In this document: positions 1 to 64,000 of the stretch, piece by piece
Position numbering within the stretch: position 1 is the stretch's first letter
How the letters are laid out: the number at the start of each line of letters is the position of its first letter
Assembly (NCBI GenBank): GCA_964360965.1
Contig: CAYHYM010000004.1
Location: 660-64,659 of the forward strand
Length of the DNA: 64,000 nucleotides
Reading direction: 5' to 3'
Source: an uncultured Gammaproteobacteria bacterium
GTDB lineage: Bacteria; Patescibacteriota; Microgenomatia; Daviesbacterales; UBA10151
Notes under the pieces: generated by a model
The model's input: only the letters and a program-made list of their open reading frames with translations
Told to the model about the DNA's origin: nothing
The model's database searches: none
Program-made: the position numbers and the translations under genes

Positions 1-124
1 GGTTCTACTCATCAGGTCAACCTGACGGAAAATAATCAAGGCAAATATAACGTAAAATAGCAAAATTAGCAAAATACCAAGGCGAACATACGGCAGTAAA
101 AACACCAGGTCCAAAAAAGGGGGG

Positions 125-679
125 TTAAGGGGCATTGGGTCCTCCCAAGTTATGTGATAAATCTAAAATTATGTCTGCCACTCTGGTGGGGTTGGGCACC
201 TTATCAAAATCCATACTTACTTTTGATCCTGCTGTCTGGATAAAAACATCGCCAAAATTAAAAATCACCCCCATTAGACCACCCACAGACCCGGATGCTT
301 CCTGAATAGATTGCAAAGGGGCCAAATCCACATTTTTTAAAAGCAGGGAATGAAAATCTATATCAATCACTCTTTTGTTGGTAACTATATTGACATTAAA
401 ATACCAGCCCAAAAAACCTTCAAAAACAATCACTCCCACCAAAAGATAGTTAAGTATTAAAAAAGCGGCTGTAAAGTTAACAGGCAGGGCAGGCAGAGCT
501 TGGCCTAAAAGGGAGGCTATTTTGGGCAAAAAAAGAGGTAAAAATGCCAAAATAACAGCAGAAAATATCCAGGATAAATTGGTGATAAAGTGAGGCCTAA
601 GCAGCAGGATTATTTTTTCATCAGGATCCTGCCCCTCAAACTGACAGTTTTGAGGTTGTTCCAGATAGGATGGGAACAT
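125..679 (-). CDS. membrane-flanked bacterial PH (bPH_2/YdbS-like) domain protein
   Basis: Two N-terminal hydrophobic helices followed by a region resembling the bPH_2 fold (TNKRVIDIDF...FQTAGS); a paralogous ORF sits at 53368..53961. Confidence 0.5.
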   Translation of the reverse strand: MFPSYLEQPQNCQFEGQDPDEKIILLLRPHFITNLSWIFSAVILAFLPLFLPKIASLLGQALPALPVNFTAAFLILNYLLVGVIVFEGFLGWYFNVNIVTNKRVIDIDFHSLLLKNVDLAPLQSIQEASGSVGGLMGVIFNFGDVFIQTAGSKVSMDFDKVPNPTRVADIILDLSHNLGGPNAP

Positions 680-702
680 ATGGGTTTAGTATAGCACCAG
701 TG

Positions 703-2424
703 TCATTTTCTTTCCACATTAAACAATGGCCCCACAATTTGAATATTAGCCGGAGCCCTTAAATTAAATCTATTTTTAAAATCAGCTCCAGAAAAATTAC
801 TTGTGCCCCCATCACCTGATATATTAACCGAAGTGGTGGCTCCTGCCCCAAAATCCGCAGAGACTGACACAGATGAAATATTATTGTAAGCAGTCACTCC
901 TTTATTCCTTAACTCTTGTTTGACTTTTTCTTCATCCCAATTGTCAGTGCCTGCAGGATTAGCTTTATCTGTCTGATAAAGATGCTCTGTGGTGGAAGAA
1001 TCTGCCTTAACTAAAAGCAGGGTGTTGACAATGTCTGCCACTTCTGAAGCTTTAAGCCAGGCAGTTTTATTATACTGTGCCCTGGAACCCCAGTCACAGT
1101 AAAACCAGGGCGAATCTTTATCATAAGCTCCGGCTTTAAGATCATCAAACCCTGAAGCATTGCCGGAAACAGTATCAACTCCATGTTTGGTCCAGGAAGT
1201 TGAGGACCAACCTATTTCCCCCGATGAGAGAATATAACCTCCGTGGGTGGAAGAATACCAGGCTTTCACAGGGCTACCACCAGTTACCATCACCCAACCC
1301 CGGGTATCATTAACTGCACTTTCCCAAGCCCCGCCTTTTGGATCAGACTTAAAAACCTGACATTGTTCGCTGGTGCAAATAGAACCTGCACCATTATTGG
1401 TATAGGCCAACCCGTAAGAGCGGGCTGCCACAGCTTGAGCTTTTAGTGCCTCCGGATGAAAACTATTGGGCATCTCATAAATTCTTTTGACATAATCCTC
1501 AATGGAGCCGGACCAACCGGTGGTAGTGGAAATTTGGATGTTGGTATCATAATCTTTTTTAAGTTCAAAATTAGCATAATAGGCATTAAGAATTGTTTCG
1601 ACATTTTGGCCGCTTCTGGCTCTACCATCTGCCCCAAACTGATTCATGCCGGTCCTATTAGGCACTCCATAAGTAAAAAGGGCGAGCCTGGGGGAAAAAC
1701 CAGGATCTTTATCCCGATCATCCACACAAGCGCCTAAAGTGGCAGCTGACCTGGATATATTAAGAGAAGCCAGTCTTTGAGATAAGATTTGTTGCTGTCT
1801 GGCTGTTAGTTGGACAATTTTACTGGTCAGCTCTGCTTGATAAGCCTTAGCTTTACCAACCTCACCTCCCAAAAATTTAGCATTTTTATCAACCTGAGCT
1901 TGAAGAGAAGCCAGAGCAGATTTATCAATTTCTAACTTTTCTTTCTGCTTTAGCAGATCCAACACCTCCCCGGTGATGAGGGAGATAATCTGTCTGTCTT
2001 CTCTGGTGGCTTTTTGCCGCAAAGATAACTCTCTAAATAAATGGCTGGGGTTTTGAGATGATAAAATTACCAGCAAGGGTGAGGATAAATAGGTACGGAT
2101 ATAATATGAGCGGACTCTTTGCTCAAGCAGGGCTTGTTGAGTAATAAGTTTTTCTTCTCTTAATTTGAGCTCTATTTGTTTTTTGCGGATGTTGGTTGAG
2201 AGCAAATCCAAACTGGCCTGAATTTGGTTAAGCTGTCTTTTTAAACCCTCCAGCTGTCCTTCCAGGGGTTTGGTAGCAGAAATGGACAGCTCACGGGCTT
2301 TATTTAACTCATTAATTTGCTTTTGTAAATCCTCTATTTCATCAGCCTTGACAGGGGTAAGGGTATAGGGTATAGGGTATAGAAAAACAAATAATAGAAA
2401 TAAAAAAAGAATAATTTTTTTCAT
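703..2424 (-). CDS. secreted coiled-coil protein with C-terminal SpoIID/LytB-like domain (peptidoglycan-remodelling)
   Basis: Signal peptide, long heptad-repeat region, C-terminal motifs AARSYGL...CTSEQCQVF...STHGGY typical of the SpoIID/LytB domain. Confidence 0.65.
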   Translation of the reverse strand: MKKIILFLFLLFVFLYPIPYTLTPVKADEIEDLQKQINELNKARELSISATKPLEGQLEGLKRQLNQIQASLDLLSTNIRKKQIELKLREEKLITQQALLEQRVRSYYIRTYLSSPLLVILSSQNPSHLFRELSLRQKATREDRQIISLITGEVLDLLKQKEKLEIDKSALASLQAQVDKNAKFLGGEVGKAKAYQAELTSKIVQLTARQQQILSQRLASLNISRSAATLGACVDDRDKDPGFSPRLALFTYGVPNRTGMNQFGADGRARSGQNVETILNAYYANFELKKDYDTNIQISTTTGWSGSIEDYVKRIYEMPNSFHPEALKAQAVAARSYGLAYTNNGAGSICTSEQCQVFKSDPKGGAWESAVNDTRGWVMVTGGSPVKAWYSSTHGGYILSSGEIGWSSTSWTKHGVDTVSGNASGFDDLKAGAYDKDSPWFYCDWGSRAQYNKTAWLKASEVADIVNTLLLVKADSSTTEHLYQTDKANPAGTDNWDEEKVKQELRNKGVTAYNNISSVSVSADFGAGATTSVNISGDGGTSNFSGADFKNRFNLRAPANIQIVGPLFNVERK

Positions 2425-2617
2425 AAATTTTAAGGTTTTAAACTACTAATAAGCTTATTCAACATCTTTTGAACCTCTGTAAGTAAATCGCTAATTTCAT
2501 TAAATTCTTTCATAGTTAAAAAACCTAATTCTTTTGTAAGCGGTTAACTGTTGATAAGAAGTTAGCATAGGTTTATTTTACACTAAACCCTAGACCCTAG
2601 CTTATCTTTGTGCTAAG

Positions 2618-2641
2618 CCACAATTAGTTACATAATTGTGG
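2618..2641. promoter_or_regulatory. 9-bp perfect inverted repeat ccacaatta-N6-taattgtgg just upstream of the first T4SS-like gene
   Basis: Direct reading; lies 14 nt upstream of the ATG at 2655. Confidence 0.4.
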
Positions 2642-2654
2642 TAAGCTAGATTTA

Positions 2655-3893
2655 ATGTCCAAATCACTATTAAATATCTCCACATCTTTGTTAATTATCC
2701 TGGGGTTGTTTATTTATTACGCACCAAATATTGAGGCTGCTTCTGGCACGTGTATCAATAAAGATAGAAAGGGGGTAATTATTTCTACGGCCATTTGGCC
2801 AGATGATGTTCTTATTAATTTGTCAGTAAACGTCACTGTTCAATTTACCAATCAAACAGTTGCGGGTAAATACTTTGTTATCCTAAGCGACGGTAAACCA
2901 ATTGGCGCCCAAGACTACTCATCTCAAATAGTTGATCTTACCACAAGCCAGCTACGAAATGGAATAGAAGTGACTTTCCCTATTGGTCCTGTTACTGAGT
3001 ATAGAGATTCTTACTACGTCAAACTACAAAGAGAGGGGTTTGGAGATATTTGTGAGCCTAGTAATTTAGGCACTATTGCAGTAGCTAACATCAGCGATAA
3101 TAAGCTAAAAAAAACTCAATGTTCCATCTCTGTTCCCGGCAATATTCAAATAGGTGATAACTTAACCATTAAATATAGCGTTTCCAATCCTCCCTCTGAA
3201 AATTCCAGATTTATTCCCCTAATTTTTAAAACAAGTAATTTTGCCAAAATGCCTACAGGTGTTTATAGAGCAACCGGGGCTCCCTTGGGAGATTTTGCCA
3301 ATACCTTAATCACCCCAAAATACTTAAAACAAGACCAGGTAACAGATCTAACCTTTCCCACTGATACAGGCACATTTAATCAAATTGAAAATTTTACAGC
3401 AGCGATGGCAGTTCAGGATGACTCCTCGGTACCAGGAGATGAAGCTAGATTATATATTTGTAAATCCGCTAATTTTAGTACCAGTAATAACCCTACGACT
3501 CCTGCCGGAACTCCTGCTACATCTGCACCTGCTGGTTTTCCAAAAGCCGGTACTGGATCAGGGGGAGGAGAAAAATGTACTTCAGGGTTTTTAGATGAAA
3601 AAAATAATCCTGTGCCGGCAATAGATACTGCCATAGGCTGTGTGCCCACAGAACCGGTGGCTTTTATCAAGGCTTTTTTGCGATTTACCCTGGCCACTTT
3701 TGGAGGGATAGCCTTTTTAATCATGGTAATGGGAGTATTTCGGATGATCACCTCTGCCGGTAACCCTGATGCGCTGAAAGCAGGACAGGAAATGTTTACC
3801 AGTGCCATTATTGGCATTTTATTTATTATCTTTTCCGTACTGCTTTTACAAATAATAGGAGTTGGTATACTAAATATACCTGGATTCAGATGA
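2655..3893 (+). CDS. secreted protein with C-terminal T4SS pilin-like (VirB2/TrbC-like) hydrophobic module
   Basis: Signal peptide; the C-terminal 80 aa (FRMITSAGNPDALKAGQEMFTSAIIGILFIIF) are paralogous to the downstream small pilin-like ORFs. Confidence 0.45.
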   Translation: MSKSLLNISTSLLIILGLFIYYAPNIEAASGTCINKDRKGVIISTAIWPDDVLINLSVNVTVQFTNQTVAGKYFVILSDGKPIGAQDYSSQIVDLTTSQLRNGIEVTFPIGPVTEYRDSYYVKLQREGFGDICEPSNLGTIAVANISDNKLKKTQCSISVPGNIQIGDNLTIKYSVSNPPSENSRFIPLIFKTSNFAKMPTGVYRATGAPLGDFANTLITPKYLKQDQVTDLTFPTDTGTFNQIENFTAAMAVQDDSSVPGDEARLYICKSANFSTSNNPTTPAGTPATSAPAGFPKAGTGSGGGEKCTSGFLDEKNNPVPAIDTAIGCVPTEPVAFIKAFLRFTLATFGGIAFLIMVMGVFRMITSAGNPDALKAGQEMFTSAIIGILFIIFSVLLLQIIGVGILNIPGFR

Positions 3894-4561
3894 AACTAAT
3901 CGCCCAACAAATTCCCGGAATTCCATATTTATTAAACTGTAACCCGGTCAATCAAACAGGCTGTCCACCTGGCCAGAGCGTGCCCAGGACTGGTGCTTTA
4001 AATTTTACCAGCCTGGGGGATTTTATCTTCGGACTCTTAAACATTGTCTTTTCCATTGCCGTATTTTTGGCCTTTTTCTGGCTGGTGTGGGGAGCTTTTC
4101 AATATATTACCTCAGGAGGGAATAAGGAAAGATTGGCTGCTGCCAGGGCCAGAATCACCTGGGCCATTGTGGGATTACTGCTGGTGGCAGTTTCCTTTCT
4201 AGTAGCCCAATTTTTGGCTCAGGTTTTACCTCCCCAAAAAGGAACACCAATTTTGTCAGTACCGACCGCTTATGCTGCTGTTGATATTGGCAAGGAGTAT
4301 GGTTTTGGAGATATCCGGTCTTTAGGAGAAGGGGTCACTAAACTGGTTGCTCCCACCTTTTCCATTGCCACCACGGTGGTGATAATATATTTTTTAATGG
4401 GAGCTTTTAAATTTTTAACCTCAGGAGGGAATAAGGAGGCCACTGCTTCTGCCCGTGGTATGATTACCCATGCCATTGTGGGATTTATTATTTTAATGTT
4501 TGCTTTTTTGATTTTACAATTTATTCCACAAGCTTTTGGCTTAAATTTTTCGTTGTTTTAA
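3890..4561 (+). CDS. VirB2/TrbC-like pilin, tandem-duplicated module
   Basis: Two copies of the motif W.GAF.(Y/F)(I/L)TSGGNKE...AR..IT.AIVG, each followed by a hydrophobic helix; start overlaps the upstream stop (ATGA). Confidence 0.55.
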   Translation: MKLIAQQIPGIPYLLNCNPVNQTGCPPGQSVPRTGALNFTSLGDFIFGLLNIVFSIAVFLAFFWLVWGAFQYITSGGNKERLAAARARITWAIVGLLLVAVSFLVAQFLAQVLPPQKGTPILSVPTAYAAVDIGKEYGFGDIRSLGEGVTKLVAPTFSIATTVVIIYFLMGAFKFLTSGGNKEATASARGMITHAIVGFIILMFAFLILQFIPQAFGLNFSLF

Positions 4562-5055
4562 TGATAAAAAAAATAGTTATTGTAATTTTAATAAATGTCT
4601 TTTTGGGATTAGGGACATCTTCTGTCTATGCTCTTCATGTGCCACCCGGCGCTACTTGTAATCCAATAGACCCGGCAGATCATTGTAACATTGGCTATTC
4701 TTGTCTACCGGTAACAGGTACTCCGGGCCACCAATGCTTAAGACCCCAATCCACAGACACCATTGGTAAAATCAGTGCACCATTAGCCATACAAGCTTTG
4801 GGTATAGGTAATATAGGCATCAGCAAATTTTTAAATAATTTAGTCACCCTAATTTATATTTTAGCCACTGTTGTTTTAGTCTTTATGTTTTTATGGGGAT
4901 CTTTGGAGTGGTTAACATCAGGAGGGGATAAGGAAGCTGTAGGAAGAGCCAGAGGCAGGATTATTAATGCCCTGGTGGGAATTATTCTTTTCGGGGTGGC
5001 TTATGCCATACTGCGGCTGTTGGGAACATTTACCGGCTTTACATTTTTCCAATAA
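4561..5055 (+). CDS. VirB2/TrbC-like pilin paralog
   Basis: Signal peptide plus LWGSLEWLTSGGDKEAVGRARGRIINALVGIILFGVAYAIL motif. Confidence 0.55.
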   Translation: MIKKIVIVILINVFLGLGTSSVYALHVPPGATCNPIDPADHCNIGYSCLPVTGTPGHQCLRPQSTDTIGKISAPLAIQALGIGNIGISKFLNNLVTLIYILATVVLVFMFLWGSLEWLTSGGDKEAVGRARGRIINALVGIILFGVAYAILRLLGTFTGFTFFQ

Positions 5056-5056
5056 A

Positions 5057-5806
5057 TTAAGAACCTCCTCCATAACGAGGTCCTTGCCCTCCACCGCCGC
5101 CTCTTCTACCCTTTCCGAAGAATCTGATAACTCTGATAACCAGGTTCATCAAAAATACCGGTATTGCTATAACTGCTACCAAACTGCCTATTACAGCAAG
5201 AATGGCGCCTGCGGATATACCTACAGTCTTTCCTATCTCCACCACCATCTTGGGTACACCACCTGGTGAGTCAGGTGCTATTTTACGGCCTTCTATATCT
5301 TTGATAAATTCAGCCTCATACTCTTTAGCTTCTTGCTCTGTCTCCTGTCTTGCCCGCTCAAATGCCTTTTTATTTTCTTCCTGCTGTTTTGCATCAGCCT
5401 GAGCAGTTTTTTTTGATTGTTCCCAGATTACTCGCTGCTCAGGGGTCATTTTTTCCAGTAGCTCCATTTCATATGGAGTGAGTGTGGGAACCCTTTCAGG
5501 AGTGGTTACCCCTGGCCTTTCTGTTGCTCTGAGTGTGGAAGTTTTTGTTTCCACTATCTGAACACCAGCTGGTTGTTTTGGCGCCTCTCCCACTACTGGT
5601 GCGGGTTGGCTGGTAGTGTCAGCACTAAGATCCAGACAGGCAGCTGAGAAAAATACCAAACCCACCATGGGAGCTAATAAGGCTACTCTTGAAGCCGGGA
5701 GCGCTTTTCTGGTTCTTACCACAATATCATCTGCCGCTACTATGGCGCTGGATGGTTCTATCAACTCATTTAAAACTGCTGGTTCTGTTTCTTTCATATC
5801 ATCCAT
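5057..5806 (-). CDS. membrane-anchored hypothetical protein with Gly-rich C-terminal tail
   Basis: ORF with an N-terminal and a C-terminal TM helix, a charged coiled-coil middle, and a GGGGGQG tail; no recognisable catalytic motif. Confidence 0.35.
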   Translation of the reverse strand: MDDMKETEPAVLNELIEPSSAIVAADDIVVRTRKALPASRVALLAPMVGLVFFSAACLDLSADTTSQPAPVVGEAPKQPAGVQIVETKTSTLRATERPGVTTPERVPTLTPYEMELLEKMTPEQRVIWEQSKKTAQADAKQQEENKKAFERARQETEQEAKEYEAEFIKDIEGRKIAPDSPGGVPKMVVEIGKTVGISAGAILAVIGSLVAVIAIPVFLMNLVIRVIRFFGKGRRGGGGGQGPRYGGGS

Positions 5807-6107
5807 TCTTAGGTCCTTTTAAAGTTTCCAGATAATCTTTTTTAAAATTTTCCAATTCATGCAAAATTTTTGTCTGAAGAGATGGAATCAGACTGCCTAA
5901 CATATTAATTATCACCTTACCGTCTTTCTGCTTAGTAATTTTCCCCAGTTGTTCTGTGGTAAGATCAGCGGAAAGCCTTAATAACACATACTCGCCTATT
6001 TTACTGTTTAAATGCTGCCGCATCTTATCTGTCTCCTCTGTTGATTGAGAGACGGTATTAATATTCAAAAAAATAATTGGATCAAAATCTTTTAGACTAA
6101 TCAACAT
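5799..6107 (-). CDS. hypothetical protein
   Basis: 102-aa ORF whose 5' end overlaps the 3' end of the 5057..5806 gene; no recognisable motif. Confidence 0.3.
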   Translation of the reverse strand: MLISLKDFDPIIFLNINTVSQSTEETDKMRQHLNSKIGEYVLLRLSADLTTEQLGKITKQKDGKVIINMLGSLIPSLQTKILHELENFKKDYLETLKGPKNG

Positions 6108-6186
6108 ATTAATCCTATAGATATATTATACCACAAATTTAGCACTTGACAAATAGATAACTTACTGCATATGATAAAATTAAGAT

Positions 6187-6567
6187 ATGAAAAAAGTTGC
6201 CTCAATTTTCTCTGCCTTTGGTTATCTAATATCTGCAGGAGCAGCTTTTGCTCAAACCATTACCATTGAAAGACCTGAGATCAGCGGCAAAAAGGTGGGC
6301 TTTTTAGATGTCAACCAATTCATCAAAAATGGGGTGACCCTGGCTTTTATTATTGCCCTGGTGATTGTTTTTATTATGCTGGTGTGGGGGTCAATTCAGT
6401 GGATTTTTTCCGGAGGATCAAAGGAGAATCTGGAGGCTGCCAGAAATAGAATCATTCACGCTCTGGTAGGCTTGGCTATTTTGGCGGTGGCTTTTGCCAT
6501 TATTCAGCTTTTTGCCACCTTTGTGGGTGTTAATCTACTTGATCTAAAAGTACCATCTCCAATATAA
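6187..6567 (+). CDS. VirB2/TrbC-like pilin paralog
   Basis: Signal peptide plus MLVWGSIQWIFSGGSKENLEAARNRIIHALVGLAILAVAFAII motif. Confidence 0.55.
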   Translation: MKKVASIFSAFGYLISAGAAFAQTITIERPEISGKKVGFLDVNQFIKNGVTLAFIIALVIVFIMLVWGSIQWIFSGGSKENLEAARNRIIHALVGLAILAVAFAIIQLFATFVGVNLLDLKVPSPI

Positions 6568-6576
6568 TTTTAGAAT

Positions 6577-6861
6577 ATGGGGCCACCTGAAGCTGGTTTA
6601 ACTCAAATTGAAGACACTTTTAAAAATGCCATCTCTGTTTCAGTGGGACTGGCTTTTGTGGCTTTGGTGGTGGTGCTGATCTGGGCAGGCATTAAATTTT
6701 TAACCTCAGGAGGGGAGGCTAAAGCCCTACAGTCTGCCACACAGACCGTCACCTGGGCTCTTCTGGGAATTTTATTTCTGGCCATAGCCTGGCTGGTGTT
6801 GCTGCTGATTAAAATCTTTACCGGAATAGATGTGACAACTTTTAACATTCAGGTTTTATAG
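6577..6861 (+). CDS. VirB2/TrbC-like pilin paralog (divergent)
   Basis: LIWAGIKFLTSGGEAKALQSATQTVTWALLGILFLAIAWLV motif. Confidence 0.5.
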   Translation: MGPPEAGLTQIEDTFKNAISVSVGLAFVALVVVLIWAGIKFLTSGGEAKALQSATQTVTWALLGILFLAIAWLVLLLIKIFTGIDVTTFNIQVL

Positions 6862-6909
6862 TATCAACGTATGTTGCAAAATAACCATTAGTTGTTTTAA
6901 ACTTAAATT

Positions 6910-8505
6910 ATGTCTGTTAAGAAATTAATCTTCAGCTTAGCGGTATCTTTGGCATTTCTTTTGCTACCTGCTACCAACCACCAGCTATTAACTATCTCTG
7001 CTCAAACTACCACTTCCTCTGCCACTGCCTCTACAGCCATCAAACCATTGGGCATAGTCAGCTTTCAATCCCCACAATATATCAACCTGCAAATGATAAA
7101 CCTGATGCACTCTGCCAGTTGCTTGATAAGCGGCATCTCTCCCATAAACCAACCTTGCGTGGAATACATTGGGGGTATCCCCGTACTTTCCTCTGTTAAC
7201 CTATCAGGCGGTATGTTGGGTACTATCAGCACAGGATTGGCACTACTTTATACAAATCCTCCCATCAAAAGCATTGAATACCTGGGTAGTATAGGGGACA
7301 GTTTAAGTTTTTTTGAAGTTAAACAGGCCCAAGCTCAGGTGGGAGGCTCTGGCAGCAAGGTATTATCTCCGGTTTTGGACCTTTGGAAAGTTTCAAGGAA
7401 CATTGCCTATCTAACTATAATGATCATTTTTGTGGTGATTGGGGTGATGGTGATGTTTAGGAACAGAATCAATCCTCAAACAGTCATCACAGTCCAGGCA
7501 GCCCTGCCAGGCCTGGTGATTGGACTCATACTTATTACTTTCAGTTATTTTTTGGCAGCACTATTGGCAGATATTGCTTTTGTGGGCTCAAATATAGTCG
7601 GCCATTATTTTACCATTGCCCAAAGTCAAGCCATCTCTGTCAAAGGACCGGTGAACACTCTAGAAAACGAAAATGTCTTAAGTATCTTTAGCAGATTTTT
7701 TAACACCACCTCCAAAGAACAGTTTATTCCCCTATTTGACACCATCTTTAAAAACCTGCCCACACCAGCCGCTTTAGATATTTTGACTCCTGCCCGTATG
7801 TTTACTTATGTTATTGTGGGAATGACTAACCAAATATTAACCTTAACTGGTATATCCTCTATACCTGTAGCAGGCACTGCTACAGGTATATTTACAGGTA
7901 TTAAAGGACTAACAGATGCACAGGCTACAGGATCATTTTTAGTATGGCTGATCTTAATACTAGTACTGATGTATTCCATGTTTAGAGTACTTTATCGTTT
8001 GATAATCAGTTATTTAACCATCATCTTTTTAACCATCACCGCCCCTTTTCATTTTTTAATTGCCGCTTTCCCGGGAAGACAAGAGGTGGTGACTGTTTGG
8101 GCCAGAAACATGCTGGCCAATATCCTGGTTTTTCCCGGAGTGTTGGCCATATTTTATTTTGCCGGCTATCTGATGGGGCCCACATTATTAACAAGCGCCG
8201 GTGGAGCAGGAGGATTAACTCTTAGTGATCTACTCAATATTAACAATCAATTGGGTGTGGCAGGAGCAAAAACACTGCCGCTTTTGGGAGGATTGGATCA
8301 AACAGTGATCCAGTTAATTCTGGCTTATGGCGCGCTGATTGCCGCACCAGCCATTCCGGAAATTATCATCAATGCCATAGGTAAAGTTGGTCCTGCCGGA
8401 CAGACCATTGGTAGAGAGGTGACTGGAGCTATACAAAGCGGCAGAGGATACCTGCAACAAGGAGCCGGGGCAATTGGTGGAGCCTTGGGAGGCGGTAGAC
8501 GTTAA
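6910..8505 (+). CDS. VirB6/TrbL-like polytopic membrane protein
   Basis: Signal peptide, then at least six hydrophobic helices and a Gly-rich C-terminus; position next to the pilin genes in a T4SS-like locus. Confidence 0.45.
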   Translation: MSVKKLIFSLAVSLAFLLLPATNHQLLTISAQTTTSSATASTAIKPLGIVSFQSPQYINLQMINLMHSASCLISGISPINQPCVEYIGGIPVLSSVNLSGGMLGTISTGLALLYTNPPIKSIEYLGSIGDSLSFFEVKQAQAQVGGSGSKVLSPVLDLWKVSRNIAYLTIMIIFVVIGVMVMFRNRINPQTVITVQAALPGLVIGLILITFSYFLAALLADIAFVGSNIVGHYFTIAQSQAISVKGPVNTLENENVLSIFSRFFNTTSKEQFIPLFDTIFKNLPTPAALDILTPARMFTYVIVGMTNQILTLTGISSIPVAGTATGIFTGIKGLTDAQATGSFLVWLILILVLMYSMFRVLYRLIISYLTIIFLTITAPFHFLIAAFPGRQEVVTVWARNMLANILVFPGVLAIFYFAGYLMGPTLLTSAGGAGGLTLSDLLNINNQLGVAGAKTLPLLGGLDQTVIQLILAYGALIAAPAIPEIIINAIGKVGPAGQTIGREVTGAIQSGRGYLQQGAGAIGGALGGGRR

Positions 8506-10196
8506 AAGCTCTTAATCACTTTTTGCCAAATAAATTTCCCCATTCCCTTAAACAAGAATCCATCAACCAACCATACCCCGTTAACAAAAAAGTTTGTTCC
8601 TGCAGAAGCATTAAAATGTCTCATTAAATCCTCGGCTTGATCCTCACCAGTAGCTCCCTTTGTCTCATTAATTGCCCAGTAAAATTGTGGTCTACCCCAT
8701 CTATTATAAGATTTGGTGAATTCATTGCGAAGTTTTAGTACTCTTTGGCCCTCATCTGTATTAACATAGTTTAAAATCTGTCCCAGAACAAAGGCTCTGA
8801 CTTTTTGTGGTTCTGCAGCACCATAATAGCTCAGAGAATTAAAATTACCAGCAAGCTCATTAAATGATTTTACTATATCAGGCATATTCTTTTCAGGATC
8901 ATCCAAAGCTCTAGCAGGTGATATCAGGGGACTGTTAATAAATCCACCAAGAAGTTTATCTACTAAATCGTTTGTTCCATTAACAATTACAGACCAGCCG
9001 TAAAATGAGGTGTCCGGATTATCTTTAAGTTTATCGCGTAACTCAAGCAGATTTTTACACTTGAGAAAATAGCTTAAAGATCTGGCATGGGTATCAAAGG
9101 CCCCAATCAACTGTCTGGCTTGAACTGCAGAATGTTCTCTACTTGCCAAAAACTCCGGGGTAAATATCAATTTGGTCCAAAGATAGGGGGAATTGCCTGA
9201 TAACTGAGAATATTTACTCCTATCACTACCACTATATTCAAAGTGGTACGCTGGATTTGCCCATTGATTAACCCACTCTCTCCAGTACAGATTATTTGTC
9301 ATATCTATTTTTTGACCCTTAAATACATTATTTAAAATTTGCTGTTCAACTAATTCTCCATCTTTTGTCAGGGGACCAGTAAAACGGGTGATGTCTGCGG
9401 TGGCTATATATAACCTGTAAGTTAACACAGCAGCCAATTCAGCTTGTTTTTTATCTAAACTTTGATTTTTTTGCAGTTGTTCTGATATTTGGTTTATTAT
9501 CATCTCTTTTTCTTTATCACTTTTTTTATAACTTCTAAAAACCTGGCCATTACTTTTTTCCACCCACTCAACTCCCTCTCTGACTCCCTCTATATCCCAT
9601 GTCCAATTAAATGCCTCTCTAAATATAACAGCTGCCACCAATTCTGCAAATTTTGGTCCAGCTCCAAAATTAACAGTCCACTCTGCACCACTCAGACATG
9701 CTCTAACCATGAACATCTTTTGTGCTTTTTCTATTTCCTCTATTTCTTTTTCACCAGCACCTGATCCCATTTTAGCACTCACCAACGTATCAAATAATTC
9801 CTGATATTTATTTATCTCAGCCAGAGGTGACATGTCCTTCGCGCCTACAATATTAGGCATACGGTCTTCTAATCTAATGATTAAAGCATCAGCTATTTTC
9901 TTAATTTGCTCTGGTGTCTGATCTGGTCTAAATGGACCAAGACCTGCAAACATCTCTGCCCCACCTTCCATCCTGGGTATTCTGGCTACTTCTTGACCGG
10001 TTTGTGGATCAAAATAAACATGGTACTTCCCTTCTACTTTAGAAGGATAATCTACCTGGGGATTTAGTTCTGGAGAACGAGTCGCCCCCACAACACTTTT
10101 TCCTGCTTCAGGAACCACCTCTTTTACTATTGGAGTAGGATTAGGTGATTCATTTTCCGGACTATCTGATCCCTCTGCCATAATCTCTCTAGCCAT
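8502..10196 (-). CDS. hypothetical protein (564 aa), embedded in T4SS-like locus
   Basis: Long ORF with no recognisable Walker or other catalytic motifs; overlaps the VirB6-like gene end by 4 nt. Confidence 0.4.
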   Translation of the reverse strand: MAREIMAEGSDSPENESPNPTPIVKEVVPEAGKSVVGATRSPELNPQVDYPSKVEGKYHVYFDPQTGQEVARIPRMEGGAEMFAGLGPFRPDQTPEQIKKIADALIIRLEDRMPNIVGAKDMSPLAEINKYQELFDTLVSAKMGSGAGEKEIEEIEKAQKMFMVRACLSGAEWTVNFGAGPKFAELVAAVIFREAFNWTWDIEGVREGVEWVEKSNGQVFRSYKKSDKEKEMIINQISEQLQKNQSLDKKQAELAAVLTYRLYIATADITRFTGPLTKDGELVEQQILNNVFKGQKIDMTNNLYWREWVNQWANPAYHFEYSGSDRSKYSQLSGNSPYLWTKLIFTPEFLASREHSAVQARQLIGAFDTHARSLSYFLKCKNLLELRDKLKDNPDTSFYGWSVIVNGTNDLVDKLLGGFINSPLISPARALDDPEKNMPDIVKSFNELAGNFNSLSYYGAAEPQKVRAFVLGQILNYVNTDEGQRVLKLRNEFTKSYNRWGRPQFYWAINETKGATGEDQAEDLMRHFNASAGTNFFVNGVWLVDGFLFKGMGKFIWQKVIKSF

Positions 10197-10232
10197 CTTC
10201 CTTTCCTCCGTCTATAGTATATTATACCATAC

Positions 10233-11096
10233 TTATGGCTTCCAACCGCATTGGGGACAATTGGTTAACTGCCCTGCCTGAATTTTTTTCACTTCTTCAT
10301 CATTGGCCACCCAAGAACATATGTTACAACAAATCTCAGGACAGTTCTCTGAGGAGTTGGAGTGGGCCAAAAAGGCCTTAAAAGCAGTTAATCCATCCAT
10401 TCTAATGGGACAGCTGATAACCACACCCTGTCCAAACATATCTCTTACTTGTTCTGCATTAAAAAAGCTATCATAGATCCTCTCAGCTTGTTCCAAAGCT
10501 TTTTCTTGATCTTTTAAATCCTGACCTGTTTTTATCTTTTCCCAAATCTCCGGAGCTACAATTAACTCTTTGAGGGTGTCTATCCAATCCCCGGCGCTGA
10601 AAATTAAAGGAGTAGATCTGACTGAATTTAAGCTCAACAAAAGAGGCCTATTTTGACTTCGCTCAGCCAAAGCTTGAGCCCGCTCCAAACAATCCTCATA
10701 TCTTAAGTTTAATATGATGGCTCTGTTAAGCAACCTTTTTTGACTGTTTGGGTGTAAAATTTCACTAATAATTAGTTTAGATGTGGGATAATATACTGAG
10801 TCCTGAGGACTGATCCAAACCGCTGCACCTGCCTCACTATCCCTAAACCATCTATTAATAAAATCAAAAGCCTGACCTTCTAATTGACCCACCAAATTAT
10901 CTCTTTTAATAATACTGGCAACTTTACATTCCGCGGTTGGGGAATATAAATCACCATCTTTATCTTGCACAAAACAGTAAGCATCGGGAGATCTTCTTGA
11001 TTCCTGGAGGCAGGAGGTTATCTCCGGGATCGCTTGTGTTCTATTATCTTTCCAGGAAGGAGCGAAATCTTTAATTAATGTATCAGCTTCAAGCAT
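10233..11096 (-). CDS. hypothetical protein with C-terminal Cys-rich zinc-ribbon-like motif
   Basis: C-terminal CPEICCNICSW...CPQCGW; otherwise no recognisable domain. Confidence 0.4.
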   Translation of the reverse strand: MLEADTLIKDFAPSWKDNRTQAIPEITSCLQESRRSPDAYCFVQDKDGDLYSPTAECKVASIIKRDNLVGQLEGQAFDFINRWFRDSEAGAAVWISPQDSVYYPTSKLIISEILHPNSQKRLLNRAIILNLRYEDCLERAQALAERSQNRPLLLSLNSVRSTPLIFSAGDWIDTLKELIVAPEIWEKIKTGQDLKDQEKALEQAERIYDSFFNAEQVRDMFGQGVVISCPIRMDGLTAFKAFLAHSNSSENCPEICCNICSWVANDEEVKKIQAGQLTNCPQCGWKP

Positions 11097-11100
11097 GTTA

Positions 11101-11160
11101 GCGTCCTGCGACGCACCAGACAGTGCATCGTCATGAACCTTACATGGTTCGTCACCGCTT
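11101..11160. repeat. GC-rich element in the intergenic region between divergent T4SS-locus genes
   Basis: gcgtcctgcgacgcaccagacagtgcatcgtcatgaacc... shares the tcctgcgac and gtcat motifs of family 1. Confidence 0.5.
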
Positions 11161-11258
11161 AGTCAAGATATCAATCATAAGTTATTAGTTTAAAACTGAT
11201 TGTCATAGATTGCCCTATAATGATACTTTTTTAGGCTCTTGCACAGTACTTTTTCACA

Positions 11259-12266
11259 TTGTATGATCGTGTGAGTATGGAACCGCATCCCATTCCCCAA
11301 AATGTCACCTCGTTTGAGTTTCATCTGGTGGGTGACATGACCTTAAAACAATTTATGTTTTTATCATCAGGTTTGGGGGTATCTTATCTGTTATTTGTTT
11401 TTCTCTCTCCCCAAAACCCGTTTCTGGCCTATCCTTTAATTCTGCTGTTTTCCTTTTTAGGAGTGGCTTTTGCTTTTATGGGCATTGCTGACCGGTCTTT
11501 AGATCATTGGCTTTGGGTTTTCATCAAAGCAGTTTTCTCCCCCACCAAAAGAGTCTGGGGAAAGGCAGGTAAATCGTATGCTCAAAATAACCTGTTTTCC
11601 CAAAGGAGCGCTTTTTTTAACCAGGTAGTCCAAACATCATCCTCCCCTTTTGAGCCAATAACCTCTCCTGTTGCTCAAACAAATGTCCAGCCCCTGCCCA
11701 CAGAAGAGGAGCTGCAAAAAACAGTGACTTTGGCCAGAGAGGCCCAAAGTTTGCAGACTAGAATTATTGAATCAGAAAGACAGCTGGAAAGCATCAAGGT
11801 CACTCCCCAAAATATTTCACCCCAGCAAATTGAGGCAACCTTATCAACCTTACAAAAACTGGTCACTGAAACTTCCGGTATTAAAGAACAACTACTCAGA
11901 GCCACTCACCAAAAAGAGCAGCCAAAGCCTTCTGAAGTCAAAATCACTCCCGCCTCTTTTCAAAGACCAATACAGGCGGTGCTAACTTCCCTGCCCAATG
12001 TGATAAATGGTGTTGTCAAAGATGCTTTGGGCAATTTTTTGGAAGGGGTGGTGGTGGTAATTTATAACAAAGAAGGCCTGCCAGTCAGAGCCTTAAAAAC
12101 CAATAAACTGGGTCAGTTCTCAGGCTCCACCCCCTTGCCAAACAACAGTTACAGAATTGAACTGGAAAAGGATGATCTGTTATTTGATATTTTGCAAATA
12201 GATTTAACAGGCCTGGTTTTACCTGCCATGGAAATTTTATCTAAAAAAAGGGTTTTTCAGACATGA
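11259..12266 (+). CDS. PrgI/VirB3-like T4SS membrane protein with long C-terminal extension
   Basis: N-terminal FEFHLVGDMTLKQFMFLSSGLGVSYLLFVFL followed by a second TM helix, resembling the PrgI/VirB3 family; directly upstream of VirB4. Confidence 0.45.
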   Translation: MYDRVSMEPHPIPQNVTSFEFHLVGDMTLKQFMFLSSGLGVSYLLFVFLSPQNPFLAYPLILLFSFLGVAFAFMGIADRSLDHWLWVFIKAVFSPTKRVWGKAGKSYAQNNLFSQRSAFFNQVVQTSSSPFEPITSPVAQTNVQPLPTEEELQKTVTLAREAQSLQTRIIESERQLESIKVTPQNISPQQIEATLSTLQKLVTETSGIKEQLLRATHQKEQPKPSEVKITPASFQRPIQAVLTSLPNVINGVVKDALGNFLEGVVVVIYNKEGLPVRALKTNKLGQFSGSTPLPNNSYRIELEKDDLLFDILQIDLTGLVLPAMEILSKKRVFQT

Positions 12267-12982
12267 ATACCACCCAGCAACATCTTCAGATGGAGGATAT
12301 AAAAGATGATCTGATGATTTTGAAAAATGGCGGAGCGGCTTTGATTTTACAAAGCTCAGCTTTAAATTTCGGGCTGTTATCAGAGGTTGAACAACACTCA
12401 GTGGTGTTGTCTTTTGCCCAGATGCTCAATTCCCTGTCTTTTCCCATCCAGATTATGATTTATTCCCAAAGGCTCAATATTAACTCATATCTTCATTTGT
12501 TGGAGCGAGCCCGAACAATGCAGAGGAATCCCCTTCTTTCTCAAATGATTGACCGTTATAAAAACTTTGTGACTCAGGTTATTAAAGAAAATGATGTTTT
12601 GGATAAAAAATTTTATGTCATAGCCTATACCTCTTCTTTGGAGATGGGATTTGGTTTTAAAAATAAGGAGGCAAGATTAAAAAGAGCTCAAGCCATACTT
12701 TGGCCAAGAAGGGATCAGCTGATAAGGCAACTGGCCCGAGTGGGGCTAAAAGCAAACCAGCTGACCAGCCTGGAAATGCTGCAGCTTTTATATGATATTT
12801 ATAACGGGGCGCAGCAGGATGTTCTACAAATTCCTCCTGTCAAACTTTCTCCCCCTCCACCTCCCCCAAACCCACCCCGGCCAAATCCAGTTCAAACAGC
12901 AGCTGCGCCACCTTCGCAAACTATTATAAATCAACCTAAAAATCACCCTTTTGTGGTGGAGGAACTGGAGGATAATGTTTAA
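12263..12982 (+). CDS. VirB4-like ATPase, N-terminal domain (separate ORF or frameshifted fragment)
   Basis: Resembles the CagE/TrbE/VirB4 N-terminal domain; Pro-rich C-terminal tail; overlaps the next ORF (ATGTTTAA start/stop overlap). Confidence 0.4.
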   Translation: MNTTQQHLQMEDIKDDLMILKNGGAALILQSSALNFGLLSEVEQHSVVLSFAQMLNSLSFPIQIMIYSQRLNINSYLHLLERARTMQRNPLLSQMIDRYKNFVTQVIKENDVLDKKFYVIAYTSSLEMGFGFKNKEARLKRAQAILWPRRDQLIRQLARVGLKANQLTSLEMLQLLYDIYNGAQQDVLQIPPVKLSPPPPPPNPPRPNPVQTAAAPPSQTIINQPKNHPFVVEELEDNV

Positions 12983-14705
12983 GGGCACACCCCAATTAAC
13001 CCTGGAGGATATCATCGCCCCCCAAGAACTGGAGATTGATTTTAATCATCTTAAAATCAATGACAGATTTTACCGCACCTATTTTATCTCCAGCTACCCG
13101 CGATTTGTGGAGCCTAACTGGCTGGAACCTTTAATTTCTTTTGACCATTCGCTTTTTATCTCCATGTTTGTCTATCCCACCTCATCCAGGGGGGTGCTGG
13201 ATGATCTACGGCGCAAAATTGCCGAGATGGAAGCCACCATAGAAGGTGATGTTGAGCGTGGACGGGAAATTGATCCAACAGTCAGAGTGGCTTTGGAGGA
13301 TGCCCAGTCTTTACAGGAAGAACTGGTTAGGGGGGTGGAGAGATTTTTCCAGTTTGCCCTCTATATCAGCGTGCCTGCCCAAGATAAGGAGGATTTGCAA
13401 AATACCTGCCAGCTTTTTGAATCCACTGCCTCCTCTTTGTCTTTGAGCGCCCAGCCAGCCAGCCTGCAAATGGAAGATGGCTTTAAATCCAGTCTGCCTT
13501 TGGGATCTGACCTGTTGTATCTGACCCATAATATGGACACCCCAGCTCTCTCCACCACTTTTCCTTTTGCTTCGTCGGAGCTGACAGCCAATGAGGGAGT
13601 GATGTATGGCATCAATGCGCATAATGACTCCCTGATTCTTTTTGACAGGTTTTCTTTAGAGAATGCGAATTCAGTGGTGTTTGCCAAATCCGGCGCGGGA
13701 AAATCATATTTTGTTAAACTGGAAATTTTAAGGTCTTTAATGTTTGGCACGGAAATTTTGGTGATTGATCCTGAGAATGAATATTTAAACCTGTGCCAGG
13801 CAGTGGGAGGCGAATATATTAACTTTTCCGCCACCTCTGCTGTTAAGATCAATCCTTTTGATCTGTCTTTAAGCTTATCTCCTGAGGAAAATGAGCTGGG
13901 CAGAAAGATATTATCTTTGACCGCCTTTTTAAAACTGGTGTTGGGCCAGCTAAACCCCCAGGAGGCGGCCATTTTGGATCGGGCTTTAAAACAAACCTAC
14001 AGGTTAAAAGGCATCACTGATGACCCTAAAACCCAAATTCAGCCCCAGATAAGCACCCCTTTAATGGAGGACCTTTATAAAATACTCATCGGTATTGAAG
14101 AAAAACCGGCTCTGGATCTGGCAGCACGCTTAGAAAGATTTATCAAAGGCTCGCTGACCGGTATTTTCTCCTCTCACTCAAACATCAATCTGTCCTCCTC
14201 TTTCACTGTTTTTTCCATCCGGAATCTGGCAGACCAGCTGCGGCCTTTGGCCATATTTATGATCCTGGAATATATCTGGACTAAAATACGCTCACAGCTT
14301 AAAAAAAGAATCCTGGTGGTTGATGAAGCCTGGTATTTGATGAGAAATGAGGATTCGGCCAATTTTCTGGTGGATATTGCCAAAAGAGCCCGTAAGTATT
14401 TTTTGGGACTGACCACCATCACCCAGGATGTGGAGGATTTTTTAGGTACTGACCGGGGCAAAGAAATCATTGCCAATTCCTCCATTCAGGTACTTCTTAA
14501 ACAAGCCCCATCATCCATTGAAAAAGTGGGGGGGACATTTAATCTGTCAGAGGGAGAAAAAAGGCTGCTTTTATCAGAAGGGGTGGGAGAGGGACTCTTT
14601 TTTGCCGGCAATACTCATGTGGCCATGAGAGTGGTGGCCTCACCAGAAGAACACAAATTAATTACCACCAGTCCGCAGGAAATATTGGCAAGACAAAACA
14701 TTTAG
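12951..14705 (+). CDS. VirB4/TrbE/PrgJ-like T4SS ATPase (C-terminal two-thirds)
   Basis: Walker A AKSGAGKSYF, Walker B LVVDEAWYLM, and the surrounding VirB4-type conserved blocks. Confidence 0.75.
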   Translation: MWWRNWRIMFKGTPQLTLEDIIAPQELEIDFNHLKINDRFYRTYFISSYPRFVEPNWLEPLISFDHSLFISMFVYPTSSRGVLDDLRRKIAEMEATIEGDVERGREIDPTVRVALEDAQSLQEELVRGVERFFQFALYISVPAQDKEDLQNTCQLFESTASSLSLSAQPASLQMEDGFKSSLPLGSDLLYLTHNMDTPALSTTFPFASSELTANEGVMYGINAHNDSLILFDRFSLENANSVVFAKSGAGKSYFVKLEILRSLMFGTEILVIDPENEYLNLCQAVGGEYINFSATSAVKINPFDLSLSLSPEENELGRKILSLTAFLKLVLGQLNPQEAAILDRALKQTYRLKGITDDPKTQIQPQISTPLMEDLYKILIGIEEKPALDLAARLERFIKGSLTGIFSSHSNINLSSSFTVFSIRNLADQLRPLAIFMILEYIWTKIRSQLKKRILVVDEAWYLMRNEDSANFLVDIAKRARKYFLGLTTITQDVEDFLGTDRGKEIIANSSIQVLLKQAPSSIEKVGGTFNLSEGEKRLLLSEGVGEGLFFAGNTHVAMRVVASPEEHKLITTSPQEILARQNI

Positions 14706-14720
14706 TGGTAACCTAAGGTT

Positions 14721-16709
14721 ATGGCTGCCAGAGACACCCAACTTTTTAGACTGCTTTTTGAACCCAATGGAGTGATCGTTCAGTTTTACAAAAATCCCCA
14801 AACAGCTTATGTGGTGGCTGGTGGACGCTATTTTAGTAAAAGAGCTACTCTGAGACTGCTGCGTTTTCTACTACCTGGCTATAGAGTCTATCAAGAGGAT
14901 AATCAGCTGGTTGAACAATTATACAGAAATCAGGCTGTTGATTTTAACATCAAAAGTTTAACATTTTACACACCAGAACCCATCCTATCAGAATTTGCTC
15001 ACAATCAGTTAGAAAAAATAGACCAACTACCTATTGAAGTCAGAGAACAAACTCAAAACCTATGGGCAGAAAGGTGGCAACTACCACAAAACCAAAAAGA
15101 AGTTGATCTTCATTATTTACTGAGACTTCCCCACCGAATCCCCATAATAATAAAAAGATTAATTATCCATAACATCCCCCCATTAAAAGCGTTGAGGTAT
15201 TATCAGGTTAAAGCACAAATTTTTGCCAAAAGACTTCTCAGAAGAGTTATTACAACAAGACTGACTACAGGTTTAATTGGGGCGGGGATAGGGGGTGGTC
15301 TGGCAGGACTACCCGGAGCATTAATGGGGGCTGCTTCAGGGTGGTTTGCTCCCTCTTTTATTGCCGGCGGTGGTGGTAGTTTACTTTTCAGGATAGGTGG
15401 ACTTTTGACGGGTGGGGGCAGCAATATTTTATTGGGGCTGGGTAGATTGGCTCTTGTCTCTTTCCCTGTTACAGCTGTGGTGGTGGCTGTAGGACTGACT
15501 GTATTACTTATTATTGTTGTTATTATTTTACCCACCGCCCAACTAACTCCATCTCCTATTGTCGAAGCTGGATTGGTTGGCAATCTTAACAGTTGCCGGT
15601 TTACCAGGGATGCGGTGTTAAGACCGGTTAAAAGCGCCGGGCTTTTGAAAATTTTTCAAGAGGTAGCTGCTCAATCCGGGGTTCCCGCATCAGTGCTTGC
15701 TTCGGTAGCCATGCATGAAAATCCCATTTTTACATCTTCGGCCGAAGATAGTCACGATGTTTTTGGTAATGTTGGTTTTAGTGGCCTGGATTGTTTACCG
15801 CATTTTCCCACCTCAGATACCGGAGCTTTGGGACTGATGCAGGTACAGCCTCCCAAAAATATTCACGATCAAATCAAGTCAAAAGCAGTACCCTCTTTTG
15901 AAAAAGTAGCAGCTTATTCTGAAACCGGGGTAACAATTGGCGCACAGTTTGTGGGTAAAACTGCAGATTCTCTAACATTTCAGGATTTTTGCGATATTAG
16001 AACCAATATCTACCTGGGGGCTGGAGTTTTAATCAGTAAAAATGGCGGTAAACCACCTGCCACTCCAGATGAGGTGGAGGAAGCTGTCTGCCGTTACTTT
16101 GGAGGAAGCTGTTTTTACCCTCATCCTGTAAGTGGACCGTATCACTATGGTACAGAGGCCAGAAAAGATTTTGACAGCTGCCAGCAATTATTGATAGCTT
16201 CCACTGCTTGCCCGTCACAGGGGGGAAAGATCAAAACACCATCTTATCAAATCAATCCCTCTATTGGCCACTGCAGTCCATTTTATGGAGTATGCCCTAC
16301 CAACAGTCGCAGAGCCAAAGCCATTGATGTGGATACCAGAGGACAAGATATCATCTTTCCCACCATTTTAGGGCAAAAAGTAAGTTGGCAGTACCTAACA
16401 CAGTTCTTGCTTAATAAATCAGGTGATTGTGAACTGGGGCTTTCTTCTTGCGGGATTGGGGTGGTCTTCCAAACCAGTGTGGACACTGATACCTGGGTAC
16501 TACATTTACTTCATCTGGACAGTAACAACACCCTGTCCTTTAAGCCAGGATTATTGGCTGATTCTGGAACGGTTGTTGGTAAAACCATCCCCGGGGTTTT
16601 CCTGCATGTTAACATAGGCAAGAATATTAAAAACCCCGACAGTCCTTCCGGGGGTGATAAAGACTTAGATCCTGGCTGGATAGCGGCAGATTTTATGTGT
16701 AACCAATGA
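14721..16709 (+). CDS. VirB1/PrgK-like cell-wall hydrolase: Gly-rich TM region + lytic transglycosylase (SLT) domain + Cys-rich C-terminal putative peptidase domain
   Basis: SLT motifs AMHEN...GLMQV; Gly-rich membrane segment; C-terminal Cys-rich region with an HLLHLD segment. Confidence 0.55.
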   Translation: MAARDTQLFRLLFEPNGVIVQFYKNPQTAYVVAGGRYFSKRATLRLLRFLLPGYRVYQEDNQLVEQLYRNQAVDFNIKSLTFYTPEPILSEFAHNQLEKIDQLPIEVREQTQNLWAERWQLPQNQKEVDLHYLLRLPHRIPIIIKRLIIHNIPPLKALRYYQVKAQIFAKRLLRRVITTRLTTGLIGAGIGGGLAGLPGALMGAASGWFAPSFIAGGGGSLLFRIGGLLTGGGSNILLGLGRLALVSFPVTAVVVAVGLTVLLIIVVIILPTAQLTPSPIVEAGLVGNLNSCRFTRDAVLRPVKSAGLLKIFQEVAAQSGVPASVLASVAMHENPIFTSSAEDSHDVFGNVGFSGLDCLPHFPTSDTGALGLMQVQPPKNIHDQIKSKAVPSFEKVAAYSETGVTIGAQFVGKTADSLTFQDFCDIRTNIYLGAGVLISKNGGKPPATPDEVEEAVCRYFGGSCFYPHPVSGPYHYGTEARKDFDSCQQLLIASTACPSQGGKIKTPSYQINPSIGHCSPFYGVCPTNSRRAKAIDVDTRGQDIIFPTILGQKVSWQYLTQFLLNKSGDCELGLSSCGIGVVFQTSVDTDTWVLHLLHLDSNNTLSFKPGLLADSGTVVGKTIPGVFLHVNIGKNIKNPDSPSGGDKDLDPGWIAADFMCNQ

Positions 16710-16716
16710 AAAGCCA

Positions 16717-17163
16717 ATGAAAAAAGTAGTTATAGTTTTTATAATCATCTTTGCTATTATATCCATAACCAGAATTATATCCATAAACAGATCTGTTTTT
16801 CTAAAACCAGAACAGCTACCCACTGTTGCACCAGAACAATTAAAAATTATCTCCACCAACCCCCACCCCCTGGATGAGGCAACCATTCTACCCACCCAAA
16901 ATATTGAATTTACTTTTAATAAACCCCTGTTTAGAAGCCAGTTTAAACACAAGTTTGATCCGGACATTGAACATGAGGTAGAAGTTATTGACGGCCGGGA
17001 TAAAGAGTTTGGACAAACCTTCAAAATAGTTTTTAAAAAACCACTGGAACTGGGCCTGGGATATGCTTTATTTGTATTTACCAACACTAAAACAGAGGGG
17101 GGTCTATTTTTAGATAAAGAGTATGTTTTCCATTTTCAAACTATTAAATACAAAGGCTTTTAA
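16717..17163 (+). CDS. small membrane-anchored hypothetical protein
   Basis: N-terminal TM helix, no recognisable motifs. Confidence 0.3.
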   Translation: MKKVVIVFIIIFAIISITRIISINRSVFLKPEQLPTVAPEQLKIISTNPHPLDEATILPTQNIEFTFNKPLFRSQFKHKFDPDIEHEVEVIDGRDKEFGQTFKIVFKKPLELGLGYALFVFTNTKTEGGLFLDKEYVFHFQTIKYKGF

Positions 17164-18335
17164 GAAAGCTTTACCGGCATCAGGATATATTCCAAACCCT
17201 CAACTCCCACCGGCCGGATCAGGCAGGCTGACAAGGATCCGGAAAAATTAAGGGTTATTTTTGAAGAAGGCGCGTTTGATATAGCATCAATTAAAAATCT
17301 GGCATTAAAGGCAATGGTTAACCCGTCACCTGAAACATCAGCTTCAATTTCATTTTGCTGGCTGCCCAACTCTTTAGCAGAGGAGCTCAATACCATTTTA
17401 TCTTTTTCCAGTTTAAGCACAATAATATTGGCTTCGTTTTTGGCAAATACCGCCGCCAGTTTGACAGCCACCAGCATCTGCTCTTTGTTAATGATGGCAG
17501 TTGTTTGAATTTGGGTGGGGATAATCTTCTCCCAGGAGGGGAATTGTCCTTCTATCAACCTTGAGGAAATGATGGTTTCTCCGATATGAAAGATGATCTG
17601 ATTTTGGCTGGAGATGTCTTTAATAACCACCTCATCAACTCCCTCCTCTGAAATGATTTTTAAAACCTCTTCCAAAGTTTTTTTGGGTATCAGGCTTCTA
17701 AACCCTTTGACGGAGTTTATCCCGAGCGGCTTGTCCTGAGATTTGTCGAAGGACTTGTCCTGAGATTTGTCGAAGGAAGTCAAGGGACTCAGGGCAAGCT
17801 GTATTTGCCTGTGGGCCAGCCTAAAACCGTCAGTGGCCACAAAATCAAGCTTACCAGCGCTGCTTTGGGTTAACACTCCTGTTAAGGTAGGCCTTCCTTC
17901 ATCGGTGGCCGCAGCATATAAAATCTGGGCGCAGGAGTTGAGCATATTCTTGGGCAAACTTATGCCTTCACCCCCTCCCACAGGAATTACCGGAAATTCA
18001 GATGAGGATCCTGCTGAAATCGTGGCCTGGAATTTTCCCGCACTAACAATTAAGCTGTTTTGATTTGTGGAAATGTCGATTTTTGGCTCTTTTAAAGAGG
18101 TTACTACCTCGAGGATGGTTTTGGCAGGAACCACAATCTCACCAGGCTCTTGAATTTGCGCCGGGACAAATTTAATCACCCCAATTTCTAAATTGGTGGC
18201 AGATAACCTGACCTTAGACCCCTCTGTGGTAAAAAGGATATTTTCCAGTATAGGGAGTGTTGATCTGATACCTGTTGATCTGACAACTGTTTGTAAGGGT
18301 GGAAGTAAGTCTTGTTGTAATATAGTAAACTTCAT
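17160..18335 (-). CDS. dnaN: DNA polymerase III beta sliding clamp, carrying an in-frame repeat insertion
   Basis: N-terminal MKFTILQQDLL...ATNLE and C-terminal IAFNARFLIDAI motifs; length about 16 aa over typical because of a tandem 24-nt repeat. Confidence 0.85.
   Translation of the reverse strand: MKFTILQQDLLPPLQTVVRSTGIRSTLPILENILFTTEGSKVRLSATNLEIGVIKFVPAQIQEPGEIVVPAKTILEVVTSLKEPKIDISTNQNSLIVSAGKFQATISAGSSSEFPVIPVGGGEGISLPKNMLNSCAQILYAAATDEGRPTLTGVLTQSSAGKLDFVATDGFRLAHRQIQLALSPLTSFDKSQDKSFDKSQDKPLGINSVKGFRSLIPKKTLEEVLKIISEEGVDEVVIKDISSQNQIIFHIGETIISSRLIEGQFPSWEKIIPTQIQTTAIINKEQMLVAVKLAAVFAKNEANIIVLKLEKDKMVLSSSAKELGSQQNEIEADVSGDGLTIAFNARFLIDAISNAPSSKITLNFSGSLSACLIRPVGVEGLEYILMPVKLS
17730..17777. 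repeat. 2 x 24-nt perfect tandem repeat (cttgtcctgagatttgtcgaagga) inside dnaN, within a GC-rich patch about 17715..17800
   Basis: Direct reading; encodes SFDKSQDKSFDKSQDK in frame. Reverse complement carries the CCTTCGAC...CTCAGG core seen in other GC-rich elements. Confidence 0.85.
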
Positions 18336-18781
18336 GGTTTTTTAGCAGTTATAAACTTTTGTATTTCCTCTTCGGTAACTTTTATCAATCTAAAATTAAC
18401 CCTTCCCTCTGTTATCAGGTTTTTAATATGTTTTTCTTCTACTGTCAAGTCCCCTAATCCTGATTTAACTTCTATAAAATCTATTTTTTGATTATTTTTA
18501 ATGCCAATAAAATCAATTGGCCAGCCTAAAGGAATAATCCGGTCATAATCATAACGCAGCTCAGCGTATATTAACAGTTCAGCCATTTTTCCTTTTTGAG
18601 GGTTAATAGATCCTTGAATAGATTGCAGTATTTTACCTGGTAAATCCTGTATAATTTTGTAAATTTCTATAAAATCAGTAGTTGTTTGGGGAAGGGATTT
18701 TTGGTGTAATCTTCCTAAAAGATAAGCTACTACAATTGCTGATAAAATAATAATAGCTAAAACCAAGTTAAAGTTATCCAC
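18332..18781 (-). CDS. membrane-anchored PD-(D/E)xK-like putative nuclease between dnaA and dnaN
   Basis: N-terminal TM helix; D...(I)DFIEVKSG motif resembling a PD-(D/E)xK core; 4-nt overlap with the dnaN start. Confidence 0.3.
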   Translation of the reverse strand: MDNFNLVLAIIILSAIVVAYLLGRLHQKSLPQTTTDFIEIYKIIQDLPGKILQSIQGSINPQKGKMAELLIYAELRYDYDRIIPLGWPIDFIGIKNNQKIDFIEVKSGLGDLTVEEKHIKNLITEGRVNFRLIKVTEEEIQKFITAKKP

Positions 18782-18935
18782 TATTATGTTCGATTATACT
18801 ACAATTTAATAATAATAGTAGTAAATAATATAGTTGGTGGATATGTTGAAAAGCCTAAAAATGATGCTGGAGATTCGCATAAAATTTGTGTTGAAAGTAG
18901 GTTGATTTCTTGTTGATAAGTTGTGGAAAAGTGAC
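18782..18935. promoter_or_regulatory. candidate oriC / DNA-unwinding region between dnaA and the downstream gene
   Basis: Very AT-rich spacer followed by DnaA boxes TGTGGAAAA (18922..18930) and the dyad TTATCCGGTGGATAA (18936..18950) at the dnaA 3' end. Confidence 0.45.
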
Positions 18936-20267
18936 TTATCCGGTGGATAAATTATTTTTGACTTCCCCCAGTATCCGCTGGACATCTTTGTCAGTGTCTG
19001 CCAGTTTTTTTATTTTATCCCTCCCATGCATGACAGTGGTATGGTCCCTGTTGCCTAAAATTTGTCCTATTTTTTCAACTGTTAAATTTAGGTGCTCGCT
19101 TAAGATAAACATAGTTATATGTCTTGGTAGAACCAACTCTTTTTGTCTTCTTGATCCGATCAAATCTTTTTGGCTTAAATTAAAGTAATCGCAAATAGTT
19201 GTTAAAACAAGTTTTGGGTCTACTTTTAGATTATTTTTGGGAGTTGTTTGTAAATGCAGGCTGATATTTTCGGTGGTTGGGGGTAAGTTCTGGGTCTTTA
19301 AAATCTGCAAAATCTGAACAAGCCGCCCCTCCAGCTCTCTGATGTTTGTATTATATGATGAGGCCAAAAGCTGTAGCGCTTCCTCTGATAAAACCGCTCC
19401 CTGCTGCAAACATTTGGCGCGCAGTATGGCAACTCTGGTGTCAAAATCAGGCGGCTGGATATCAATCATCAGCCCTCCTGCAAAGCGTGATTTTAGCCTG
19501 TCCTCAAGTTTTGCTATCTCATTGGGAGAGCGATCTGATGTTAAAATAACCTGGGAATTTTTTGAAATTAGCTCATTAAATGTGTGGAAAAACTCTTCCT
19601 GTGTTCCCTCTCGTCCTGAAAAAAACTGGATATCATCTATCAGTAAAACATCCAGGGAGCGGTATTTGGCACGCAGAGCACCCATCTTGTGTGTTTGTAT
19701 TGCTTCAACATAATCGTTCATAAATTTTTCAGATGGAGAGTAGATAATTTTGATGTGTGGTTTTTTGTCAAGGATGGCGTTGCCAATGGCAAGCATCAGG
19801 TGGGTTTTGCCCACCCCTGTGCCGCCATAAATAAAAAGAGGATTGTAAGATAAGCCTGGATTTTGAGCCACAGCCAAAGCTGCCGCATATGCCACATTAT
19901 TGGATAACCCTACCACAAAATTTTCTAAGGTGTATTTGGGATTAAGCGAGTGGGAGGCAACAGGCTCAATAATCTGGAAAAAATCCTCCTCTTTTTGGTC
20001 AGAAAATTTCTCCAACATCCTCACAGTTAAATCAATCTTAACCTTTTGGCCTAAAAGCTTTTCAAAGGTGCGCTCAATTAACTCCAGGTGCCTTTGGCTT
20101 AAAGTTTCTTTGATAAAGGCGTTATGGGCAGACAGAGTGGCAATTCCGTTGTTAAGTGATTGTAGGGCGGTTTTTTGGAAAAAGGTTTTAAAGTTGGCAG
20201 CAGAGACCTGCGGCTTGATGCCCTCTAAAAATTTATGCCAGAGCTTTAAGTTGTCCATGTTGTCCAT
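18936..20267 (-). CDS. dnaA: chromosomal replication initiator DnaA
   Basis: AAA+ Walker A GGTGVGKTHL, DnaA box-binding C-terminal helix-turn-helix region; canonical context next to dnaN and rpmH. Confidence 0.9.
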   Translation of the reverse strand: MDNMDNLKLWHKFLEGIKPQVSAANFKTFFQKTALQSLNNGIATLSAHNAFIKETLSQRHLELIERTFEKLLGQKVKIDLTVRMLEKFSDQKEEDFFQIIEPVASHSLNPKYTLENFVVGLSNNVAYAAALAVAQNPGLSYNPLFIYGGTGVGKTHLMLAIGNAILDKKPHIKIIYSPSEKFMNDYVEAIQTHKMGALRAKYRSLDVLLIDDIQFFSGREGTQEEFFHTFNELISKNSQVILTSDRSPNEIAKLEDRLKSRFAGGLMIDIQPPDFDTRVAILRAKCLQQGAVLSEEALQLLASSYNTNIRELEGRLVQILQILKTQNLPPTTENISLHLQTTPKNNLKVDPKLVLTTICDYFNLSQKDLIGSRRQKELVLPRHITMFILSEHLNLTVEKIGQILGNRDHTTVMHGRDKIKKLADTDKDVQRILGEVKNNLSTG

Positions 20268-20276
20268 CAGGATAAG

Positions 20277-20312
20277 TTATCCACAATTTAATCCACAAGT
20301 GAGTTTTCCACA
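20277..20312. promoter_or_regulatory. cluster of three DnaA boxes upstream of dnaA (TTATCCACA, TAATCCACA, TTTTCCACA)
   Basis: Direct reading at 20277..20285, 20289..20297 and 20304..20312, with a further degenerate box near 20331. Confidence 0.7.
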
Positions 20313-20383
20313 ATATAGAGAAACTATTAAAAAGTGGATCAAAAATTTTGACAAATCCCAACAAATTCTGGTAAAATTAAAGC

Positions 20384-20521
20384 ATGCCAAAAAGAACCTA
20401 CCAGCCTAAAAAATTAAAAAGATTAAGAAAACACGGGTTTAGAAGCAGAATGGCAACCCATGATGGTGCTAGAGTTCTAAAAAGAAGAAGAGCCAGAGGT
20501 AGAAAAAGACTAACGGTATAA
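20384..20521 (+). CDS. rpmH: 50S ribosomal protein L34
   Basis: Translates to [45 protein letters not shown]; canonical position upstream of rnpA. Confidence 0.85.
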
Positions 20522-20528
20522 GGTTTTC

Positions 20529-20618
20529 GTCATTCCTGCGAATGCAGGAATCCATTTAACAAAAAACGTAAACCCATGCCGCTCAAGTTAATTGGATCCC
20601 GACATTCGTCGGGATGAC
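20529..20618. repeat. GC-rich MITE/RPE-like palindromic element (family 1), 90 nt, termini GTCATTCCTGCG...CGTCGGGATGAC
   Basis: Terminal hairpins attcctgcGAATgcaggaat and atcccgacATTCgtcgggat; reverse complement shares both termini plus the internal aattgga with the 108-nt element inside tsaD. Confidence 0.8.
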
Positions 20619-20624
20619 ACCGCT

Positions 20625-21032
20625 ATGTTACCTAAAACCAAAAGACTAAATCTCAAAACAGATTTTAAATGGGTGGCCTCTGGTAAAAAAATAGACACTA
20701 AGTTTGTCAGGCTTTTTGTTAAAATGGGAGATCCTTCGACCCATTCGATTAACACTCAGGGTCGTACTGAGTGGAATCGAAGTACGACTCGCTCCGCTCG
20801 CTCAGGACCTTTGGTTGGGATTGCTGTTTCAAGTAAGTCTTTTAAAAAAGCAACTCAGCGCAATAGAGCCAAAAGACTTACCTCTGTCGCACTTGAATCA
20901 CTTTATCCTCTTCTCCCTTCCCGCTTAAATATTGTGGCCCTTCCCAAAACTGCCATAATTGGTGTAAAATCACAAGATGTGTTGTTGGACTTGATGAAAT
21001 GTTATGAAAAAAATACTGATTGGTTTAATTAA
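20625..21032 (+). CDS. rnpA: RNase P protein component with an internal repeat-derived insertion
   Basis: LPKTKRL...FVRLFVK...RNRAKRLTS blocks typical of RnpA. The start was trimmed from 20592, since the first 11 codons lie in the family-1 repeat. About 27 aa inserted (GDPSTHSINTQGRTEWNRSTTRSARSGP). Confidence 0.7.
   Translation: MLPKTKRLNLKTDFKWVASGKKIDTKFVRLFVKMGDPSTHSINTQGRTEWNRSTTRSARSGPLVGIAVSSKSFKKATQRNRAKRLTSVALESLYPLLPSRLNIVALPKTAIIGVKSQDVLLDLMKCYEKNTDWFN
20742..20817. repeat. GC-rich element (family 2, TCCTTCGAC...CGCTCGCTCAGGA) inserted in-frame in rnpA
   Basis: Same ends as the 28-nt copy at 34106..34133; locally GC-rich compared with the flanks. Confidence 0.7.
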
Positions 21033-21204
21033 TTTTTATCAAAAATTTCTCTCCTTTGACAGAGGTATGCTGGCTATTTTTGCTCCAGGAGGTGCTTGCA
21101 GATTTAGTCCCAGTTGTTCAGAATACACAAAACAGATGATTAGGGGGTTTGGGGTGTTTAGGGGAAGTTGGCTTGGTATGCAAAGAATCTGGAGGTGCAG
21201 ATGA
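21004..21204 (+). CDS. yidD: membrane protein insertion efficiency factor YidD
   Basis: CRFSPSCSEY motif; canonical position between rnpA and yidC. Confidence 0.75.
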   Translation: MKKILIGLINFYQKFLSFDRGMLAIFAPGGACRFSPSCSEYTKQMIRGFGVFRGSWLGMQRIWRCR

Positions 21205-22043
21205 GTGGCATAGGCGATATTTTTAATTTAGTATTCTTTGGACCGGTTATAAATGCTTTGGTGCTGATTTACCAGGGATTTTCAGCTTTGCATATCACAG
21301 GAGCCTTAGGTTTTTCCATAATAATCCTGACTGTCATAATTAGGCTTTTGGTTTGGCCGTTTATGAGTAGTCAGATTAAGGCCACCAAAAAAATGGCAGA
21401 TTTAAAGCCACATCTGGATGAATTAAAGAACAAGCATAAAGATGATAAACAGGCTTTGGCACAAGCCCAAATGGCTTTATATAAAGAACATGGAGTCAAT
21501 CCCGCAGGAGGTTGTCTGCCCGCCTTAATTCAGATTCCGATTTTTATAGCTTTATACCAGGCCATTATCAACATCTTGCCCGGAGCTGGTGGGAATATTG
21601 ATCATATTAACTCTTTACTCTACCTCACTCAACTTAAACTGCCCTCATATCTTGATCCTAATTTTCTTGGCCTTAATCTAGGGCTTAAGCCATCGCAATT
21701 TGTAAGCCACGGAGTATTGTTGCTGCTGGTGCCTGTTCTGACAGCTGGTTTAACTTTTGTTCAATCAAAAATGACTATACCAAAACCGATAAAGCACCAT
21801 AAAGATGAGCTCCCCAAAGAGACAAAAGAAAAAGAGAGTTTGGAAGATAGCATGGGGGCAATACAATCTCAGATGGTTTTTTTAATGCCCATCATGGTTG
21901 GTTATTTTGCCTTTTCTTTTCCCATAGGACTGGCAATATATTGGAATACCTATACAATACTTGGGATTATCCAGCAGTATAAAATTACCGGCTGGGGAGG
22001 GGCTGCTGACTTCATCAGCAAATTTAAGGCAGGTTCTCGCTAA
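21168..22043 (+). CDS. yidC: membrane protein insertase YidC/Oxa1 family
   Basis: Multi-TM protein with GGCLPALIQIPIFIALY block; operon context. Confidence 0.8.
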   Translation: MAWYAKNLEVQMSGIGDIFNLVFFGPVINALVLIYQGFSALHITGALGFSIIILTVIIRLLVWPFMSSQIKATKKMADLKPHLDELKNKHKDDKQALAQAQMALYKEHGVNPAGGCLPALIQIPIFIALYQAIINILPGAGGNIDHINSLLYLTQLKLPSYLDPNFLGLNLGLKPSQFVSHGVLLLLVPVLTAGLTFVQSKMTIPKPIKHHKDELPKETKEKESLEDSMGAIQSQMVFLMPIMVGYFAFSFPIGLAIYWNTYTILGIIQQYKITGWGGAADFISKFKAGSR

Positions 22044-22062
22044 TCGCCCGAACAATAAAATT

Positions 22063-22530
22063 ATGGAAAATCAACTATCAGAAGTGCTTGATAATCTTTT
22101 AGGATTACTTCTTTCGGAAGGCGCTTATGAAATTGGTAAAGACGAGAATGGAATAAATGTGGTTATTACCACAGAAGATGCTGGCAGGTTGATTGGTACA
22201 GGAGGGGAATTTTTAGAAGCCCTGCAGCTGATTGTTTCCCAGATATTTACTAAAAAGATGGGTAAATTTGAAAGAATAATTATAGATGTTTCGGGCTGGA
22301 GGAAACAAAGAGAGGAAGATCTTAAAATAATGGTGCAGGATTGGGCTAAACAGGTGTTGGATTCAGGTCAAGGGTTTGATCTTGAACCAATGAATCCCTG
22401 GCAAAGAAGAGTTGTTCATCTGGCTGTGCAAGAGGTTGAGGGAGTTGAATCAGAAAGTGTGGGTGAGGGAAGAGACAGGCATATTGTCATAAAACCAGCT
22501 GGTAAGAAAACCAAACAGATTAAAAAATAA
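22063..22530 (+). CDS. jag: Jag/KhpB-like RNA-binding protein (KH + R3H)
   Basis: C-terminal R3H motif WQRRVVHLAV; follows yidC; start trimmed to the ATG at 22063 after the yidC stop. Confidence 0.65.
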   Translation: MENQLSEVLDNLLGLLLSEGAYEIGKDENGINVVITTEDAGRLIGTGGEFLEALQLIVSQIFTKKMGKFERIIIDVSGWRKQREEDLKIMVQDWAKQVLDSGQGFDLEPMNPWQRRVVHLAVQEVEGVESESVGEGRDRHIVIKPAGKKTKQIKK

Positions 22531-22563
22531 AATTATGCATTGCGGTTAGACTAGAATGGGATT

Positions 22564-23784
22564 GTGCAAAAGTTATTAAAAATTTCCCAGCAAACTCTAT
22601 GGCAGATTATAGGCAAAGTGGTCTTTTCCCTGGCCACTTTTATCATCCTGGCTTTGATTGCCAGAAATTATGGTGAGGAAGGAACAGGTGTTTTTACTTT
22701 AGCGCTTACCTATTTGGCCATCTTTTATCTTCTGTCGGACTTTGGATTTAATGCCCATGTTCTTAGAAAAGTCAAAAGGCAAAACTCAAAAGTCAAAAAA
22801 GAATGGCAAAAACTTTTAGGAACAAGAATTTTATGGTCTGGAGTTTTAATTGTATTGGCCATAGGACTACTTCCCTTTTGGCCATTTACAACTCCTGAAT
22901 TTGCTCAGGCTGTGGTCATGGGAGCTTTGGCAATTATGGTGACAGGCATATTTGTGACATGTAATTTAATTTTTCAAAGCAGTTTGCGATATGATCTGTC
23001 AGTTTTAGCCTCAAGTTTAGGGACAGTTGTTGGTTTGGCAGTGTTTGGCTATCTAGTCTTATCAAAATATCCGGTACCAATTTTACTACTGGCTCATTTT
23101 TCAGGTTGGTTGGTGATAACAGTTGTAGCAGTTATATTACTCAGGAAGATGGTTCGATCGCTATCCCCTATCTTCGATATTCCATATACCATAGACTTAT
23201 TTAAAAAGTCCTGGCCCATTGCCGCAACACTTACTATAAATGTGGTTTATTTTAGGGCTGACTCTTTTTTAATTGCCTATTTCAAATCTGTTTCGGAGGC
23301 AGGAGTTTATAATGTTGCCTACTCTGTTTTTCAATCAGCCCTGGTCCTACCCACTTTTATTATGAATGTTTACTACCCGATGATGCTTAAATCTTTTAAG
23401 GGCATAAAATTTGTGGCCTTAGGATTGTTGGGTTTGGCCTCATTTGGAACAGTCATCACCCTACTCCTCTCTCCCTTTGTGGTGAATATTTTAACAGGAG
23501 GCGGATTTTTTGGATCCGCCCAATCTTTACAAATATTATCTTTGGGATTCCCTGCCTATTTTTTATCCGCTCTTTTGATGTGGGTTTTAGTGACTAAAAG
23601 TAAATATAAAACTTTGCTGATTATCTACTTGATCGGACTTTTGGTGAACTTGAGCTTAAACTTTATTTTTATCCCACAATACTCATTCATGGCTGCATCC
23701 TGGATTACGGTAATTTCCGAGTACTTAATTTTGGTGATGCAAACAGTGGTATTATTGTTTGAACGAAGTGAGGACACTTCTTAA
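22564..23784 (+). CDS. polysaccharide/oligosaccharide flippase (MOP/Wzx-like) family membrane protein
   Basis: About 12 predicted TM helices, N-terminal block typical of polysaccharide biosynthesis flippases. Confidence 0.5.
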   Translation: MQKLLKISQQTLWQIIGKVVFSLATFIILALIARNYGEEGTGVFTLALTYLAIFYLLSDFGFNAHVLRKVKRQNSKVKKEWQKLLGTRILWSGVLIVLAIGLLPFWPFTTPEFAQAVVMGALAIMVTGIFVTCNLIFQSSLRYDLSVLASSLGTVVGLAVFGYLVLSKYPVPILLLAHFSGWLVITVVAVILLRKMVRSLSPIFDIPYTIDLFKKSWPIAATLTINVVYFRADSFLIAYFKSVSEAGVYNVAYSVFQSALVLPTFIMNVYYPMMLKSFKGIKFVALGLLGLASFGTVITLLLSPFVVNILTGGGFFGSAQSLQILSLGFPAYFLSALLMWVLVTKSKYKTLLIIYLIGLLVNLSLNFIFIPQYSFMAASWITVISEYLILVMQTVVLLFERSEDTS

Positions 23785-23794
23785 AAATATTAAT

Positions 23795-24211
23795 ATGAAA
23801 CTGATTATATATACAGATGGGGCATCAAGAGGTAATCCAGGCCATGCCTCATATGGTTTTACCATCTCTGATGAAAAGGGAGAGTTGATTTATCAGGAAG
23901 GGAAATATATTGGTATAGCCACCAATAATGTGGCTGAATATATGGCTGTTTTAAAAGCGCTAAAGTATGTGGAAAAAGAATTTTCGAGCAAAACCCCTGT
24001 TCAGATAGAACTTTTCGCAGACTCAATGCTGGTTGTAAAACAGCTTTCAGGTCAATTCAAACTTAAAAATGAAAAGCTTAAAGTTTTTTTTGATCAAATC
24101 AAAATACTGGAACTTTCTTATGAAAGGGTTTTTTACAACTACATTCCCCGCCAGAGGAACAAACTGGCGGATAAATTGGCCAATCTGGCATTGGATCTTA
24201 AGCTACATTAA
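23795..24211 (+). CDS. rnhA: ribonuclease HI
   Basis: IYTDGASRGNPG...AEYMAVLKAL...LFADSMLVVKQ catalytic blocks; start taken at the internal MKLIIY Met. Confidence 0.7.
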   Translation: MKLIIYTDGASRGNPGHASYGFTISDEKGELIYQEGKYIGIATNNVAEYMAVLKALKYVEKEFSSKTPVQIELFADSMLVVKQLSGQFKLKNEKLKVFFDQIKILELSYERVFYNYIPRQRNKLADKLANLALDLKLH

Positions 24212-24297
24212 ATTACTATCAAAATCCTTCGACTTGTATACAGTTTGTCACCTTTTATCTCTCTTGAATTATCCAAAGTTAATGATACTATTTACCC

Positions 24298-27126
24298 GTG
24301 AGCGATGATAACAATAATATCAGCCAGAAAAAGGGCATTTTGCTTGCACGAAATACCCCTATTGCTTTAGTCGTGGGCGCTGCTGGTTTTTTAGGATCGC
24401 ATCTTGGAGAGATTTTATTAAAAATGCGTTTGCAGGTGTTGGGGGTGGATGATTTTTCAACAGGAGTCAGAAGTAATTTGGATGAAGTAACCAGGAATAA
24501 AAATTTTCATCTTATATCAGCCGGCATTGAACAACTTTCCTTAAATATTCCCAGGTTGGATTATATTTTTATAGTGGCAGAGGGGGATTTTCAGATAGAA
24601 AAGATTTTAAAAATGGCTACTTATTATAAATCAAAAATTGTCCTTGCCTCATACATAGAGTTATATGATCGGGAAAAAGAAAAAGAAAAAGAATACAACT
24701 GGTTTAAGACTGCTGAAATAAAACTGGCCCGTCTGGCCAAAGAACATAAATTAAATGCCAGGGTACTCAGGATGGCAACTGTCTATGGCCCCAGAATGCG
24801 CTTTAGGGGGTCAGATCCTATGGTCCGTTTAATAAAAGCATATCTTTTAGGACAGTTGCGCAGTGAAACTGAATTTGAGTTTTCCACACGGGCGCTTTTT
24901 ATTGATGATGCGCTAGATCTTATGGTAAAGAGCATATTATCAGGCTCAACAGCTCTAAAAATTTATGACGGGGTGTTACCTGCTCCCATAAAACTCTCAG
25001 AAGTAAAGCAAATACTGCTTGAGCCAATCTGGTATGAAAATAGGGGATTTAAACCCACCCCCCTACCTTCCTGGCCAACTCCAAATTTAGCCAAAACCCA
25101 AACAGAGCTGCGCTGGCAGCCCAAGATAGATCTGGTGGAGGCTTTGAAAAAAACTGTCAATTTTTTTCAGGATTATCCGGAATATGTTCCTGAACAAAAA
25201 GAAGATGAAGATCAATGGGAAGCTCCAATAGAAGCTCCAATGGTTAAAATAGAACAAGATCAACCAAAAAAGGATAGAAAGGGCCTTAAAAAAGATTTTA
25301 AATGGCCGTTTGACAAACAGGCGGTGTTTGTGTCCGTAGGACTTATGATAATCTTCTATGCAATTTTTTTTCCGCTGATATCTTTGGCAGTGGGAGTTTT
25401 TACTTTTAAGTGGCATCTGTCCCAAGCTTACTTTGCTTTAAACAAAGGGAAGTATGAAGCCAGCCTTAATTTTGCCACCCAAAGCAAAAAAGGAGTTGAT
25501 GAAACAAGTATGTTTTTGGATCAACTCAGACTATTGGAAAAAATTGGATTATTTACCGTTCAGTTTAGGGTAGCTGATAAACTGGTTAATATTGCCACCC
25601 TTACATCTGAGGGTGCCATTCATGCTATTTTGGGTACCAAAGCGCTGGATGAAAGCTTAAGGTCTATCAGCGGAGAGAGGAGTGGTTCTCTAGAGGATTC
25701 ACTTGATCTCACAAATTTGGAAATGGCGGAGGCAGAGGAAAAATTTTCTCAAGCTTTGTCTCAAATCTCAACGATAGATCTATCAAAAAATCTGCCGACT
25801 ATTTTGACTAACAGGATAAATACTTTAAAAGACCGGCTGGTGATTTATACTGATATTGCCAGAAAAGGAGCAGTTGCCAGTTTGGTTTTGTCTAAAATGA
25901 TTAGTCTTGATGGTAAAAAAAGCTACCTGGTGCTTTTGCAAAATAATATGGAACTACGGCCGACAGGCGGTTTTATAGGGTCTTTAGCCCAGATTGATTT
26001 TGAAGGAGGTAAACTTAAGAAATTACAAGTTAATGATGTTTACTCAATTGACAACAATTTAAAAATACATGTTGAACCCCCAAAAGAGATTAAGGAGGAT
26101 TTGGGTCAAACAGACTGGTTTTTGCGCGATTCCAATTGGGAGAGCGATTTTCCCACTTCAGCCACCCGGGCAGAGTGGTTTTATGAGAGAGAAACAGGGG
26201 TCAGGGTGGATGGGGTAATAGCTTTTGATATTTCAGGGGTGGCAGCGCTGCTTAGGGTTTTGGGGCCTCTGGAGCTGACTGATTATCATGAGAAGATTAC
26301 TGCCGATAATTTATTGGAAAGGGTAGTAACTCAATCGGAAAAGAAGAATTTTTTGACAGCCCTATCTACTGCTTTGTTTAACAAACTATTTTTTGTGCCA
26401 AAAACCAACTGGCCGGAAGTTTTGGGAGTGTTGGGAAAATCACTGGAAGAGAAACACGCCTTAATCTTTCTTGATGACAGGAAACTTTTTTCCTACATGG
26501 TAGCTCAAAATTTAGCAGGAGTGTTGCCCAGGCCGGCAGCTGCTAAAGATAGTGAGATTGATGATTTTCTGGCAGTTGTTGAGGCAAACTTAGGCGCTAA
26601 TAAGGCCAACTATTATCTTGACAGAAGCTATTTTTTAGAAACAGTGATTGACAAAGAGGGGGAGATTAGTCACAGATTAAGGATCAGTTATACAAACCAC
26701 AGCCCTTCCAATACTTTTCCTGCAGGTAAATATAAAAATCGGTTGAGGATTTATCTGCCTTTTGGCTCAAAAATCAGCCGGGCGCTGTGGGGGGAAGTGG
26801 ATGTGACCAAAGACTTGTCTCCTTTTGCAGATTATGGCAGATCAGTTTATTCAATACTTTTGCTACTTGATGAAAAAACAACTAAAAATTTAGTGCTGGA
26901 TTATCAGCTGCCCCCAAACATCCATTTTAAAGATAATCAGGCTGTTTATAAACTGGATGTTATCAAGCAGGCAGGGACGCTGCATGATCCCTTAAATTGG
27001 AAGCTAACCTACCCGATCAATATGCAAGTTGTGTCTACCCAAACGGAAAAGATAGGCCCGCAGGAGTTAAATATTTCAACAGATCTGTCAAGGGACAGAA
27101 GTTTTGAGGTGGAATTTAAAAAGTGA
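24298..27126 (+). CDS. fusion protein: N-terminal NAD-dependent epimerase/dehydratase-like Rossmann domain + TM segment + C-terminal DUF4012-like domain
   Basis: VVGAAGFLGSHL dinucleotide motif; central TM helices; C-terminal MELRPTGGFIGS block characteristic of DUF4012. Confidence 0.55.
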   Translation: MSDDNNNISQKKGILLARNTPIALVVGAAGFLGSHLGEILLKMRLQVLGVDDFSTGVRSNLDEVTRNKNFHLISAGIEQLSLNIPRLDYIFIVAEGDFQIEKILKMATYYKSKIVLASYIELYDREKEKEKEYNWFKTAEIKLARLAKEHKLNARVLRMATVYGPRMRFRGSDPMVRLIKAYLLGQLRSETEFEFSTRALFIDDALDLMVKSILSGSTALKIYDGVLPAPIKLSEVKQILLEPIWYENRGFKPTPLPSWPTPNLAKTQTELRWQPKIDLVEALKKTVNFFQDYPEYVPEQKEDEDQWEAPIEAPMVKIEQDQPKKDRKGLKKDFKWPFDKQAVFVSVGLMIIFYAIFFPLISLAVGVFTFKWHLSQAYFALNKGKYEASLNFATQSKKGVDETSMFLDQLRLLEKIGLFTVQFRVADKLVNIATLTSEGAIHAILGTKALDESLRSISGERSGSLEDSLDLTNLEMAEAEEKFSQALSQISTIDLSKNLPTILTNRINTLKDRLVIYTDIARKGAVASLVLSKMISLDGKKSYLVLLQNNMELRPTGGFIGSLAQIDFEGGKLKKLQVNDVYSIDNNLKIHVEPPKEIKEDLGQTDWFLRDSNWESDFPTSATRAEWFYERETGVRVDGVIAFDISGVAALLRVLGPLELTDYHEKITADNLLERVVTQSEKKNFLTALSTALFNKLFFVPKTNWPEVLGVLGKSLEEKHALIFLDDRKLFSYMVAQNLAGVLPRPAAAKDSEIDDFLAVVEANLGANKANYYLDRSYFLETVIDKEGEISHRLRISYTNHSPSNTFPAGKYKNRLRIYLPFGSKISRALWGEVDVTKDLSPFADYGRSVYSILLLLDEKTTKNLVLDYQLPPNIHFKDNQAVYKLDVIKQAGTLHDPLNWKLTYPINMQVVSTQTEKIGPQELNISTDLSRDRSFEVEFKK

Positions 27127-27210
27127 GGCTTTGCCTCATCTCCTGCATGTGAGAAAACAAGAAAAGATAACACTGACGTTGCTTGTAAGATTAGTTTGTG
27201 GTAAATTACC

Positions 27211-27990
27211 TTGACCTATATGGACAGATTAAGTTTACATGCCGAGGAGAGAATAATTCTTGGTAAAAAAGTAAAAAGGTTGCGCAAAGATGGCCTTTTG
27301 CCTGGCCATGTCTTTGGCAAAGGACTGGAAGGTGAGACGGTGGCTGTTTCTTCTCGCGATTTTCTAAAGACCTTCCACCTTGCCGGAGAAACCGGATTGA
27401 TAGATTTAAAGATTGGCAAAGAAAAGGTCAGGCCGGTGCTGGTTAGGGAAGTGCAGTATGATCCTGTGTCAGGTCATCCAATCCATATAGATTTCTACCA
27501 GGTTAATTTATCAGAAAAAGTTAAAGTACCTGTTCCTTTGGTTTTGATAGGTGAGCAGCCGGAATCAGTTCATTTGGGTGAGACAATTGTCCTGCAAACT
27601 TTAAATGAGGTGGAAGTAGAAGCCCTGCCCACAGATTTGGTGGAAAAAATAGAAGTGGATATTAGTCCTCTTAAGCTGGTTGACGATGCCATTACTGTGG
27701 GACAGCTCAATTATGATCGAGACAAACTAACCATAGATGCCGGTCCAGAGGAGATTGTGGTTAAACTGGCCCCGGCTGTGACTGCCGAGATGGAAAAACT
27801 TTTGGAAGAGCAGGCTGCTGAAACAGCTGCGGCTGCTGTTGAAACTGAAGAAGAAGGTGCTCCGGCAGAAGGTGAAGCAGTGGAAGGTGCAGAAGCTGCG
27901 GAAGGTGCACCAGGAGCTGAAGTTCCAGCTGGAGAAGAAGTCAAAGCAGAAGCTGGAGAGCCAGCCCAGCCTGAAGAAAACCCCCAATAA
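27211..27990 (+). CDS. rplY: 50S ribosomal protein L25 / general stress protein Ctc with acidic Ala/Glu-rich C-terminal tail
   Basis: Ctc-type L25 fold blocks (LRKDGLLPGHVFGKG...IDLKIGKEKVRPVLVREVQYDPV); low-complexity GCA/GAA-rich tail. Confidence 0.7.
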   Translation: MTYMDRLSLHAEERIILGKKVKRLRKDGLLPGHVFGKGLEGETVAVSSRDFLKTFHLAGETGLIDLKIGKEKVRPVLVREVQYDPVSGHPIHIDFYQVNLSEKVKVPVPLVLIGEQPESVHLGETIVLQTLNEVEVEALPTDLVEKIEVDISPLKLVDDAITVGQLNYDRDKLTIDAGPEEIVVKLAPAVTAEMEKLLEEQAAETAAAAVETEEEGAPAEGEAVEGAEAAEGAPGAEVPAGEEVKAEAGEPAQPEENPQ

Positions 27991-28073
27991 GAACCCTCGC
28001 TTTGCTCGGAACCTTGCCCATTTGACTTCGTCAAAGGGTAAAGCGGGTAATTTGCGTTAATTTTGCGTTTAAT

Positions 28074-30284
28074 TTAGGCACGAGGCCAATCAGAGATCAT
28101 TATGGATTCCCCTTTATGAGGTAGTTTTTGCCATAATTCTTCTGTAATAAAGGGCATGAATGGATGAAGCAGTTCTAGGCTGGTTTTGAAAACATACTCT
28201 AAAACAGGTTGAGCTTCAGCTCTTCTTTCTTTGGTAGATTCAATATATTTATCTGCAAACTCATGCCAGATAAAATCATATAAGATATTGGCAGCATCAT
28301 GGAATCTGAAAGCTTCCAAGGCTTTAGTAACCTTTTCAGTAGTTTCTGCTAATTTTTTAATAATTTCTTTATCATCAGCATTGTCATTGCGAGGAGTCTG
28401 CGACGAAGCAATCTGGATTGGAGATTGCCACGGTCGCCCAGGCGACCTCGCAATGACGTCTTTATTTGGATTAAACTCAATGATGAAGCGGCCAATATTC
28501 CAAAGCTTATTGGTAAAATTTCTCATAGCCTGGAGTTTAGGATGAGACAGGGATTGATCATGGCCCAAAGCTGTGCCGTAAATTAGAGCCATCCTGGCTG
28601 CATCTGCCCCGTATTGATCTGTAACTTCTAAGGGATTGACTACGTTATTTTTAGATTTACTCATTTTTTTGCCTAAAGGATCTAAAACCATGCCATGTAA
28701 AACAATATCTTGAAAAGGGATTTTGTTGGTAGCGTATAAACCCAGCATGATCATTCTGGCCACCCAGAAAAATAAAATTTCTCTACCTGTTTCTATAATT
28801 TGAGTTGGATAGAATTTTTCAAAATCTCCGCCAGCTGGCGGATTGGTGGTCTGCAAAGTAGCGAAGGTCCACTGACCTGAAGAAAACCAGGTATCAAAAG
28901 TGTCTTGATCCTGTTCCAGGGTGGAGTCATTACAAGAGCTGCATGTATCCGGCTTTTCACCTTCAGTAACAGTCCATTTTTTGCAAGAATCACAATACCA
29001 GGCAGGAATCTGTATTCCCCAGATAATTTGCCTGGAGATATTCCAATCCCTGATATTTTTAAGCCAGTTAAAGTAAATTTTGGCAAAATTTTTGGGATAA
29101 ATTTTTATTTTCCCAGATTTTACTGCCTCAATTGCTTTTTTTGCCAAAGGTTCAACTTTTATAAACCACTGCTCCAAAGGCAGGGGTTCAATTACATTTT
29201 TACACTTATAACAAAGGCCAATTCTGTGTTTGTATTCATAATCAACTTTTTCTAAAAGTTCTTTTTGCTCTAATTCTTCTACAACTGCCTGTTTTGCCGC
29301 TTTCACACTCATTCCGGAAAACTTTCCCGCACTAGCATTTAACCTTCCATCAAAGCCAATCACCTGAACAATAGGTAGGTTATGGATTTGAGCTCTTGCA
29401 AAATCATCCATGTCATGGGCTGGGGTAAGTTTGATAATTCCTGTTCCAAAAGTAGGATCAACAGTGTCATCCGCTATAATTTTCATCTCTTTGTCTGTTA
29501 AAGGATTTTTTACTTTTCTACCTGTATACCGGGAATTTTTCTTATCTTTTGGGTTAATAGCCAGATAGTCATCAATCATGATTGGCTCTGGTCTGGTGGT
29601 AGCAATAACTAAATATTCTGGCTCGCCAGCTTTGCTGTTAATTAGTGGGTAGCGGACATAATATAGCGGATCTTTTCTTTCTTCATAAACTACTTCTAAA
29701 TCAGAAAAGGAGGTGCCATTTGTAGTGCAGTAATTAACCAATCTTTGGGTTCTGTAAACCAATCCATCATCAAACAGTTTTTTAAAGGTTTTGTAGACAA
29801 CTTTGACAATATCAGGATCAAGAGTAAATTTTTGTCTGGACCAATCAAGAGAAAACCCCAGTCTTTTGAGTTGCTGTTCCATATTTCCTCTATTCTCTGC
29901 CACAAAATCCCAAATCATCTGATAAAGGGTGGTTCTGTCGTAATCAAATCTGGATTTTCCTTGATTCTCAAGATGTTTTTCAAAAACAAATTGTGTTTCA
30001 AAACCGGCATGGTCTGCTCCGGGCAGCCACAAAGTAGCTTCACCTTTCATCCTATGATATCGGATGAGAATATCTTCAATGGTATACATGGCATGGCCAA
30101 AATGTAGGGGGGCATTGGCATTGGGTGGAGGTAAGATGATGGTAAAAGGTTTGCCATCAGGATTTATTTCAGGCTTAAAATAGCCTGCCTTTTCCCAAAA
30201 TTTGTACCATTTTTGTTCAACCTTAGTTTGATTATAAACTTTGTCCATCAGCATAAGTATAGGGTGCTTGTAGTAGTTGGTCAA
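28074..30284 (-). CDS. valS: valyl-tRNA synthetase (reduced form) with in-frame repeat insertion in the C-terminal domain
   Basis: HIGH region PPPNANAPLHFGHA, KMSKS motif, ValRS-like blocks; the 75-nt GC-rich element is read through in frame. Confidence 0.8.
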   Translation of the reverse strand: MTNYYKHPILMLMDKVYNQTKVEQKWYKFWEKAGYFKPEINPDGKPFTIILPPPNANAPLHFGHAMYTIEDILIRYHRMKGEATLWLPGADHAGFETQFVFEKHLENQGKSRFDYDRTTLYQMIWDFVAENRGNMEQQLKRLGFSLDWSRQKFTLDPDIVKVVYKTFKKLFDDGLVYRTQRLVNYCTTNGTSFSDLEVVYEERKDPLYYVRYPLINSKAGEPEYLVIATTRPEPIMIDDYLAINPKDKKNSRYTGRKVKNPLTDKEMKIIADDTVDPTFGTGIIKLTPAHDMDDFARAQIHNLPIVQVIGFDGRLNASAGKFSGMSVKAAKQAVVEELEQKELLEKVDYEYKHRIGLCYKCKNVIEPLPLEQWFIKVEPLAKKAIEAVKSGKIKIYPKNFAKIYFNWLKNIRDWNISRQIIWGIQIPAWYCDSCKKWTVTEGEKPDTCSSCNDSTLEQDQDTFDTWFSSGQWTFATLQTTNPPAGGDFEKFYPTQIIETGREILFFWVARMIMLGLYATNKIPFQDIVLHGMVLDPLGKKMSKSKNNVVNPLEVTDQYGADAARMALIYGTALGHDQSLSHPKLQAMRNFTNKLWNIGRFIIEFNPNKDVIARSPGRPWQSPIQIASSQTPRNDNADDKEIIKKLAETTEKVTKALEAFRFHDAANILYDFIWHEFADKYIESTKERRAEAQPVLEYVFKTSLELLHPFMPFITEELWQKLPHKGESIMISDWPRA
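28383..28457. repeat. 75-nt GC-rich element with perfect 12-bp terminal inverted repeats GTCATTGCGAGG/CCTCGCAATGAC inside valS
   Basis: Direct reading; internal hairpin gtcgccCAGgcgac; length is a multiple of 3 and it is translated in frame. Confidence 0.8.
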
Positions 30285-30670
30285 CGATGACTATGCCGGG
30301 GTACTGGTTTAAAAAAGATTTTATTTCTTTCTTTTTGAGAAAAGGGAGTTCTCCAGGTGGCAAACTGTAACTGTTCATCAACATCTTCAAAGGCAACAGT
30401 CATAGTGTTATGAGTACGGTTTAGAAAGACTGTTCTAAGTCGGTAAACAGCGCCTGGTTGATAGGGAGTAGCTGGTTTTTTATTGGCATAAATATACTCA
30501 TCTCTTCCAGGTATTTTAATAGTGACACTATTCAAGCCCACTATAATACTATTACCTTTATCTTCATAAATAGTATGCACTACCCTCACATTAGGCTCTT
30601 CTGATTCTGGTTTATCCCAAAGTTCAGGATTTATTTGTCTTGCTACTTCACTAATACCTTCAATATTCAT
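30281..30670 (-). CDS. hypothetical protein
   Basis: 129-aa ORF overlapping the valS start by 4 nt; no recognisable motif. Confidence 0.35.
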   Translation of the reverse strand: MNIEGISEVARQINPELWDKPESEEPNVRVVHTIYEDKGNSIIVGLNSVTIKIPGRDEYIYANKKPATPYQPGAVYRLRTVFLNRTHNTMTVAFEDVDEQLQFATWRTPFSQKERNKIFFKPVPRHSHR

Positions 30671-30736
30671 TTTTTATAAAAAATAACCCCAGAAGGGTTA
30701 ATTTAAGTATGATTATATGATTTAGGTTCATTATTG

Positions 30737-31879
30737 TCAAGCGAGGGATAAATTGGGATCTGCCTGAAGTTTTAAAGGATTTGGGATGGGTTTTTGGAAA
30801 AATCCAGCTGCTGCAATCATGGCTCCGTTATCTGTACACAAGTCTGGTGGAGGAATATATAATTTAATATTTGAATTCAAACTGTCCACTGTAACCTGTA
30901 ACCTGTCAACTAACTTTTTATTTGCAGCCACACCGCCGGCAATCATGATATTTTTCACAGGATGAACTTTTAATGCCTGGATTACTTTTTCTACTAAAGA
31001 TTCAACTATGGTATTTTCAATAGCAGCAGCCAGATCTTGCTTCACCTCCGAGGAGTCAAAGCCCACCTCGGAGGTGTGTACCAGGTTTGCTACTGCAGTT
31101 TTTAAGCCTGAATAAGAGAAATCAAAATCTTTTGATCCCTTCATAGGAATGGGAAGTTTAAATCTATTTGGATTACCTTTTTGAGCCAGTTTGGAAATTT
31201 CCGGTCCTCCTGGATAGGAAAGTCCTAATAATCTGGCACATTTATCAAAGCACTCACCTGCCGCATCATCCCTGGTGCCACCTAAATAATCATACTTGCC
31301 ATGACTGGTAAAAAGCACTAAATCCGTATGCCCACCTGAAACCAGTAAGCCTAAACAAGGAAATACTGGTACTTCACCTCCGGGATGTTCTGTTTGAATC
31401 CAGTTGGCATAAAAGTGGCCAAGTAAATGGTTAACTGGTATTAATGGTTTATTCCAAACTAAGGCTAGAGTTTTGGCTGTTTCTACTCCCACCAAAAGGG
31501 ATCCAATCAGTCCTGGACCGTATGTGACAGCTATGGCATCAATTTTCTTTATTCTGTCATCCCGACGAATGTCGGGATCCAATTCCGAACGTGACTTTGT
31601 TAATTGGATTCTCCTCGAGTCTGAGCGACCTCGGAGTCGAAGACCTGCATTCGCAGGAATGACATCGGGAAAGATTTGACTTAGTGCTTCCTCAATTACC
31701 GGAATAATGCTTTTGATCTGTTCCCTGGCAGCTTGTTCCGGAATAATTCCTCCATATTTGGCTTGTAAATTAGCTGATGATGCTACGACATTGGATAATA
31801 TTTTTACTCCATCTTTATCCTTTATCAATATAGCAACTGCTGTCTCATCGCAACTAGTTTCAATACCGAGTATTATCAT
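30737..31879 (-). CDS. tsaD: tRNA N6-adenosine threonylcarbamoyltransferase TsaD (Kae1/Gcp) with a 36-aa in-frame repeat insertion
   Basis: MIILGIETSCDET...HLLGH...GGVAANK blocks; length about 380 aa against a typical 340. Confidence 0.85.
   Translation of the reverse strand: MIILGIETSCDETAVAILIKDKDGVKILSNVVASSANLQAKYGGIIPEQAAREQIKSIIPVIEEALSQIFPDVIPANAGLRLRGRSDSRRIQLTKSRSELDPDIRRDDRIKKIDAIAVTYGPGLIGSLLVGVETAKTLALVWNKPLIPVNHLLGHFYANWIQTEHPGGEVPVFPCLGLLVSGGHTDLVLFTSHGKYDYLGGTRDDAAGECFDKCARLLGLSYPGGPEISKLAQKGNPNRFKLPIPMKGSKDFDFSYSGLKTAVANLVHTSEVGFDSSEVKQDLAAAIENTIVESLVEKVIQALKVHPVKNIMIAGGVAANKKLVDRLQVTVDSLNSNIKLYIPPPDLCTDNGAMIAAAGFFQKPIPNPLKLQADPNLSLA
31556..31663. repeat. 108-nt family-1 GC-rich MITE/RPE-like element inside tsaD (termini GTCATCCCGACG...CGCAGGAATGAC)
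   Basis: First 29 nt and last 23 nt are identical to the reverse complement of the rpmH-rnpA copy; multiple of 3; encodes ...LDPDIRRDD... in frame. Confidence 0.85.
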
Positions 31880-31947
31880 GCCGGTATTGTACTTTTTTAT
31901 CCCAGATTTGACAAATATCTTATAACCATGCTAGGATTTGGCACAAT

Positions 31948-32640
31948 ATGACAAATATAGAGCTTCCTAAATATTATCCAGAAATTTCTTTAGCAGATGA
32001 GCTGGACAGACAAAGGCAAGAATCCACTGAAAGAGTAGCTGTCCCTTTAGGGATAGATAGAGCTACATTCCAAGTTAAACTTCCCTCAAAATGGCCTGAG
32101 AGGGGTAAAAATTATGATGAATATGCTCTAAAAGTTCCTTTAATCTCTTTGGATTTAACCCCTTTCGGTTTTAGCTGGTTACAGGTTACAGAAGCTGCTT
32201 TGTATTATGATCCGGAAAATCCTAATGAGGTAATTAAACCCTTTATTTGGGATGAGTTAAGGAAAACTGATAATGGCAAAGATCGGTTAAGGGTTTGGAG
32301 AGATCCCAGAAAGGGAATTGAGCCTTTTCCTCAAGTTCCTCATGCTGTCTGGATTCAAGATGGGACCAGATATGCGCGGGGGCAATCACCCAGGGATGTC
32401 AGAAGAAATCTAAATGTTGTGGAAAGGGCAGGGGACCATTTTAAGGGTACTAGTTTGAACTTACTTCGCCCTGATATGTTTAAAAACATGTGGTGGTATT
32501 TTGTTGGTGGACAGCTTGGGTCCGGTGGCGTGCCCTATGGTTACTGGGATTCCGGGCCGGGGTTCGGTGCTAGCTGGGATGCCGATCCTTATGATGGCTT
32601 CCGCCCTCTTGTCTCTGGGAGTGAATATTCTGTAGCTTGA
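31948..32640 (+). CDS. hypothetical protein with GC-rich Gly/Trp/Asp-rich C-terminus
   Basis: ORF only; the C-terminal 45 aa are encoded by a locally GC-rich stretch. Confidence 0.35.
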   Translation: MTNIELPKYYPEISLADELDRQRQESTERVAVPLGIDRATFQVKLPSKWPERGKNYDEYALKVPLISLDLTPFGFSWLQVTEAALYYDPENPNEVIKPFIWDELRKTDNGKDRLRVWRDPRKGIEPFPQVPHAVWIQDGTRYARGQSPRDVRRNLNVVERAGDHFKGTSLNLLRPDMFKNMWWYFVGGQLGSGGVPYGYWDSGPGFGASWDADPYDGFRPLVSGSEYSVA

Positions 32641-32664
32641 TTCTTTTCGACGCAATTTTGTCGC

Positions 32665-33062
32665 TTAATCTATTTTAACAGAGTGCTCTTTTAGCCATTT
32701 GGAGATTTGTTCAACTGTTAAATTGCCATTGTCTACTCTAACTGCAAACTCTACTTCTTCTTTATGTTGATTTATTAATTTATACTCATTTTTTTAAGGA
32801 ATAAACCAGCTGAAGTTAAAGCGGCGCGTTTGTTGCCATCTACAAAGGGATGATTTTTTAAAAGTGACTGTAGTAGGGCTGCAGCTTTGTCAAAAATGGA
32901 AATATATAAATATTCGCCTCCAAATGTAGCTTGTGGTCTAGCTACCGCTGATTCTACCAAACCCATGTCCCTGGTTCCTAAAGAACCGCCAAATCTTTTT
33001 ACCATTTGATCGTGAATAAATAGAACCTGTTCTATTGTGAGAAAAATAATTTTTGTTTTCAC
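32665..33062 (-). pseudogene. doc: Doc (Fic-family) toxin, frameshifted at an A7 homopolymer
   Basis: Fic motif HPFVDGNKR in the 95-aa ORF 32775..33062; the -1 frame after the A-run (32789..32795) continues KNEYKLINQHKEEVEFAVRVDNGNLTVEQISKWLKEHSVKID, a typical Doc C-terminus. Confidence 0.6.
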
Positions 33063-33295
33063 CTATGGGAGAGTTCTTGTAAGACGTCTTTGTGATCTTC
33101 AATAAACTGATCCACCATTTTGGCGAATCTTACATCTACACCAGGTATCTTGATTTTCTTTTGTGGAATTAAGGTAAGACCCTGATTTGTTTCTTTCCAC
33201 TCAACCTTTGACCCATCCCGTATAGAAAGCTGGTGGGCATAGGCTTTAGGTACAGTAACTGCTAAAGAGTTACCATTTTTAAATACTTTTCTCAT
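33059..33295 (-). CDS. AbrB/MazE-fold antitoxin (Phd-like partner of Doc)
   Basis: N-terminal KVFKNGNSLAVTVPK swapped-hairpin motif; 4-nt overlap with doc. Confidence 0.6.
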   Translation of the reverse strand: MRKVFKNGNSLAVTVPKAYAHQLSIRDGSKVEWKETNQGLTLIPQKKIKIPGVDVRFAKMVDQFIEDHKDVLQELSHR

Positions 33296-33362
33296 GCCTT
33301 AATGATACCATAAATGTACTGACAAGGTACTGACAAATTAATGTGGGGTATAATATTTCCCA

Positions 33363-34238
33363 GTGATTACTAAATCAAAACAGGAATATATTAAAAATGC
33401 TATTTATCTTTCCTATACTTCTTTAAATGATTTTTTGAAGTGTCCCGGGAGCTATTATTTAAAAAACATCTACAGAGATCCCAAAACCGGCTTTAGGATG
33501 CAGATTGCCTCACCTTATCTTTCTTTAGGTTCAACAGTCCATGATGCTATAAAGTGGCATATAGAAATGGCAGGCCCGCTTCGACTCGCGTCGAGCGAGG
33601 CGAGACAGGTAACATATGAACAATTGGAGGGAAAATTTAGAAATCTATGGCTAAAATATACCGGTAAAAGAGGGGGTTTCTCCACCAAAGAAGATGAAGC
33701 AAGTTTTGGTAAGCGCGGCCTGTTAATGTTGGAGAATTTTTTTAGAAATGCCAAAAACTTGGAAGATAAACATCACAGTATAGAATTTCCTAAATACCCA
33801 TTATTGGATAATGTAATTTTAATGGGGAATTTTGACTTTATTGGGGAAAAAGAGGATCAGACCTTACATGTTGTGGATTTTAAAACCGGAGCAAATGATG
33901 AAAAAGATCCAATTCAGCTTTATATTTATGCCATTTTGGCAGAGGCTAATTTGGAAAAATCAGTTTCTTCAGCTTCATTTTGGTATTTGGACAGGGAAGA
34001 TAAACCGCGTGATATAGTTTTAGATCCGCTGGAACCAAAACTGGAATGGTTAAAAGAAAAAGCCACAGAGTTAAAAAAGGCAATTGGGGAGGGAATGTGG
34101 GTTTGTCCTTCGACTCGCTCCGCTCGCTCAGGATTATGTAGAGATTGTAGAGACTATCATGCCATTTTGGATGGAAAAGGTGAATTTCAATTTACTGATT
34201 ATAGATACAAGAAAGATGTTTATTACCTTCCCAAATAG
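33363..34238 (+). CDS. Cas4/RecB-like PD-(D/E)xK nuclease with 4-Cys cluster (orphan, no CRISPR nearby)
   Basis: N-terminal Cys (CPGSYY), DF...VDFKTG...QLYIY nuclease motifs, C-terminal C...C..C; two short GC-rich in-frame insertions. Confidence 0.55.
   Translation: MITKSKQEYIKNAIYLSYTSLNDFLKCPGSYYLKNIYRDPKTGFRMQIASPYLSLGSTVHDAIKWHIEMAGPLRLASSEARQVTYEQLEGKFRNLWLKYTGKRGGFSTKEDEASFGKRGLLMLENFFRNAKNLEDKHHSIEFPKYPLLDNVILMGNFDFIGEKEDQTLHVVDFKTGANDEKDPIQLYIYAILAEANLEKSVSSASFWYLDREDKPRDIVLDPLEPKLEWLKEKATELKKAIGEGMWVCPSTRSARSGLCRDCRDYHAILDGKGEFQFTDYRYKKDVYYLPK
33570..33612. repeat. short GC-rich element inside the Cas4-like gene
   Basis: ggcaggcccgcttcgactcgcgtcgagcgaggcgagacagg, about 70% GC in an AT-rich gene. 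Confidence 0.55.
34106..34133. repeat. 28-nt family-2 GC-rich element (TCCTTCGACTCGCTCCGCTCGCTCAGGA) inside the Cas4-like gene
   Basis: Identical ends to the rnpA insertion. Confidence 0.7.
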
Positions 34239-34259
34239 TGGCTAGACTTCATGAGTAGT

Positions 34260-34691
34260 TTAACCTGTTTTTTTAGAATCTGGGATTATGACTGAAATAA
34301 CAGGTTTTTGATCTAACAATTCTACCACAAAAAGCCCATGCAAAAGAGTGGCTGTTTTAAGCACTTGCTCAAGAGGGACTCCTGTTTCTTTGGCAATTTG
34401 TTCAGCAGGTGCGCTCCAATGATGATCTTTTAAAGAGCGGGTAAAAGCTCCCAAGGGCTGGTTTTTGTAAGCTGCCATTCTGGTAAGAAAAGCCAGAGGT
34501 TCTGCCAGTTCACTAAATGGCTTGGGGGCACAAGGTGTATCAGGTATGGGTACTTTAGTTAGATCAACAGGAACTGTTAATTGCTCAACAAGCATCATTT
34601 CTACTGTAGATCTATTTTCCAAGCTTGTCAAAAAAGCTGTTTGGTTAAGGTGAACTAGCCTCAAAAAACGTGAATTAATACCGCAAAACAC
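34260..34691 (-). CDS. hypothetical protein
   Basis: ORF only. Confidence 0.3.
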   Translation of the reverse strand: MFCGINSRFLRLVHLNQTAFLTSLENRSTVEMMLVEQLTVPVDLTKVPIPDTPCAPKPFSELAEPLAFLTRMAAYKNQPLGAFTRSLKDHHWSAPAEQIAKETGVPLEQVLKTATLLHGLFVVELLDQKPVISVIIPDSKKTG

Positions 34692-34728
34692 CTTAAATTC
34701 ACGCTAAATTGACAAAAGTAAGTGAATT

Positions 34729-35562
34729 TCAGCTAAGTTGATGGACCATGTCTTCTACCATTTCTCTAACTCTTGCTTGCTGAGGATAAGTTGAATCTTT
34801 ATCTGAGACTGCTTTATCGCTTGTTAAAGCTACAAAGCTGTGTTCAATATATCTACGGTCTATAGATTGCAGATAACCTGCTTGATGGCAATAACTAAAT
34901 CCATCTTGGGTAATATTACCATCTTTATGCCTAACAGTAACCTCTTGACCACTTGCTGTAGCAGTTTTTCTAGTAGGGATCCATCTTAAAAACTTTTGGC
35001 CCAGATAATTATCTCTAACTAAAAAGCCTTTCCTAAACTCATATAAAAATTGGCCTACATTTTGAGCTGTTGTTTCATTTAGTGTGCCTGATTCAAGATT
35101 TAAGATAGTAGTATCATGAAGATGCCAATTGGATAAAACATCCTGTATTCTATTTCTACCTGCTACATCCGCTACCTTGGCAATTGCTACGTTATCAGAA
35201 AATTGAATAGAGTATCTTAGGAGATCTTCTAAAGTCTTTGTTGGCAGCATGTCCCTTCTAACAGCTTTGGACATAGCCCAGAGAGGAAGAAATTCTACTT
35301 TAAGTCTTCCAGTACCATGCATATTTTCCTGATACTCGTAAGGGGTAATATGATATCTTTGTTGTAAATCAAGCACCTCATCTTCTACTATTTTTAGAGC
35401 TACAGCCACTATAAAAAGTTTACCCAAAGAAGCAGCAGGTTGTTTCTCATGAGAATTGTATTCAGTAACTACTTGGTCAGTTTTTAAATTCTGTTGGAAG
35501 AAAGCAGTATGTAACTGACCATAAGTTTGTATACCACTTGCTTCTTTAATTGAGCCTGTCAT
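34729..35562 (-). CDS. class A beta-lactamase-like serine hydrolase
   Basis: SxxK (ASLGK) and SDN (FSDNVA) motifs in the correct order and spacing. Confidence 0.45.
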   Translation of the reverse strand: MTGSIKEASGIQTYGQLHTAFFQQNLKTDQVVTEYNSHEKQPAASLGKLFIVAVALKIVEDEVLDLQQRYHITPYEYQENMHGTGRLKVEFLPLWAMSKAVRRDMLPTKTLEDLLRYSIQFSDNVAIAKVADVAGRNRIQDVLSNWHLHDTTILNLESGTLNETTAQNVGQFLYEFRKGFLVRDNYLGQKFLRWIPTRKTATASGQEVTVRHKDGNITQDGFSYCHQAGYLQSIDRRYIEHSFVALTSDKAVSDKDSTYPQQARVREMVEDMVHQLS

Positions 35563-35627
35563 GGTTGGATTGTATCATAAAAGTTTAACTTCTGCTAAAT
35601 TGTTATATTTGTGGAAGCCTACCTGTA

Positions 35628-36068
35628 TTATTCTCCGGCTAATTTAAAGCCCGGCTTAGGGTACCAATCATCAAAAGAAAATATCAAATTTGTTTCAAAC
35701 TTATTGGCAGTTGCAGCCACAATTGCGTCAAAAATAGTATTTTGCTTAGATTGAGACCTTGTTTCAAAAATAATCGCTGCCTTAGTTTGAATTTCTAAGT
35801 TTACGTACTCCACAGTAAAAGCTCCTGCCAGATATTGTTTATTTATTAATTTTGCTTTATCAGGTAGGTTTTTAGCACGAGATAAGGCTGTAATTGTTTC
35901 CAGAATAGCAGTATTAGGATAAATTACTTGAAATCTTTTTAAGTTGAGCCACTGACTGATTCTCTTTGCTTTTTGGTGATTAGCATCTTGCTTATCTGCT
36001 AAAGCTATTAAGGAATCCGCATCTCCTATAATAATATTGTTCACTTTTGTCTTTTCTCTCCACCCCAA
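35628..36068 (-). CDS. PIN-domain (VapC-like) toxin
   Basis: IIGDADSLIAL and DAIVAATA acidic PIN motifs. Confidence 0.55.
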   Translation of the reverse strand: MGWREKTKVNNIIIGDADSLIALADKQDANHQKAKRISQWLNLKRFQVIYPNTAILETITALSRAKNLPDKAKLINKQYLAGAFTVEYVNLEIQTKAAIIFETRSQSKQNTIFDAIVAATANKFETNLIFSFDDWYPKPGFKLAGE

Positions 36069-36325
36069 GCGTAGTAGTCGTGATTTATAGATACATCCGT
36101 AGGAGAACCTTGTTGGCTGGGCATTTGTTCTGCCATCTTAGCCAGATCAAGTAAAGCCTGGGCATTGGATTTAGGGTGATTAATCTCCAAGCCCTTACTC
36201 AGGGCCTCTCTTATAATTTCAGCTTCAGCCTTATTCTTATCTTGAGCTATTAAGCTAATTCTTCTTCTGGTATCATCCGGGATGTGAACACTGATTCTTT
36301 GCATATGTATTACATCATACATCAT
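36041..36325 (-). CDS. ribbon-helix-helix (CopG/VapB-like) antitoxin
   Basis: ISVHIPDDTRRRISLIAQDKNKAEAEIIREAL RHH pattern; overlaps the PIN gene. Confidence 0.5.
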   Translation of the reverse strand: MMYDVIHMQRISVHIPDDTRRRISLIAQDKNKAEAEIIREALSKGLEINHPKSNAQALLDLAKMAEQMPSQQGSPTDVSINHDYYAWGGEKRQK

Positions 36326-36344
36326 ACAAACAGGTTTGTCAAGT

Positions 36345-36540
36345 GCCCAACTTAACTTCAGCTAAAGTGTTGTGTTTATGAAATCCATTAGAGGGGATCG
36401 ACTCAAATAGCTTAATCGACGATATCCGTATTGGATTAAAAGGCATGGCCATAAGTTTTTCCATTTCCACTTCTAATTTTTGATCTACTTTTAAATGGTT
36501 GTTGAGCTTGGAAATATTGAAATCTTCACTTTTGATAAAG
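36345..36540. repeat. partial duplicate of the thpR 3' end (about 196 nt, same orientation as thpR)
   Basis: Near-identical to 41945..42125, including a 75-nt perfect stretch aaaaggcatggccataagtttttccatttccacttctaatttttgatctacttttaaatggttgttgagcttgg. Confidence 0.85.
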
Positions 36541-36570
36541 ACTTAAAAAAGTTAAGGTAAAAATTACCAG

Positions 36571-36648
36571 GCTATTTTAGAGGGGAAAGGTGAGTTTCAG
36601 TTTACAGACCACCGCTACAAAAAAGATATTTATTTCTTGAAACGTTAA
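36571..36648. repeat. remnant copy of the 3' end of the Cas4-like nuclease gene
   Basis: Translates to AILEGKGEFQFTDHRYKKDIYFLKR*, against AILDGKGEFQFTDYRYKKDVYYLPK* at 34171..34238. Confidence 0.7.
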
Positions 36649-38186
36649 TAAATAGGCTCGAGGTCTTTTTCTACAACTTTTTCTATTAAAGTTTGTCCAG
36701 GGAAGATATAAATAAGTCTGATTTTGCCTGAACCGACCTTGTTCAGTTCGTCAATAATAGTTGTAACTTTACTTGACTTAATATCAGTAAAAGGTTTGGC
36801 GACGGAATGGTATCTGCTGATAAAACCTTCTAGTTCGGAAGCTGCCAGAATCACCACTACATTTTTATCCAGAAGTGTGGTCATTTCGCCTTTAAGCTTA
36901 CCTTGTTCTCGTAATAGGTTTTCAATTACTTGATAAAATTGGTTAAAATCTTGGGTGTTTGATTTACAGTTAATAATAAACTGTTGGACCTTTTCTTGTG
37001 TCTCAGAATTTACTGCGATAGACCCCTCTAGGATGTGACCTTCAAAGGCTGAAGTACTACTGTTGTAGACAGAAGGTAACCCAAGGAGAATAGTATGTGC
37101 TACCTCAATTTGGTGTTCCGCAAGCTCTGCTAACACGCTTCTTACTGCTTGTTTTGGGTCAATATAGTCAATTCCAGGTTCTTGTTCTAGTAATTTGCCA
37201 ACGCCTCCGTGCATAGCGGTGGAGCTAAAAGTGATTATTGGGGGTATTCTTCTCTCCCTAGGTAGTGCTTTCGCGCGAGCCATTAATTCAGGCATATGAG
37301 CTTTTAAACTTTGGCCATATAAATTAGTGTCAATTGAGCCTGATAGTTTTGGATCAGAGATCGGATAAATCTCAGGAAACGAGCGATCGCCAAAATAGTT
37401 CTTCCCCAAGGCTGTAATTAGAGAGTTCATCAGGGCTTCGGTGAAATGGGCAGTATCACGACCGCTATCTCCACCAACAACAATAATTGGTCTTCTAGCA
37501 ATCACTCTTGTTTCTTCTGGTTTACTAATATCCGGAGTAATGGTTTGTATTGGTAGTCTTTGAATACCCTTCAGGTAGCGTCTAATATCAAATCCAACGT
37601 AAAATCTAGGGTCTCCTGAAGAAGAAAATACTGTATCCTCATAAGGATAATCTGCTCCAGTAATTAGGTCACGATCAAAAAAATGCCTTATGGGAATATC
37701 AGTTTGGGTAAATGGGTTAACGGTGCCATACTCAAGACCTAGCTTGGTCACATCAGCACGCTTTAGATCAGACTCACTAACATCTAAGTGCTGGGCCAAT
37801 TTGGTAAAGTCTAGCTCTCGATCAGCTCTGGTATGAGTTATAACTAGGGGATAACCAGGAGCTGTTAGGGCATTAGATCTCATAATTCGCCATAGTTCTA
37901 CTCCTTGCTCTCCCTCGAAAATCGCAGCCGCAGCATTTTCTCTTACAGATCTGGGACGGCCTTGATTTTTACCAAAAAAATAATGAACTCCGTATTCAAA
38001 ACGCAAAAGTGGCGGGACTGGAGTTTCTGTATATATCTCATCTCTAATCTCTGCCGGGACATCAAAAATGGTCAGGCAAAGTGAATCAAAATGGCTGGCG
38101 ATTTGAGCCAGTCTTTCCACCACAGGATCGCTTTCTTCAAGGCCAAGTTGCTTTGGGTTAAATCCAACCTGTAATAATTGTTCCAT
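36645..38186 (-). CDS. hypothetical protein with C-terminal Asp/Glu/hydantoin-racemase-superfamily-like domain
   Basis: Blocks IIVVGGDSGRD, FSSTAMHGG and VVILAASELEG resemble the two half-sites of Asp/Glu racemase-type folds (Ser/Thr in place of Cys); weak. Confidence 0.3.
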   Translation of the reverse strand: MEQLLQVGFNPKQLGLEESDPVVERLAQIASHFDSLCLTIFDVPAEIRDEIYTETPVPPLLRFEYGVHYFFGKNQGRPRSVRENAAAAIFEGEQGVELWRIMRSNALTAPGYPLVITHTRADRELDFTKLAQHLDVSESDLKRADVTKLGLEYGTVNPFTQTDIPIRHFFDRDLITGADYPYEDTVFSSSGDPRFYVGFDIRRYLKGIQRLPIQTITPDISKPEETRVIARRPIIVVGGDSGRDTAHFTEALMNSLITALGKNYFGDRSFPEIYPISDPKLSGSIDTNLYGQSLKAHMPELMARAKALPRERRIPPIITFSSTAMHGGVGKLLEQEPGIDYIDPKQAVRSVLAELAEHQIEVAHTILLGLPSVYNSSTSAFEGHILEGSIAVNSETQEKVQQFIINCKSNTQDFNQFYQVIENLLREQGKLKGEMTTLLDKNVVVILAASELEGFISRYHSVAKPFTDIKSSKVTTIIDELNKVGSGKIRLIYIFPGQTLIEKVVEKDLEPIY

Positions 38187-38321
38187 ATATCTATTATCTA
38201 TGTGATAGAGCAGGTATTATACACTATAAGGCTTATTATGTCAAAATGATTAAACTAAGGATTTTTGTGTTTTTAAAACACTTGTTGACATATTGTCATA
38301 CAGATGTGTTATACTTAAGTT

Positions 38322-40052
38322 ATGGCATTAAAAAGAACTACCCTAAGGATAGATGAAGACTTAAAAAAAGATACTCAACAGCGAGCCTTAGAGGAGAATA
38401 CCACTCAACAAGAAATTCTCAATAGAGCTTTAAAGAAATATTTAAGAACTGAGGTTCAGAAAGAGCTTGCTAGGGAAACAGTGGCCGAGCCACAGGAAGT
38501 AACTACAAAAAAGGCTAGTTCGAGTAAACCAGCAGATGTAATTGATTTGATATTTAGCTCACTGGATATCGAAGCCAGGGGTTTTATTAAAAAGGGAGAT
38601 TTGATAGATGCCCTTAATTTTAGAGGAATTCTAGAGGATGACATTAGGATTAAAAATGTCATGGAGGCTTTGAGTAAAACTAATAAAGACGATGATATCC
38701 CCCCCCAAACCTTCCGCAGGATTGTTGGGCCGTACATTACATTAATTGAAAAAGCCCTGACTGGTAGTCTGGTTATCCCCGATTTTAAGAATTTCTGTAG
38801 TTTTATTACTAATCTTTATAATCGCACAATTCAAAACAAAGATGGCGAGGTTTCAGATTACATACCTGAGCTAAAAGGAGTTGACCCAAATAACTATGCT
38901 ATTTCCATTTGTACTATAGACGGACAGAGATTTAATTTGGGAGATTACAATACTCCCTATCTAGCCCAATCTACTGCCAAACCCATAAATTATTGTCTGG
39001 CCTTAGAAGAGCACGGCGAAGAAGTAGTTCATAAAAAGATTGGCAGAGAACCTTTAGGCAAAGGTTTAAATCAGTTGACTCTAAACAGTCAAGGATTGCC
39101 GCATAATCCTTTAAATGGTACAGGAGCAATTATGTCGGCCTCCTTGATTGGCCAAGAACTTTCCCTGGAAGACCGTTTTGAACAGGCTTTAAAGAAATGG
39201 AAGTCGCTTTCCGGAGGAATTAATCCTGGATTTTCAAAATCAGCTTACGATTCAGCTAAACATGTTGCGGATAAAGATCTGGCGCTAGCTTATTTTATGA
39301 GATTGAATCAGTTGTTTTCCAAAGGATCAAATTTAGAAGAATATTTGGACTTTCTGTTTAAATGCTTATCTATTGAAACTACCACTGAAGCTCAAGCAAT
39401 TATTGCTGCCACTTTGGCAAACGCCGGAGTTTGTCCGACCAATGGGGAAGCCGTGTTAAAAATGGAGACTACAAAGAATTGTTTATCTTTGATGTATTCC
39501 TGCGGTATGGAAGATTACTCGTCTGAGTTTGCTTTTGCAATAGGACTTCCTGCTAAAAGCGGTATTTCAGGATCGATTATGATAGTTGTGCCTAATGTGA
39601 TGGGAATTGCGATTTATTCTCCTAGGGTTGATAGTAATGGCAATAGTGTTAAAGGATTAGATTTATGTAATAAATTAATCCAGAGATTTAATTTTCATAA
39701 TTACGATAGCTTAACTAAAAAACTGGATAAAATTGATCCCAGGCTTTTGAAAAATGAAAATAAAATGAGGGGCGTGATGGCTGTTTGTACTGCTGCTTCT
39801 CAGGGAGATCTATATGAGATCCAAAGGTTAGAGGCCTCGGGGGTTGCTTTGGATGAAGGTGATTATGATGCCAGAACCGGCATACATCTGGCAGCCTCGG
39901 AAGGTCACGAAGAGGTAGTTCGCTATTTTATTGAAAGAAGAGTGGATATTAACCCTAAAGACCGTTGGGGTGGGACACCTTTAGCTGATGCCATGAGAGG
40001 TAACCACACTGCGGTAATTGAACTGTTGGAGAAAAATGGAGCCAGGCTATGA
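38322..40052 (+). CDS. glsA: glutaminase with N-terminal RHH-like segment and C-terminal ankyrin repeats
   Basis: YIPELKGVDP...GDYNTPYLAQSTAKPINYCLALE...GREPLG serine-dependent glutaminase blocks; C-terminal ANK repeats (GIHLAASEGHEEVVRYFI...GGTPLADAMRGNH). Confidence 0.75.
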   Translation: MALKRTTLRIDEDLKKDTQQRALEENTTQQEILNRALKKYLRTEVQKELARETVAEPQEVTTKKASSSKPADVIDLIFSSLDIEARGFIKKGDLIDALNFRGILEDDIRIKNVMEALSKTNKDDDIPPQTFRRIVGPYITLIEKALTGSLVIPDFKNFCSFITNLYNRTIQNKDGEVSDYIPELKGVDPNNYAISICTIDGQRFNLGDYNTPYLAQSTAKPINYCLALEEHGEEVVHKKIGREPLGKGLNQLTLNSQGLPHNPLNGTGAIMSASLIGQELSLEDRFEQALKKWKSLSGGINPGFSKSAYDSAKHVADKDLALAYFMRLNQLFSKGSNLEEYLDFLFKCLSIETTTEAQAIIAATLANAGVCPTNGEAVLKMETTKNCLSLMYSCGMEDYSSEFAFAIGLPAKSGISGSIMIVVPNVMGIAIYSPRVDSNGNSVKGLDLCNKLIQRFNFHNYDSLTKKLDKIDPRLLKNENKMRGVMAVCTAASQGDLYEIQRLEASGVALDEGDYDARTGIHLAASEGHEEVVRYFIERRVDINPKDRWGGTPLADAMRGNHTAVIELLEKNGARL

Positions 40053-40354
40053 AAAGTGATATTAAGACAACCGGAGTAATGGCGCTTGACTGGGCAGCGG
40101 CTCAGGGAGATTTGCACGAGATTCAAAGGTTAGTCGCATCCGGCGCAGATTTGAACGAAGGTGATTATGATGGGAGAACCGCAATACATCTGGCAGCCTC
40201 GGAAGGACAGGAAGAAATTGTCAGGTATTTAATTGCGAAAGGTGTAAATATTAATCCTAGGGATCGTTGGGGTGGGACACCTTTAGCTGATGCCATGAGA
40301 GGTAACCACACCAAAGTTATAGAGCTTTTGAAAAAACATAATGCACAGAAATAA
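40049..40354 (+). CDS. stand-alone ankyrin-repeat protein, tandem duplicate of the glutaminase ANK module
   Basis: About 70% identical to the last 95 aa of the upstream ORF; ATGA start/stop overlap. Confidence 0.65.
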   Translation: MKSDIKTTGVMALDWAAAQGDLHEIQRLVASGADLNEGDYDGRTAIHLAASEGQEEIVRYLIAKGVNINPRDRWGGTPLADAMRGNHTKVIELLKKHNAQK

Positions 40355-40365
40355 TCTAATTTCCT

Positions 40366-41466
40366 ATGAATGATAAACAAATTTCTCCTCCCAATAAAAT
40401 AAAAGTTTATGTATTAAACACAGGTGGAACTCTGGGAATGGTGGGTAAACCGCTTCGTCCCGCTAAATCAGCTGCAGAGCTTTTAGAGGGAATTAATACT
40501 CCGCCTGAAGTGGAACTTATCATAGATGATTTTAAGTTTAGGCAGGATTCTACTAATATTTTGCATGCTGAAAGGCTAATGATGGCTAGGCAAATAGCCG
40601 AAAATTATAAAACCCATGATGCTTTTGTCATTATGCACGGGACTGATTCTATGGCAGAAACAGCTGCAGCTTTTTGTATGTTCTTTAAATTATCTTTACA
40701 AAAGCCTTTAATTTTAGTTGGTGCTCAGATGTCTAAAGATGAGCCTGGTTCAGATGTACAACTGCAGTTATCAAATACTTTTAGAGTTGCCAGCGCCTTT
40801 CATAGATATAATATTGTGGGTGTTTATAATGTTTGTATCGGTGATATTTGGGATGGGTCAAGGCTTAGGAAAAGAGCAGAGTCAAATTTCATGGCTTTTT
40901 ACACTCCAGGTCGTCATCCGGTGGCCAGAATTTGGCCTCATATTCACTTTGATGAAGGGTTAAGATATAAAGATCCTGTTTTGGCAGTTCAGGATTTAAA
41001 GATTGATGGTGTGCTAGAGCGTAAAGTAGCTACTTTTAAAGTATCAGCAGATACACCTCCATGGGTAGTAATGGATCAAGTTTTAAAAAATCGCCTCAAA
41101 GGGGTCATTTTAGAGTGTAAAGGTGCAGGAAATATTCCAAATCGTGAATGGGAAGATTATGAAAACGGGACAACTTATTCATGGATTGATGTAATTGCGG
41201 CAGCAACTAAAGCTGGAATCCATGTGGGGATTATTTCACCTTTTGAAGATGGCAGAGTTATCCTAGGTCGTTATGAGCTGGGAGCAGAAGCACTTGAGGC
41301 AGGGGCAATTAGCTTAGAAAGTCTGACTCCAGATATGGCAGATATTAAGTTTAGACAGGCTATTGCTATGTTTCCTACAGATAGAGAAAAAATTCAAGAA
41401 TTTATTTCAACTAATATTATTGGAGAATTACTTACCGGAGCAGAAGATTCTGAGGAATTCATTTAG
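40366..41466 (+). CDS. L-asparaginase
   Basis: N-terminal VLNTGGTLGM and HGTDSMAETAAAF motifs typical of the asparaginase/glutaminase family. Confidence 0.8.
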   Translation: MNDKQISPPNKIKVYVLNTGGTLGMVGKPLRPAKSAAELLEGINTPPEVELIIDDFKFRQDSTNILHAERLMMARQIAENYKTHDAFVIMHGTDSMAETAAAFCMFFKLSLQKPLILVGAQMSKDEPGSDVQLQLSNTFRVASAFHRYNIVGVYNVCIGDIWDGSRLRKRAESNFMAFYTPGRHPVARIWPHIHFDEGLRYKDPVLAVQDLKIDGVLERKVATFKVSADTPPWVVMDQVLKNRLKGVILECKGAGNIPNREWEDYENGTTYSWIDVIAAATKAGIHVGIISPFEDGRVILGRYELGAEALEAGAISLESLTPDMADIKFRQAIAMFPTDREKIQEFISTNIIGELLTGAEDSEEFI

Positions 41467-41479
41467 AGTAAGTTTTTTA

Positions 41480-41530
41480 CCCAAGTTTAACTTCAGCCAG
41501 AATGTTATGTTTATGGAAGCCATTTTTGTA
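41480..41530. repeat. second short copy of the thpR 3'-terminal sequence
   Basis: tttaacttcagccagaatgttatgtttatggaagcc against the thpR end tttacttcagctaaagtattatgtttgtggaaacc. Confidence 0.55.
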
Positions 41531-41534
41531 GAAA

Positions 41535-41654
41535 TCAAAGTAATTCTTTAAGTTCATCTATGGAAATTTCCACTGACTTTAAAATACTCATTAGAGTTTT
41601 TCTTTTGAGAGCTTTAATGACCTCCTTTGGCTTAACAACTGGAATTTTGGGCAT
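41535..41654 (-). pseudogene. hicA: HicA toxin remnant with internal deletion
   Basis: Translates to MPKIPVVKPKEVIKALKRKTLMSILKSVEISIDELKELL: the N- and C-terminal segments of the intact 74-aa HicA at 63179..63403 are fused and the central GSH region is missing. Confidence 0.55.
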
Positions 41655-41918
41655 TTAAGAAAGAGTTTGCTGGATGGGTATATCAATTGTTGTCATAAAG
41701 CTGGGACCTTTTTCTTCAGGAACTATTTCATTATGTTTTTTTAAACTGGCAATATATACGCTGATAGCATCTTTAACCATCTCCACAGCTTCTTCCAAAC
41801 TGTTACCTTCTGTGACACATCCTGGCAGAGCAGGTACAATCACCACATACCCACCTTCTTCAGCTGGTTCAAAAATAGCAGTATATTTTAAGATTTTTTG
41901 AGAGATTTTCTTAGCCAT
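41655..41918 (-). CDS. hicB: HicB-family antitoxin (orphaned)
   Basis: About 85% identical to the HicB at 63404..63664; UPF0150-like YxxxFEP...GGY..VP..PGC motif. Confidence 0.6.
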   Translation of the reverse strand: MAKKISQKILKYTAIFEPAEEGGYVVIVPALPGCVTEGNSLEEAVEMVKDAISVYIASLKKHNEIVPEEKGPSFMTTIDIPIQQTLS

Positions 41919-41936
41919 GGAGTTATTATAGCATTT

Positions 41937-42503
41937 TCAAACTAACTTTACTTCAGCTAAAGTATTATGTTTGTGGAAACCTTCTTGGGGAACTGATTCA
42001 AACAGTTTAATGGAGGAAATTTTAATGGGATTAAAAGGCATGGCCATAAGTTTTTCCATTTCCACTTCTAATTTTTGATCTACTTTTAAATGGTTGTTGA
42101 GCTTGGCAATGGTGATATGAGGAATGAAACGACGTTCATCTGCTGTGAGCCTTAAAGTGGCCAAGCTATCTTTGATGCGCTCACGAATAAGTAAAATTTT
42201 ATCTATATCCCCTTTGACTCCAATCCAAAGAACTTGAGGATGGTGGAGGTTTGGAAATCCATCAATATAGGCAGGGGTAACTTCAAATGCAGGAATATTC
42301 GCTACAGCATTTCTGATAATTTCAACTAATTTATCCTTTAATCCATCCGGTTGTTCTCCTAAAAAAGCTAAAGTCAGGTGAATTTTGTCTAAATCAGTAA
42401 TTCTTACTTGAGTAATTAATGTATGCAATTTAGCTTGTATAGCTTGAAACTGCAATCTATTCTCTTTCGGAATTTCAAGTGCTATGAAAAACCTTATACC
42501 CAT
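41937..42503 (-). CDS. thpR: RNA 2',3'-cyclic phosphodiesterase / 2'-5' RNA ligase family (ThpR/LigT)
   Basis: Two H-x-T/S-x motifs (HLTLAF and HITIAK) at the characteristic spacing of the 2H phosphoesterase fold. Confidence 0.7.
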   Translation of the reverse strand: MGIRFFIALEIPKENRLQFQAIQAKLHTLITQVRITDLDKIHLTLAFLGEQPDGLKDKLVEIIRNAVANIPAFEVTPAYIDGFPNLHHPQVLWIGVKGDIDKILLIRERIKDSLATLRLTADERRFIPHITIAKLNNHLKVDQKLEVEMEKLMAMPFNPIKISSIKLFESVPQEGFHKHNTLAEVKLV

Positions 42504-42870
42504 AAATCATACTATATTTGACAACGCTTTTAAAAAGTGCCTACACTTAAATAGTATGGCAATGGCGGTTGAAGCTCCCCCTCAGCCAAGAGCAAAAGCT
42601 GAAATAAGAGTTATTAAATCTGATCCTGAAGTTTTGGATGAGCAAGTACTCTATCAACAAGGAGCTTATAAAAGAGTCAGGCAATATCTACGAGGCTGGT
42701 ATCCTAAATTGGGAGTTTTACATATGGGCTGGCAAGGTCAAGAAACCATTGTAGAAAGAGATGTTATTACAGCCAGTGTAAGATTTAGAGTAAGCCAGGG
42801 TATTGATAGGTATACCTTCACTGACTTGACAAATAGACCGGGATTTCTTATTGTTAAAGCAACAACTTAA
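42484..42870 (+). CDS. hypothetical protein (start uncertain)
   Basis: ORF only; overlaps the thpR start on the opposite strand. Confidence 0.25.
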   Translation: MKNLIPINHTIFDNAFKKCLHLNSMAMAVEAPPQPRAKAEIRVIKSDPEVLDEQVLYQQGAYKRVRQYLRGWYPKLGVLHMGWQGQETIVERDVITASVRFRVSQGIDRYTFTDLTNRPGFLIVKATT

Positions 42871-42889
42871 TATTTAATCAAGAGTGATG

Positions 42890-43020
42890 GGGAGGGAATT
42901 GGCCCGTTGATCCATCCAGCAACTGATTCGAGTTTTCGAGAATCCTTAAGCGACTAGCGAAGGACCTCTAGAAACCGACCGCGGTGCTACACCCAAGCCC
43001 GCAAGGGAGGATTAGGTCTT
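42890..43020. repeat. GC-rich structured element (possible ncRNA or leader) upstream of a terminator
   Basis: About 60% GC block in AT-rich DNA; contains a tccttcgctagtcgcttaagga family-2-like palindrome on the reverse strand. Confidence 0.4.
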
Positions 43021-43036
43021 TTAAAGGCAAAAATTG

Positions 43037-43062
43037 AACCTCTCTTGATGAGAGGTTTTTTA
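43037..43062 (+). terminator. rho-independent terminator-like hairpin (aacctctcTTGATGagaggtt + T6)
   Basis: 8-bp stem, 6-nt loop, U-tract; lies only 19 nt upstream of the RBS/ATG of the next ORF. Confidence 0.5.
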
Positions 43063-43080
43063 ATGAGAAGGAGGTGAAAT

Positions 43081-43440
43081 ATGGAAAGAAAAGAATTAAT
43101 GCAGCAGTTAGTAGCTGAAGGAAGAACAAAACCTAGGGGTTTACTGACTATTATATTTGACGAAGAGAGTGAGTATGTCAGATTTGTGCGTGAGGCATAT
43201 AATAGGTTTGGTGGTGAAGGATTAGAATTTACTAACGTTCCGATTATCCTTAGTGCCCGTGTTAGACCCGGCCTATTGGAGCAAACCTGGGAAGAATTTA
43301 ACTATAGACCAGTTACTAAAGAGGATTTAGATAAAGTTAGGGAGGAATTAAAAAAATGGAAGCCATGGGATCCGGCAATACTAAAAGATGGACATGTTCC
43401 AGGTTTTGCAGAACCAAAGGAAATATATATTGATTGGTAA
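43081..43440 (+). CDS. hypothetical protein
   Basis: Strong RBS aggaggtg 5-12 nt upstream; no recognisable motifs. Confidence 0.4.
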   Translation: MERKELMQQLVAEGRTKPRGLLTIIFDEESEYVRFVREAYNRFGGEGLEFTNVPIILSARVRPGLLEQTWEEFNYRPVTKEDLDKVREELKKWKPWDPAILKDGHVPGFAEPKEIYIDW

Positions 43441-43601
43441 ATGCTTTTTAAGTTCCTTCATGCCAAGCAAGACTGAAAAGCCAATATAGGCTGCCTTAAG
43501 ACGCATTTTTGGCATATCTTATAGTATACCAGGTAGCTGTTTATAAATCAAATAATGTTTATTTAACAGAAGTTTTTGTGATACTATTATTTTAAGCATT
43601 T

Positions 43602-44747
43602 ATGGAAGGAAAAGAGTCTGCCCCTATCAAAGTTAGGGCTGCTAATACTGTTGCCAGTTTCCTACTTTTTGCTATGTCTGCAACAGGTTGTAACCTAAAC
43701 TTTCCAGGAAGCTCATCAGAAGATTCTCAGGAGTTACTAAATAGATCTACCCCTGTTGATCCGGAATTAGGCAAAAGATATAGGCAAATAATTGAGGAAT
43801 CTGTAGGACAAGACTGTGAATTACCAGAAGTAGGATTTAGGTCAATCAGAAGACCGACAGTATTTCTACCACGCTTTAGAACAGAAGGATATATGATTCC
43901 ACCTCTTTCTGATGGAGAAACAGCCAATATAATAATCCCCACCTTAAGTAAACGTGACCCGATAGTGGCTCAAAGTGCCAAAGAAGCAGGAGTCACCAGA
44001 GAAGAATATAAAAAAGCAATGGAAAATGTCACAATAATTCATGAAGGTATCCACCTTTGTTCACCTTTTGAAACATCAGATCAAAAACATCCAAATCCGG
44101 TAATAGTTGATTATACAAAGCCTGATGTGCAACGGGATCGTAGAGGAGTATATAAATTAAATTATCAAGTCCGCAGATTAGAAATTGCACCCTTTTCAGG
44201 TTTGGGTTTAATGATTGAGGAAAGTAAAATATACTCTGATGGGACAGTTGAAATTCATAAGCTATATCAGGAAGAGGGAGATACAGAGGAGCTTATTACC
44301 CACTCTATCACTCCTCAAAGAGTATTAAAAAAATATGGAGCTGATTCTTTAGAATATAAAGCCTCTCAAGAGTCAGGGTATCCAACAGGAAGGACGGTTC
44401 TGACAAATATTTTTGCAACAAAAGAGGTAGGATTTGATGATATTATCGGGGCAAAACAGAAAAATGATGCTAAAGCTATCTTTGAGATGGTAAAACAGGG
44501 GGTTGAGGAGATAGGCAAAAGAGCCGGGATTGAAAGAAAAGTTACTGATGAGAACCACTCTAATTTTGTGCTATATAACTTTTTCAGTCAGCTTTCTACT
44601 GAAAGAGCAGCTAAAAATGAAATTAACCCGAACCTGCTTATTGATTATTTAAGTAACTATTTCTTTGGTAAAAACTTTAATAAAACAACTGCTAAAGAGA
44701 GAGAACAGATGATATCTGTTTACAATCAAGTTTTCATCAAACGATAA
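43602..44747 (+). CDS. putative lipoprotein, function unknown
   Basis: Signal peptide with lipobox-like MSATGC. Confidence 0.4.
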   Translation: MEGKESAPIKVRAANTVASFLLFAMSATGCNLNFPGSSSEDSQELLNRSTPVDPELGKRYRQIIEESVGQDCELPEVGFRSIRRPTVFLPRFRTEGYMIPPLSDGETANIIIPTLSKRDPIVAQSAKEAGVTREEYKKAMENVTIIHEGIHLCSPFETSDQKHPNPVIVDYTKPDVQRDRRGVYKLNYQVRRLEIAPFSGLGLMIEESKIYSDGTVEIHKLYQEEGDTEELITHSITPQRVLKKYGADSLEYKASQESGYPTGRTVLTNIFATKEVGFDDIIGAKQKNDAKAIFEMVKQGVEEIGKRAGIERKVTDENHSNFVLYNFFSQLSTERAAKNEINPNLLIDYLSNYFFGKNFNKTTAKEREQMISVYNQVFIKR

Positions 44748-44761
44748 GTTAACAGAAGTGA

Positions 44762-46459
44762 TTACTGTGTTCCCACCAGATACACAGCTTGCCAGGGTTT
44801 GTAGTTAGATTTCCAGGTTTCTTTGATCATCACCTCCCCTCCTTTGGTGACAGTTCTGGTAAATGACACATCAGCCCCCCAGGCTGCAAAATCTATCTGT
44901 TTGACCTCACCTTTGGGCAGCTCGGGGTCATCCTGTCGCAACTCCGGTGGAGGCGGAGTCTGGTTGGTAATAATTGGTTTTGTTAAAGTGGCCACCCTGT
45001 TATCAGAGGTGCCATATAAATCAACATATAAACTGTTACCCACTGTATATGCTTGGATTAAAATATGGGATGGGGTGTCATTTTTAAACTTAAAATCAAC
45101 AGAGGGAGAAAAAACTGTGGCATCCAGTCCGGCAGGGAAACCCTGCTCATAATAACCCACTCTGTAGGCATGAGCTACTCTTTGGACCACTGGTAGTCCC
45201 GCATTTAAGACTGCTCTAAATAAAGTAGTTGAATCCTGACAAACTCCTCCTCCATCATCTAAAACAGTCCTGCCGGATTTAATCACATAGGCCTGTTTAT
45301 AACCTGACTGCGCCGAAATATCCCCAACTTTGTCGTTAAAAGAGAATGTTTCTCCTGGGGGGACTAAAATACCGTTGATGCGTGAGGCAGCCAGTCCAAT
45401 ATTATAGATTCTGTTGGGGATTGAACCTGTAAAATGAGAAATACCGCGACCAATTAGCTCTTTGATCCCCAAATCATTGACCTGTTGGGTTTGGATTTTA
45501 GGCTGGGTAATGGTAACTGGCAAGGTGATGGTTTTTGGTCTTTGGTTGTCCAAAGCCAGTATGATAAGTTGAGTTGTTTTTTCCATATCAACTCTTTTAC
45601 CTGCCTGGGCAGGTTTGAAAGCTGTTACCCGTGCTATTAATGGATCAAAATTAAACAGCGCCTCAATCACCGGTTGGTCAATTTTGGAAGCTACTGCAGT
45701 TGTTAAATATTTGGATAGCTTATTTTTATCTATTAACTGATTATTTTGTGTAAAATTCAAAAGAGGGATTAAAATTTTAGCATCAATCAACCAGCTATTG
45801 CCATCAAAGGTAAGTTTGATTGGTTCTTTGATAGCATCCTCCAGATATTTTTTGGCCAGTTCTGCCTCTTTATTGGTAATGTCTGGTTCAATTTGCCTGG
45901 TGGGAAGTGTGGCAGGCGAGTTCCCAAATAAAAGGTAATCCTCAAGGTAAATTAACAGTTGGTCTTTATCCAAAGCAAGACCTGTTCTGCCTGCTGTTAT
46001 TTTAATTAGGGCAGATGGGGTTGACTGCTCTATTGTAAGAGTGGCATCTTGGGGAGGTTGATATATGGTTTGAGCTAAGGCGTTAACTTGTTCGTTAAGA
46101 TCAATATCAATTTTGGGTTTAATGGTTCTTGGGGAAACTGTCAGTTTTATTTGATCGAATATTTTTTCTGCCCAGGTACCTGTATGGCCGATTAAAAAAG
46201 CCTCGTCTATGGCCTGAGAACTATTAATTTTGGCAGAGGCGGTTGACAGGTCAATGGTAAGGATCCTTTGCCGCAGTCTTTGGTGGAATTTTGCCTCAAT
46301 CAGTCTTTGAGATTGAGTTTTGGTCAGGAAAAAAAGATGACTATCCCCGACAAAAATTCCGGGAAAAAATTTATCGTAAAAAATAAACTGACAGCTGGTG
46401 AGAATAAGTATGATCAGGATAAAAAATAACACCAGCGGTCTTTTTGCCATTGAGCGCAT
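44762..46459 (-). CDS. VanW-family protein
   Basis: N-terminal TM helix; C-terminal DDGGGVCQDSTTLFRAVLNAGLPVVQR...HAYRV block characteristic of VanW. Confidence 0.7.
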   Translation of the reverse strand: MRSMAKRPLVLFFILIILILTSCQFIFYDKFFPGIFVGDSHLFFLTKTQSQRLIEAKFHQRLRQRILTIDLSTASAKINSSQAIDEAFLIGHTGTWAEKIFDQIKLTVSPRTIKPKIDIDLNEQVNALAQTIYQPPQDATLTIEQSTPSALIKITAGRTGLALDKDQLLIYLEDYLLFGNSPATLPTRQIEPDITNKEAELAKKYLEDAIKEPIKLTFDGNSWLIDAKILIPLLNFTQNNQLIDKNKLSKYLTTAVASKIDQPVIEALFNFDPLIARVTAFKPAQAGKRVDMEKTTQLIILALDNQRPKTITLPVTITQPKIQTQQVNDLGIKELIGRGISHFTGSIPNRIYNIGLAASRINGILVPPGETFSFNDKVGDISAQSGYKQAYVIKSGRTVLDDGGGVCQDSTTLFRAVLNAGLPVVQRVAHAYRVGYYEQGFPAGLDATVFSPSVDFKFKNDTPSHILIQAYTVGNSLYVDLYGTSDNRVATLTKPIITNQTPPPPELRQDDPELPKGEVKQIDFAAWGADVSFTRTVTKGGEVMIKETWKSNYKPWQAVYLVGTQ

Positions 46460-46520
46460 TTTACGTTAGTTCCAAGCTTTGGGCAAGTTATGAGATATAA
46501 TTGAAAGGTAGACCTGTGAA

Positions 46521-46615
46521 GAGCCCTTCGACAAGGCTTCGACGGTGAGTCTTTCGACCCTGAGCTCAAGACCGAAGGGCTCAGCCGAACCGCTCAGGGT
46601 AAACTCTGTCGAACC
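46521..46615. repeat. 95-nt GC-rich palindromic element (family 2 core) immediately upstream of the transporter gene start
   Basis: 10-bp terminal-ish inverted repeat gagcccttcg...cgaagggctc enclosing ccttcgac/ctcagg cores; ends at the ATG of the next gene. Confidence 0.75.
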
Positions 46616-47914
46616 ATGAAAAAAATTATTATTTTGGTTTTAGTTTTGGCCATTATTTTGGGAGTTTTAATATGGCGTTTTGGGCTGAGTAACAATTTAA
46701 AAAAAGTAGAGCCTGTTAATTTGACTTATTGGGGACTGTGGGAAGAAGAAAATTTGTTAAAACCTTTGATTTTAGAGTATCAAAAACAAAATCCCAATGT
46801 GACAATAAGTTATGTTCGGCAATCATCAATCAATTATAGAACCAGGGTTCAGGCTCAAATCAAAGAGGGGGTGGGGCCTGATATTTTTAGAATTCACAAC
46901 TCCTGGCTGGGCATGTTTTTAAAAGAGGACAGTTTGGCTCCTGCTTCTGATGTGTTTACTCTAGCTGATTATAAAAATACCTTTTATCCTGTGGCAGCTG
47001 ATTCTTTTATAACAGCTGATGCCATTTATGCAGCGCCCATGGAAGTTGATGGACTGGCCCTATTTTATAATGAAGACATGTTAAACGGGATCAACGGAAA
47101 ACCACCTGAGAATTGGCAAGAATTTATAGAGATAGCCTTCAAAATGACTGTCCGGGATGCATCAGGAATAAAGACAGCAGGCGCCAGTTTAGGAACAGCC
47201 TCAAATGTTGATCACTTCTCGGATATAATAGGGTTGCTACTTTTACAACAACCTGGTGTGGATTTAACAAATGTGGCAACCCTTCAAGTTGCGGAGGTTT
47301 TAAGATTTTATACAGGCTTTGTGACAGATCCAGGGAAAAAAACTTGGGATGTCAATTTGCCTTCCTCAACTCAGATGTTTATAGAAGGACGCTTAGGTTT
47401 TTATTTTGCACCTTCTTGGAGAGCACATGAGATAAGAGTGGCCAACCCCAATTTGAAATTTAAGGTGGCACCAGTTCCACAGCTGGCAGGCAGGACAGTT
47501 GCTTGGGCTTCTCTTTGGGGTGAGGCTGTATCCAAAACCAGTAAGAATAGGGAGGAAGCCTGGAAATTTGTCAAATATTTAACATCTGCTGAAGCTCAAA
47601 AACTTTTCTATACCGAGGTCTCAAAAGTAAGGTTTTTTGGGGAGCCTTATTCAAGGGTGGATTTGGCAGGGGAGATCTCGGAGGATCCTGTTGCAGGGGC
47701 TTTTGTGTCCCAGGGCCCGTATTATAAATTCTGGTATTTATCATCCAACACCTATGACAACGGAATAAATGATGAGATGATTAAATACTGGGAGGATGGC
47801 ATAAATGCCACCCTGGCTGGAACAGATCCACAGGTGGCCTTACAAACTGTGGAGAAAGGTGTAAAACAGGTGCTGGATAAATATACCAAAGCTGCTACTC
47901 CAAACACAAAATAA
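46616..47914 (+). CDS. ABC transporter extracellular solute-binding protein (family 1, sugar-type)
   Basis: N-terminal TM/signal anchor, size and overall pattern of SBP_bac_1 proteins. Confidence 0.6.
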   Translation: MKKIIILVLVLAIILGVLIWRFGLSNNLKKVEPVNLTYWGLWEEENLLKPLILEYQKQNPNVTISYVRQSSINYRTRVQAQIKEGVGPDIFRIHNSWLGMFLKEDSLAPASDVFTLADYKNTFYPVAADSFITADAIYAAPMEVDGLALFYNEDMLNGINGKPPENWQEFIEIAFKMTVRDASGIKTAGASLGTASNVDHFSDIIGLLLLQQPGVDLTNVATLQVAEVLRFYTGFVTDPGKKTWDVNLPSSTQMFIEGRLGFYFAPSWRAHEIRVANPNLKFKVAPVPQLAGRTVAWASLWGEAVSKTSKNREEAWKFVKYLTSAEAQKLFYTEVSKVRFFGEPYSRVDLAGEISEDPVAGAFVSQGPYYKFWYLSSNTYDNGINDEMIKYWEDGINATLAGTDPQVALQTVEKGVKQVLDKYTKAATPNTK

Positions 47915-47938
47915 TTTTTGTGTTAAAATACGCTTACT

Positions 47939-48247
47939 ATGCAAAAGAAGATTTTAAATTATAAGCAAAGCTTGAAATTCTCGCAGAGCTTAAATTATAG
48001 AATCATCATTGAACCGGAAAAAATGGGCAAAAAAATTGTCTATAATGCAGCTTGTCCTACACTGGGGGTATATGATTATGGTAACTCCATTGATGAGGTT
48101 TTAGAAAGCATTAAAGATGGTATTGAACTGGCAATTGAAGTGTTAAGAGATGAGGGTCAAGAGGTACCAGTTGATGATACAGAAAAGGGTGTAGTGGTGG
48201 CTACTCAAGTAGAGGCTCCTGATAATGCTAAGATAATGACTGCATGA
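47939..48247 (+). CDS. hicB: HicB-family antitoxin
   Basis: YNAACPTLGVYDYGNSIDEVLESIKDGIELAIE resembles the HicB/UPF0150 fold; directly upstream of hicA. Confidence 0.55.
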   Translation: MQKKILNYKQSLKFSQSLNYRIIIEPEKMGKKIVYNAACPTLGVYDYGNSIDEVLESIKDGIELAIEVLRDEGQEVPVDDTEKGVVVATQVEAPDNAKIMTA

Positions 48248-48468
48248 GCAAATTACCTCGCAATGTTAAACCACAGATATTAATTAAATTTCTAGTTAAG
48301 CTTGATTTCAAAGAAGGTAAGGGTAGGGGTAGTCATATCAGATTGACTCACCCCGATGATAGGTGGACTCAAGTGGCAGTGCATCCAGGTCCAGTACCAC
48401 CGGGAACTTTAAGAAAAATAATCAAACAAGCAGAAATTACAGAGGATCAATTGAAAGATTTAAAATGA
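48244..48468 (+). CDS. hicA: HicA-family mRNA interferase toxin
   Basis: [13 protein letters not shown]...VAVHPG...[13 protein letters not shown] matches the HicA/YcfA pattern. Confidence 0.6.
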
Positions 48469-48845
48469 AAAATAATAAATTAACAGTGTTAATAAATAAA
48501 CCTGTTAGCGAAGTTTTCTCTTTTACCACAAATCCAAAAAATACTCCTAAATGGATAGATTCCATTGTCAGCGAAGAAACAAATGAATGGCCAGTTAAAG
48601 TAGGAAGTATTTATAAAAACCAAAATATAAATGATGATTGGTCAGAATATGTAGTCACAGAGTTTAAAGAAAATGAGATGTTCGTTTTTTCTAAAAAAGA
48701 TGGAAACTATCATGTTAGATATATTTTTAAACCAATTGCAGATGGGACAGAACTAGAATATTATGAATGGGTGGATAAGGGAGATTTGGAAGAACCATTT
48801 ACTCAAAATATTTTGCAAAAACTAAAAGAGGTAATAGAAAAATGA
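48465..48845 (+). CDS. SRPBCC (polyketide-cyclase/START-like) superfamily protein
   Basis: Start trimmed to the ATG overlapping the hicA stop (ATGA); beta-grip-like pattern. Confidence 0.4.
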
Positions 48846-49357
48846 AAGTAATTTTGTATATGGGGATTAGCCCAAATGGATATATTGCTAAAGAAGATGG
48901 GGATTCTGAGTGGACTTCAGAGGAAGATTTGCAAGGTTTTTATAAGCACAGTAAACAAGCAGGCAATATTATCATGGGTAGGCATACCTATGAAGCCGCT
49001 TCAAAGTATGGGTATTTTCCATTTCCGGATGCTGTCAATGTAGTGGTTACCCATCAACCCCTAGAAAATAAATGGGGGAATCAAGTAATGGTTACTGATA
49101 AATCTCCAAGAGAAGTTTTACAGATGTTGGAGGAGAAAGGTTTTAATGAAGCTTTTTTAGCTGGAGGAGGGAAATTAAATAGCTCTTTTATGAAGGAAGG
49201 CTTAATTGATGAAATATATTTTGATGTAGAACCAATTCTTTTTGGAAAAGGAATTCCAGTTTTTGCGCCAACAGATTTTGAATGTGATCTAGAGTTATTA
49301 GAGATAAATAAATTAAATAAAAATACAGTTCAGTTACATTACAAGGTTATAAAATGA
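48842..49357 (+). CDS. dihydrofolate reductase-like (RibD C-terminal domain family) protein
   Basis: [16 protein letters not shown]...[24 protein letters not shown] resembles the RibD_C/DHFR fold. Confidence 0.55.
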
Positions 49358-49926
49358 AAAGAGTGCTCATCATTCATGGATGGGGTGGCAGGCCTGATGG
49401 AAATGATTGGTTACCATGGGCTAAAAAAGAATTAGAAGCTAAGGGATATGAAGTAATTTTGCCATCAATGCCAGATCCTGTTTATCCGAAAATTGAAACT
49501 TGGATCCCATTTCTGGCAAATTTAGTAGGTGATGTGCAGGACACAGATATTTTTATTGGTCATAGTATAGGTTGCCAGACAATTTTAAGATACTTAGAAA
49601 CTTTAAATAATGAACAAAAAGTAGATAAAGTTATTATGATAGCTCCCTGGGGAGTAAGTTTATCTGAGAAAGCTTATGAGGATGAAGAGGATAAAGAAAC
49701 TGCTAAACCTTGGCTTCAAACTTCCATCAACTGGGACAAAATAAAAACAAAAGCTAGAGGGTTTATAGCAATCTTCTCTGATGATGATCCTCTTGTGCCA
49801 CTAGAAGAAAACAGCAAGCTTTTTAGAGAAAAACTAGAGGCAAAAATTATTGTGGAACACAATCAAGGTCATTTTAGCGGAGATGATGGGATACAGAGTT
49901 TGCCAGTTCTACTTAAGCTTTTCTAA
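49354..49926 (+). CDS. RBBP9/YdeN-family alpha/beta serine hydrolase
   Basis: VLIIHGWGG...GHSIGC nucleophile elbow and overall size of the YdeN family. Confidence 0.55.
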   Translation: MKRVLIIHGWGGRPDGNDWLPWAKKELEAKGYEVILPSMPDPVYPKIETWIPFLANLVGDVQDTDIFIGHSIGCQTILRYLETLNNEQKVDKVIMIAPWGVSLSEKAYEDEEDKETAKPWLQTSINWDKIKTKARGFIAIFSDDDPLVPLEENSKLFREKLEAKIIVEHNQGHFSGDDGIQSLPVLLKLF

Positions 49927-49960
49927 TAAAACTTGACTTTTTGTTGTATAATTCTTTCTT

Positions 49961-50524
49961 ATGTCTGAAAGGCCAGAGGTAGTTTTATCAACAAAAATTG
50001 AAGGTTTAAAATTTGCCTGCTGGAGGCAGTTACCGCTTGATGCTCAGACCAGATTTTATCCTGGGATCAAACTTTTTCCCAATCCCTCGGATGCTTTATA
50101 TAAAGTAGCCGGCGCTTTTGCAATTTTAAAAACACTTACTCCACCCCTGAGCGGAACAGTTGTGGCGCATGTTGGGTTTGATATTACAGAGGAATCATTT
50201 GTTATTACCAATTCTCCCCAGGGATGCTCAAGAAATTATTTAGAAGGTTATCCTGATGATTTAAAAACAGCAGTTTTAACAGAGTTAAGAAATGGTTTTA
50301 GAGAGGAATTGTTGGGAGCTGTTTTAAAAATAGCCTCTGTTTTTAAAAATACGGGTATCAGACAAGTTAAGGGTATATCTGCTCACAATGATGAAAGAGT
50401 TGATATAAATGGCGGAGTAATGCCTTATCATCAAGCCCTCAGGTCAATGGATGAGCTTTATCGAAAGTGTGGATTTGATCAAGATATTTATGGTGATTTT
50501 GTCTTGTCCTTAATCAGTCCTTGA
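49961..50524 (+). CDS. hypothetical protein
   Basis: ORF only. Confidence 0.3.
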   Translation: MSERPEVVLSTKIEGLKFACWRQLPLDAQTRFYPGIKLFPNPSDALYKVAGAFAILKTLTPPLSGTVVAHVGFDITEESFVITNSPQGCSRNYLEGYPDDLKTAVLTELRNGFREELLGAVLKIASVFKNTGIRQVKGISAHNDERVDINGGVMPYHQALRSMDELYRKCGFDQDIYGDFVLSLISP

Positions 50525-50576
50525 CAAGTAGTGCTAGTTTCTGGTATATATATGAACCAGTTTCCTGCCTTCTTGA

Positions 50577-50927
50577 TTGCATATGCCAAAAGTAAAAAAA
50601 GCAAAAACTGCAAAATTAAAAATTAACCCTTCGACTTCGCTCAGGGTGAAGCCCTTAATGGGTTATGTGTTAGTGCAACCTGGTGAGGCTGAAACTACTA
50701 CTTCCTCAGGTATTATCCTTCCAGAATCAGCTCAAGAAAAACCGGCTCAAGGAATGGTTGTAGCTTGTGGTGAGGATATGGTTTTGGAGGGTGGCAAAGT
50801 TATAAAGTGTCCGGTAAAAGTAGGAGATAAAGTAGTTTATAAAAAATGGGGCGGGGATGAGATAAAAATAGATGGGGTAGAATATAAATTAGTCAAATTC
50901 GATGATCTAATGGCAATATTGGAGTAA
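50577..50927 (+). CDS. groES: co-chaperonin GroES with N-terminal extension containing a repeat element
   Basis: RVKPLMGYVLVQP...TSSGIILPESAQEKPAQGMVVACGE GroES blocks; the 5' end contains cccttcgacttcgctcagggtgaagccc (50627..50654). Confidence 0.75.
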   Translation: MHMPKVKKAKTAKLKINPSTSLRVKPLMGYVLVQPGEAETTTSSGIILPESAQEKPAQGMVVACGEDMVLEGGKVIKCPVKVGDKVVYKKWGGDEIKIDGVEYKLVKFDDLMAILE

Positions 50928-50931
50928 AAAT

Positions 50932-51306
50932 ATGAGGGAAAAACTGATAGGAGATATAAATAGATTAGCTAATTTGGGATCAGTTATAACCAGAGGCTTA
51001 GATAGAGGAGTTAGTAGGCTCATAAAAGGTCTACCAATCAAGAGAGAAAATTCGACTGTAGAATCATTTGATAGTATTAGTGATTATAGTTTGAGTTTTT
51101 TAAGATGGGGAGGGCAAATGGCAAGAGATGACGTTTTCCTAAGAGCATTGGGTGGTGTTACGCTAATTGGAATTGGTATGGTAACTGATAGGATGATTAC
51201 AGGCGTTGGAATTTACATAACATTAAAAAATGCTAAAGCATTTCACGATTTAAGTAGAGACATAAAAAGAATAGGAAATGCAGAATCAGCAAGAGGAATC
51301 GTCTAA
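50932..51306 (+). CDS. hypothetical protein inserted between groES and groEL
   Basis: 124-aa ORF tightly packed (4-nt and 13-nt spacers) inside the otherwise conserved groES-groEL pair. Confidence 0.35.
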   Translation: MREKLIGDINRLANLGSVITRGLDRGVSRLIKGLPIKRENSTVESFDSISDYSLSFLRWGGQMARDDVFLRALGGVTLIGIGMVTDRMITGVGIYITLKNAKAFHDLSRDIKRIGNAESARGIV

Positions 51307-51319
51307 AAGGAATTAATAT

Positions 51320-52963
51320 ATGGCAAAGATGTTGAAATTTAACCAAGAAGCTCGTGAGAAATTATTAAAGGGTATTAATATCCTGACAGAGGCTGTGGCT
51401 ACCACTTTGGGGCCTAAGGGCAGAAATGTGGCTTTGGATAAGAAGTGGGGAGCACCAGCTGTTGTTCATGATGGAGTAACTGTGGCCAAAGAGATAGATT
51501 TGGAAGACCCGTTTGAAAACATGGGGGCACAACTTATTAAAGAAGCAGCCTCAAAGACCAATGATGTGGCAGGAGACGGAACAACAACAGCCACCATTTT
51601 GGCCCAAGCAATGGTTTCAGAGGGCTTAAAAAATATTCAGGCCGGAGCCAATCCCATGATTTTAAAACATGGCATGGAAAAGGCTGTGACAGCTTTGGTT
51701 GAAGAGCTCAAAAAGATGAGCAAAAAAGTAACTACTCAGGAAGAAATTGCTCAAGTGGCCACCATTGCCGCGGCAGATGTACAGATTGGCAATCTAATTG
51801 CCGAAGCCTTGCAAAAAGTGGGAAAAGACGGGGTGGTTACAGTTGAGGAAGGTAAAACTATGGAGATGGCTGTTGATTATAAAAAAGGGATGGAGTTTGA
51901 TAAAGGTTTTGTTTCACCTTATTTTATAACTGATACGGATAAAATGGAGGCAAGTAATGATGGGGAACCATATATTCTAATTACTGATAAGAAAATTTCT
52001 TCTGCCGCTGATCTTGTTCCATTTTTAGAAAAATTCGTACAGTACTCTAAAGATTTAGTAATAATTGCAGACGAAGTTGAAGGAGAAGCGCTGGCTTTAT
52101 TAGTAGTAAATAAACTTCGCGGTACCTTCAATATTTTTGCAGTTAAGGCTCCAGGCTTTGGTGATCGCAGGAAAGAGATGTTGGAAGATATAGCAATTTT
52201 GACAGGTGGTACTGTTATTTCTGAAGACACAGGGAAAAAATTTGAATCAGTTGAAAAAGAGGATTTAGGAAGAGCTGGAAGGGTAACATCAGATAAAGAC
52301 AACACTTTAATTGTTGATGGTAAGGGCGTCAAAGCCAGGATTGAAGGAAGAATTGCTCAAATAAGAAGGGAGCTGGAAACTTCAGATTCAGAATTTGACA
52401 AGGAAAAGCTACAAGAAAGATTGGCCAAATTAACAGGTGGAGTGGCTGTAGTTAATGTTGGAGCTGCCACAGAAATAGAACTGAAAGAGAAAAAAGAAAG
52501 GGTAATTGATGCAGTGGCAGCCACCAAAGCAGCAATTGAGGAAGGAATTGTTCCTGGTGGAGAGGTAGCTTTAATTAGAGCAGCTAAAGTTTTGGACAGT
52601 GTGATTGCTGATGGGGACTCTTCGACAGGTTCAGGGCAAGAGGAAAAAGTTGGTGTAGAGATTGTCAAAAAAGCCCTGGAACAACCATTTAGGCAGTTGG
52701 TTAAAAATGCGGGAATGGATGAGGGTGTTGCCTTAGCAAAAGTTTTGGATTCGCAAGGCAATATGGGTATTGATGCTTTAGATGGTAACCTGAAAGATTT
52801 AGTTAAGGCAGGAATTATTGACCCGGTCAAAGTGACCAGATCAGCTCTTCAGAATGCAGTATCCGTAGCTATTATGGTAATGACGACCCACGTTCTAATT
52901 TCTGACAAGCCTGAACCCCCAGCACCTCCCCCAATGCCCCCGGGCGGAAGGCCTGAGTACTAA
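51320..52963 (+). CDS. groL: chaperonin GroEL
   Basis: [12 protein letters not shown]..., [10 protein letters not shown], and a C-terminal GGM-like tail; unmistakable. Confidence 0.93.
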
Positions 52964-53013
52964 AGCGCCTTTACTTCTGAATTACGATATAAAATTAAGT
53001 TAAAATAAATCAT

Positions 53014-53313
53014 ATGAGTGTTTACTTTGATTTTCCTACTGGTTGGTGGGTAATTATTCTTTTTATTTACGGATTATATCTTTACCTTTTCTTGCAAAGA
53101 AAAAGTTATCAGAGAAAAGGAGAGATTAGAAATCAGCTAATATTTGCTACAATAATACTGATTATTTCTTTTACCATAGAGGTTATAGCTGTAAATCTTA
53201 ATGTCTGGACATACTTTCCAGGAAATTGGCCAATTATTTTATGGGTGGGATATTTTGGTTCAGGACTTTTGGGTTATCAGCTAGTTAAAAAGATTGAGGA
53301 ACTGTTATCATAA
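53014..53313 (+). CDS. small membrane protein
   Basis: Three hydrophobic helices. Confidence 0.3.
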   Translation: MSVYFDFPTGWWVIILFIYGLYLYLFLQRKSYQRKGEIRNQLIFATIILIISFTIEVIAVNLNVWTYFPGNWPIILWVGYFGSGLLGYQLVKKIEELLS

Positions 53314-53367
53314 AAATACGACGACCGTCGCAAAAATGTTTGAGTCAATATTTATGTTAAACTTTAT

Positions 53368-53961
53368 TTGATGGTTAAGTTTCACTACAGGGAATCACCT
53401 TCTCCCGGGCAAAGACAAGCTTTTGCCCCATATTTATCTGAGGATGAGGAGCTAATTTTGGCAACCGGTTTTTCCAGAGCATACATCCGTTCCAAGTTTA
53501 TCATATACCTGATGTTTCCGGGACTGTTATTTCTAGGGATGGGATTAGGAGTGGGTTGGCTTCTGGGACTGACTAAGGTCTGGGCTGCTATTTTGGCAGT
53601 AGGACTGATGATTTTATCAGCCATCTTAAAAACAATGCACATTTTTCATGCCAATAGGTATTTATTAACAACAAAACGGGCCATGATCAAACACGGACTT
53701 TTCTCAGTTAAACTGACAGCCGCCGTTTATGATAAGATTACCCACCTGGAAGTTGATCAGTCTTTTATAGACAGATTATTTTTCCATCATGGGCATATTA
53801 TTGTCAATACAGCAGGCTTAAATAAAGGCGACATTAAGCTGGAGTATGTGGACTATCCAATGGAGCTTAAAAACTTACTGGAAAGGCTGATTAACAGGGA
53901 AAGAGAACAATATGGGTTACGAGGTGGGGTAACTACCACTATAGAGGGAGAGATAATCTAG
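53368..53961 (+). CDS. membrane-flanked bacterial PH (bPH_2/YdbS-like) domain protein
   Basis: Two TM helices followed by TTKRAMIKHGLF...QSFIDRLFFHHGHIIVNTAG. Confidence 0.5.
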   Translation: MMVKFHYRESPSPGQRQAFAPYLSEDEELILATGFSRAYIRSKFIIYLMFPGLLFLGMGLGVGWLLGLTKVWAAILAVGLMILSAILKTMHIFHANRYLLTTKRAMIKHGLFSVKLTAAVYDKITHLEVDQSFIDRLFFHHGHIIVNTAGLNKGDIKLEYVDYPMELKNLLERLINREREQYGLRGGVTTTIEGEII

Positions 53962-54680
53962 TCAAAATCGGGGATTAAAGTCTTTTTTAAATCAGTCTTC
54001 TTGGGTTTGCTTCCACCCACTGGTTTAAAGTCCTCTTCTCTGGGGAAATTAGGAATTTGGGGTAAGATGGTCTGAGGATCAATATATTCTCCATTGAAAG
54101 TAACCTCCAGATGGGTATGAGGACCGGAAGTGGCGCCTGTTAATCCCACCTCGCCTATGATATTTGACGGACTAACCTGCTGTCCTCCTTTGACAAATAC
54201 TCTTCCCATATGGCCATAAGTTGATTTAAAACCAGATGAGTGGGAGATCACTACATGATTTCCCAATCCCCAAAAAGAAAAATTAACTTCCTCAACTACA
54301 CCTGAGGTGATGGGATAAATTGGCATGCCCAATCCTGCCGCAATGTCCACTGCCTTATGAAAGCTGGAAAATCGAGTAGATAGATATCCCGGGTGAGGAA
54401 GATTGATTGGTTGAGGCAGATTCTCAGCTGTAATTTGTTGCTGTTGTTCATCTGCTGAAACTATCACCTTCTTGACAGGAGGAAAGGTAAAAGCTGGCTG
54501 ATATCCCATCAGAGTTAGGATCAATGTTACTACCAGTGTTATTTTTTTAAGCCGCTGAAAATCCTTCTCCCGCAGTTGGCGTAAAAGGATAAGCCTTGGC
54601 TTGATGTTGGCAAAAACAAAGTTTAGGGCGTCCCGTTCTTGGCTTTTGTTAGGCAGCAGGCTTTTGTCTTTTCTTTTCAA
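53958..54680 (-). CDS. M23-family peptidoglycan endopeptidase
   Basis: HKAVDIA (HxxxD) and GPHTHLEV (HxH) zinc-binding motifs. Confidence 0.7.
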   Translation of the reverse strand: MKRKDKSLLPNKSQERDALNFVFANIKPRLILLRQLREKDFQRLKKITLVVTLILTLMGYQPAFTFPPVKKVIVSADEQQQQITAENLPQPINLPHPGYLSTRFSSFHKAVDIAAGLGMPIYPITSGVVEEVNFSFWGLGNHVVISHSSGFKSTYGHMGRVFVKGGQQVSPSNIIGEVGLTGATSGPHTHLEVTFNGEYIDPQTILPQIPNFPREEDFKPVGGSKPKKTDLKKTLIPDFD

Positions 54681-54783
54681 AGAAATCTAAGCCTATATGC
54701 TTAGAATAGCTTATTATTCTAGCACAAGGTATAATAAAAGTCAACCCTAAATGCATAAATAATCTTATGAAAAAATTGAAAAA

Positions 54784-55587
54784 ATGAAAAAAGCAATATT
54801 CATAAGCTTTATTTTTATAAGTCTGGCAATTATTTTTGTTCAGGTTGCCACAGTTACTCTTGGCTCAATTTTGGATTTTAAGCAAAAAGCAGGACTTAAA
54901 ATCTTATCACAGCCAAATTCCGCGCAAGTTTTTATTGATAATGTTGAGGAGGGAAAAACGCCTTTTGAGAACGGGAATCTTTCTCCCAAAGAATACCTGG
55001 TGAAAATTAAAGGAGAGGACTCTTTTTGGCAGGGCAGGGTTAAATTAACCGCAGGAACGCTAACTTATGTCAACCGCGAGCTATCAAAAGATAACATCCT
55101 ATCCTCCGGTGAGATATTAACTTTAACAAAGGGTGAGGGTGTGGTGGTAATTTCTACTCCTTCAGGGGCGGATGTTGAGATAGATGGGAAATTGACAGGC
55201 CAAACCCCGCTCTCTATTGATGTTTTAGATGGAGAACACATGTTTAATATCTCTCACCCGGGTTATTTAAGCAGGAGTTTTAAGGCATATCTTCCGCAAA
55301 ATTACAGCCTGACACTTAATGTAGATTTGGCTCTTTCAGAGACAGATTTAACCAGTATTGTTATTCCGTCAGTTAAAGAGACTGAAGAGGTGGTGGTTAA
55401 AAAAACCCCCACCGGTTTCCTGCGAGTGAGGGATCAACCTTCAATTTCGGGAAAAGAAATAGCCAGAGTCCTGCCGGGGGATACGCTGATACTTTTGGGA
55501 GAAGATAGTCAGTGGGATAGAATAAGGCTTAAAAGTGGAGAGGAAGGATATGTTTCCAAAATTTATGTGGAGAAAAAAGCTCAGTAA
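54784..55587 (+). CDS. PEGA-domain protein with C-terminal bacterial SH3 domain
   Basis: Two PEGA-like repeats (ILSQPNSAQVFIDNVEEGKTPF, VISTPSGADVEIDGKLTGQTPL) and a C-terminal SH3_3-like segment. Confidence 0.55.
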   Translation: MKKAIFISFIFISLAIIFVQVATVTLGSILDFKQKAGLKILSQPNSAQVFIDNVEEGKTPFENGNLSPKEYLVKIKGEDSFWQGRVKLTAGTLTYVNRELSKDNILSSGEILTLTKGEGVVVISTPSGADVEIDGKLTGQTPLSIDVLDGEHMFNISHPGYLSRSFKAYLPQNYSLTLNVDLALSETDLTSIVIPSVKETEEVVVKKTPTGFLRVRDQPSISGKEIARVLPGDTLILLGEDSQWDRIRLKSGEEGYVSKIYVEKKAQ

Positions 55588-55601
55588 TGTCATTCTGTTT
55601 G

Positions 55602-56534
55602 TTATACCCCCAAGTAATAGATAATTCCCACCACCATTGAAATCCATAAAATTACGGTAATAAGCAGAGGTTTGTCAGTGATCAAAACCCGCTCAGGAGA
55701 TTCCCCTTCTTTTTTCTCATAGATGATATATAGATATCTCATTACTCCATAAATCACCACCGGTACTGTAGCCATTAAATATTTGGCTTCGGTAATAGGA
55801 ATATTAAGTTCGTCAAAAAGACTGGTGATTGGTCCTTTTACCAAAATCGGCGGTTGCAGAAAAGCAAAAAATGCGTATGTTAGCCAGGTTGAATTGGCAA
55901 ACATAGAGGTTAATATGTCAAGCAGATTTTCCGGATAATAAAGAAGCGTTTCACGGTGTTTGGGGGCATGTTGTTGCATCAGGGTTCTTTCTGATCTTCT
56001 TTTCCCTATGGCCAAAAAAAGAGCGAAAGAAATAATTGACAGTAAAAACCAGACGTTAAGATGGGCATCAGTTACCCAAATTCCGGCAAATACCCTTAAA
56101 ACAAATCCTGCGGCAATTACCATCACATCAAGCAGGATAATCTGTTTAAGATACGCGGAATAAAAAAGCTGCAGGATCAGATAAAGTAGTGAGGCTATGA
56201 AAAAAAGGGGGGATAAATTATAAGATAAGGGTAAAAGGATAACTATTAATATCAGGGATATAAAAACCGCAACTTGAGGAGGGATTATGCCTTGTGCAAT
56301 TGGTCTTCTTTTTTTAAATGGATGGTTCCTATCTCTTTCAATATCAAAGACATCATTTAAAAGATAGCTGGCTGATGAAAGTCCGCAAAATATTAAAAAA
56401 GCAAAAATGGCCTTATTTTGATAAATAGGGTCAAATAAAGATCCTGAAAATATTAAACCTGCAAAAATAGCAAAGTTTTTTACCCATTGTCTGGGTCTTG
56501 TCGCTCGGATAAGTCCCCAAAAAAATTCAACCAC
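55602..56534 (-). CDS. UbiA-family prenyl/phosphoribosyl transferase (decaprenyl-phosphate phosphoribosyltransferase-like)
   Basis: NDVFDIERD (NDxxDxxxD) motif, polytopic. Confidence 0.6.
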   Translation of the reverse strand: MVEFFWGLIRATRPRQWVKNFAIFAGLIFSGSLFDPIYQNKAIFAFLIFCGLSSASYLLNDVFDIERDRNHPFKKRRPIAQGIIPPQVAVFISLILIVILLPLSYNLSPLFFIASLLYLILQLFYSAYLKQIILLDVMVIAAGFVLRVFAGIWVTDAHLNVWFLLSIISFALFLAIGKRRSERTLMQQHAPKHRETLLYYPENLLDILTSMFANSTWLTYAFFAFLQPPILVKGPITSLFDELNIPITEAKYLMATVPVVIYGVMRYLYIIYEKKEGESPERVLITDKPLLITVILWISMVVGIIYYLGV

Positions 56535-57523
56535 AAAATCCCTCCCAATATAATTGTTGCCACCAAAACAGCGGCAAATAATTTACCTTTGCTGTCTAAA
56601 GTTAAAGCAATTGCTCCCAGAATAGCACTTCCCAATATATAAAACAAGGTAATCTGCCTATGGGATAGCCCTAAATCAAGTAAACGATGATGCAAATGGT
56701 TTCGATCTCCCCAAACAGGAGATTTACCGGATAAAATTCTCCGGAAAAAAGTATAGACAAAATCAGTAGCAGGGACAAGCAGGGTTAGTAAGGCTGTTGC
56801 CAACTTTGCCCCGGATAAAATAGACAGAGTGGCAATTAAAAATCCAAAAATAGTGGAACCGGAAAAACCGGGGAAAATTTTGGCAGGGTACCAATTCATT
56901 ATTAAAAACCCCAAAGCGCTGCCTGCTGTTGCAAACGCCAATTTGGTGACTGTCAGTTGGTTGGGGTCACCATCAAGATATAGTTTGAAAGATAAAAGTC
57001 CTAAGACCAGCGCGGTAATTACTACAATCCCGGGCATTTGGCCATCTACCCCTTTTGACCAGTTAATCATATTCATCACCCACACAATCCAAAGAAGAGT
57101 TAGAAGATTTCCAACTGTCTGGTCAAGGGGAATGATGCCGCCTAAGGGATTGGTTATAAAGTTAATAGTGGTGCCGGTGCCAACAATGATGATGGCTGCT
57201 ATAAACTGGGTAAGCAGTCTGATATAGGGAGAAAAATTTTGATATTTATCATCCAAAAGTCCAGTTATGAGCAGTATCAAAATTCCCAGCACAAGCCCAA
57301 TAATTTGTTTTTCCAGAGGAATAAATAAAATAATGGTAATGACAATGCCAATAAAACAGGCCAGCCCCCCGGCGCGAGGCACTATTCTTTTCAAAACTCT
57401 TCCCGGATGAGGTCGTTTGCGGGGATCATCCAAAAGTGTAAACCGGCGGGCAATTTTAATGGTGGGGAAAATGGAAATTAAGGTAATGACAAAAGCAATT
57501 GTAAGAATTATTAAAAGGATCAT
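56480..57523 (-). CDS. MraY/WecA-family (GT4) polyprenyl-phosphate N-acetylhexosamine-1-phosphate transferase
   Basis: GLLDDK and NMINWSKGVDGQ (NxxNxxDGxDG) motifs. Confidence 0.6.
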   Translation of the reverse strand: MILLIILTIAFVITLISIFPTIKIARRFTLLDDPRKRPHPGRVLKRIVPRAGGLACFIGIVITIILFIPLEKQIIGLVLGILILLITGLLDDKYQNFSPYIRLLTQFIAAIIIVGTGTTINFITNPLGGIIPLDQTVGNLLTLLWIVWVMNMINWSKGVDGQMPGIVVITALVLGLLSFKLYLDGDPNQLTVTKLAFATAGSALGFLIMNWYPAKIFPGFSGSTIFGFLIATLSILSGAKLATALLTLLVPATDFVYTFFRRILSGKSPVWGDRNHLHHRLLDLGLSHRQITLFYILGSAILGAIALTLDSKGKLFAAVLVATIILGGILWLNFFGDLSERQDPDNG

Positions 57524-57524
57524 T

Positions 57525-57866
57525 TTAGATAAAGATGGTAATAATTTTTAAGCCGGTTATAAAAAGGACTATATCAACCACTGCTGTGGAGATGATAAGG
57601 ATGCGTTTGATAAGAAACTGAGACGGGTGAAGCTGAAGGTATAGCAGGATATTACATAAGCTAATAAGGGCAATATTGGCTGGTAAGATTAAAAATTGCA
57701 GTTTTTGAGTAAGTTGAGCCTCTCCCCATGAAAGAGAGTAAAAAAGAGGCAGTTTTGCCGGTAAAAACGCATAAAAAATCAGCAAGATTAAACAAAGAAG
57801 TAGCGAGCAAGCGATAGAAAATAGAATAGGCAATGTTAGGTATTTATCTTTACGAGCTAAATTCAT
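57525..57866 (-). CDS. small polytopic membrane protein
   Basis: Three to four hydrophobic helices. Confidence 0.3.
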   Translation of the reverse strand: MNLARKDKYLTLPILFSIACSLLLCLILLIFYAFLPAKLPLFYSLSWGEAQLTQKLQFLILPANIALISLCNILLYLQLHPSQFLIKRILIISTAVVDIVLFITGLKIITIFI

Positions 57867-59647
57867 TAGGTAGCCCTTACTCTTACTTTGGTGGTGACGC
57901 GAAATTTTAAATACTTCCCAAACATCATTGATGTTTGGGCATCAAGGGCTGGGAGGGTGGAGATGGTGACAATGATAATAGGTATCAAAACCCACTGAAT
58001 ATAGGACCATAGTTTTTGTAAGATAGACCAAGACTCCGGCCTTTTGGGAACCGTTTTTTCGTGGACATAGATGGTGGCAAATATTCCCAAAAAGGCGATA
58101 GTTAATATCCAGGAGGAGATAAACGGCAGGTTATAAGAAACTACAGATTGAGCATAGTCAGGATTAATCAATGGAATAAGCAGTCCGGCAAAAGTGACAA
58201 ATAAAGCCAAGATTCCCCAGCGCAAATAACCCCAAACGACAAAAAGCAGTTTATCTGTTTTATCCCAAAAATCCAAATCTTTATTTTTAAAATACTGTTT
58301 AACAATAAAAGGAATGTGTTCTACCCCATAAGCCCAGCGTTTTTGTTGTAAATATTGATTTTGTAGAGTCTTAAATAAAGTGACATCCAAAACCGCATCG
58401 GCGGAGATGGGTAAAAAGTGGGGGATCACTTTGTAGTCTCCTTTAAAATGAAAGTAAGCCTTCCAATAAAATCCGGAATCATCATTAACTTTATCGGGAA
58501 TCCACAGGCCCACATTCAGCAGAGATTTTAGATTAATAGACAAAGAGGCAAAATTCATATATTTATCAGAGCCCACCATCTCTGATAACTGCCAAAATGA
58601 AGTACCTGCTGCCATCAGTCTCATGGGGGTAGGTACCTGCCAATAGTTGTTATGATATAAAAACATTCCGGTGTAGCTTCTTTTATCACGAATGTTGGCC
58701 GGGGTGGACAGATACTTGTGCAGCGCTCCGGCTAAAAATTGAGGATGAATCACAAAATCAGCATCTAAAGTGGTAACAATTACCTGTTCCTCTTTGATGC
58801 CTAATTTTTTAAACTGCTCCACGGCATTATTAATCATGTAATTTCTATTAGTTCCCGGGCCTGGTATTTCTCCAGGTAAACCAAAGGGGTGGATGGTGGT
58901 AAAGACTCCACCGATCTTTTGGCTTAAGTTATTCAAGTAAGTTTGAGTTTTTTTAATTTTTTCCGGATCATTTTGATACTCTCTTTCCTCAAAACCTACT
59001 GCTAAAAATATTTTATCTTTGGGATAATTAGCAGAAACAACGGCATCAAAGACTGGCAGCACCACCTCTAAAGGTTCTTTATAAGTGGGTACGGCAATTA
59101 AATGATAGTAATTTTGCCAATTGTCAGAAAAATCTTTATCTAATTTTTGTAGCCAGTTTTGTTTTTTGGCTTCTTCCATCTTTCTATAACCGATGATGAT
59201 CAAAACTGCTATTTTTAAAGAGCTAATCAGCCAATAAATATCGGCCAAAAGTATCAGATATGCCACTGCAAAAGGTAGAGTAAATGATAACCAGATGGGA
59301 GAGGTGAGGGCAATCCAGGTTAGAGCTCCCGGGAATATCTCTAAAAACCTCTCTACTGTTGTTTCATGTTTTCTGACAAAGTCTTTTTCTAACTTTTCTG
59401 AAAAAACAAAACTTTCTCGCAGCAAATGATGAACGATCATCCCTATACCGGAACCGGTCATGAAGATAGATAACAGAGTGCGGCTGGGGTCACTGATGAT
59501 GATTTCTCCCAAAAAGAGGATTGTCAGTCCGGTTAGTACTAATATTAAACCTAGGACACTGCGGTGTAAGTGCCGTCCTCTTAAGATTACCTCTGATAGG
59601 TAAAAGGAAAGTACGCCACCAAGAATAAAAAAGAGAACGATTCTCAT
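57866..59647 (-). CDS. processive family-2 glycosyltransferase (cellulose/chitin-synthase-like)
   Basis: TM helices flanking a GT2 domain with DAD and QQKRW (QxxRW) motifs. Confidence 0.65.
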   Translation of the reverse strand: MRIVLFFILGGVLSFYLSEVILRGRHLHRSVLGLILVLTGLTILFLGEIIISDPSRTLLSIFMTGSGIGMIVHHLLRESFVFSEKLEKDFVRKHETTVERFLEIFPGALTWIALTSPIWLSFTLPFAVAYLILLADIYWLISSLKIAVLIIIGYRKMEEAKKQNWLQKLDKDFSDNWQNYYHLIAVPTYKEPLEVVLPVFDAVVSANYPKDKIFLAVGFEEREYQNDPEKIKKTQTYLNNLSQKIGGVFTTIHPFGLPGEIPGPGTNRNYMINNAVEQFKKLGIKEEQVIVTTLDADFVIHPQFLAGALHKYLSTPANIRDKRSYTGMFLYHNNYWQVPTPMRLMAAGTSFWQLSEMVGSDKYMNFASLSINLKSLLNVGLWIPDKVNDDSGFYWKAYFHFKGDYKVIPHFLPISADAVLDVTLFKTLQNQYLQQKRWAYGVEHIPFIVKQYFKNKDLDFWDKTDKLLFVVWGYLRWGILALFVTFAGLLIPLINPDYAQSVVSYNLPFISSWILTIAFLGIFATIYVHEKTVPKRPESWSILQKLWSYIQWVLIPIIIVTISTLPALDAQTSMMFGKYLKFRVTTKVRVRAT

Positions 59648-60549
59648 GCCTTAATTATGCCAATTTTGCTGACGTTTTGCCACATCTGATCCACAATTTG
59701 ATCAATTGGTTGATTTTTTATCCGGGCAATTTCTTTAACCACTTCTAAAACATAGGCAGGTTCGTTTCTCTGTCCCCGTTTTGATTGTGGCGGTAAAAAA
59801 GGAGAATCAGTTTCGATGGTAATTTTTTCCAAAGGTAGGATCCTGGCGGCTTCTTGTAGATATTCATTTTGGGGATAGGTGATATTGCCGGCAAAGGAAA
59901 CCAGGAAATTAGTTTGCAGTATGCGGTTGGTAGTTGGTAGTAAGCCACTATAACAGTGGTAAATACCAAAGTAGTCTTTTGTCATCTTCAAGACTTCATC
60001 CCAGGCCGAAGGAGACGAAGTCTCCGCAGGTGGTGAGCCACTCGGCACTGAGCTCACGGCCGAAGTGCCTGTCGAACCGCTACTTTTTGATCTGTCATCC
60101 CGGCAGTGAACAATTAAAGGAAGGTTAAGTTTTTTTGCTAAATCAATTTGAGCTTGGAAAAGCTGCCTTTGTAGGTTTTTAACAATAAACACCTCCGAGG
60201 TGGGCTTTGACTCCCCGGAGGTGGAGAAAGCATAATCCAGGCCGCACTCTCCAACAGCTACTACTTTATCTACATTATCTAAATATATTTTTTCTAAACT
60301 TTTTATATCTTTTTGGATAGATATGTCTAGGTTATCTTTATACTTAACTGCCTCATGAGGATGAATGCCAATCGAAGAATAAAATTTTAATTTGTTAGAA
60401 TTTAACTCTGCTGCGATTTTGGAAGTTTCAACATCTACACCAATATTAATGATAATGCCTACATCAGCATCTAAGGAATGTCTAATCACTTCGTCAAAGT
60501 CTTGTTTAAAACTATCCCAATATAAATGTGCATGAGTATCAATTAACAT
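59644..60549 (-). CDS. tatD: TatD-family metal-dependent DNase with an about 33-aa in-frame low-complexity insertion
   Basis: MLIDTHAHL, VGECGLDY and IVHCRD blocks; the insertion DRSKSSGSTGTSAVSSVPSGSPPAETSSPSAWD is encoded by a GC-rich element. Confidence 0.8.
   Translation of the reverse strand: MLIDTHAHLYWDSFKQDFDEVIRHSLDADVGIIINIGVDVETSKIAAELNSNKLKFYSSIGIHPHEAVKYKDNLDISIQKDIKSLEKIYLDNVDKVVAVGECGLDYAFSTSGESKPTSEVFIVKNLQRQLFQAQIDLAKKLNLPLIVHCRDDRSKSSGSTGTSAVSSVPSGSPPAETSSPSAWDEVLKMTKDYFGIYHCYSGLLPTTNRILQTNFLVSFAGNITYPQNEYLQEAARILPLEKITIETDSPFLPPQSKRGQRNEPAYVLEVVKEIARIKNQPIDQIVDQMWQNVSKIGIIKA
59995..60112. repeat. GC-rich hairpin-rich element inside tatD (family-1-like gtcatccc ends plus a gtcgaaccgct core)
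   Basis: Hairpins ggagacGAAgtctcc and ggtgagc...gctcac; about 62% GC. Confidence 0.7.
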
Positions 60550-61235
60550 TATTTTTTAAATACTACCCACCAATAGTAACGGTCATATATTTTATCTCCA
60601 AAACGAGTTGGTCTATGAACTAAATCAGAGTACTGAACTTTAAAAAAAGGAAACTCTGTAGTTATCTCTTCTAAATTAAAAGTTCTCTCTTGGTGACCCA
60701 TCTCAGGTATCACATAGGTATTTGGTTCGGGTCCAGGATGTTCTTGCAATAATTTTTGAGCCTCTTTATCATTGGTTCTGTCTAAAGTATAAATTACAAA
60801 TAACCCGTCTTTTTTTAAAACTCTAGCAAGTTGTTCTTTGTAAGATTCTAATTGTTCTCTTGTTAAGAGGTGTGAGGTGACGAAATCTAATACATAATCC
60901 ATTGACTCATCTGCAAAAGGCCATCGGTCGGCAATATCTAGAACTTGATAACGAGCAACTAAACCCAGACCTTCAGCTCTACTTTGGGCTTGTTGGATTG
61001 CCACTTTAGAAAAATCCACTCCTATTGCATCAAAACCTTTTTGGGATAACCAATTGCTGTTACGTCCCATACCGCATCCTACTTCCAGTAAATTGCCTCT
61101 TAAAGGGATCTGCCTTTCCTCTAAGTATCTAACAAAAGTGATTGCTGAAATTGATGGTTCTTCAGAAGATAAGGCTCTAAAATGTGGGCTGCCTTGTGTA
61201 TATTCAGTGTTCCAATACTCAGCGCTATTTTTCAT
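60549..61235 (-). CDS. class I SAM-dependent methyltransferase
   Basis: LLEVGCGMGRN glycine-rich SAM motif I and a downstream acidic motif II. Confidence 0.6.
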   Translation of the reverse strand: MKNSAEYWNTEYTQGSPHFRALSSEEPSISAITFVRYLEERQIPLRGNLLEVGCGMGRNSNWLSQKGFDAIGVDFSKVAIQQAQSRAEGLGLVARYQVLDIADRWPFADESMDYVLDFVTSHLLTREQLESYKEQLARVLKKDGLFVIYTLDRTNDKEAQKLLQEHPGPEPNTYVIPEMGHQERTFNLEEITTEFPFFKVQYSDLVHRPTRFGDKIYDRYYWWVVFKK

Positions 61236-62680
61236 ATCCTGGGAAAAAGTGGTGGAGCAGATTTAATACTACCTGAAAATTGCTTCAAAATCTTCTCACT
61301 AGTTTCTGGTAAAAATGGTTGGAGGTTGTAAGCAATATCTCTAACTCTCATCCATAAGTCATCTTCTAAATACTCTGTGCCATCATCTGTAAGCTGATTT
61401 GCAAATTCTTCTTTCCCTAGTTCCCATGGTTTTTTCTCATTGAGTAATTTATCAGTCTCTCTAATTTGATCCCACACTACAGCTAGTGCTTCATTAAATT
61501 TATACTCCCTTAGCTTATCTTCAATTCTGGAATCAAGAATGGAAGGATCGTCTTCACCCATGATTGTAAACTCTAAATTATTATTTTCAAATAATTTAGC
61601 TATCCTAGCCACCAAATTCCCTAAACCATTAGCTAAATCTGCATTATAGACTTCTTTAAATCTTTCAATGGTAAAGTCTCCATCTGCATCTATGGGGATT
61701 TGAGAAAGCATGTAGTATCTTAAAGGTTCCAGTCCATATTCTTTAACAACATCTTGAGGAGAAATAACATTACCGACTGATTTAGAAATTTTTTCTCCCT
61801 TTAGATTAACAAATCCATGAATCAAGATTTGTTTTGGAAGAGGCAACTTGGCAGATAAAAGCATAGCCGGCCAATAAACAGTGTGGAACCTATTTATATC
61901 TTTCCCAATAATATGTAAATCCGCTGGCCACCACTTTCTCCACATATCCTCATCCCACCCAAAACCTACACCAGTCATATAAATATTCAAGGCATCGTAC
62001 CAGACATAAATTTTTTGATCGGGATCATCTGGAACCGGTACACCGATACCTTTTGCTCGTTCATTTGACCTAGAGATACTGAAGTCCTCGAGTCCGGATT
62101 TGATAAACGACAGAGCCTCCTGTCTTTTATTTTCAGGGATAATTTTGAATTCATTTGTTTCAATGATTTGAATCAATTTATCTTGATATTTTGATAACCT
62201 AAAGAAATAATTTTCCTCTTTTATAAGATCTGGCTTTTGTTGATGAATAGAGCAAAAACCATCAGTTAGCTCTCCTTCAGTTTTGAAAGCCTCGCAACCC
62301 ACACAATAAAGACCCTTATATTCTTTTTTATAAATATCTCCATTTTCCAAACACAAGTTCCAAAATTTTTGTACCCCAGGCCAATGTTTTTTTTGGTCGG
62401 AGCCTCGCTGGAAAATATCTAAATGCACACCTAAAAATTCATAGGTGTCATGCCAAATTTTGGAATTTCGATCTAAAAATTGTTGAACCGGTAAACCTTC
62501 TGCTTCTGCTGCCTGAACATTTTTTAAAGCATTTTCATCTGCTCCTGAAAGAAGTAAAGTTTCGTAACCCTTGAGCTGATAATATCTGCGGATGGTATCT
62601 GCCTGAAAATATTCCAGTGAGTGGCCCACATGGGGTAGCCCATTAACATATGGTATTGCTGTAGTTATAAAATACTTCAC
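61232..62680 (-). CDS. metG: methionyl-tRNA synthetase (minimal form)
   Basis: HIGH region PYVNGLPHVGHS, zinc knuckle CVGCE...C, KMSKS-like KISKS. Confidence 0.75.
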   Translation of the reverse strand: MKYFITTAIPYVNGLPHVGHSLEYFQADTIRRYYQLKGYETLLLSGADENALKNVQAAEAEGLPVQQFLDRNSKIWHDTYEFLGVHLDIFQRGSDQKKHWPGVQKFWNLCLENGDIYKKEYKGLYCVGCEAFKTEGELTDGFCSIHQQKPDLIKEENYFFRLSKYQDKLIQIIETNEFKIIPENKRQEALSFIKSGLEDFSISRSNERAKGIGVPVPDDPDQKIYVWYDALNIYMTGVGFGWDEDMWRKWWPADLHIIGKDINRFHTVYWPAMLLSAKLPLPKQILIHGFVNLKGEKISKSVGNVISPQDVVKEYGLEPLRYYMLSQIPIDADGDFTIERFKEVYNADLANGLGNLVARIAKLFENNNLEFTIMGEDDPSILDSRIEDKLREYKFNEALAVVWDQIRETDKLLNEKKPWELGKEEFANQLTDDGTEYLEDDLWMRVRDIAYNLQPFLPETSEKILKQFSGSIKSAPPLFPRI

Positions 62681-62731
62681 GTTTTTTGAATCCTTTCAAA
62701 AAAGGCAAGGTTCTGCGAGCGAAGCAGGTCC

Positions 62732-63115
62732 TTATCTCTTTCTCTTGATGAGATGCTTTAGTTTAGGCACGTTTGAAGAAGAAGTCAAGCGAGATTTAGG
62801 TTTTTTAAAGTAGCTAATAAAAAGATAAACAGAGATAGCTGTTAATGTTACTGTGACAAAATTTAAAACATCTAGGGCTTTTAATAAAAGAATAATGATT
62901 ATCCCAAAAGAGATAAAGGCAGAAATTAATAAAAAATCAGCAGCTATATTAATAGTAAGGGTTAAAGCAAAAAAAAGTGGAGTCAAAAAAGCTAATAGTT
63001 GTAAGGGTGTAGCTTGAGTTAAAGTTTGAGGATAAGGAACTCCTTGAAAGATGACAAATAAAAAAATTCCCCAGCAGATTAAAGCCAGTAAAGCTTTGGA
63101 CAGCAGCTTGAGCAT
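62732..63115 (-). CDS. small polytopic membrane protein
   Basis: Four hydrophobic helices, basic C-terminus. Confidence 0.3.
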   Translation of the reverse strand: MLKLLSKALLALICWGIFLFVIFQGVPYPQTLTQATPLQLLAFLTPLFFALTLTINIAADFLLISAFISFGIIIILLLKALDVLNFVTVTLTAISVYLFISYFKKPKSRLTSSSNVPKLKHLIKRKR

Positions 63116-63178
63116 AGTTTAATTGTAGCTTAAACTCCTATTACTTCAAAGGTTGAGCCCACTGAATTTTTAGAAACC

Positions 63179-63403
63179 TCAAAGTAATTTTTTAAGTTCA
63201 TCAATAGAAATTTCAGCAGATTTTAAAATACTCATTAAAGTTTTTCTTTTGATAACTTTATTATGATAAGCAATAGTGGCTCTGAGAGTTTTATCAGAAT
63301 TGTACATGACATAATGGCTTCCACTAATATGATCTATTATAAAGTCCTTTCTTTGTAGAGCTTTGATAACCTCTTTTGGTTTAACAATCGGAATTTTTGG
63401 CAT
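63179..63403 (-). CDS. hicA: HicA-family toxin
   Basis: MPKIPIVKPKEVIKALQRKDF...GSH... matches the HicA pattern. Confidence 0.65.
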   Translation of the reverse strand: MPKIPIVKPKEVIKALQRKDFIIDHISGSHYVMYNSDKTLRATIAYHNKVIKRKTLMSILKSAEISIDELKKLL

Positions 63404-63664
63404 TTAAGAAGGGGAGGAGATGGGTATATCTATGGTGGTCATAAAGCTGGGCCCTTTTTCTTCAGGGACAGGTTCATGATGTTTTTTCAAACTAGCAATA
63501 TACCCAGTTATAGCATCTTTAACCATCTCTACAGCTTCTTCTAAACTGTCCCCCTCTGTGATACAACCTGGTAGGGCAGGAACATAGACTACATAGCCAC
63601 CTTCTTCAGCTGGTTCAAAAATAGCAGTATATTTTAGAATTTTTTGAGAGATCTTCTTAGTCAT
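63404..63664 (-). CDS. hicB: HicB-family antitoxin
   Basis: Paralog of 41655..41918; immediately upstream of hicA. Confidence 0.6.
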   Translation of the reverse strand: MTKKISQKILKYTAIFEPAEEGGYVVYVPALPGCITEGDSLEEAVEMVKDAITGYIASLKKHHEPVPEEKGPSFMTTIDIPISSPS

Positions 63665-63700
63665 AGTTTAATTTTACTACTTTTTACTTTCAAAAACTAG

Positions 63701-63973
63701 ATGCTTGACATCCAGAGAGAAAGAGAGTTAAATAAAGGTAATATGGAAGAAAAAAATGACGGTGAGCCTGGAAAAGTATGGGAGGGTTTTGATAGTTTAA
63801 GTGCTAGAGAAAAAGAAGGAGTAATTCAGGATCTAAAAAGCAGTTTTGAAGAAAAATTGGGTAATACAGATCCTAAAGTTAAAGAGATTCTTGTCGATAA
63901 CTGGGAAAGCATGGTAAGAGTAGCAGCTGGTGTAGCCAAACCTCAGAAGAGTTTAGGTAATCAAGAGGAATAA
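63701..63973 (+). CDS. hypothetical acidic protein
   Basis: ORF only. Confidence 0.3.
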   Translation: MLDIQRERELNKGNMEEKNDGEPGKVWEGFDSLSAREKEGVIQDLKSSFEEKLGNTDPKVKEILVDNWESMVRVAAGVAKPQKSLGNQEE

Positions 63974-64000
63974 TATTTTAAGTTCCTATTACTTCAAAGG

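What the first reader, a model, noticed from the sequence alone, without database searches (positions are those of the whole stretch)
36345..42130. About 5.6-kb amidohydrolase island bounded by direct copies of the thpR 3' end (att-like duplications)
The last about 190 nt of thpR (41945..42125) are duplicated in the same orientation at 36345..36540, including a 75-nt perfect match. A shorter copy lies at 41480..41530. The repeats enclose a racemase-like gene, glutaminase-ANK, a duplicated ANK ORF, L-asparaginase and the decayed hicBA. Duplication of a gene's 3' end at both borders is the signature of site-specific integration into that 3' end, here apparently repeated (nested) at a thpR hotspot. 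No integrase remains within the window.
Basis: seen in the sequence. Interest (0 to 1): 0.6.

Follow-up and report, generated by a model that had tools for sequence, protein, structure and literature searches.

The report
Insertion hotspot with displaced gene ends
In this groundwater Daviesbacteria (candidate phyla radiation) genome, a spot where two conserved genes normally overlap tail to tail holds 7.7 kb of borrowed genes added in several steps, each step leaving the old end of a flanking gene behind as a short repeat, which makes it a well-documented but fairly ordinary recombination hotspot with no integrase found in it.

Summary
The repeats are real. The thpR 3' end (41944-42118) recurs at 36349-36523, including a 79-nt perfect run. 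Also missed were a copy of the 3' end of the PD-(D/E)XK nuclease gene (36571-36648) and a scrap of a PIN toxin gene (36519-36560).

In about 15 related Daviesbacteria loci, thpR and the nuclease gene are convergent and overlap by 4-19 nt. That overlap is the empty site. About 27 loci carry 0.3-4 kb there, mostly toxin-antitoxin pairs plus asparaginase, beta-lactamase-like and ankyrin genes. No integrase appeared among the families listed. The window's insert, 34239-41936, is the largest.

The copies differ almost only at synonymous sites (pN/pS about 0.1, pS 0.8-1.0). They are therefore gene ends from other lineages, not local duplications that decayed. Relatives preserve intermediate states: L091 has thpR-ansA, and L062 and L016 have thpR-vapBC.

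Best reading: serial, homology-anchored acquisition of "thpR end plus cargo" segments, each displacing the previous thpR end. This resembles the displacement arrays of Rhs and T6SS loci. Site-specific integration is not excluded, because four of six remnants start near codon 175, but it lacks direct support. Independent assemblies span both large repeats.

The parts
33363..34238 (+). PD-(D/E)XK (Cas4-like) nuclease gene 'nuc'; the left core flank of the hotspot
   Evidence: Pfam PDDEXK_1 E 6e-20. Weak Cas4 match below cutoff. Orthologue lies convergent to thpR in relatives.
34260..34691 (-). 143-aa ORF with no family match; cargo of the oldest module, nearest nuc
34729..35562 (-). Beta-lactamase-fold (class A-like) gene; cargo of the oldest module
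   Evidence: Pfam Beta-lactamase2 E 1.6e-18. Related genes occupy the same site in L029 and L053.
35575..35619 (-). thpR tail a: displaced last 13 codons of a thpR gene (GFHKYNNLAEVKL) plus LL and a stop
   Evidence: A promoter-like site for the bla-like gene overlaps it (35598-35569; consensus match only).
35628..36068 (-). vapC (PIN toxin)
   Evidence: Pfam PIN. About 80% identical at the protein level to the L016 vapC that directly follows thpR.
36041..36325 (-). vapB (ribbon-helix-helix antitoxin)
   Evidence: Pfam RHH_1. The thpR-end/vapB spacer is orthologous to that of L016 and L062.
36339..36523 (-). thpR'b: displaced thpR 3' end, codons ~129-187 plus GT and a stop. It holds the 79-nt perfect run 36433-36511.
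   Evidence: (HMM E 2.7e-23).
36519..36560 (+). Scrap of the last 13-14 codons of a PIN toxin gene (EIFTFDKDLKKLR*), joined illegitimately to thpR'b
   Evidence: Aligns with the end of the L016 PIN gene 11415-11843, which is likewise followed by a nuc remnant. It is the top hit in the window scan, scoring 39 against 29 for the next best.
36571..36648 (+). nuc': displaced 3' end of a PD-(D/E)XK nuclease gene (AILEGKGEFQFTDHRYKKDIYFLKR*)
   Evidence: HMM E 5.6e-11; score 111 against next best 30.
36645..38186 (-). 513-aa ORF of unknown family
   Evidence: Only a sub-threshold tRNA_edit hit. Nothing in NCBIfam or the PDB sequence search.
38322..40052 (+). Glutaminase with a C-terminal ankyrin repeat region
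   Evidence: Pfam Glutaminase E 7e-89, EF-hand_14, Ank.
40049..40354 (+). Stand-alone ankyrin ORF; a tandem copy (76%) of the glutaminase C-terminus
   Evidence: (family D1).
40366..41466 (+). Type I L-asparaginase-family gene (ansA)
   Evidence: Pfam Asparaginase N- and C-terminal domains. TIGR00519 match below cutoff. 78-87% nt identity to genes at the same site in L062 and L091.
41477..41521 (-). thpR tail c: displaced last 13 codons (GFHKHNILAEVKL) plus G and a stop. It abuts the ansA stop, as the functional thpR end does in L091.
41525..41654 (-). Decayed hicA with an internal deletion, plus about 12 nt of 3' flank shared with the paralogous hicBA
41655..41918 (-). hicB antitoxin
   Evidence: Pfam HicB_lk_antitox.
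41937..42503 (-). thpR (RNA 2',3'-cyclic phosphodiesterase); the intact right core flank
   Evidence: TIGR02258 at 121.5 bits against cutoff 65.7; Pfam LigT_PEase.
63137..63178 (-). Second instance in the same genome: displaced last ~15 codons of the SbcC-like ATPase gene that starts just beyond the window end. It flanks hicA (63179-63403), hicB (63404-63664) and a 90-aa ORF (63701-63973).
   Evidence: L096 3430-3482 against 4278-4330, 81%.

Best explanation
The thpR/nuclease junction is a recombination hotspot of Candidatus Daviesbacteria. In the ancestral state the two convergent core genes overlap at their stop codons, so anything placed between them must regenerate a gene end.

I read the window's 7.7-kb insert as the product of at least three successive acquisitions from other Daviesbacteria lineages. 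Each incoming segment carried a thpR 3' portion plus the genes that followed thpR in the donor. It recombined homologously within thpR on one side. On the other side it was joined illegitimately in or near the resident thpR tail. The incoming end became the functional end of thpR, and the resident end was pushed downstream with its old neighbours.

Read from thpR towards nuc, the modules are:
- thpR + hicB/hicA' (newest)
- tail c + ansA, ANK, glutaminase-ANK, 513-aa ORF, nuc', PIN scrap
- thpR'b + vapBC
- tail a + bla-like gene + 143-aa ORF (oldest)

The nuclease side works the same way: a nuc' copy lies behind a toxin-antitoxin pair in L016 and behind a short ORF pair in L047.

Shown: the empty site, the variable cargo, the foreign origin of the copies, the illegitimate PIN'|thpR'b joint, and the intermediate states in relatives.

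Inferred: the enzymology (RecA-type homologous exchange plus illegitimate joining, or single-crossover insertion of a circularised fragment) and the route of DNA entry (transformation or the type IV secretion-like apparatus). The toxin-antitoxin pairs probably help retention by addiction.
For: Empty site and cargo.
- thpR and nuc overlap by 4-19 nt in about 15 non-redundant relatives. About 27 others hold 288-4005 nt at that site.
- Cargo in 25 filled sites: six PIN, two MazE/AbrB, HicA/HicB, RelB, two asparaginase, two beta-lactamase-like, one IS1595 transposase. No integrase family is listed.
- No recombinase match in any window ORF of 150 aa or more.

Origin of the copies.
- Every pair of copies has pN/pS of 0.06-0.16 with pS of 0.5-1.0, and a binomial P of 0.017 or less. 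For the 28 codons of thpR against thpR'b, P = 1.6e-7.
- The copies therefore diverged as working genes in different lineages and have hardly decayed since.

Intermediate states in relatives.
- In L091 the functional thpR tail abuts ansA. Positions 309-630 match window 41521-41200 at 87%, whereas the thpR body matches at only 69%.
- L062 and L016 have a functional thpR end followed by the same spacer and vapBC as the window's thpR'b.
- L029 and L053 have thpR followed by a bla-like gene.

Signs of illegitimate joining.
- The PIN scrap plus nuc' lies next to thpR'b, and the same PIN-end/nuc' junction occurs in L016.
- The 8 nt after the vapC stop resemble the nuc' end that follows vapC in L016. 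The 12-13 nt after hicA are shared with the paralogous hicBA copy.
- In L062 a short tail (LAEIKFG*) joins vapC at an ATAATACT microhomology.

Other support.
- The large repeat is identical for 79 nt at its gene-5' edge and only 70% identical in the remaining 84 nt. This is as expected if the crossover lay at about codon 160.
- GC content of the insert is the same as that of the flanks, so the donors were related.
- The same architecture occurs at the SbcC-like gene end and around many other small modules in 1 Mb of Daviesbacteria loci.
- A published analogue with the same proposed mechanism exists: T6SS and Rhs displacement arrays (PMC5361080).
Against: - Four of six thpR remnants (window tails a and c, L033, L036) start at, or within about 13 nt upstream of, codon G175, with unrelated DNA on both sides. 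Random illegitimate joints should scatter more. By a rough estimate of my own, this clustering has a probability of about 0.01 if breakpoints are uniform over the last 60 codons.
- A simple linear homology-facilitated illegitimate event usually deletes recipient DNA rather than duplicating it, so a circular intermediate or a template switch has to be assumed.
- No donor genome with thpR directly followed by this hicBA was found.
- Only one contig of the genome was available, so a recombinase acting in trans cannot be excluded.
- The order of events is inferred from position only.
Confidence: 0.6

Rival explanations
1. Site-specific cassette integration. The last ~39 nt of thpR act as an attachment site for a recombinase encoded elsewhere in the genome. 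Small circular cassettes (tail plus toxin-antitoxin pair or other cargo) are inserted there one after another, as in an integron or in Xer-dependent modules.
For: Tails a and c, and the tails in L033 and L036, all begin at or within a few nt of codon G175 with different cargo on both sides. The four tails divide the window insert into cassette-like units of 460, 5135 and 767 nt (family D3). Cassette borders lie within 8-13 nt of the toxin stop codons.
Against: No integrase in the window or among the families listed for the cargo of 25 filled sites. Synonymous sites of the tail vary at least as freely as those of the rest of thpR (normalised codon entropy 0.84 against 0.67), so no conserved DNA site is visible. 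Other remnants have different lengths (175 nt, about 85 nt in L011, about 21 nt in L062). The 5.1-kb 'cassette' ends in scraps of nuc, a PIN gene and thpR codons 129-174, which a precise cassette would not carry. Direct repeats around other small modules share no motif.
Confidence: 0.2
2. Single-crossover (Campbell-type) insertion of one circular 5.6-kb element through homology in the thpR 3' end. The 175-nt repeats would then mark an element that can still loop out by recombination between them. The short tails are older, unrelated scars.
For: The two large repeats are direct, share a 79-nt perfect run and lie 5595 nt apart. Recombination between them would restore a thpR-vapBC arrangement like that of L016 and L062. 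The joint between thpR'b and the PIN/nuc' scraps is what the closure point of a circularised chromosomal fragment would look like.
Against: A plain Campbell event between diverged alleles gives repeats that differ along their whole length, unless gene conversion follows. Here the identical run sits exactly at the edge of the homology. No replication or mobilisation gene lies in the 5.6 kb. No contig with the excised junction was recovered: the thpR look-up returned only the hicB-linked form.
Confidence: 0.13
3. Local tandem duplication of the thpR-to-nuc interval followed by decay and gene replacement, with no foreign DNA involved in making the repeats.
For: The layout (nuc ... thpR' | nuc' ... 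thpR) is formally that of a tandem duplication junction.
Against: The copies differ at saturated synonymous sites but at few non-synonymous sites, which local decay cannot produce. The two halves share no cargo. Relatives carry each module separately.
Confidence: 0.04
4. Assembly artefact: strain variants were joined at the shared 79-nt run.
For: The source is a metagenome-assembled genome at about 4x coverage per sample. Several independent contigs end at the repeats: L094 at 35582 and L095 at 36433.
Against: Contigs from separate assemblies (ENA H51 R1 and R2) cross each large repeat into unique sequence on both sides, at 99.8-100% identity. The PIN'|thpR'b joint has no shared sequence that could mislead an assembler.
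Confidence: 0.03

Closest known systems
Displacement arrays of Rhs, CDI and T6SS effector-immunity loci ('C-terminal displacement'; Kirchberger et al. 2017, PMC5361080, and the Rhs work cited there)
   Same: A constant gene keeps receiving new 3' ends together with downstream genes. The old 3' ends and their partners are shifted downstream and pile up as an array. No integrase is involved. Homology at one end plus illegitimate recombination at the other is the proposed mechanism.
   Different: In those loci the displaced ends encode variable toxin domains, and the change of end is the point of the process. Here the thpR end is conserved in protein sequence, so the cargo is what changes. Both convergent flanking genes leave displaced ends. 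The cargo is toxin-antitoxin pairs and amidohydrolases, in a candidate phyla radiation genome.
Genomic islands integrated into the 3' or 5' end of protein-coding genes (for example SGI1 in trmE, PMC8409611; dusA islands, PMC4482086)
   Same: Insertion at a gene end, with the element restoring the gene and a partial copy of the gene end at the far border. Empty sites exist in relatives.
   Different: Those islands encode their own integrase and have defined att cores (abstracts seen). Here no integrase is found in the window or among the families listed for relatives' inserts. Junction positions and remnant lengths vary, and one joint is plainly illegitimate.
Integron cassette arrays
   Same: Serial addition next to a fixed point. 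Older units are pushed back. Units are small, often toxin-antitoxin pairs, and are separated by short repeats.
   Different: No integron integrase is present. I saw no attC-like imperfect palindrome in the repeat, by eye only. The repeat is the coding end of a housekeeping gene.
Core-gene-flanked recombination hotspots, and homology-facilitated illegitimate recombination in transformable bacteria (PMC3240628 abstract; de Vries and Wackernagel 2002 and Prudhomme et al. 2002, as cited in PMC5361080)
   Same: Variable accessory content lies between conserved core genes. One homologous anchor is combined with one illegitimate joint, with microhomology at some joints (L062).
   Different: The experimentally described events mostly delete recipient DNA rather than duplicate it, and they have not been described in this phylum.

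Membership tests
RNA 2',3'-cyclic phosphodiesterase ThpR (2H phosphoesterase) | Full-length match to the curated family model above its cutoff | tested here: met
   TIGR02258 at 121.5 bits against cutoff 65.7; Pfam LigT_PEase and 2_5_RNA_ligase2.
Integrase-mediated genomic island at a gene 3' end | Integrase or recombinase gene inside or next to the island | tested here: not met
   No such Pfam family in any window ORF of 150 aa or more, although about a dozen of them have no match at all. None among the 25 families listed of 40 found in 59 cargo ORFs from 25 relatives.
Integrase-mediated genomic island at a gene 3' end | Empty site in relatives, with direct repeats of the target gene end at both borders | tested here: met
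   Empty thpR/nuc overlap in about 15 relatives. Repeats confirmed.
Integrase-mediated genomic island at a gene 3' end | One defined crossover core shared by all junctions | tested here: inconclusive
   Four of six remnants start near codon G175. The others start at codon ~129 and codon ~150, and a seventh short remnant in L062 starts at codon ~182. Synonymous sites in the tail are not conserved.
Integron | IntI-type integrase with an adjacent attI site | tested here: not met
   No tyrosine recombinase match in the window. The rest of the genome was not available.
Integron | attC sites (imperfect palindromes) at cassette borders | tested here: inconclusive
   No inverted repeat was reported in or around the tails by the repeat finder. 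Inspected by eye only; no attC model was run.
Displacement array (Rhs/CDI/T6SS type) | Intact gene followed, in the same orientation, by one or more orphan copies of its 3' end, each with its own downstream genes | tested here: met
   thpR followed by tail c, thpR'b and tail a, all on the minus strand, each followed by different genes.
Displacement array (Rhs/CDI/T6SS type) | Orphan ends derive from other alleles rather than from local duplication | tested here: met
   pN/pS 0.06-0.16 with saturated pS. Orthologous functional arrangements in L091, L062 and L016.
Displacement array (Rhs/CDI/T6SS type) | Variable toxin-encoding 3' ends paired with immunity genes | tested here: not met
   The thpR ends are conserved in protein sequence (GFHKHNTLAEVKL). 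The toxins are separate toxin-antitoxin genes.
Core-gene-flanked recombination hotspot | Two conserved flanking genes with highly variable content between them across relatives | tested here: met
Xer-dependent (pdif-type) modules | 28-bp XerC/XerD binding sites flanking each module | not tested
   The tail was compared with the E. coli dif consensus from memory only, and no convincing match was seen. The dif site of this lineage is unknown.

The most novel reading that the evidence does not exclude
The last ~39 nt of thpR, and perhaps analogous ends of the nuclease gene and the SbcC-like gene, serve as recombination sites for a recombinase acting in trans. On this reading Daviesbacteria would have an integrase-less, integron-like cassette platform in which the coding ends of housekeeping genes play the role of attC, and toxin-antitoxin pairs are the main cassettes.
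Probability: 0.12. Interest if true: 0.7.

Novelty: new member of a known kind. Interest (0 to 1): 0.38.

Why it matters
Very little is known about how the tiny genomes of candidate phyla radiation bacteria gain and lose genes. Classical mobile elements and integrases are reported only sparsely there.

This locus preserves several successive acquisitions, each marked by a displaced gene end. Relatives preserve the empty site and intermediate stages. It shows that gene flow between Daviesbacteria lineages can be read directly from gene-end remnants. It also shows that toxin-antitoxin pairs, asparaginase/glutaminase, ankyrin and beta-lactamase-fold genes are the cargo found at this site.

If the clustering of junctions near codon 175 reflects a real site preference, it would point to an undescribed recombination system. 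If not, this is a clear but ordinary example of homology-anchored acquisition at a hotspot.

Tried and rejected
- tRNA or tmRNA target: none in the window.
- Integrase, transposase or recombinase in the window: none among ORFs of 150 aa or more. In relatives' inserts only one IS1595 transposase was found.
- Foreign base composition: the insert has the same GC content (0.34-0.43) as its flanks. It therefore does not look like DNA from a distant donor.
- Intrinsic terminators at the tails: none predicted. Promoter-like sites are no more frequent than in shuffled sequence, 28 against 23.7 expected. The idea that tails are kept as promoters or terminators rests on a single consensus match in tail a and remains speculative.
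- Extra nucleotide constraint on the tail, as expected for a protein-binding site: not found.
- Exact-protein look-up of vapB: not on record.
- Family assignment of the 513-aa ORF ('racemase-like'): nothing in Pfam above threshold, NCBIfam or the PDB sequences.
- Search for the donor allele of thpR'b among the 29 closest thpR proteins: no identical C-terminus.
- Common motif among the direct repeats around other small modules: none seen.
- dif-like and attC-like features in the tail: compared by eye with remembered consensus sequences and not convincing. This was not a formal test.
- Simple tandem duplication: rejected on the synonymous-site pattern.
- Not used: Rfam, structure prediction and the large protein-representative search. 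They do not bear on this question.


Full report
**Source.** The thpR protein of the window is encoded on contigs from Hainich groundwater well H51 (0.1 µm fraction). Its closest named relatives are Candidatus Daviesbacteria, in the Microgenomates of the candidate phyla radiation. The window has 39% GC and no tRNA gene.

**The observation.**
- The 3' end of thpR (41937-42503, minus strand; TIGR02258 above cutoff) is repeated in the same orientation at 36349-36523. The repeat is 175-176 nt at 84.7% identity, E 6e-48.
- The perfect run is 79 nt: 36433-36511 equals 42028-42106.
- The last 13 codons of thpR occur four times, not three: at 41943-41981 (the gene itself), 36348-36386, 41483-41521 and 35581-35619.
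- In a six-frame scan of the whole window, these four places score 59-70 for GFHKHNTLAEVKL. The next best score is 23.

- 36571-36648 (plus strand) copies the 3' end of the PD-(D/E)XK nuclease gene at 33363-34238. The peptide reads AILEGKGEFQFTDHRYKKDIYFLKR* against AILDGKGEFQFTDYRYKKDVYYLPK*. Its score is 111 against 30 for the next best, with HMM E 5.6e-11.
- 36519-36560 copies the last 13-14 codons of a PIN toxin gene. Relative L016 has the intact PIN gene, followed directly by the same kind of nuclease-gene remnant.

**Assembly.** Contigs from separate assemblies of the H51 samples cross each large repeat into unique sequence on both sides.
- L093 covers 30645-40348 and L094 covers 35582-40297.
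- L001 covers 40923-46793 and L002 covers 40340-43399.
- All match at 99.8-100%.
- Collapse or chimerism at the 79-nt run is therefore unlikely. No single independent contig spans both repeats, because they break at the ankyrin duplication near 40340.

**The empty site.**
- I fetched 31 genome loci and 59 metagenome loci with thpR relatives.
- In about 15 non-redundant loci, thpR and the nuclease gene are convergent and their reading frames overlap by 4-19 nt, stop codons included.
- In about 27 others, 288-4005 nt lie between the two genes.
- The window holds 7698 nt there (34239-41936), the largest insert seen.
- The hotspot is therefore the thpR/nuclease junction.

**Cargo.**
- Fifty-nine cargo ORFs from 25 filled sites gave six PIN, two MazE/AbrB, one HicA, one HicB, one RelB, two asparaginase, two beta-lactamase-like and one IS1595 transposase. 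GAF/kinase, NUDIX and other families appeared once each.
- No integrase family is in the list. The tool showed 25 of 40 families; the rest were single weak matches.
- Window ORFs of 150 aa or more include dnaA, dnaN, a type IV secretion-like cluster and housekeeping genes, but no recombinase match. About a dozen of these ORFs have no Pfam match.

**Origin of the copies.**
- For every pair of copies, differences sit almost entirely at synonymous sites.
- For thpR against thpR'b, in the 28 codons 3' of the identical run, there are 18 synonymous and 7 non-synonymous differences. That gives pS 0.96, pN 0.11 and P = 1.6e-7.
- The three 13-codon tails and the nuclease copy give pN/pS of 0.06-0.16.
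- Synonymous sites are close to saturation, and the frames of the remnants are intact.
- The copies therefore diverged for a long time as ends of working genes in different lineages and became remnants recently. This excludes local duplication followed by decay.

**Intermediate states in relatives.**
- In L091 the functional thpR ends with a tail that directly abuts the stop of an asparaginase gene. That gene is 87% identical in DNA to the window's ansA, while the thpR bodies are only 69% identical. The window's tail c plus ansA is the same arrangement, with hicB/hicA' and a new tail placed in front of it.
- In L062 and L016 a functional thpR end is followed by the same spacer and vapBC as the window's thpR'b.
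- L029 and L053 have thpR followed by a beta-lactamase-like gene, as after the window's tail a.

**The array.** The window reads as four stacked 'thpR end plus downstream genes' modules:
- thpR + hicBA'
- tail c + ansA, ANK, glutaminase-ANK, 513-aa ORF, nuc', PIN scrap
- thpR'b + vapBC
- tail a + bla-like gene + 143-aa ORF, and then nuc

**How the joints look.**
- The joint at 36519-36527 links thpR codon ~129 to the last 14 codons of a PIN gene. It is an illegitimate joint.
- The 8 nt after the vapC stop resemble the nuclease-remnant end that follows vapC in L016.
- The 12-13 nt after the hicA stop are shared with the paralogous hicBA at 63167.
- In L062, vapC joins a short tail (LAEIKFG*) at an ATAATACT microhomology.
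- Modules thus carry scraps of their former neighbours. This fits recombination of chromosomal fragments and does not fit precise cassettes.
- The large repeat is identical for 79 nt at its gene-5' edge and only 70% identical over the remaining 84 nt. This is what results if the homologous exchange lay near codon 160 and the resident copy from codon ~129 onward was retained behind the insert. Later gene conversion could give the same picture.

**What argues for some site preference.**
- Against a null taken from the opposite strand (top score 37), six thpR remnants stand out in about 45 non-redundant loci: window b, c and a, and L033, L036 and L011.
- Four of them (window a and c, L033, L036) begin at, or within about 13 nt upstream of, codon G175. 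The DNA on both sides is unrelated in each case.
- By a rough estimate of my own, this is unlikely by chance (about 0.01 if breakpoints are uniform over the last 60 codons). It is the main support for a site-specific mechanism.
- Against it, synonymous positions of the tail vary at least as freely as in the rest of thpR across 64 sequences: normalised codon entropy 0.84 against 0.67. No conserved DNA site is visible.
- The other remnants start elsewhere.
- Direct repeats around other small modules share no motif.
- I record this clustering as unexplained.

**Generality.**
- The same architecture occurs a second time in this genome. The last ~15 codons of an SbcC-like ATPase gene, which begins just beyond the window end, are duplicated at 63137-63178. 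They flank a 90-aa ORF and an intact hicBA.
- In about 1 Mb of Daviesbacteria loci, self-comparison found some 40 direct repeats of 29-125 nt lying 0.3-3 kb apart. Several touch ORF ends, and some of these enclose HicBA, PIN/RHH or (by sequence motif only) Fic-like modules.

**Mechanism I commit to (confidence 0.6).** I favour serial, homology-anchored acquisition.
- DNA from another Daviesbacteria lineage, carrying a thpR 3' portion and whatever followed it, recombines within thpR on one side.
- On the other side it is joined illegitimately in or near the resident tail. This may go through a circularised fragment or a template switch, because recipient sequence is duplicated rather than lost.
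- The overlap of the two core genes means that only events which regenerate an intact gene end survive selection. This explains why remnants are so regularly present.
- Toxin-antitoxin cargo probably stabilises each acquisition.
- The recombination enzymes and the route of DNA entry are inferred, not shown. That candidate phyla radiation genomes commonly encode competence proteins is my own background knowledge. The type IV secretion-like cluster at 2.6-16.7 kb of the window is another possible route.

**Comparison with known systems.**
- The closest described process is the displacement of 3' ends in Rhs, CDI and T6SS effector-immunity loci. [quoted passage not shown]
- This locus shares that architecture and the foreign origin of the orphan ends. 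It differs because the displaced ends are conserved and the toxins are separate genes.
- It resembles islands integrated at gene ends (trmE, dusA) in having an empty site and gene-end repeats, but it lacks their defining integrase.
- It resembles integron arrays in its serial order only.

**Verdict.** It is wrong about the empty site and the island borders, and unsupported as to integrase-type site-specific integration. I file the locus as a new member of a known kind: a core-gene-flanked recombination hotspot with gene-end displacement, in a little-studied phylum. Interest is moderate.

Noticed in passing
window 63137-64000 (and L096 3430-4667): A second gene-end duplication. The last ~15 codons of an SbcC-like ATPase gene that starts just beyond the window end are repeated at 63137-63178. 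The repeats flank a 90-aa ORF and an intact hicBA that is 83% identical to the decayed copy at 41525-41918.
   Followed up: yes
window 31044-31077, 60192-60226, 20595-20619, 31555-31584, 20785-20807, 34111-34133; L016 10520-10565: Three families of small GC-rich repeats, two of them clearly palindromic, recur in the window. Examples are CACCTCCGAGG..CCTCGGAGGTG and GTCATCCCGACGAATGTCGGGATCC. Several copies lie inside coding genes (tsaD, tatD, the nuclease gene). The thpR genes of L011 and L016 carry a 45-nt palindromic in-frame insert. This is reminiscent of the in-frame palindromic elements of Rickettsia.
   Followed up: partly
window 38322-38465: The first ~48 residues of the glutaminase-ankyrin ORF resemble the product of a small 72-aa ORF (not annotated) that lies next to the nuclease gene in L047 (tblastn 54%). 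By eye the residues look like a ribbon-helix-helix antitoxin, so this may be a fusion scar. Pfam did not report an RHH domain.
   Followed up: no
window 39748-40037 and 40050-40339: Tandem duplication (76% identity) of the ankyrin-repeat region: once as the C-terminus of the glutaminase and once as a separate 101-aa ORF. Independent contigs break here.
   Followed up: partly
window 32775-33295: A Phd/MazE-type antitoxin plus Doc/Fic toxin pair sits on the other side of the nuclease gene. Unlike the hotspot cargo, it is conserved there in many relatives (L010, L018, L023, L025, L027 and others).
   Followed up: partly
window 2655-16709 and 17160-20267: A type IV secretion-like cluster (two T4SS pilin ORFs, PrgI-like, TraG/VirB4-like P-loop ATPase) lies next to dnaN and dnaA. 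The hotspot is therefore about 14-22 kb from dnaA, the presumed origin region.
   Followed up: no
L004 11360-11444 and 13004-13088; L015 3326-3395 and 5345-5414; L026 5382-5410 and 5902-5930; L027 5413-5446 and 6573-6606; L042 12322-12358 and 13114-13150: Other Daviesbacteria loci show 29-85-nt direct repeats around small modules. Several copy ORF ends: the nuclease gene's 5' end in L004 and an ORF's 3' end in L027. L026 encloses a tblastn-supported hicBA. The other enclosed ORFs (PIN/RHH, Fic-like, a 487-aa ORF) were named from sequence motifs only. Gene-end duplication may therefore be common in this lineage.
   Followed up: partly

Follow-up and report, generated by a model that had tools for sequence, protein, structure and literature searches.

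The stretch of DNA analysed here, a window of 64,000 nucleotides from a groundwater CPR bacterium of the ultra-small cell type whose nearest named relative is Candidatus Curtissbacteria, carries an operon of three plus-strand genes, which encode a glutaminase-like (GLS-like) protein of 576 aa with an eroded active site (38322-40052), a free-standing ankyrin (ANK) protein of 101 aa (40049-40354), and a cytoplasmic, type-I/GatD-like asparaginase of 366 aa (40366-41466). The operon is shared by CPR bacteria and DPANN archaea, and on balance it probably joins an asparaginase to a non-catalytic GLS/ANK regulator. No description of such a GLS-like/ANK/asparaginase system was found in the literature. 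All three open reading frames lie where the initial annotation had placed them (38322-41466), in the gene order and with the ATGA stop overlap described there, and because the organism belongs to the CPR, a lifestyle dependent on another organism is probable, in line with the symbiont proposed at the time.

The order GLS-like gene, ANK gene, asparaginase gene recurs amid unrelated flanking genes in six named CPR and DPANN lineages, with spacings of -14 to +41 nt between the genes of the operon, and 15 further GLS/asparaginase pairs probably share a contig, to judge by the equal lengths of the longest contigs. Across the domain boundary, identity to the proteins of the window is 75-79% for the asparaginase (the range also seen with other CPR copies), 60-70% for the ANK protein, and 51-64% for the GLS-like protein; the operon has evidently spread among CPR bacteria and DPANN archaea by horizontal transfer. 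Since the companions of the eroded GLS are a small ankyrin and what is apparently a working asparaginase, an asparaginase with a non-catalytic partner is the probable arrangement. The PADLOC models of anti-phage defence gave only generic ANK matches.

The GLS-like protein has the complete kidney-type fold, composed of an EF-hand_14 domain (residues 75-153, 38544-38780; PF17959, E 4.8e-12, and alignment with the N-domain of human kidney-type glutaminase, KGA), a glutaminase (beta-lactamase-like) domain (residues 175-461, 38844-39704; PF04960, E 7e-89, matched over all 286 profile positions), and C-terminal ankyrin repeats (residues 491-574, 39792-40043; Ank_2/Ank_4, E ~1e-10, Ank_4 alone E 5e-11, and alignment with KGA ANK). 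The kidney-type domain order proposed earlier is thus borne out, and the EF-hand-like N-domain, which had been missed, is present as well. In a phmmer search of the PDB, human KGA (5uqe/8gwr) matched with E ~1e-123 and a gapless catalytic domain, and the AF2 model (pLDDT 84) was aligned by Foldseek to near-full-length KGA over 503 columns at 39-40% identity and to human and mouse GAC with TMt 0.92-0.95, a value that refers to the N-terminal and catalytic domains present in GAC. The protein scores below every NCBIfam equivalog cut-off for glutaminases, reaching at best 236-237 bits against values from 255 (TIGR03814) to 557. Ahead of these domains lies an N-terminal extension (residues 1-49, 38322-38468), followed by a low-complexity linker to about residue 72, with sub-threshold resemblance to VapB_antitoxin (E 0.002, 18.3 bits, cut-off 23.4, profile positions 1-44/47) and RHH_1 (E 0.009, 16.4 bits, cut-off 20.5). 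AF2 draws the extension as a single long helix with no beta-ribbon, but a monomer model settles nothing in this respect. Outside the window, only the four closest relatives (P0001-P0004) share this segment in conserved form. Within the clade described below, N-terminal fusions of a DNA-binding-like kind had two origins, one RHH-like, in this lineage, and the other wHTH-like, in P0043 and P0056.

The special feature of this protein is its active site. Where KGA carries Y249, S286, K289, N335, E381, N388, Y414 and Y466, the GLS-like protein has Y180, S217, K220, G266, A312, D319, L345 and E397, respectively. The Ser-x-x-Lys pair (S217, K220) and the equivalent of Tyr249 are kept, and five of the eight residues are replaced (Tyr466, Asn335, Glu381, Asn388 and Tyr414 by E, G, A, D and L); in the Asn335 column, occupied by G266, an Asn stands one position off, at 265. 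Exchange of Tyr466 for Ala greatly reduces the activity of KGA, in which Asn335 and Tyr414 hold the alpha-carboxylate of a bound substrate analogue and Glu381 its alpha-amino group, with a further contact provided by Asn388 (PMC4929687). In neighbour-joining trees, the only kind computed, the protein groups with 51 other sequences, all from CPR bacteria or DPANN archaea, in one monophyletic clade. In the canonical clade (70 sequences, human included) six of the eight columns do not vary and two hardly vary; in the CPR/DPANN clade, Y466 occurs in none of the 51 sequences, N388 in one, and N335 and Y414 in three each. There, the active-site columns rank at the 48th-88th percentile of column entropy, i.e., among the more variable positions, and vary freely while the remainder of the protein is ~59% identical. 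Ser286 and Lys289 occur together in only 14/51, one or the other being lost in 37/51, and given the identity retained elsewhere, Ser-Lys chemistry is therefore not the conserved function of the clade, which on these alignments is most likely non-catalytic. The protein of the window itself may have residual or altered hydrolase activity, since Y180, S217 and K220 are still there, unlike in most of the clade. The initial annotation had called the protein a serine-dependent glutaminase, to be judged by the presence of the Ser-Lys pair. The fold and the pair stand, but the pair alone is too narrow a test, because Tyr466 and the four analogue-contact residues are replaced and vary throughout the clade.

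The residues kept lend themselves to another reading, though a rather unlikely one, namely that the GLS-like protein is a serine hydrolase with a changed substrate and the operon encodes two different amidohydrolases. Such a substrate might be a D-isomer, a protein side chain, an amide derived from peptidoglycan or of the gamma-glutamyl type, or an amide that has no free alpha-amino acid moiety. The window and the five relatives nearest to it have kept Y180, S217 and K220 as well as GLPAKSG, the oxyanion-hole segment, and new conserved pocket motifs (DxDRALAYF, LEFLWxC, DYSSE) could mean a remodelled rather than a decayed site. These motifs, however, differ among subclades, the loss of Ser286 or Lys289 in most of the otherwise well-conserved clade speaks against a preserved hydrolase, and Tyr466, whose replacement by Ala leaves KGA largely inactive, is Glu here.

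The ATG of the free ANK gene overlaps the TGA of the GLS-like gene (ATGA), with GGAG 7 nt upstream of the ATG. The free protein (Ank_4, E 4e-23; Ank, E 6e-18), like the fused repeats, matches ankyrin profiles, a point singled out for checking at the outset; the two share 71% protein identity and ~75% of their DNA (225/298 nt). The similarity had been taken as a tandem duplication, a reading overturned by the tree, which separates the free ANKs of 14 genomes, as one clade, from a clade of fused ANKs that includes the fused ANK of the window. Because of this separation, the free ANK is an ancient, conserved paralogue of the fused ANK and no recent local duplicate.

The asparaginase matches both Pfam domains (PF00710, N domain, E 4e-33; PF17763, C domain, E 2e-13), and in sequence comparison with the PDB it came closest to GatD (1zq1, E 3e-27) and to AnsA (E 1e-20). 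Its catalytic set is intact (T19, T22, D61, S62, T93, D94, Q121, K169), including the catalytic Thr of the TGGT motif and the Thr-Asp-Lys triad. Across 120 homologues, T93, D94 and K169 do not vary, T19 is kept in 96/110, and the nucleophilic Thr is A or M in 11/110; judging from these residues, it is apparently a working enzyme. Unlike classical type-I enzymes, it has no Tyr in the lid loop, which reads VGKPLRPAKSAAEL, and the NCBIfam type-I cut-off (TIGR00519) is missed with 144 bits against 260.5. Nor is it a GatD, as there is no GatD_N domain, the length is 366 aa against ~440, the score is 119 bits against cut-offs of 310-324, and no gatE was found in the 64,000-nt window. By sequence comparison, it represents a distinct subfamily restricted to CPR and DPANN. 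Standalone members of this subfamily are present in other CPR genomes, and the asparaginase can therefore work alone.

Upstream of the operon, and transcribed divergently from it, lies a gene for a 513-aa protein (36645-38186, minus strand), which had been described as racemase-like. No racemase Pfam match and no PDB sequence match were obtained for it, and the match to tRNA_edit was sub-threshold (18.1 bits, cut-off 25.5), with three homologues carrying a precomputed PF04073 match. In Foldseek comparison with the PDB, the AF2 model, of pLDDT only 70, aligned through its C-terminal half with the aspartate racemases 2zsk, 3s81 and 5elm together with 3ojc (TMt 0.60-0.69, Foldseek probability 1.0), and through its N-terminal half with the ProX/YbaK structures 2z0k, 1dbu and 8huz (TMt 0.52-0.63, Foldseek probability 1.0). 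The C-terminal half is accordingly predicted to be a two-domain Asp/Glu-racemase-like fold, and the N-terminal half a YbaK/ProX-like fold as in aminoacyl-tRNA trans-editing. Invariant motifs, FSSxAMHG and LLGLPS, are placed, by inference rather than by structural superposition, after the strands where racemases carry Cys, and the C-terminal half probably lacks the two catalytic cysteines. The family is rare (6 matches), and asparaginase-family genes adjoin it in all 6 contexts examined. The term racemase-like thus holds for the predicted C-terminal fold and agrees with the asparaginase neighbours, but not for the Pfam assignment.

The 135-bp divergent control region between the two transcription units (38187-38321) carries on its minus strand a perfect sigma-70-like promoter for the 513-aa gene. 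Its plus strand has TTGACA (38285-38290) and an extended -10 element, TGnTATACT (38307-38315), which ends 6 nt before the ATG in a leaderless-like arrangement. In the promoter scan, the region held no more promoter-like sites than expected from shuffled sequence. An inverted-repeat search placed two palindromes at the promoter, GTGTTTT/AAAACAC (38267-38281) and TGACAtatTGTCA (38286-38298), which we infer to be candidate operators.

The company of the 513-aa protein and the GatD-like asparaginase could point to tRNA-dependent amidation or aminoacyl-tRNA handling instead of free amino-acid catabolism, with the asparaginase, the 513-aa protein, and GLS-like/ANK acting with Asp-tRNA(Asn)/Glu-tRNA(Gln) and Gat amidotransferases. 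GatD is the best solved relative of the asparaginase, and the YbaK/racemase-like family adjoins asparaginase genes in 6/6 contexts. Furthermore, in the fetched flanks gat genes accompany 4/11 loci of the eroded clade (gatCAB at L003, gatD and gatE at L051, gatD directly upstream at L091, and gatD 3.6 kb upstream at L092) and 0/72 canonical GLS loci (Fisher p 1.8e-4, for loci that are phylogenetically non-independent). We nevertheless consider this reading unlikely: the absence of GatD_N and the scores below the GatD cut-offs count against it, 7/11 of the eroded-clade loci have no nearby gat gene, the small size of CPR/DPANN genomes raises the chance adjacency of gat genes, and the YbaK assignment consists of fold and sub-threshold sequence evidence.

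The initial annotation had seen in the locus a deamidation module in which a genuine glutaminase and an asparaginase scavenge Gln and Asn and release ammonia. The strong Pfam glutaminase match, the Ser-Lys pair, and the competent look of the asparaginase agree with this, and in the Myxococcales genome L074 the neighbour of a canonical GLS-ANK gene is a bacterial ASPG-like asparaginase-ANK fusion, so that the two activities can indeed be paired. On the other hand, five of eight active-site residues are replaced in the window, including Tyr466 and three holders of the alpha-carboxylate and alpha-amino groups, the score of 236 bits stays below glutaminase equivalog cut-offs of 255-557, and the active-site columns vary clade-wide. 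Two working enzymes are on these grounds decidedly unlikely, and with the GLS active site eroded throughout the clade, the module more likely consists of one enzyme, the asparaginase, and non-catalytic partners.

The architecture had further been called eukaryote-like. It does equal that of animal KGA, but the EF-hand/GLS/ANK layout occurs at no fewer than 364 places in a prokaryotic collection of one genome per GTDB species (tblastn); it is not unusual in prokaryotes and thus gives no sign of a eukaryotic origin. The bacterial ancestry of the GLS-ANK layout is already in the literature, glutaminases reportedly having gained their ANK repeats at an early stage of their evolution (Pasquali et al. 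2017, as cited in PMC13142944). The glutaminase phylogeny, recommended earlier as a check, likewise went against the label: eukaryotic sequences group inside the canonical clade with bacterial ones around them, and the protein of the window belongs to the CPR/DPANN clade. A eukaryote-derived, host-targeting effector similar to the ankyrin effectors of intracellular bacteria, for which the KGA-like architecture and weak matches of the ANK repeats to Legionella Dot/Icm Ank effector models (28 bits against a cut-off of 600) might be cited, is already disfavoured and highly improbable in view of the at least 364 prokaryotic occurrences, the nesting of eukaryotic sequences among bacterial ones and not the reverse, and the lack of an evident secretion signal. 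As expected at the outset, no signal peptide is evident, the first protein starting with the RHH-like segment and the third like a cytoplasmic type-I enzyme.

Returning to the asparaginase with a non-catalytic GLS/ANK regulator, the asparaginase would be the only working amidohydrolase, converting Asn, and possibly Gln, to the acid and ammonia in the cytoplasm. The GLS-like protein would no longer hydrolyse L-glutamine and would serve as a sensor, scaffold or regulator instead. Pairing between ANK domains has been reported for human KGA, and by analogy the free ANK may engage the fused ANK. In this lineage, the RHH-like N-terminus might let the GLS-like protein bind the palindromes of the control region, and such binding could co-regulate the operon and the neighbouring YbaK/racemase-like gene. 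More speculative, and in our estimate rather unlikely in its entirety, is that the dead glutaminase, sometimes as a DNA-binding fusion, senses amide-nitrogen status together with its ankyrin paralogue and controls the GatD-like asparaginase, while the 513-aa protein links the system to aminoacyl-tRNA or tRNA-dependent Asn/Gln synthesis; as part of the same reading, an asparaginase-centred regulatory or enzymatic complex exchanged by CPR and DPANN would be previously undescribed. If true, it would represent a new type of accessory for translation-coupled amide metabolism in ultra-small symbionts.

Among known systems, human KGA/GLS and GLS2 (5uqe, 8gwr, 8szl) have in common with the GLS-like protein the three-domain layout of an EF-hand-like domain, a serine-glutaminase fold and three ANK repeats. 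Despite 39-40% identity to KGA over ~500 residues and the shared Ser-x-x-Lys and Tyr249, the GLS-like protein has the RHH-like N-terminus in place of a mitochondrial presequence, and its gene sits in an operon with free ANK and asparaginase. The architecture also matches that of canonical bacterial GLS with EF-hand and ANK (Bacteroidota, Myxococcota, Planctomycetota, Margulisbacteria and others), and marine canonical lineages (Margulisbacteria, a Rickettsiales MAG and a Pseudomonadales MAG) too have a free ANK gene directly downstream. These canonical enzymes, unlike the GLS-like protein of the window, keep the active site, and a CPR-type asparaginase lies downstream of the GLS gene at none of 72 canonical loci. 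The viral pseudo-glutamine-amidotransferases (reviewed in PMC7605207) likewise combine a conserved enzyme fold, catalytic residues that have eroded, strong constraint, and genetic coupling to an active amidohydrolase, though their fold and biology are unrelated and the partnership proposed here derives from operon structure only.

With the type-I L-asparaginases (AnsA of E. coli, 2p2d, and the V. cholerae enzyme, 2ocd) and the GatD domain (1zq1, 2d6f), the asparaginase of the window shares the two-domain fold, the catalytic Thr, Thr-Asp-Lys, and a cytoplasmic location without signal peptide. It is only ~25-30% identical to them, misses both the TIGR00519 and the GatD cut-offs, and has a conserved GxPLRPAKSAxEL loop in place of the lid-loop Tyr. 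An association of asparaginase with ankyrin is also found in animal ASPG (60-kDa lysophospholipase; 9s7z, 5dnc), a type-I asparaginase with C-terminal ANK, whose asparaginase similarity (E 1e-14) is weaker than that of GatD or AnsA; in the window, by contrast, a gene of its own, upstream of that for the asparaginase, encodes the ANK, which by phylogeny is a paralogue of the GLS ANK.

The three open reading frames described in the initial annotation were recovered by ORF calling on the forward strand of the window, namely the GLS-like gene at 38322-40052 (576 aa), the free ANK gene at 40049-40354 (101 aa) and the asparaginase-like gene at 40366-41466 (366 aa). The GLS-like stop and the free ANK start overlap as ATGA, with GGAG positioned 7 nt 5′ of the free ANK ATG, as read from the sequence. 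In Pfam searches the GLS-like protein matched EF-hand_14 (residues 75-153), Glutaminase (175-461, E 7e-89) and ankyrin repeats (491-574), the free ANK protein matched ankyrin repeats (E 4e-23), and both asparaginase domains were matched in the third product. The reading towards which we lean, by a small balance of probability, is that the asparaginase would be the sole working amidohydrolase of this cassette, with the GLS-like and free ANK proteins as non-catalytic partners in the role of sensor, scaffold or regulator.

Of the eight active-site residues compared with human kidney-type glutaminase (KGA), the 576-aa query keeps Y249, S286 and K289 (KGA numbering) as Y180, S217 and K220, whereas N335, E381, N388, Y414 and Y466 are replaced by G266, A312, D319, L345 and E397, respectively. 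In KGA, N335 and Y414 hold the α-carboxylate of the bound substrate analogue DON, E381 together with Q285 holds its α-amino group, the distance between Ser286 and Y466 is 2.7 Å, and the mutants Y249A, S286A, K289A and Y466A all show greatly reduced activity (PMC4929687). The initial annotation had staked its glutaminase on the Ser-Lys pair; S217 and K220 are indeed present, but this test is too narrow, because further KGA residues, including Y466, matter to ligand binding or activity.

The comparison was extended to 120 homologues (canonical group, n = 70; CPR/DPANN clade, n = 51 plus the query). Six of the eight active-site columns are invariant in the canonical group, the remaining two nearly so, while the 51 CPR and DPANN homologues and the query form one clade in a neighbour-joining tree, in which Y466 is found in 0/51, N388 in 1/51, and N335 and Y414 in 3/51 each. 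Both S286 and K289 are kept in only 14/51, the serine being exchanged for E, A or D and the lysine for N, T or E, and the Q285 column holds Arg in 38 members. Active-site columns fall at the 48th to 88th percentile of column entropy, against a mean column identity of 59% for the whole protein. Furthermore, the losses differ by subclade: that of the query lacks E381 and retains the Ser-Lys pair, and in most others the reverse applies. This is the pattern expected if catalytic selection was relaxed in the common ancestor and the fold was kept under strong constraint, and, because the subclades lost different active-site residues while the fold remained constrained, the clade looks non-catalytic. 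A hydrolase with a changed substrate, for which the Tyr, Ser and Lys kept in the query would speak and against which the uneven losses across the clade would weigh, appears a rather unlikely alternative. With its fold and both accessory domains constrained, its active site varying, and a free ANK paralogue and an asparaginase as its constant companions, the eroded clade offers a way into the non-catalytic roles of GLS, among them sensing, the binding of partners and oligomerisation.

For ASPARAGINASE, the 366-aa asparaginase-like protein, the best matches among solved structures were to GatD (E 3e-27) and to the type-I enzymes AnsA and that of V. cholerae (E 1e-20 to 1e-22); it stays below the NCBIfam cut-offs for both the GatD and the type-I families, and, unlike GatD, it has no GatD_N domain. 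The 120 asparaginase homologues show no or almost no variation at the Thr of the TGGT motif, D61-S62, T93-D94, Q121 and K169, and the nucleophile T19 is kept in 96/110. The T19 column (homologues P0121-P0240) carries Ala or Met in 11/110, and with the nucleophile so replaced some members of the subfamily may be inactive. The lid-loop Tyr of classical type-I asparaginases is missing, its place being taken by a conserved GxPLRPAKSAxEL loop. All named members among the 120 homologues are CPR or DPANN. Remoter asparaginases (52-63% identity) from Kaiserbacteria, Nomurabacteria and an unclassified bacterium have no GLS or ANK neighbours; since these distant members stand alone, the asparaginase is presumably autonomous, with the GLS-like/ANK pair as an add-on.

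The two ANK segments of the window, initially taken as a tandem duplication, share 71% protein and ~75% DNA identity. Across 14 genomes, however, fused ANKs form one clade and free ANKs, characterized by a CWAA(A/S)QGD motif, another, which rules out a recent duplication. In Margulisbacteria, a Rickettsiales MAG and a Pseudomonadales MAG, canonical GLS genes too have the free ANK gene 3′ of them. From the separate clades and from this placement beside canonical genes, it can be reasoned that the fused/free pair is ancient and existed before the active site was lost. The two copies within one genome are 70% and 67% identical in the two Curtissbacteria vs 46-60% elsewhere, and partial gene conversion may have acted in the Curtissbacteria lineage. 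ANK:ANK pairing has been reported for KGA, and by analogy the fused ANK would pair with the free one.

The order GLS-like, free ANK, asparaginase-like, on one strand and with spacers of -14 to +41 nt, recurs in a second Curtissbacteria genome, two Aenigmatarchaeota, two Saccharibacteria, Magasanikbacteria, Staskawiczbacteria and an Iainarchaeum; fifteen further GLS/asparaginase pairs, whose contigs agree in length, probably lie on shared contigs. One archaeal locus (L091) has the same order with a D-2-hydroxyacid dehydrogenase gene (6916-7836) between free ANK and asparaginase; its gatD is situated 30 nt upstream of the GLS-like gene. Across domains, the asparaginase is 75-79% identical to that of the window (75-78% for the archaeal copies), ANK 60-70% and the GLS-like protein 51-64%. 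Such values far exceed those expected from vertical descent between domains, and from these identities we infer that the operon has moved horizontally between CPR and DPANN. Few metabolic gene sets have so clearly passed between these two groups of ultra-small symbionts, and the exchange points to a common requirement involving Asn, Gln and ammonia. The flanks of the cassette differ in every lineage, and the synteny comparison gave no conserved context beyond the associations with gat genes and with the gene of a 513-aa protein; the window and L091 each have a 381-aa gene downstream, and the two are unrelated.

The window belongs to the chromosome of a CPR bacterium and contains dnaA, dnaN, aminoacyl-tRNA synthetase genes, GroEL and a T4SS-like cluster; neither Rfam families nor tRNAs were found in it. 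Among named organisms, Candidatus Curtissbacteria provides the nearest homologue of the GLS-like protein (78% identity), and a metagenome contig carries a copy of the gene identical at 1730/1731 nt. Within the stretches 17160-20267 and 11259-14705, dnaN and dnaA coincide with the minimum of the cumulative GC skew, which probably marks the replication origin region, and immediately upstream of it is the T4SS-like cluster, with its PrgI-like gene and TraG/VirB4-like ATPase genes. Around the cassette there are toxin-antitoxin-type genes (Fic and MazE-like, 32778-33295; PIN and RHH, 35628-36325; a lone HicB-like antitoxin, 41655-41918), a PD-(D/E)XK nuclease gene (33363-34238) and a class-A β-lactamase-like gene (34729-35562), so that the surroundings look like a variable chromosomal region. 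PADLOC assigned the cassette to no defence system, and mobile plasmid cargo was rejected, plasmid matches being at most 31% identical.

Residues 1-49 of the GLS-like protein match the VapB and RHH profiles below threshold, in both cases over most of the profile length, and are strongly conserved only in the four closest relatives; the AF2 monomer model shows the segment as a single helix, so that the RHH identity is tentative. In another eroded subclade, P0043 and P0056 carry a winged-HTH-like N-terminal extension (residues ~1-70) with sub-threshold HTH_Crp_2 and HVO_A0114 matches. A sensor or regulator role fits the finding that DNA-binding-like segments were joined twice, independently, to a protein whose active site is eroded. 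Within the divergent intergenic region of 135 bp, the 513-aa gene has a perfect -35/-10 promoter; the GLS-like gene has TTGACA and an extended -10 (TGnTATACT, 38307-38315) ending 6 nt 5′ of the ATG, lacks a Shine-Dalgarno sequence and appears to start in a leaderless manner. Two palindromes, GTGTTTT/AAAACAC and TGACAtatTGTCA (38267-38321), flank or overlap the -35 element, at or just before it; the putative binding sites in 38250-38321 read GTGTTTTtAAAACAC and TGACAtatTGTCA. In the lineage of the window, the GLS-like protein would autoregulate via its putative RHH-like N-terminus.

The 513-aa gene (36645-38186, minus strand), divergent from the operon, has no significant Pfam match, and sequence and profile searches of the PDB were without result; only the fold search matched. 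The C-terminal half of its AF2 model (pLDDT 70) resembles Asp/Glu racemases (TMt 0.60-0.69), which bears out the earlier label 'racemase-like' at fold level, and the N-terminal half ProX/YbaK trans-editing domains. As invariant FSSxAMHG and LLGLPS motifs occupy the positions of the racemase cysteines, the Cys pair is probably absent. The family is rare (6 database matches, members of ~520 aa); besides the window, its genes lie at 6310-7953 in L006, 2759-4351 in L088, 2767-4344 in L089, 3825-5423 in L093 and 2264-3937 in L094. It adjoins asparaginase-family genes in every known context: the cassette asparaginase in the window, a Saccharibacteria cassette (L006), two metagenome loci (L088, L089) where a 550-aa ParA/CbiA-like ATPase accompanies two or three asparaginase paralogues, an 805-aa tandem double asparaginase (L093), and a 166-aa asparaginase fragment (L094-L096). 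Genes of tRNA-dependent amidotransferases (gat) are found no more than a few kb from the cassette in 4/11 eroded-clade loci vs 0/72 canonical GLS loci (Fisher p 1.8e-4, ignoring phylogeny and small genome size): gatCAB in L003 (4823-7964), gatE and gatD in L051 (1765-3666 and 11301-12611), and gatD in L091 (3630-4970) and L092 (67-1407). The association is suggestive; a role linked to tRNA amidation, which would be compatible with non-catalytic partners, strikes us as distinctly unlikely.

The deamidation module of the initial annotation, in which a true glutaminase would work beside the asparaginase, is improbable: the Ser-Lys pair speaks for it, the five replaced residues against it, and none of the NCBIfam glutaminase equivalog cut-offs is reached. 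Public records label these proteins plainly as 'glutaminase' and 'asparaginase', and eroded-clade entries deposited under the former name would inflate the glutaminolysis inferred in metabolic reconstructions.

Much work has been devoted to kidney-type glutaminase as a drug target. Among solved structures, those of human KGA and GLS2, nearly full-length, are the closest to the GLS-like protein (E 1e-123 to 1e-120). The KGA alignment is gap-free across the catalytic domain and spans the EF-hand-like domain to the last ankyrin repeat; the AF2 model (pLDDT 84) reaches TMt 0.92-0.95 with human and mouse GAC, and its comparison with KGA gives 39-40% identity over 503 aligned columns. The query thus has the full EF-hand-like/glutaminase/ANK layout of human KGA, and the 'eukaryote-like' architecture initially proposed is more complete than was seen, but not exceptional in prokaryotes: in a collection of one genome per GTDB species, tblastn confirmed 364 relatives in Bacteroidota, Myxococcota, Acidobacteriota, Planctomycetota, Nitrospirota, Margulisbacteria, Proteobacteria, CPR and DPANN, and at all 80 loci kept from these ANK and GLS share one ORF. 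A eukaryote-derived effector, to which the layout might lend colour, deserves next to no credence, and transfer from eukaryote to bacterium is ruled out by this wide spread and by the nesting of human and protist sequences amid bacterial ones inside the canonical clade of the neighbour-joining tree. A review (PMC13142944) cites Pasquali et al. 2017 for an early gain of ANK repeats in glutaminase evolution. The EF-hand-like domain includes a loop (38565-38600, residues 82-93) that closely resembles a canonical calcium-binding EF-hand, with the clade consensus D-x-E-S-x-G-Y-I-x-K-x-D; several relatives match EF-hand_6 or EF-hand_7 profiles, and in the window the fourth and fifth positions, Ser and a variable residue in the consensus, are occupied by Ala and Arg.

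A literature search for the operon or for a pseudo-glutaminase in CPR/DPANN returned nothing relevant. The clade with an eroded active site, the conserved GLS-like/ANK/asparaginase operon that CPR and DPANN have exchanged, the fusions to DNA-binding-like segments, and the link of the YbaK/racemase-like family to asparaginase genes appear to be undescribed; already known are the families of the components and, in bacteria, the GLS-ANK architecture. A Myxococcales MAG (L074) carries a canonical GLS-ANK gene (7827-9908) ~2 kb upstream of a type-I asparaginase-ANK fusion (11865-13685), which, with its C-terminal ankyrin repeats, is built like animal ASPG (60-kDa lysophospholipase); a single bacterium thus has both of the 'animal-type' ANK amidohydrolases.

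Follow-up and report, generated by a model that had tools for sequence, protein, structure and literature searches.

How does a short, GC-rich segment with the features of a hairpin-forming repeat come to lie, in frame, within the coding sequence of a conserved enzyme, and is it maintained there as protein or as DNA? The question is raised by a tatD gene in the 64-kb stretch of DNA analysed here (referred to below as the window), in which such a segment directly follows a metal-binding strand of the encoded hydrolase. The gene is a housekeeping nuclease gene, and its host is an ultra-small groundwater bacterium, Candidatus Daviesbacteria (Patescibacteria/CPR), the replicon being a bacterial chromosome with dnaA/dnaN.

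Results

The host gene and the authenticity of the insert

The product of the host gene (Table 1) matches PF01026 over residues 3-295 (Pfam, E 3.6e-62) and solved TatD/YcfH structures in the PDB down to E 3.8e-41. It combines the TIM barrel of PF01026 with the metal ligands of the family, namely HxH, E (GExGLD), H (HxRD), H and D (ETD), its catalytic motifs DTHxH, GECGLD, VHCR, HCYSG and ETDxPF are intact, and its AlphaFold model has a pTM of 0.85. The five catalytic motifs were likewise kept in 11 of the 12 orthologues that carry the insert described below, with P0090 failing the strict HCYSG pattern. Chimeric joins at repeats are possible in metagenome-assembled genomes, and on this general ground, with nothing more specific, the insert might be taken for an assembly chimera or a sequencing artefact. 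Such an origin can hardly be credited, however: neither the reading frame nor the catalytic motifs are damaged, two independent Hainich assemblies contain an identical TatD protein, and a further 11 assemblies, drawn from different projects, have the same insert at this position together with sequence variants of their own.

Borders, composition and structural context

Alignment with 120 close homologues and with TatD proteins from the PDB, the check proposed in the initial annotation, reveals the insertion at a position that we term site B, downstream of the HCRD block and ahead of AWDEV, the conserved block that follows. Roughly 100 of the 120 Daviesbacteria homologues display the native state HCRDDRS-[KQ]NPENSE-AWD, and in the allele of the window six ancestral residues (consensus NPENSE) are swapped for 26, a net gain of 20 aa. 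The annotation had counted about 33 extra residues after HCRD; the additional Ser/Gly/Thr/Pro-rich segment is real, but the 33-residue string began with D-R-S-K and ended with A-W-D, which are conserved native TatD residues of this lineage, and the true insert is correspondingly shorter. The junctions are sharp, with 15-18 nt exchanged for 45 nt in the short form and for 78 nt in the long form, and the net gain in carriers is +30, +39 or +60 nt, in every case a multiple of three with no stop codon, in a sample that was drawn from called proteins and is as such biased towards intact ORFs. Terminal inverted repeats and a target-site duplication were looked for at these junctions and none was evident.

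The GC-rich character of the coding DNA was also correctly recognized at the outset: positions 60007-60084 are 63% GC (at most 67% in 60-nt windows), as compared with 39% for the 64-kb window (60-nt windows, mean 0.393, sd 0.078). No skew of G versus C is present in the segment, which is rich in G+C and not skewed, and no orthologue was found to carry the segment without its GC richness, all carriers having the same GC-rich DNA. It might be supposed that the segment is an ordinary low-complexity disordered linker, expanded in situ and evolving neutrally or at the level of the protein, with its GC supplied by Ser/Gly/Thr/Pro/Ala codons. Its residues are indeed mostly S/G/T/P/A, with codons that are GC-rich at positions 1-2 (GC2 0.84), the segment is disordered by prediction (pLDDT 36-54 for residues 156-181, the rest of the TIM barrel being modelled with confidence), and the ancestral P-E-N-S is loosely like the P-(Q)-E-T-S of the insert. 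However, GC3 is raised as well, to 0.50-0.75 from 0.30 in the remainder of tatD, and thus the richness is not merely an effect of amino-acid composition. In the AlphaFold model, the insert follows beta-strand 5 (VHCRD) as a loop that is predicted to be disordered. From the frame and the integrity of the ORF we infer that the ribosome reads through it; three of the six reading frames are open across the GC-rich insert. An intein, an intron or translational bypass was discounted in view of size, frame and the lack of stop codons.

Table 1. Features of the tatD locus and related GC-rich modules in the window.
Feature	Position	Strand	Basis or remark
Host gene, TatD-family metal-dependent hydrolase, 301 aa	59644..60549	-	Pfam, PDB, motifs, AlphaFold
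Site-B insert, long form, 78 nt, 26 codons, S156-S181, SSGSTGTSAVSSVPSGSPPAETSSPS	60007..60084	-	alignment with 120 homologues; DNA of empty and filled sites
H1 5' half, stem GCGG(T) and loop start TTCGACAG	60069..60081	-	covariation
Nested 30-nt palindrome centred on GAGCTC, within H1 loop	60039..60068	-	only in window allele and P0002
H1 3' half, loop end GCTCA and stem CCAC(C)	60029..60039	-	covariation
H2 hairpin, GGAGAC-TTC-GTCTCC	60011..60025	-	covariation
Site-A hairpin in same tatD, CACCTCCGAGG-TGGGCTTTGACT-CCCCGGAGGTG, encodes STSGESKPTSEV	60189..60230	-	
Site-A hairpin copy, in frame in TsaD, encodes HTSEVGFDSSEV	31036..31077	-	inverted, 93% over 42 nt
MITE-like element, ~109 nt, in frame in TsaD, hairpin ends GTCATTCC... 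and ...GGGATGAC	31555..31663	-	
Intergenic copy of TsaD MITE-like element, upstream of rnpA near origin	20529..20619	+	
GC-rich module in frame in RnpA, STHSINTQGRTEWNRSTTRSARSGP	20735..20812	+	
GC-rich module in PD-(D/E)XK nuclease gene	34105..34133	+	23 nt 100% identical to 20785-20807 in rnpA
GC-rich hairpin in frame in ValRS-like gene, GTCATTGCGAGG...CCTCGCAATGAC	28383..28461	-	
In-frame insert in DnaN (beta clamp), tandem CCTTCGACAAATCTCAGGACAAG x2 (SFDKSQDK x2)	17700..17800	-	
Intergenic GC-rich (58%) composite element	46520..46612	+	ends 3 nt before ATG (46616) of solute-binding-protein gene

Modules and covarying stems

The insert is modular, comprising a hairpin (H1), a GAGCTC palindrome nested in the loop of H1, and a second hairpin (H2). 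The stem of H1 is 4-5 bp, and its loop can be given as TTCGACAGGCTCA or as TTCGACARGCTCA. In P0019 the H1 stem changes from GTGG/CCAC to GCGG/CCGC with pairing kept, while H2 displays two kinds of compensatory variant, AGAGAC/GTCTCT in P0019 and P0109 and GAAGAC/GTCTTC in P0074 and P0090. Compensatory double changes in the stems number three among nine sequences, a count reached by only 2 of 500 shuffles. These stem-preserving changes come at the cost of amino acids (Q to T, P to L, E to K, P to S). On the antisense strand 99 of 99 cells pair, the two mismatches of the sense strand being G.U pairs there. The hairpins postulated in the initial annotation therefore stand as short local stems backed by covariation in orthologues, whereas the region as a whole does not fold better than shuffles (131 nt, 59985-60115; z -1.45 as DNA and -0.41 as RNA), nor does 46510-46620 (z about -1.5, folded both as RNA and as DNA), and one large stable hairpin was rejected on this basis. 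Perfect 7-bp GC-rich hairpins are not enriched across the window (6 observed vs 3.5 +/- 1.9). An origin from tRNA or tmRNA, as the strings GGTTCGA and CTCACCA might bring to mind, was also discarded, ARAGORN having found nothing and the stem geometry being unlike that of a T-arm.

Distribution among orthologues and conservation at the DNA level

Twelve of the 120 orthologues carry the site-B element, ten in the short form (H1+H2) and two in the long form, the latter being the tatD of this window and P0002. Among the genomes concerned, GCA_030699125.1 (P0016) is a carrier and CP066688.1 a non-carrier. Carriers are almost randomly scattered over the TatD tree, independent of gene history: Fitch parsimony requires 10 steps for 12 carriers (6-12 over 200 bootstraps; 9-12 under random labels), and states with and without the insert both occur within three tight groups of at least 80% identity. 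Sequence flanking the insert does not hitch-hike with it beyond ~15 residues. Where carriers share a residue, the codon is identical in 419 of 477 pairs (0.88) within the insert and in 3377 of 6459 (0.52) in the rest of the gene, and the element itself is 79-98% identical between hosts. By this measure the insert is conserved as DNA, not as protein. Codon conservation so far above that of the rest of the gene, amino acids altered to preserve base pairs, and carriers that are far from being near-identical strains (60-80% identity at the protein level) all argue further against a simple linker. The orthologue alignment, the codon conservation and the compensatory stems together bear out the original description of a GC-rich hairpin element encoding an insertion in TatD.

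The same observations might be taken to indicate a functional structured nucleic acid within tatD (an mRNA structure acting in cis, a small antisense RNA or a protein-bound DNA hairpin) that was acquired once. Purifying selection would then have preserved both its structure and its sequence, and the encoded peptide would simply be tolerated. The near-frozen synonymous sites of the insert, the upkeep of stems in spite of the amino-acid cost, and the complete pairing of the antisense strand would all be in keeping with such a function, as would the restriction of the H1+H2 unit to tatD and the constancy of the H1 loop across phyla while stems vary. However, only about 10% of orthologues carry the insert, scattered on the gene tree, and close non-carriers retain NPENSE; a tatD-specific function should be less sporadic. 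Furthermore, the left junction varies, with P0090 and P0074 unlike the remaining carriers, and Rfam 15 returned nothing at gathering score in the window and no match for 59900-60300 even at E <= 10. Promoter and terminator signals at the insert are not above chance; a terminator or promoter role was rejected on this count, and the plus-strand T-run beside H1 is not conserved in other carriers. We consider a functional nucleic acid of this kind to be unlikely.

Related modules in the window

The link between the insert and the intergenic element upstream of the solute-binding-protein gene, drawn in the initial annotation from a shared 11-mer, extends well beyond it. Positions 60032-60081 align with 46544-46594 in the same orientation at 78% over 51 nt (E ~1e-5), the homology covering H1 and the palindrome, and the GAGCTC palindrome is the part best matched by the intergenic copy (46553-46577). 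A homologous copy in non-coding DNA is not what would be expected of a linker that expanded in situ. Rfam gave chance-level matches only at 46440-46680.

In-frame GC-rich modules are a genome-wide phenomenon touching several essential genes. A second position in the same tatD (site A) bears a hairpin that takes the place of the usual loop after GECGLDY with length unchanged, and the pLDDT dips at TatD residues 105-117, which correspond to this segment. TsaD contains, in addition to an inverted copy of the site-A hairpin, a MITE-like element that adds ~37 aa (VIPANAGL...LDPDIRRDD) relative to the E. coli-type protein and that folds at z -3.1. Its counterpart upstream of rnpA is 100% identical at both ends and different in the interior, and is interrupted by a stop in the frame that stays open in the TsaD copy; the pair shares inverted hairpin ends GTCAT...ATGAC, with no clear target-site duplication. 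The module in RnpA is related to an in-frame insert in the M24 peptidase of another Daviesbacterium (L007:3994-4056), the ValRS-like region is ~16 aa longer than the matching loop of T. thermophilus ValRS, and the DnaN insert shares its sequence vocabulary with the 46520 element. In total, the window holds 14 repeat pairs as opposed to ~0.7 in shuffles, and module copies are 93-100% identical across unrelated genes or intergenic DNA. Each module is represented by only two copies in the 64-kb window, a stretch equal to ~6-8% of a CPR genome of typical size (roughly 0.8-1 Mb). A Pfam scan of 28 ORFs of the window, about 40% of its genes, revealed neither a transposase nor an HUH enzyme.

Searches beyond the window

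The 17-mer of H1 occurs in at least 120 IMG/VR stretches (a control matched in composition gave 15), where it frequently forms an arm or the loop of a longer hairpin, and the motif is also found on proteobacterial plasmids. The widespread repeat seen in these searches is a 52-nt hairpin, CCGTTCGCCCTGAGCTWGTCGAAGGG..GGTTCGACARGCTCACCACGAACGG. A 19-nt stretch of the insert is identical to the consensus of this repeat, and the H1 loop motif forms part of this unannotated hairpin repeat. This stretch is again difficult to reconcile with an in situ linker, a reading that is disfavoured by the evidence as a whole and that we regard as very improbable. BLAST searches of plasmids and phages with the L032 region and the 52-nt unit gave few matches, all without annotation, and Rfam at permissive thresholds found, at loci with the repeat, only sub-threshold similarity to Aggregatibacter sRNA 41.

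H2 is distributed differently. Its 20-mer has no match in IMG/VR, and no copy of the H1+H2 unit lies outside tatD in about 390 kb of Daviesbacteria DNA. A JGI metagenome scan for H2 used a pattern that was too permissive, owing to degenerate stem positions: 64 of 65 stretches proved to be unrelated coding strings, and the sole genuine copy was also in tatD. The gapped pattern GTTCGACARGC N{0,30} TCACCRCCT yielded mostly chance matches, and a literature search on in-coding palindromes of CPR and on characteristic peptide and DNA words retrieved nothing relevant.

Discussion

Any account of this locus has to begin from what was observed, that is, the insertion, its modularity, its conservation at the DNA level, the covariation of its stems, its patchy distribution, the relative at 46544-46594 and the involvement of other essential genes. 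On balance, and with modest conviction, we favour the interpretation that selfish, GC-rich repeat DNA able to form hairpins was inserted in frame into tatD, where it is translated and tolerated. A GC-rich element in an AT-rich genome would contain few stop codons, and copies that happen to land in frame in a surface loop could therefore be tolerated. In TatD the tolerated site would be beta-alpha loop 5, which comes immediately after VHCRD, the strand with the metal ligand, and where the insert would become a disordered Ser/Gly/Thr/Pro loop. Its upkeep and propagation would take place at the level of nucleic acid, with stems restored by compensatory changes in spite of the altered amino acids.

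The presence of the same element at the same tatD site in distant alleles suggests either repeated site-directed acquisition or short-patch transfer. It is possible that a filled site converts an empty one, as the in-frame var1 GC cluster of yeast mitochondria does, or that short patches pass between co-occurring Daviesbacteria. Mobility itself, and the means of spread (single-strand DNA hairpin transposition in trans, or gene conversion), are postulated here from the distribution of the element. Against a mobile element stands the confinement of H1+H2 to tatD, since a typical mobile family should be encountered in more copies and contexts, and its repeated gain at a single precise position would call for a targeting mechanism.

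A process with no dedicated transposase might also be envisaged, in which nuclease-resistant GC-rich hairpin fragments, taken up by DNA-scavenging cells, replace short patches through microhomology on the lagging-strand template, in a manner similar to SPDIR or oligo-recombination, with the filled tatD patch later passed between co-occurring Daviesbacteria in the same fashion. SPDIR is known from work on Acinetobacter. Both tatD sites are indeed replacements, of equal length at site A and of 15-18 nt by 45-78 nt at site B, and the low copy number per genome, the lack of flank hitch-hiking, the vocabulary common to unrelated GC-rich organisms and proteobacterial plasmids, and the origin of most carriers from groundwater metagenomes would all be accommodated. 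The strand on which pairing is perfect is moreover the lagging-strand template right of the origin, although with n=2 this is a weak indication. However, the H1-H2 arrangement was found in no putative donor, and such replacement would not by itself account for the compensatory upkeep of stems after integration. We therefore regard it as quite unlikely to be the explanation.

The selfish-repeat interpretation can be placed beside several known systems. A bacterial likeness is offered by Rickettsia palindromic elements (RPEs), short palindromic repeats that are intergenic and, with unusual frequency, also in frame in unrelated housekeeping genes of Rickettsia (Ogata et al. 2000, as recounted in PMC10969869). 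Going by that account, in both cases unrelated genes keep in-frame palindromic inserts (here TatD and TsaD at two sites each, ValRS, RnpA, DnaN and the PD-(D/E)XK nuclease), the genome is that of a small, AT-rich, host-dependent bacterium, and the extra segments are, or in Daviesbacteria would be, translated at the surface in a manner compatible with the fold. The Daviesbacteria elements differ from RPEs as characterized there (~100-150 nt) in being 45-110 nt long and GC-rich against an AT-rich background, and in being modular, shuffled and present in few copies per family in the DNA sampled. Patchy presence at one fixed site, independent of the gene tree, as in tatD, is not described for RPEs in that account. 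The host, furthermore, is Candidatus Daviesbacteria (CPR) and not Rickettsia, and the RPE families were compared by their description in that source.

Yeast mitochondrial GC clusters are mostly intergenic, whereas the var1 cluster is in frame, polymorphic for presence and absence, and inherited unidirectionally by conversion (PMC8811140). The tatD insert (63% GC, 12 of 120 orthologues) resembles these clusters as a GC-rich palindromic sequence with in-frame polymorphism in an AT-rich genome, in the gathering of substitutions in loops, and in modules that merge and shuffle (PMC8811140). In contrast, the tatD junctions lack AG/TAG terminal repeats and a target-site duplication, the host replicon is a bacterial chromosome, and conversion in tatD is surmised from the distribution only. 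In the translational-bypass GC clusters (byps) of Magnusiomyces capitatus mitochondria and in T4 gene 60, the ribosome skips the inserted sequence (PMC5009743, PMC8811140). Byps are similarly mobile GC-rich inserts within protein-coding genes of AT-rich genomes, but they disrupt the frame or contain unused or stop codons, whereas every tatD carrier is in frame with no stop, and as such read-through is the simplest reading of the insert.

The elements also share with RAYT-mobilised REP/REPIN sequences and with MITEs (ERIC, Correia, BOX) the properties of short, non-autonomous hairpin repeats of conserved sequence with covarying stems. REPs are extragenic, lineage-specific and of high copy number. 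The Daviesbacteria copies, unlike REP/REPIN elements, are mostly intragenic and few, their H1 loop motif crosses phyla, and the 28 ORFs scanned include no RAYT, no Y1/HUH enzyme and no parent IS. The inverted hairpin ends of the element in TsaD and upstream of rnpA are MITE-like. Some MITE and ERIC copies lie within genes and make in-frame fusions (PMC10969869). Site B departs from the MITE pattern in having no recognizable terminal inverted repeats or target-site duplication, and in the net replacement of 15-18 nt.

A more far-reaching proposal, which we put forward tentatively and consider doubtful, is that these sequences constitute a previously undescribed class of bacterial mini-element, made up of GC-rich hairpins with the TTCGACARGCTCA loop, covarying stems and a loop motif that crosses phyla, and residing in frame in essential genes of CPR. 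At least one such element would home to a fixed site, and would convert the empty tatD alleles found in co-occurring species in the manner of the var1 cluster, by way of a trans-acting hairpin-recognising enzyme or of short-patch conversion coupled to transformation.

If the selfish-repeat interpretation is correct, the streamlined genomes of CPR/Patescibacteria would not be free of selfish DNA, and tiny GC-rich hairpins would hide as translated loops in the beta clamp, TsaD, ValRS, the RNase P protein and TatD. Small ORFs and spurious low-complexity 'insertions' would turn up in gene calls, phylogenomics based on alignments of CPR markers would be affected, and variation in protein length among CPR lineages would need to be explained in terms of hairpin modules. 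The link to plasmids of Proteobacteria and to environmental contigs suggests an uncharacterised and broadly distributed repeat family. Lastly, tatD would offer a clean natural experiment in which the manner by which short palindromes move or persist without an adjacent transposase, a question common to RPEs and mitochondrial GC clusters, becomes directly testable. There, alleles whose synonymous sites have otherwise diverged to saturation share the 45-nt element at a single site, with compensatory changes in its stems.

The insertion in TatD

The GC-rich segment lies within a minus-strand ORF of 301 aa whose product is unambiguously a TatD-family hydrolase (PF01026, E 3.6e-62, Pfam), with 1j6o, 2gzx and 1yix as its top relatives in the PDB and its nearest named relatives in Candidatus Daviesbacteria (Patescibacteria/CPR). 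An identical protein is present in two independent assemblies from Hainich groundwater (0.1-um filter); an assembly artefact is ruled out by independent assemblies. The window as a whole is 39% GC (60-nt windows: mean 0.393, sd 0.078), and no G-versus-C skew was found in the GC-rich segment of tatD.

Comparison with homologues bears out the insertion proposed in the initial annotation, although the proposed size of 33 residues was too large, the true length being 26 (S156-S181). In alignment, about 100 of the 120 best homologues display the consensus HCRDDRS-[KQ]NPENSE-AWDEV where the window protein reads HCRDDRSK-SSGSTGTSAVSSVPSGSPPAETSSPS-AWDEV, and the residues DRSK and AWD are native rather than inserted. 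Six residues are replaced, which makes the protein 20 aa longer on balance, and the junctions are sharp when the DNA of empty and filled sites is compared (one empty site, from locus L003 of a compared genome, reads ...AGATCAAAA AATCCTGAAAATAGTGAG GCTTGGGAT...). The short form of the element, observed in ten orthologues, reads AGT-GGTTCGACARGCTCACCACC-TCAG-GAGACTTCGTCTCC-TTCGGCC and consists of two hairpins, H1 (stem GTGG/CCAC, loop TTCGACARGCTCA) and then H2 (GGAGAC-TTC-GTCTCC). Its net gain is 30 nt in eight of the ten, +39 in homologue P0074 and +18 in P0090, the left junction of which is unlike that of most other carriers. The long form, that of the window allele and P0002, has a palindrome within the H1 loop.

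AlphaFold (30-sequence alignment) confidently models a TIM barrel (pTM 0.85) and predicts residues 156-181 as coil (pLDDT 36-54), with a further dip at residues 105-117, the region of site A, a second hairpin segment of the same gene. Both segments are beta-alpha loops that directly follow the metal-ligand strands GE101CGLD and VH148CRD, which places them on the catalytic face, the side of a TIM barrel that tolerates length change. The catalytic sequence motifs checked are retained in 11 of the 12 carriers, P0090 missing the strict HCYSG pattern.

Conservation of base pairing

At third codon positions the insert has a GC content of 0.50 and site A one of 0.75, as against 0.30 in the remaining gene. 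Among nine carriers, same-residue pairs use the identical codon in 419 of 477 cases (88%) within the insert vs 3377 of 6459 (52%) in the remaining gene, and the synonymous sites of codons just beside the insert vary freely. Both stems were retrieved by RNAalifold, with one compensatory double change in H1 (GTGG/CCAC to GCGG/CCGC) and two in H2 (GGAGAC/GTCTCC to AGAGAC/GTCTCT, and to GAAGAC/GTCTTC); in this sample of 9-12 related sequences, the three compensatory pairs were matched by just 2 of 500 column shuffles. As amino acids are substituted through these changes, the preserved property of the insert is base pairing and not the peptide. That the segment is a plain low-complexity linker we regard as very improbable. 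The same conservation picture fits three further carriers (P0029, P0109 and P0090). When read as the antisense strand (window plus strand), 99 of 99 cells pair, two sense-strand mismatches becoming G.U, which is a weak hint at which strand matters. A functional RNA or DNA structure under selection is a rather unlikely explanation of the insert.

History of the insertion among TatD homologues

The element is carried by 12 of 120 homologues, a set taken from called proteins and as such biased towards intact ORFs. Of the 11 carriers examined initially, when P0090 had not yet been identified as one, 10 are most closely related to a non-carrier. On NJ trees, which are short (234 columns, insert columns left out), the carrier state takes 10 Fitch steps (6-12 over 200 bootstraps), and random labels take 9-12. 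Carriers and non-carriers are mixed in three tight groups (at least 80% identity), namely P0003 and P0025 with P0005, P0023, P0006 and P0024; P0019 and P0109 with P0112; and P0074 with P0117. Furthermore, the elements are 79-98% identical although their hosts are 60-80% identical, and one stem variant is common to P0074 and P0090, although more than 20 TatD proteins are closer to each of the two. Similarity among carriers is higher than that between carriers and non-carriers by 0.28 in the insert window and by 0.07 in the adjoining 15 residues, with no excess elsewhere. Unrelated tatD alleles thus carry this element at one and the same site. Flanking co-conversion and terminal repeats were looked for there and not found, nor was a transposase among the 28 ORFs of the window scanned. 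Short-patch replacement coupled to transformation is, in our estimation, unlikely. The NPENSE segment of non-carriers is old, as its varying synonymous sites show; the insert is accordingly the derived state, with a history decoupled from that of the gene.

Within the coverage of this work (about 6-8% of the source genome and 20-kb slices of relatives' genomes), the reading we favour on balance is that the insert may well be selfish GC-rich hairpin DNA, in frame, tolerated and translated, whose persistence and spread would act at the nucleic-acid level. The closest analogues include the Rickettsia palindromic elements; closer in behaviour is the var1 GC cluster of yeast mitochondria, which is in-frame, polymorphic and unidirectionally inherited, and loop-biased substitution and module shuffling are reported for yeast mitochondrial GC clusters (PMC8811140).

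Dispersal of the hairpins

The sole location found for the H1-H2 unit is tatD: about 390 kb of DNA from Daviesbacteria has none outside this gene, the H2 20-mer had no match in IMG/VR, and a JGI metagenome scan returned one genuine H2 match, itself in another tatD. The H1 17-mer GGTTCGACARGCTCACC occurs in at least 120 IMG/VR stretches, with many multi-copy contigs, vs 15 stretches, all single-copy, for a composition-matched control. As a rule it forms an arm of an inverted repeat (CCGTTCGCCCTGAGCTTGTCGAAGGG...GGTTCGACARGCTCACCACGAACGG), and in about 14% of IMG/VR cases it is a hairpin loop closed by a stem of at least 4 bp; its host contigs range from 37 to 71% GC, and plasmids of Alpha-, Beta- and Gammaproteobacteria also bear the motif, always unannotated. 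Rfam holds no family for this widespread repeat and we found no paper on it. Its consensus and the tatD short form have 19 consecutive bases in common. The repeat unit is an unannotated hairpin of about 52 nt (CCGTTCGCCCTGAGCTWGTCGAAGGG..GGTTCGACARGCTCACCACGAACGG), in tandem or dispersed copies (IMG/VR loci L039-L117, e.g. L056:5440-5680; plasmids CP087967.1 and NZ_CP091425.1).

A second locus of the window, which the initial annotation had connected with the insert, is indeed related to H1 plus the palindrome (78% over 51 nt, same strand, E about 1e-5) and shows no alignment to H2. The composite element holding it is non-coding and has the words CCCTTCGACAAG, GCTCAGGG and TGTCGAACC in common with inserts in other genes.

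Other features of the window

Significant repeat pairs within the window number 14, vs about 0.7 in shuffles. Its GC-rich modules contain few stop codons because they are GC-rich; three of the six frames of the site-B element are open, and the frame left open in the TsaD copy is interrupted by a stop codon in the intergenic MITE-like copy. The MITE-like element has a fold z of -3.1. The RnpA module was found again, likewise in frame, within an M24 peptidase from a different Daviesbacterium (locus L007).

Positions of features in the window
Feature	Position	Remarks
tatD ORF	59644-60549 (-)	encloses the GC-rich segment
GC island in tatD	59985-60104	among the strongest of the window; 60-nt windows up to 67% GC
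Site-B insert	60007-60084	78 nt
Palindrome of long form	60039-60068	30 nt, GAGCTC-centred
Site A, TatD	60189-60230	encodes STSGESKPTSEV; replaces loop after GECGLDY, length unchanged
Site-A copy in TsaD	31036-31077	93% identical, inverted, in frame
MITE-like element in TsaD	31555-31663	about 109 nt; about 37 extra aa vs E. coli-type TsaD
Intergenic MITE-like copy	20529-20619	upstream of rnpA; both hairpin ends 100% identical to TsaD copy, interior differs
ValRS module	28383-28461	in frame
RnpA module	20735-20812	in frame
DnaN module	about 17700-17800	in frame
PD-(D/E)XK protein module	34105-34133	in frame
Intergenic composite element	46520-46612 (+)	ends 3 nt upstream of solute-binding-protein gene ATG
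Match to H1 plus palindrome	46544-46594	
ValRS-like ORF	28074-30284	
Chromosomal origin region	17160-22043	
dnaN	17160-18335 (-)	
dnaA	18936-20267 (-)	
rnpA	20592-21032 (+)	
yidC	21168-22043 (+)	
Type IV secretion-like cluster	2655-16709	
T4SS_pilin genes (two)	3890-5055	
PrgI-family gene	11259-12266	
TraG/VirB4-like P-loop ATPase	12951-14705	
Segment of about 400 nt, twice	41535-41918; 63179-63664	83-88% identical
Direct repeat, 211 nt	39799-40009; 40101-40311	82% identical; covers end of ORF 38322-40052 and ORF 40049-40354
AT-rich repeats	36349-36515; 41944-42110; 35581-35619; 41483-41521	84-86% identical

The dnaN insert, of about 30 aa, contains SFDKSQDK twice in tandem (CCTTCGACAAATCTCAGGACAAG x2) and splits the Pfam central domain. 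Site-A inserts are far longer in three TatD orthologues (P0099, P0108 and P0112), where they add as many as about 50 aa and contain words like SPSAQNDR, and some Daviesbacteria alleles (P0002, P0006, P0007 and P0106) end in LRLRSG extensions; both suggest more element insertions, stop codon included. The ORF that holds the ValRS module matches a generic class-I tRNA synthetase in Pfam and, weakly, a LeuRS editing domain, its best PDB match, 1gax, indicating a ValRS-like protein.

The intergenic MITE-like copy lies between dnaA and rnpA, the expected place of oriC, and the sign of the GC skew switches at around 12-20 kb of the window. The secretion-like cluster also includes several large ORFs that have no Pfam match. 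A matching contig (L001) has the segment of about 400 nt annotated as a pair of HicB-like antitoxin and HicA toxin, which makes it a duplicated toxin-antitoxin module. The direct repeat is a coding segment duplicated in tandem. The AT-rich repeats, shared by several small ORFs of the minus strand in their 3' portions, are possibly another duplicated small-gene family.
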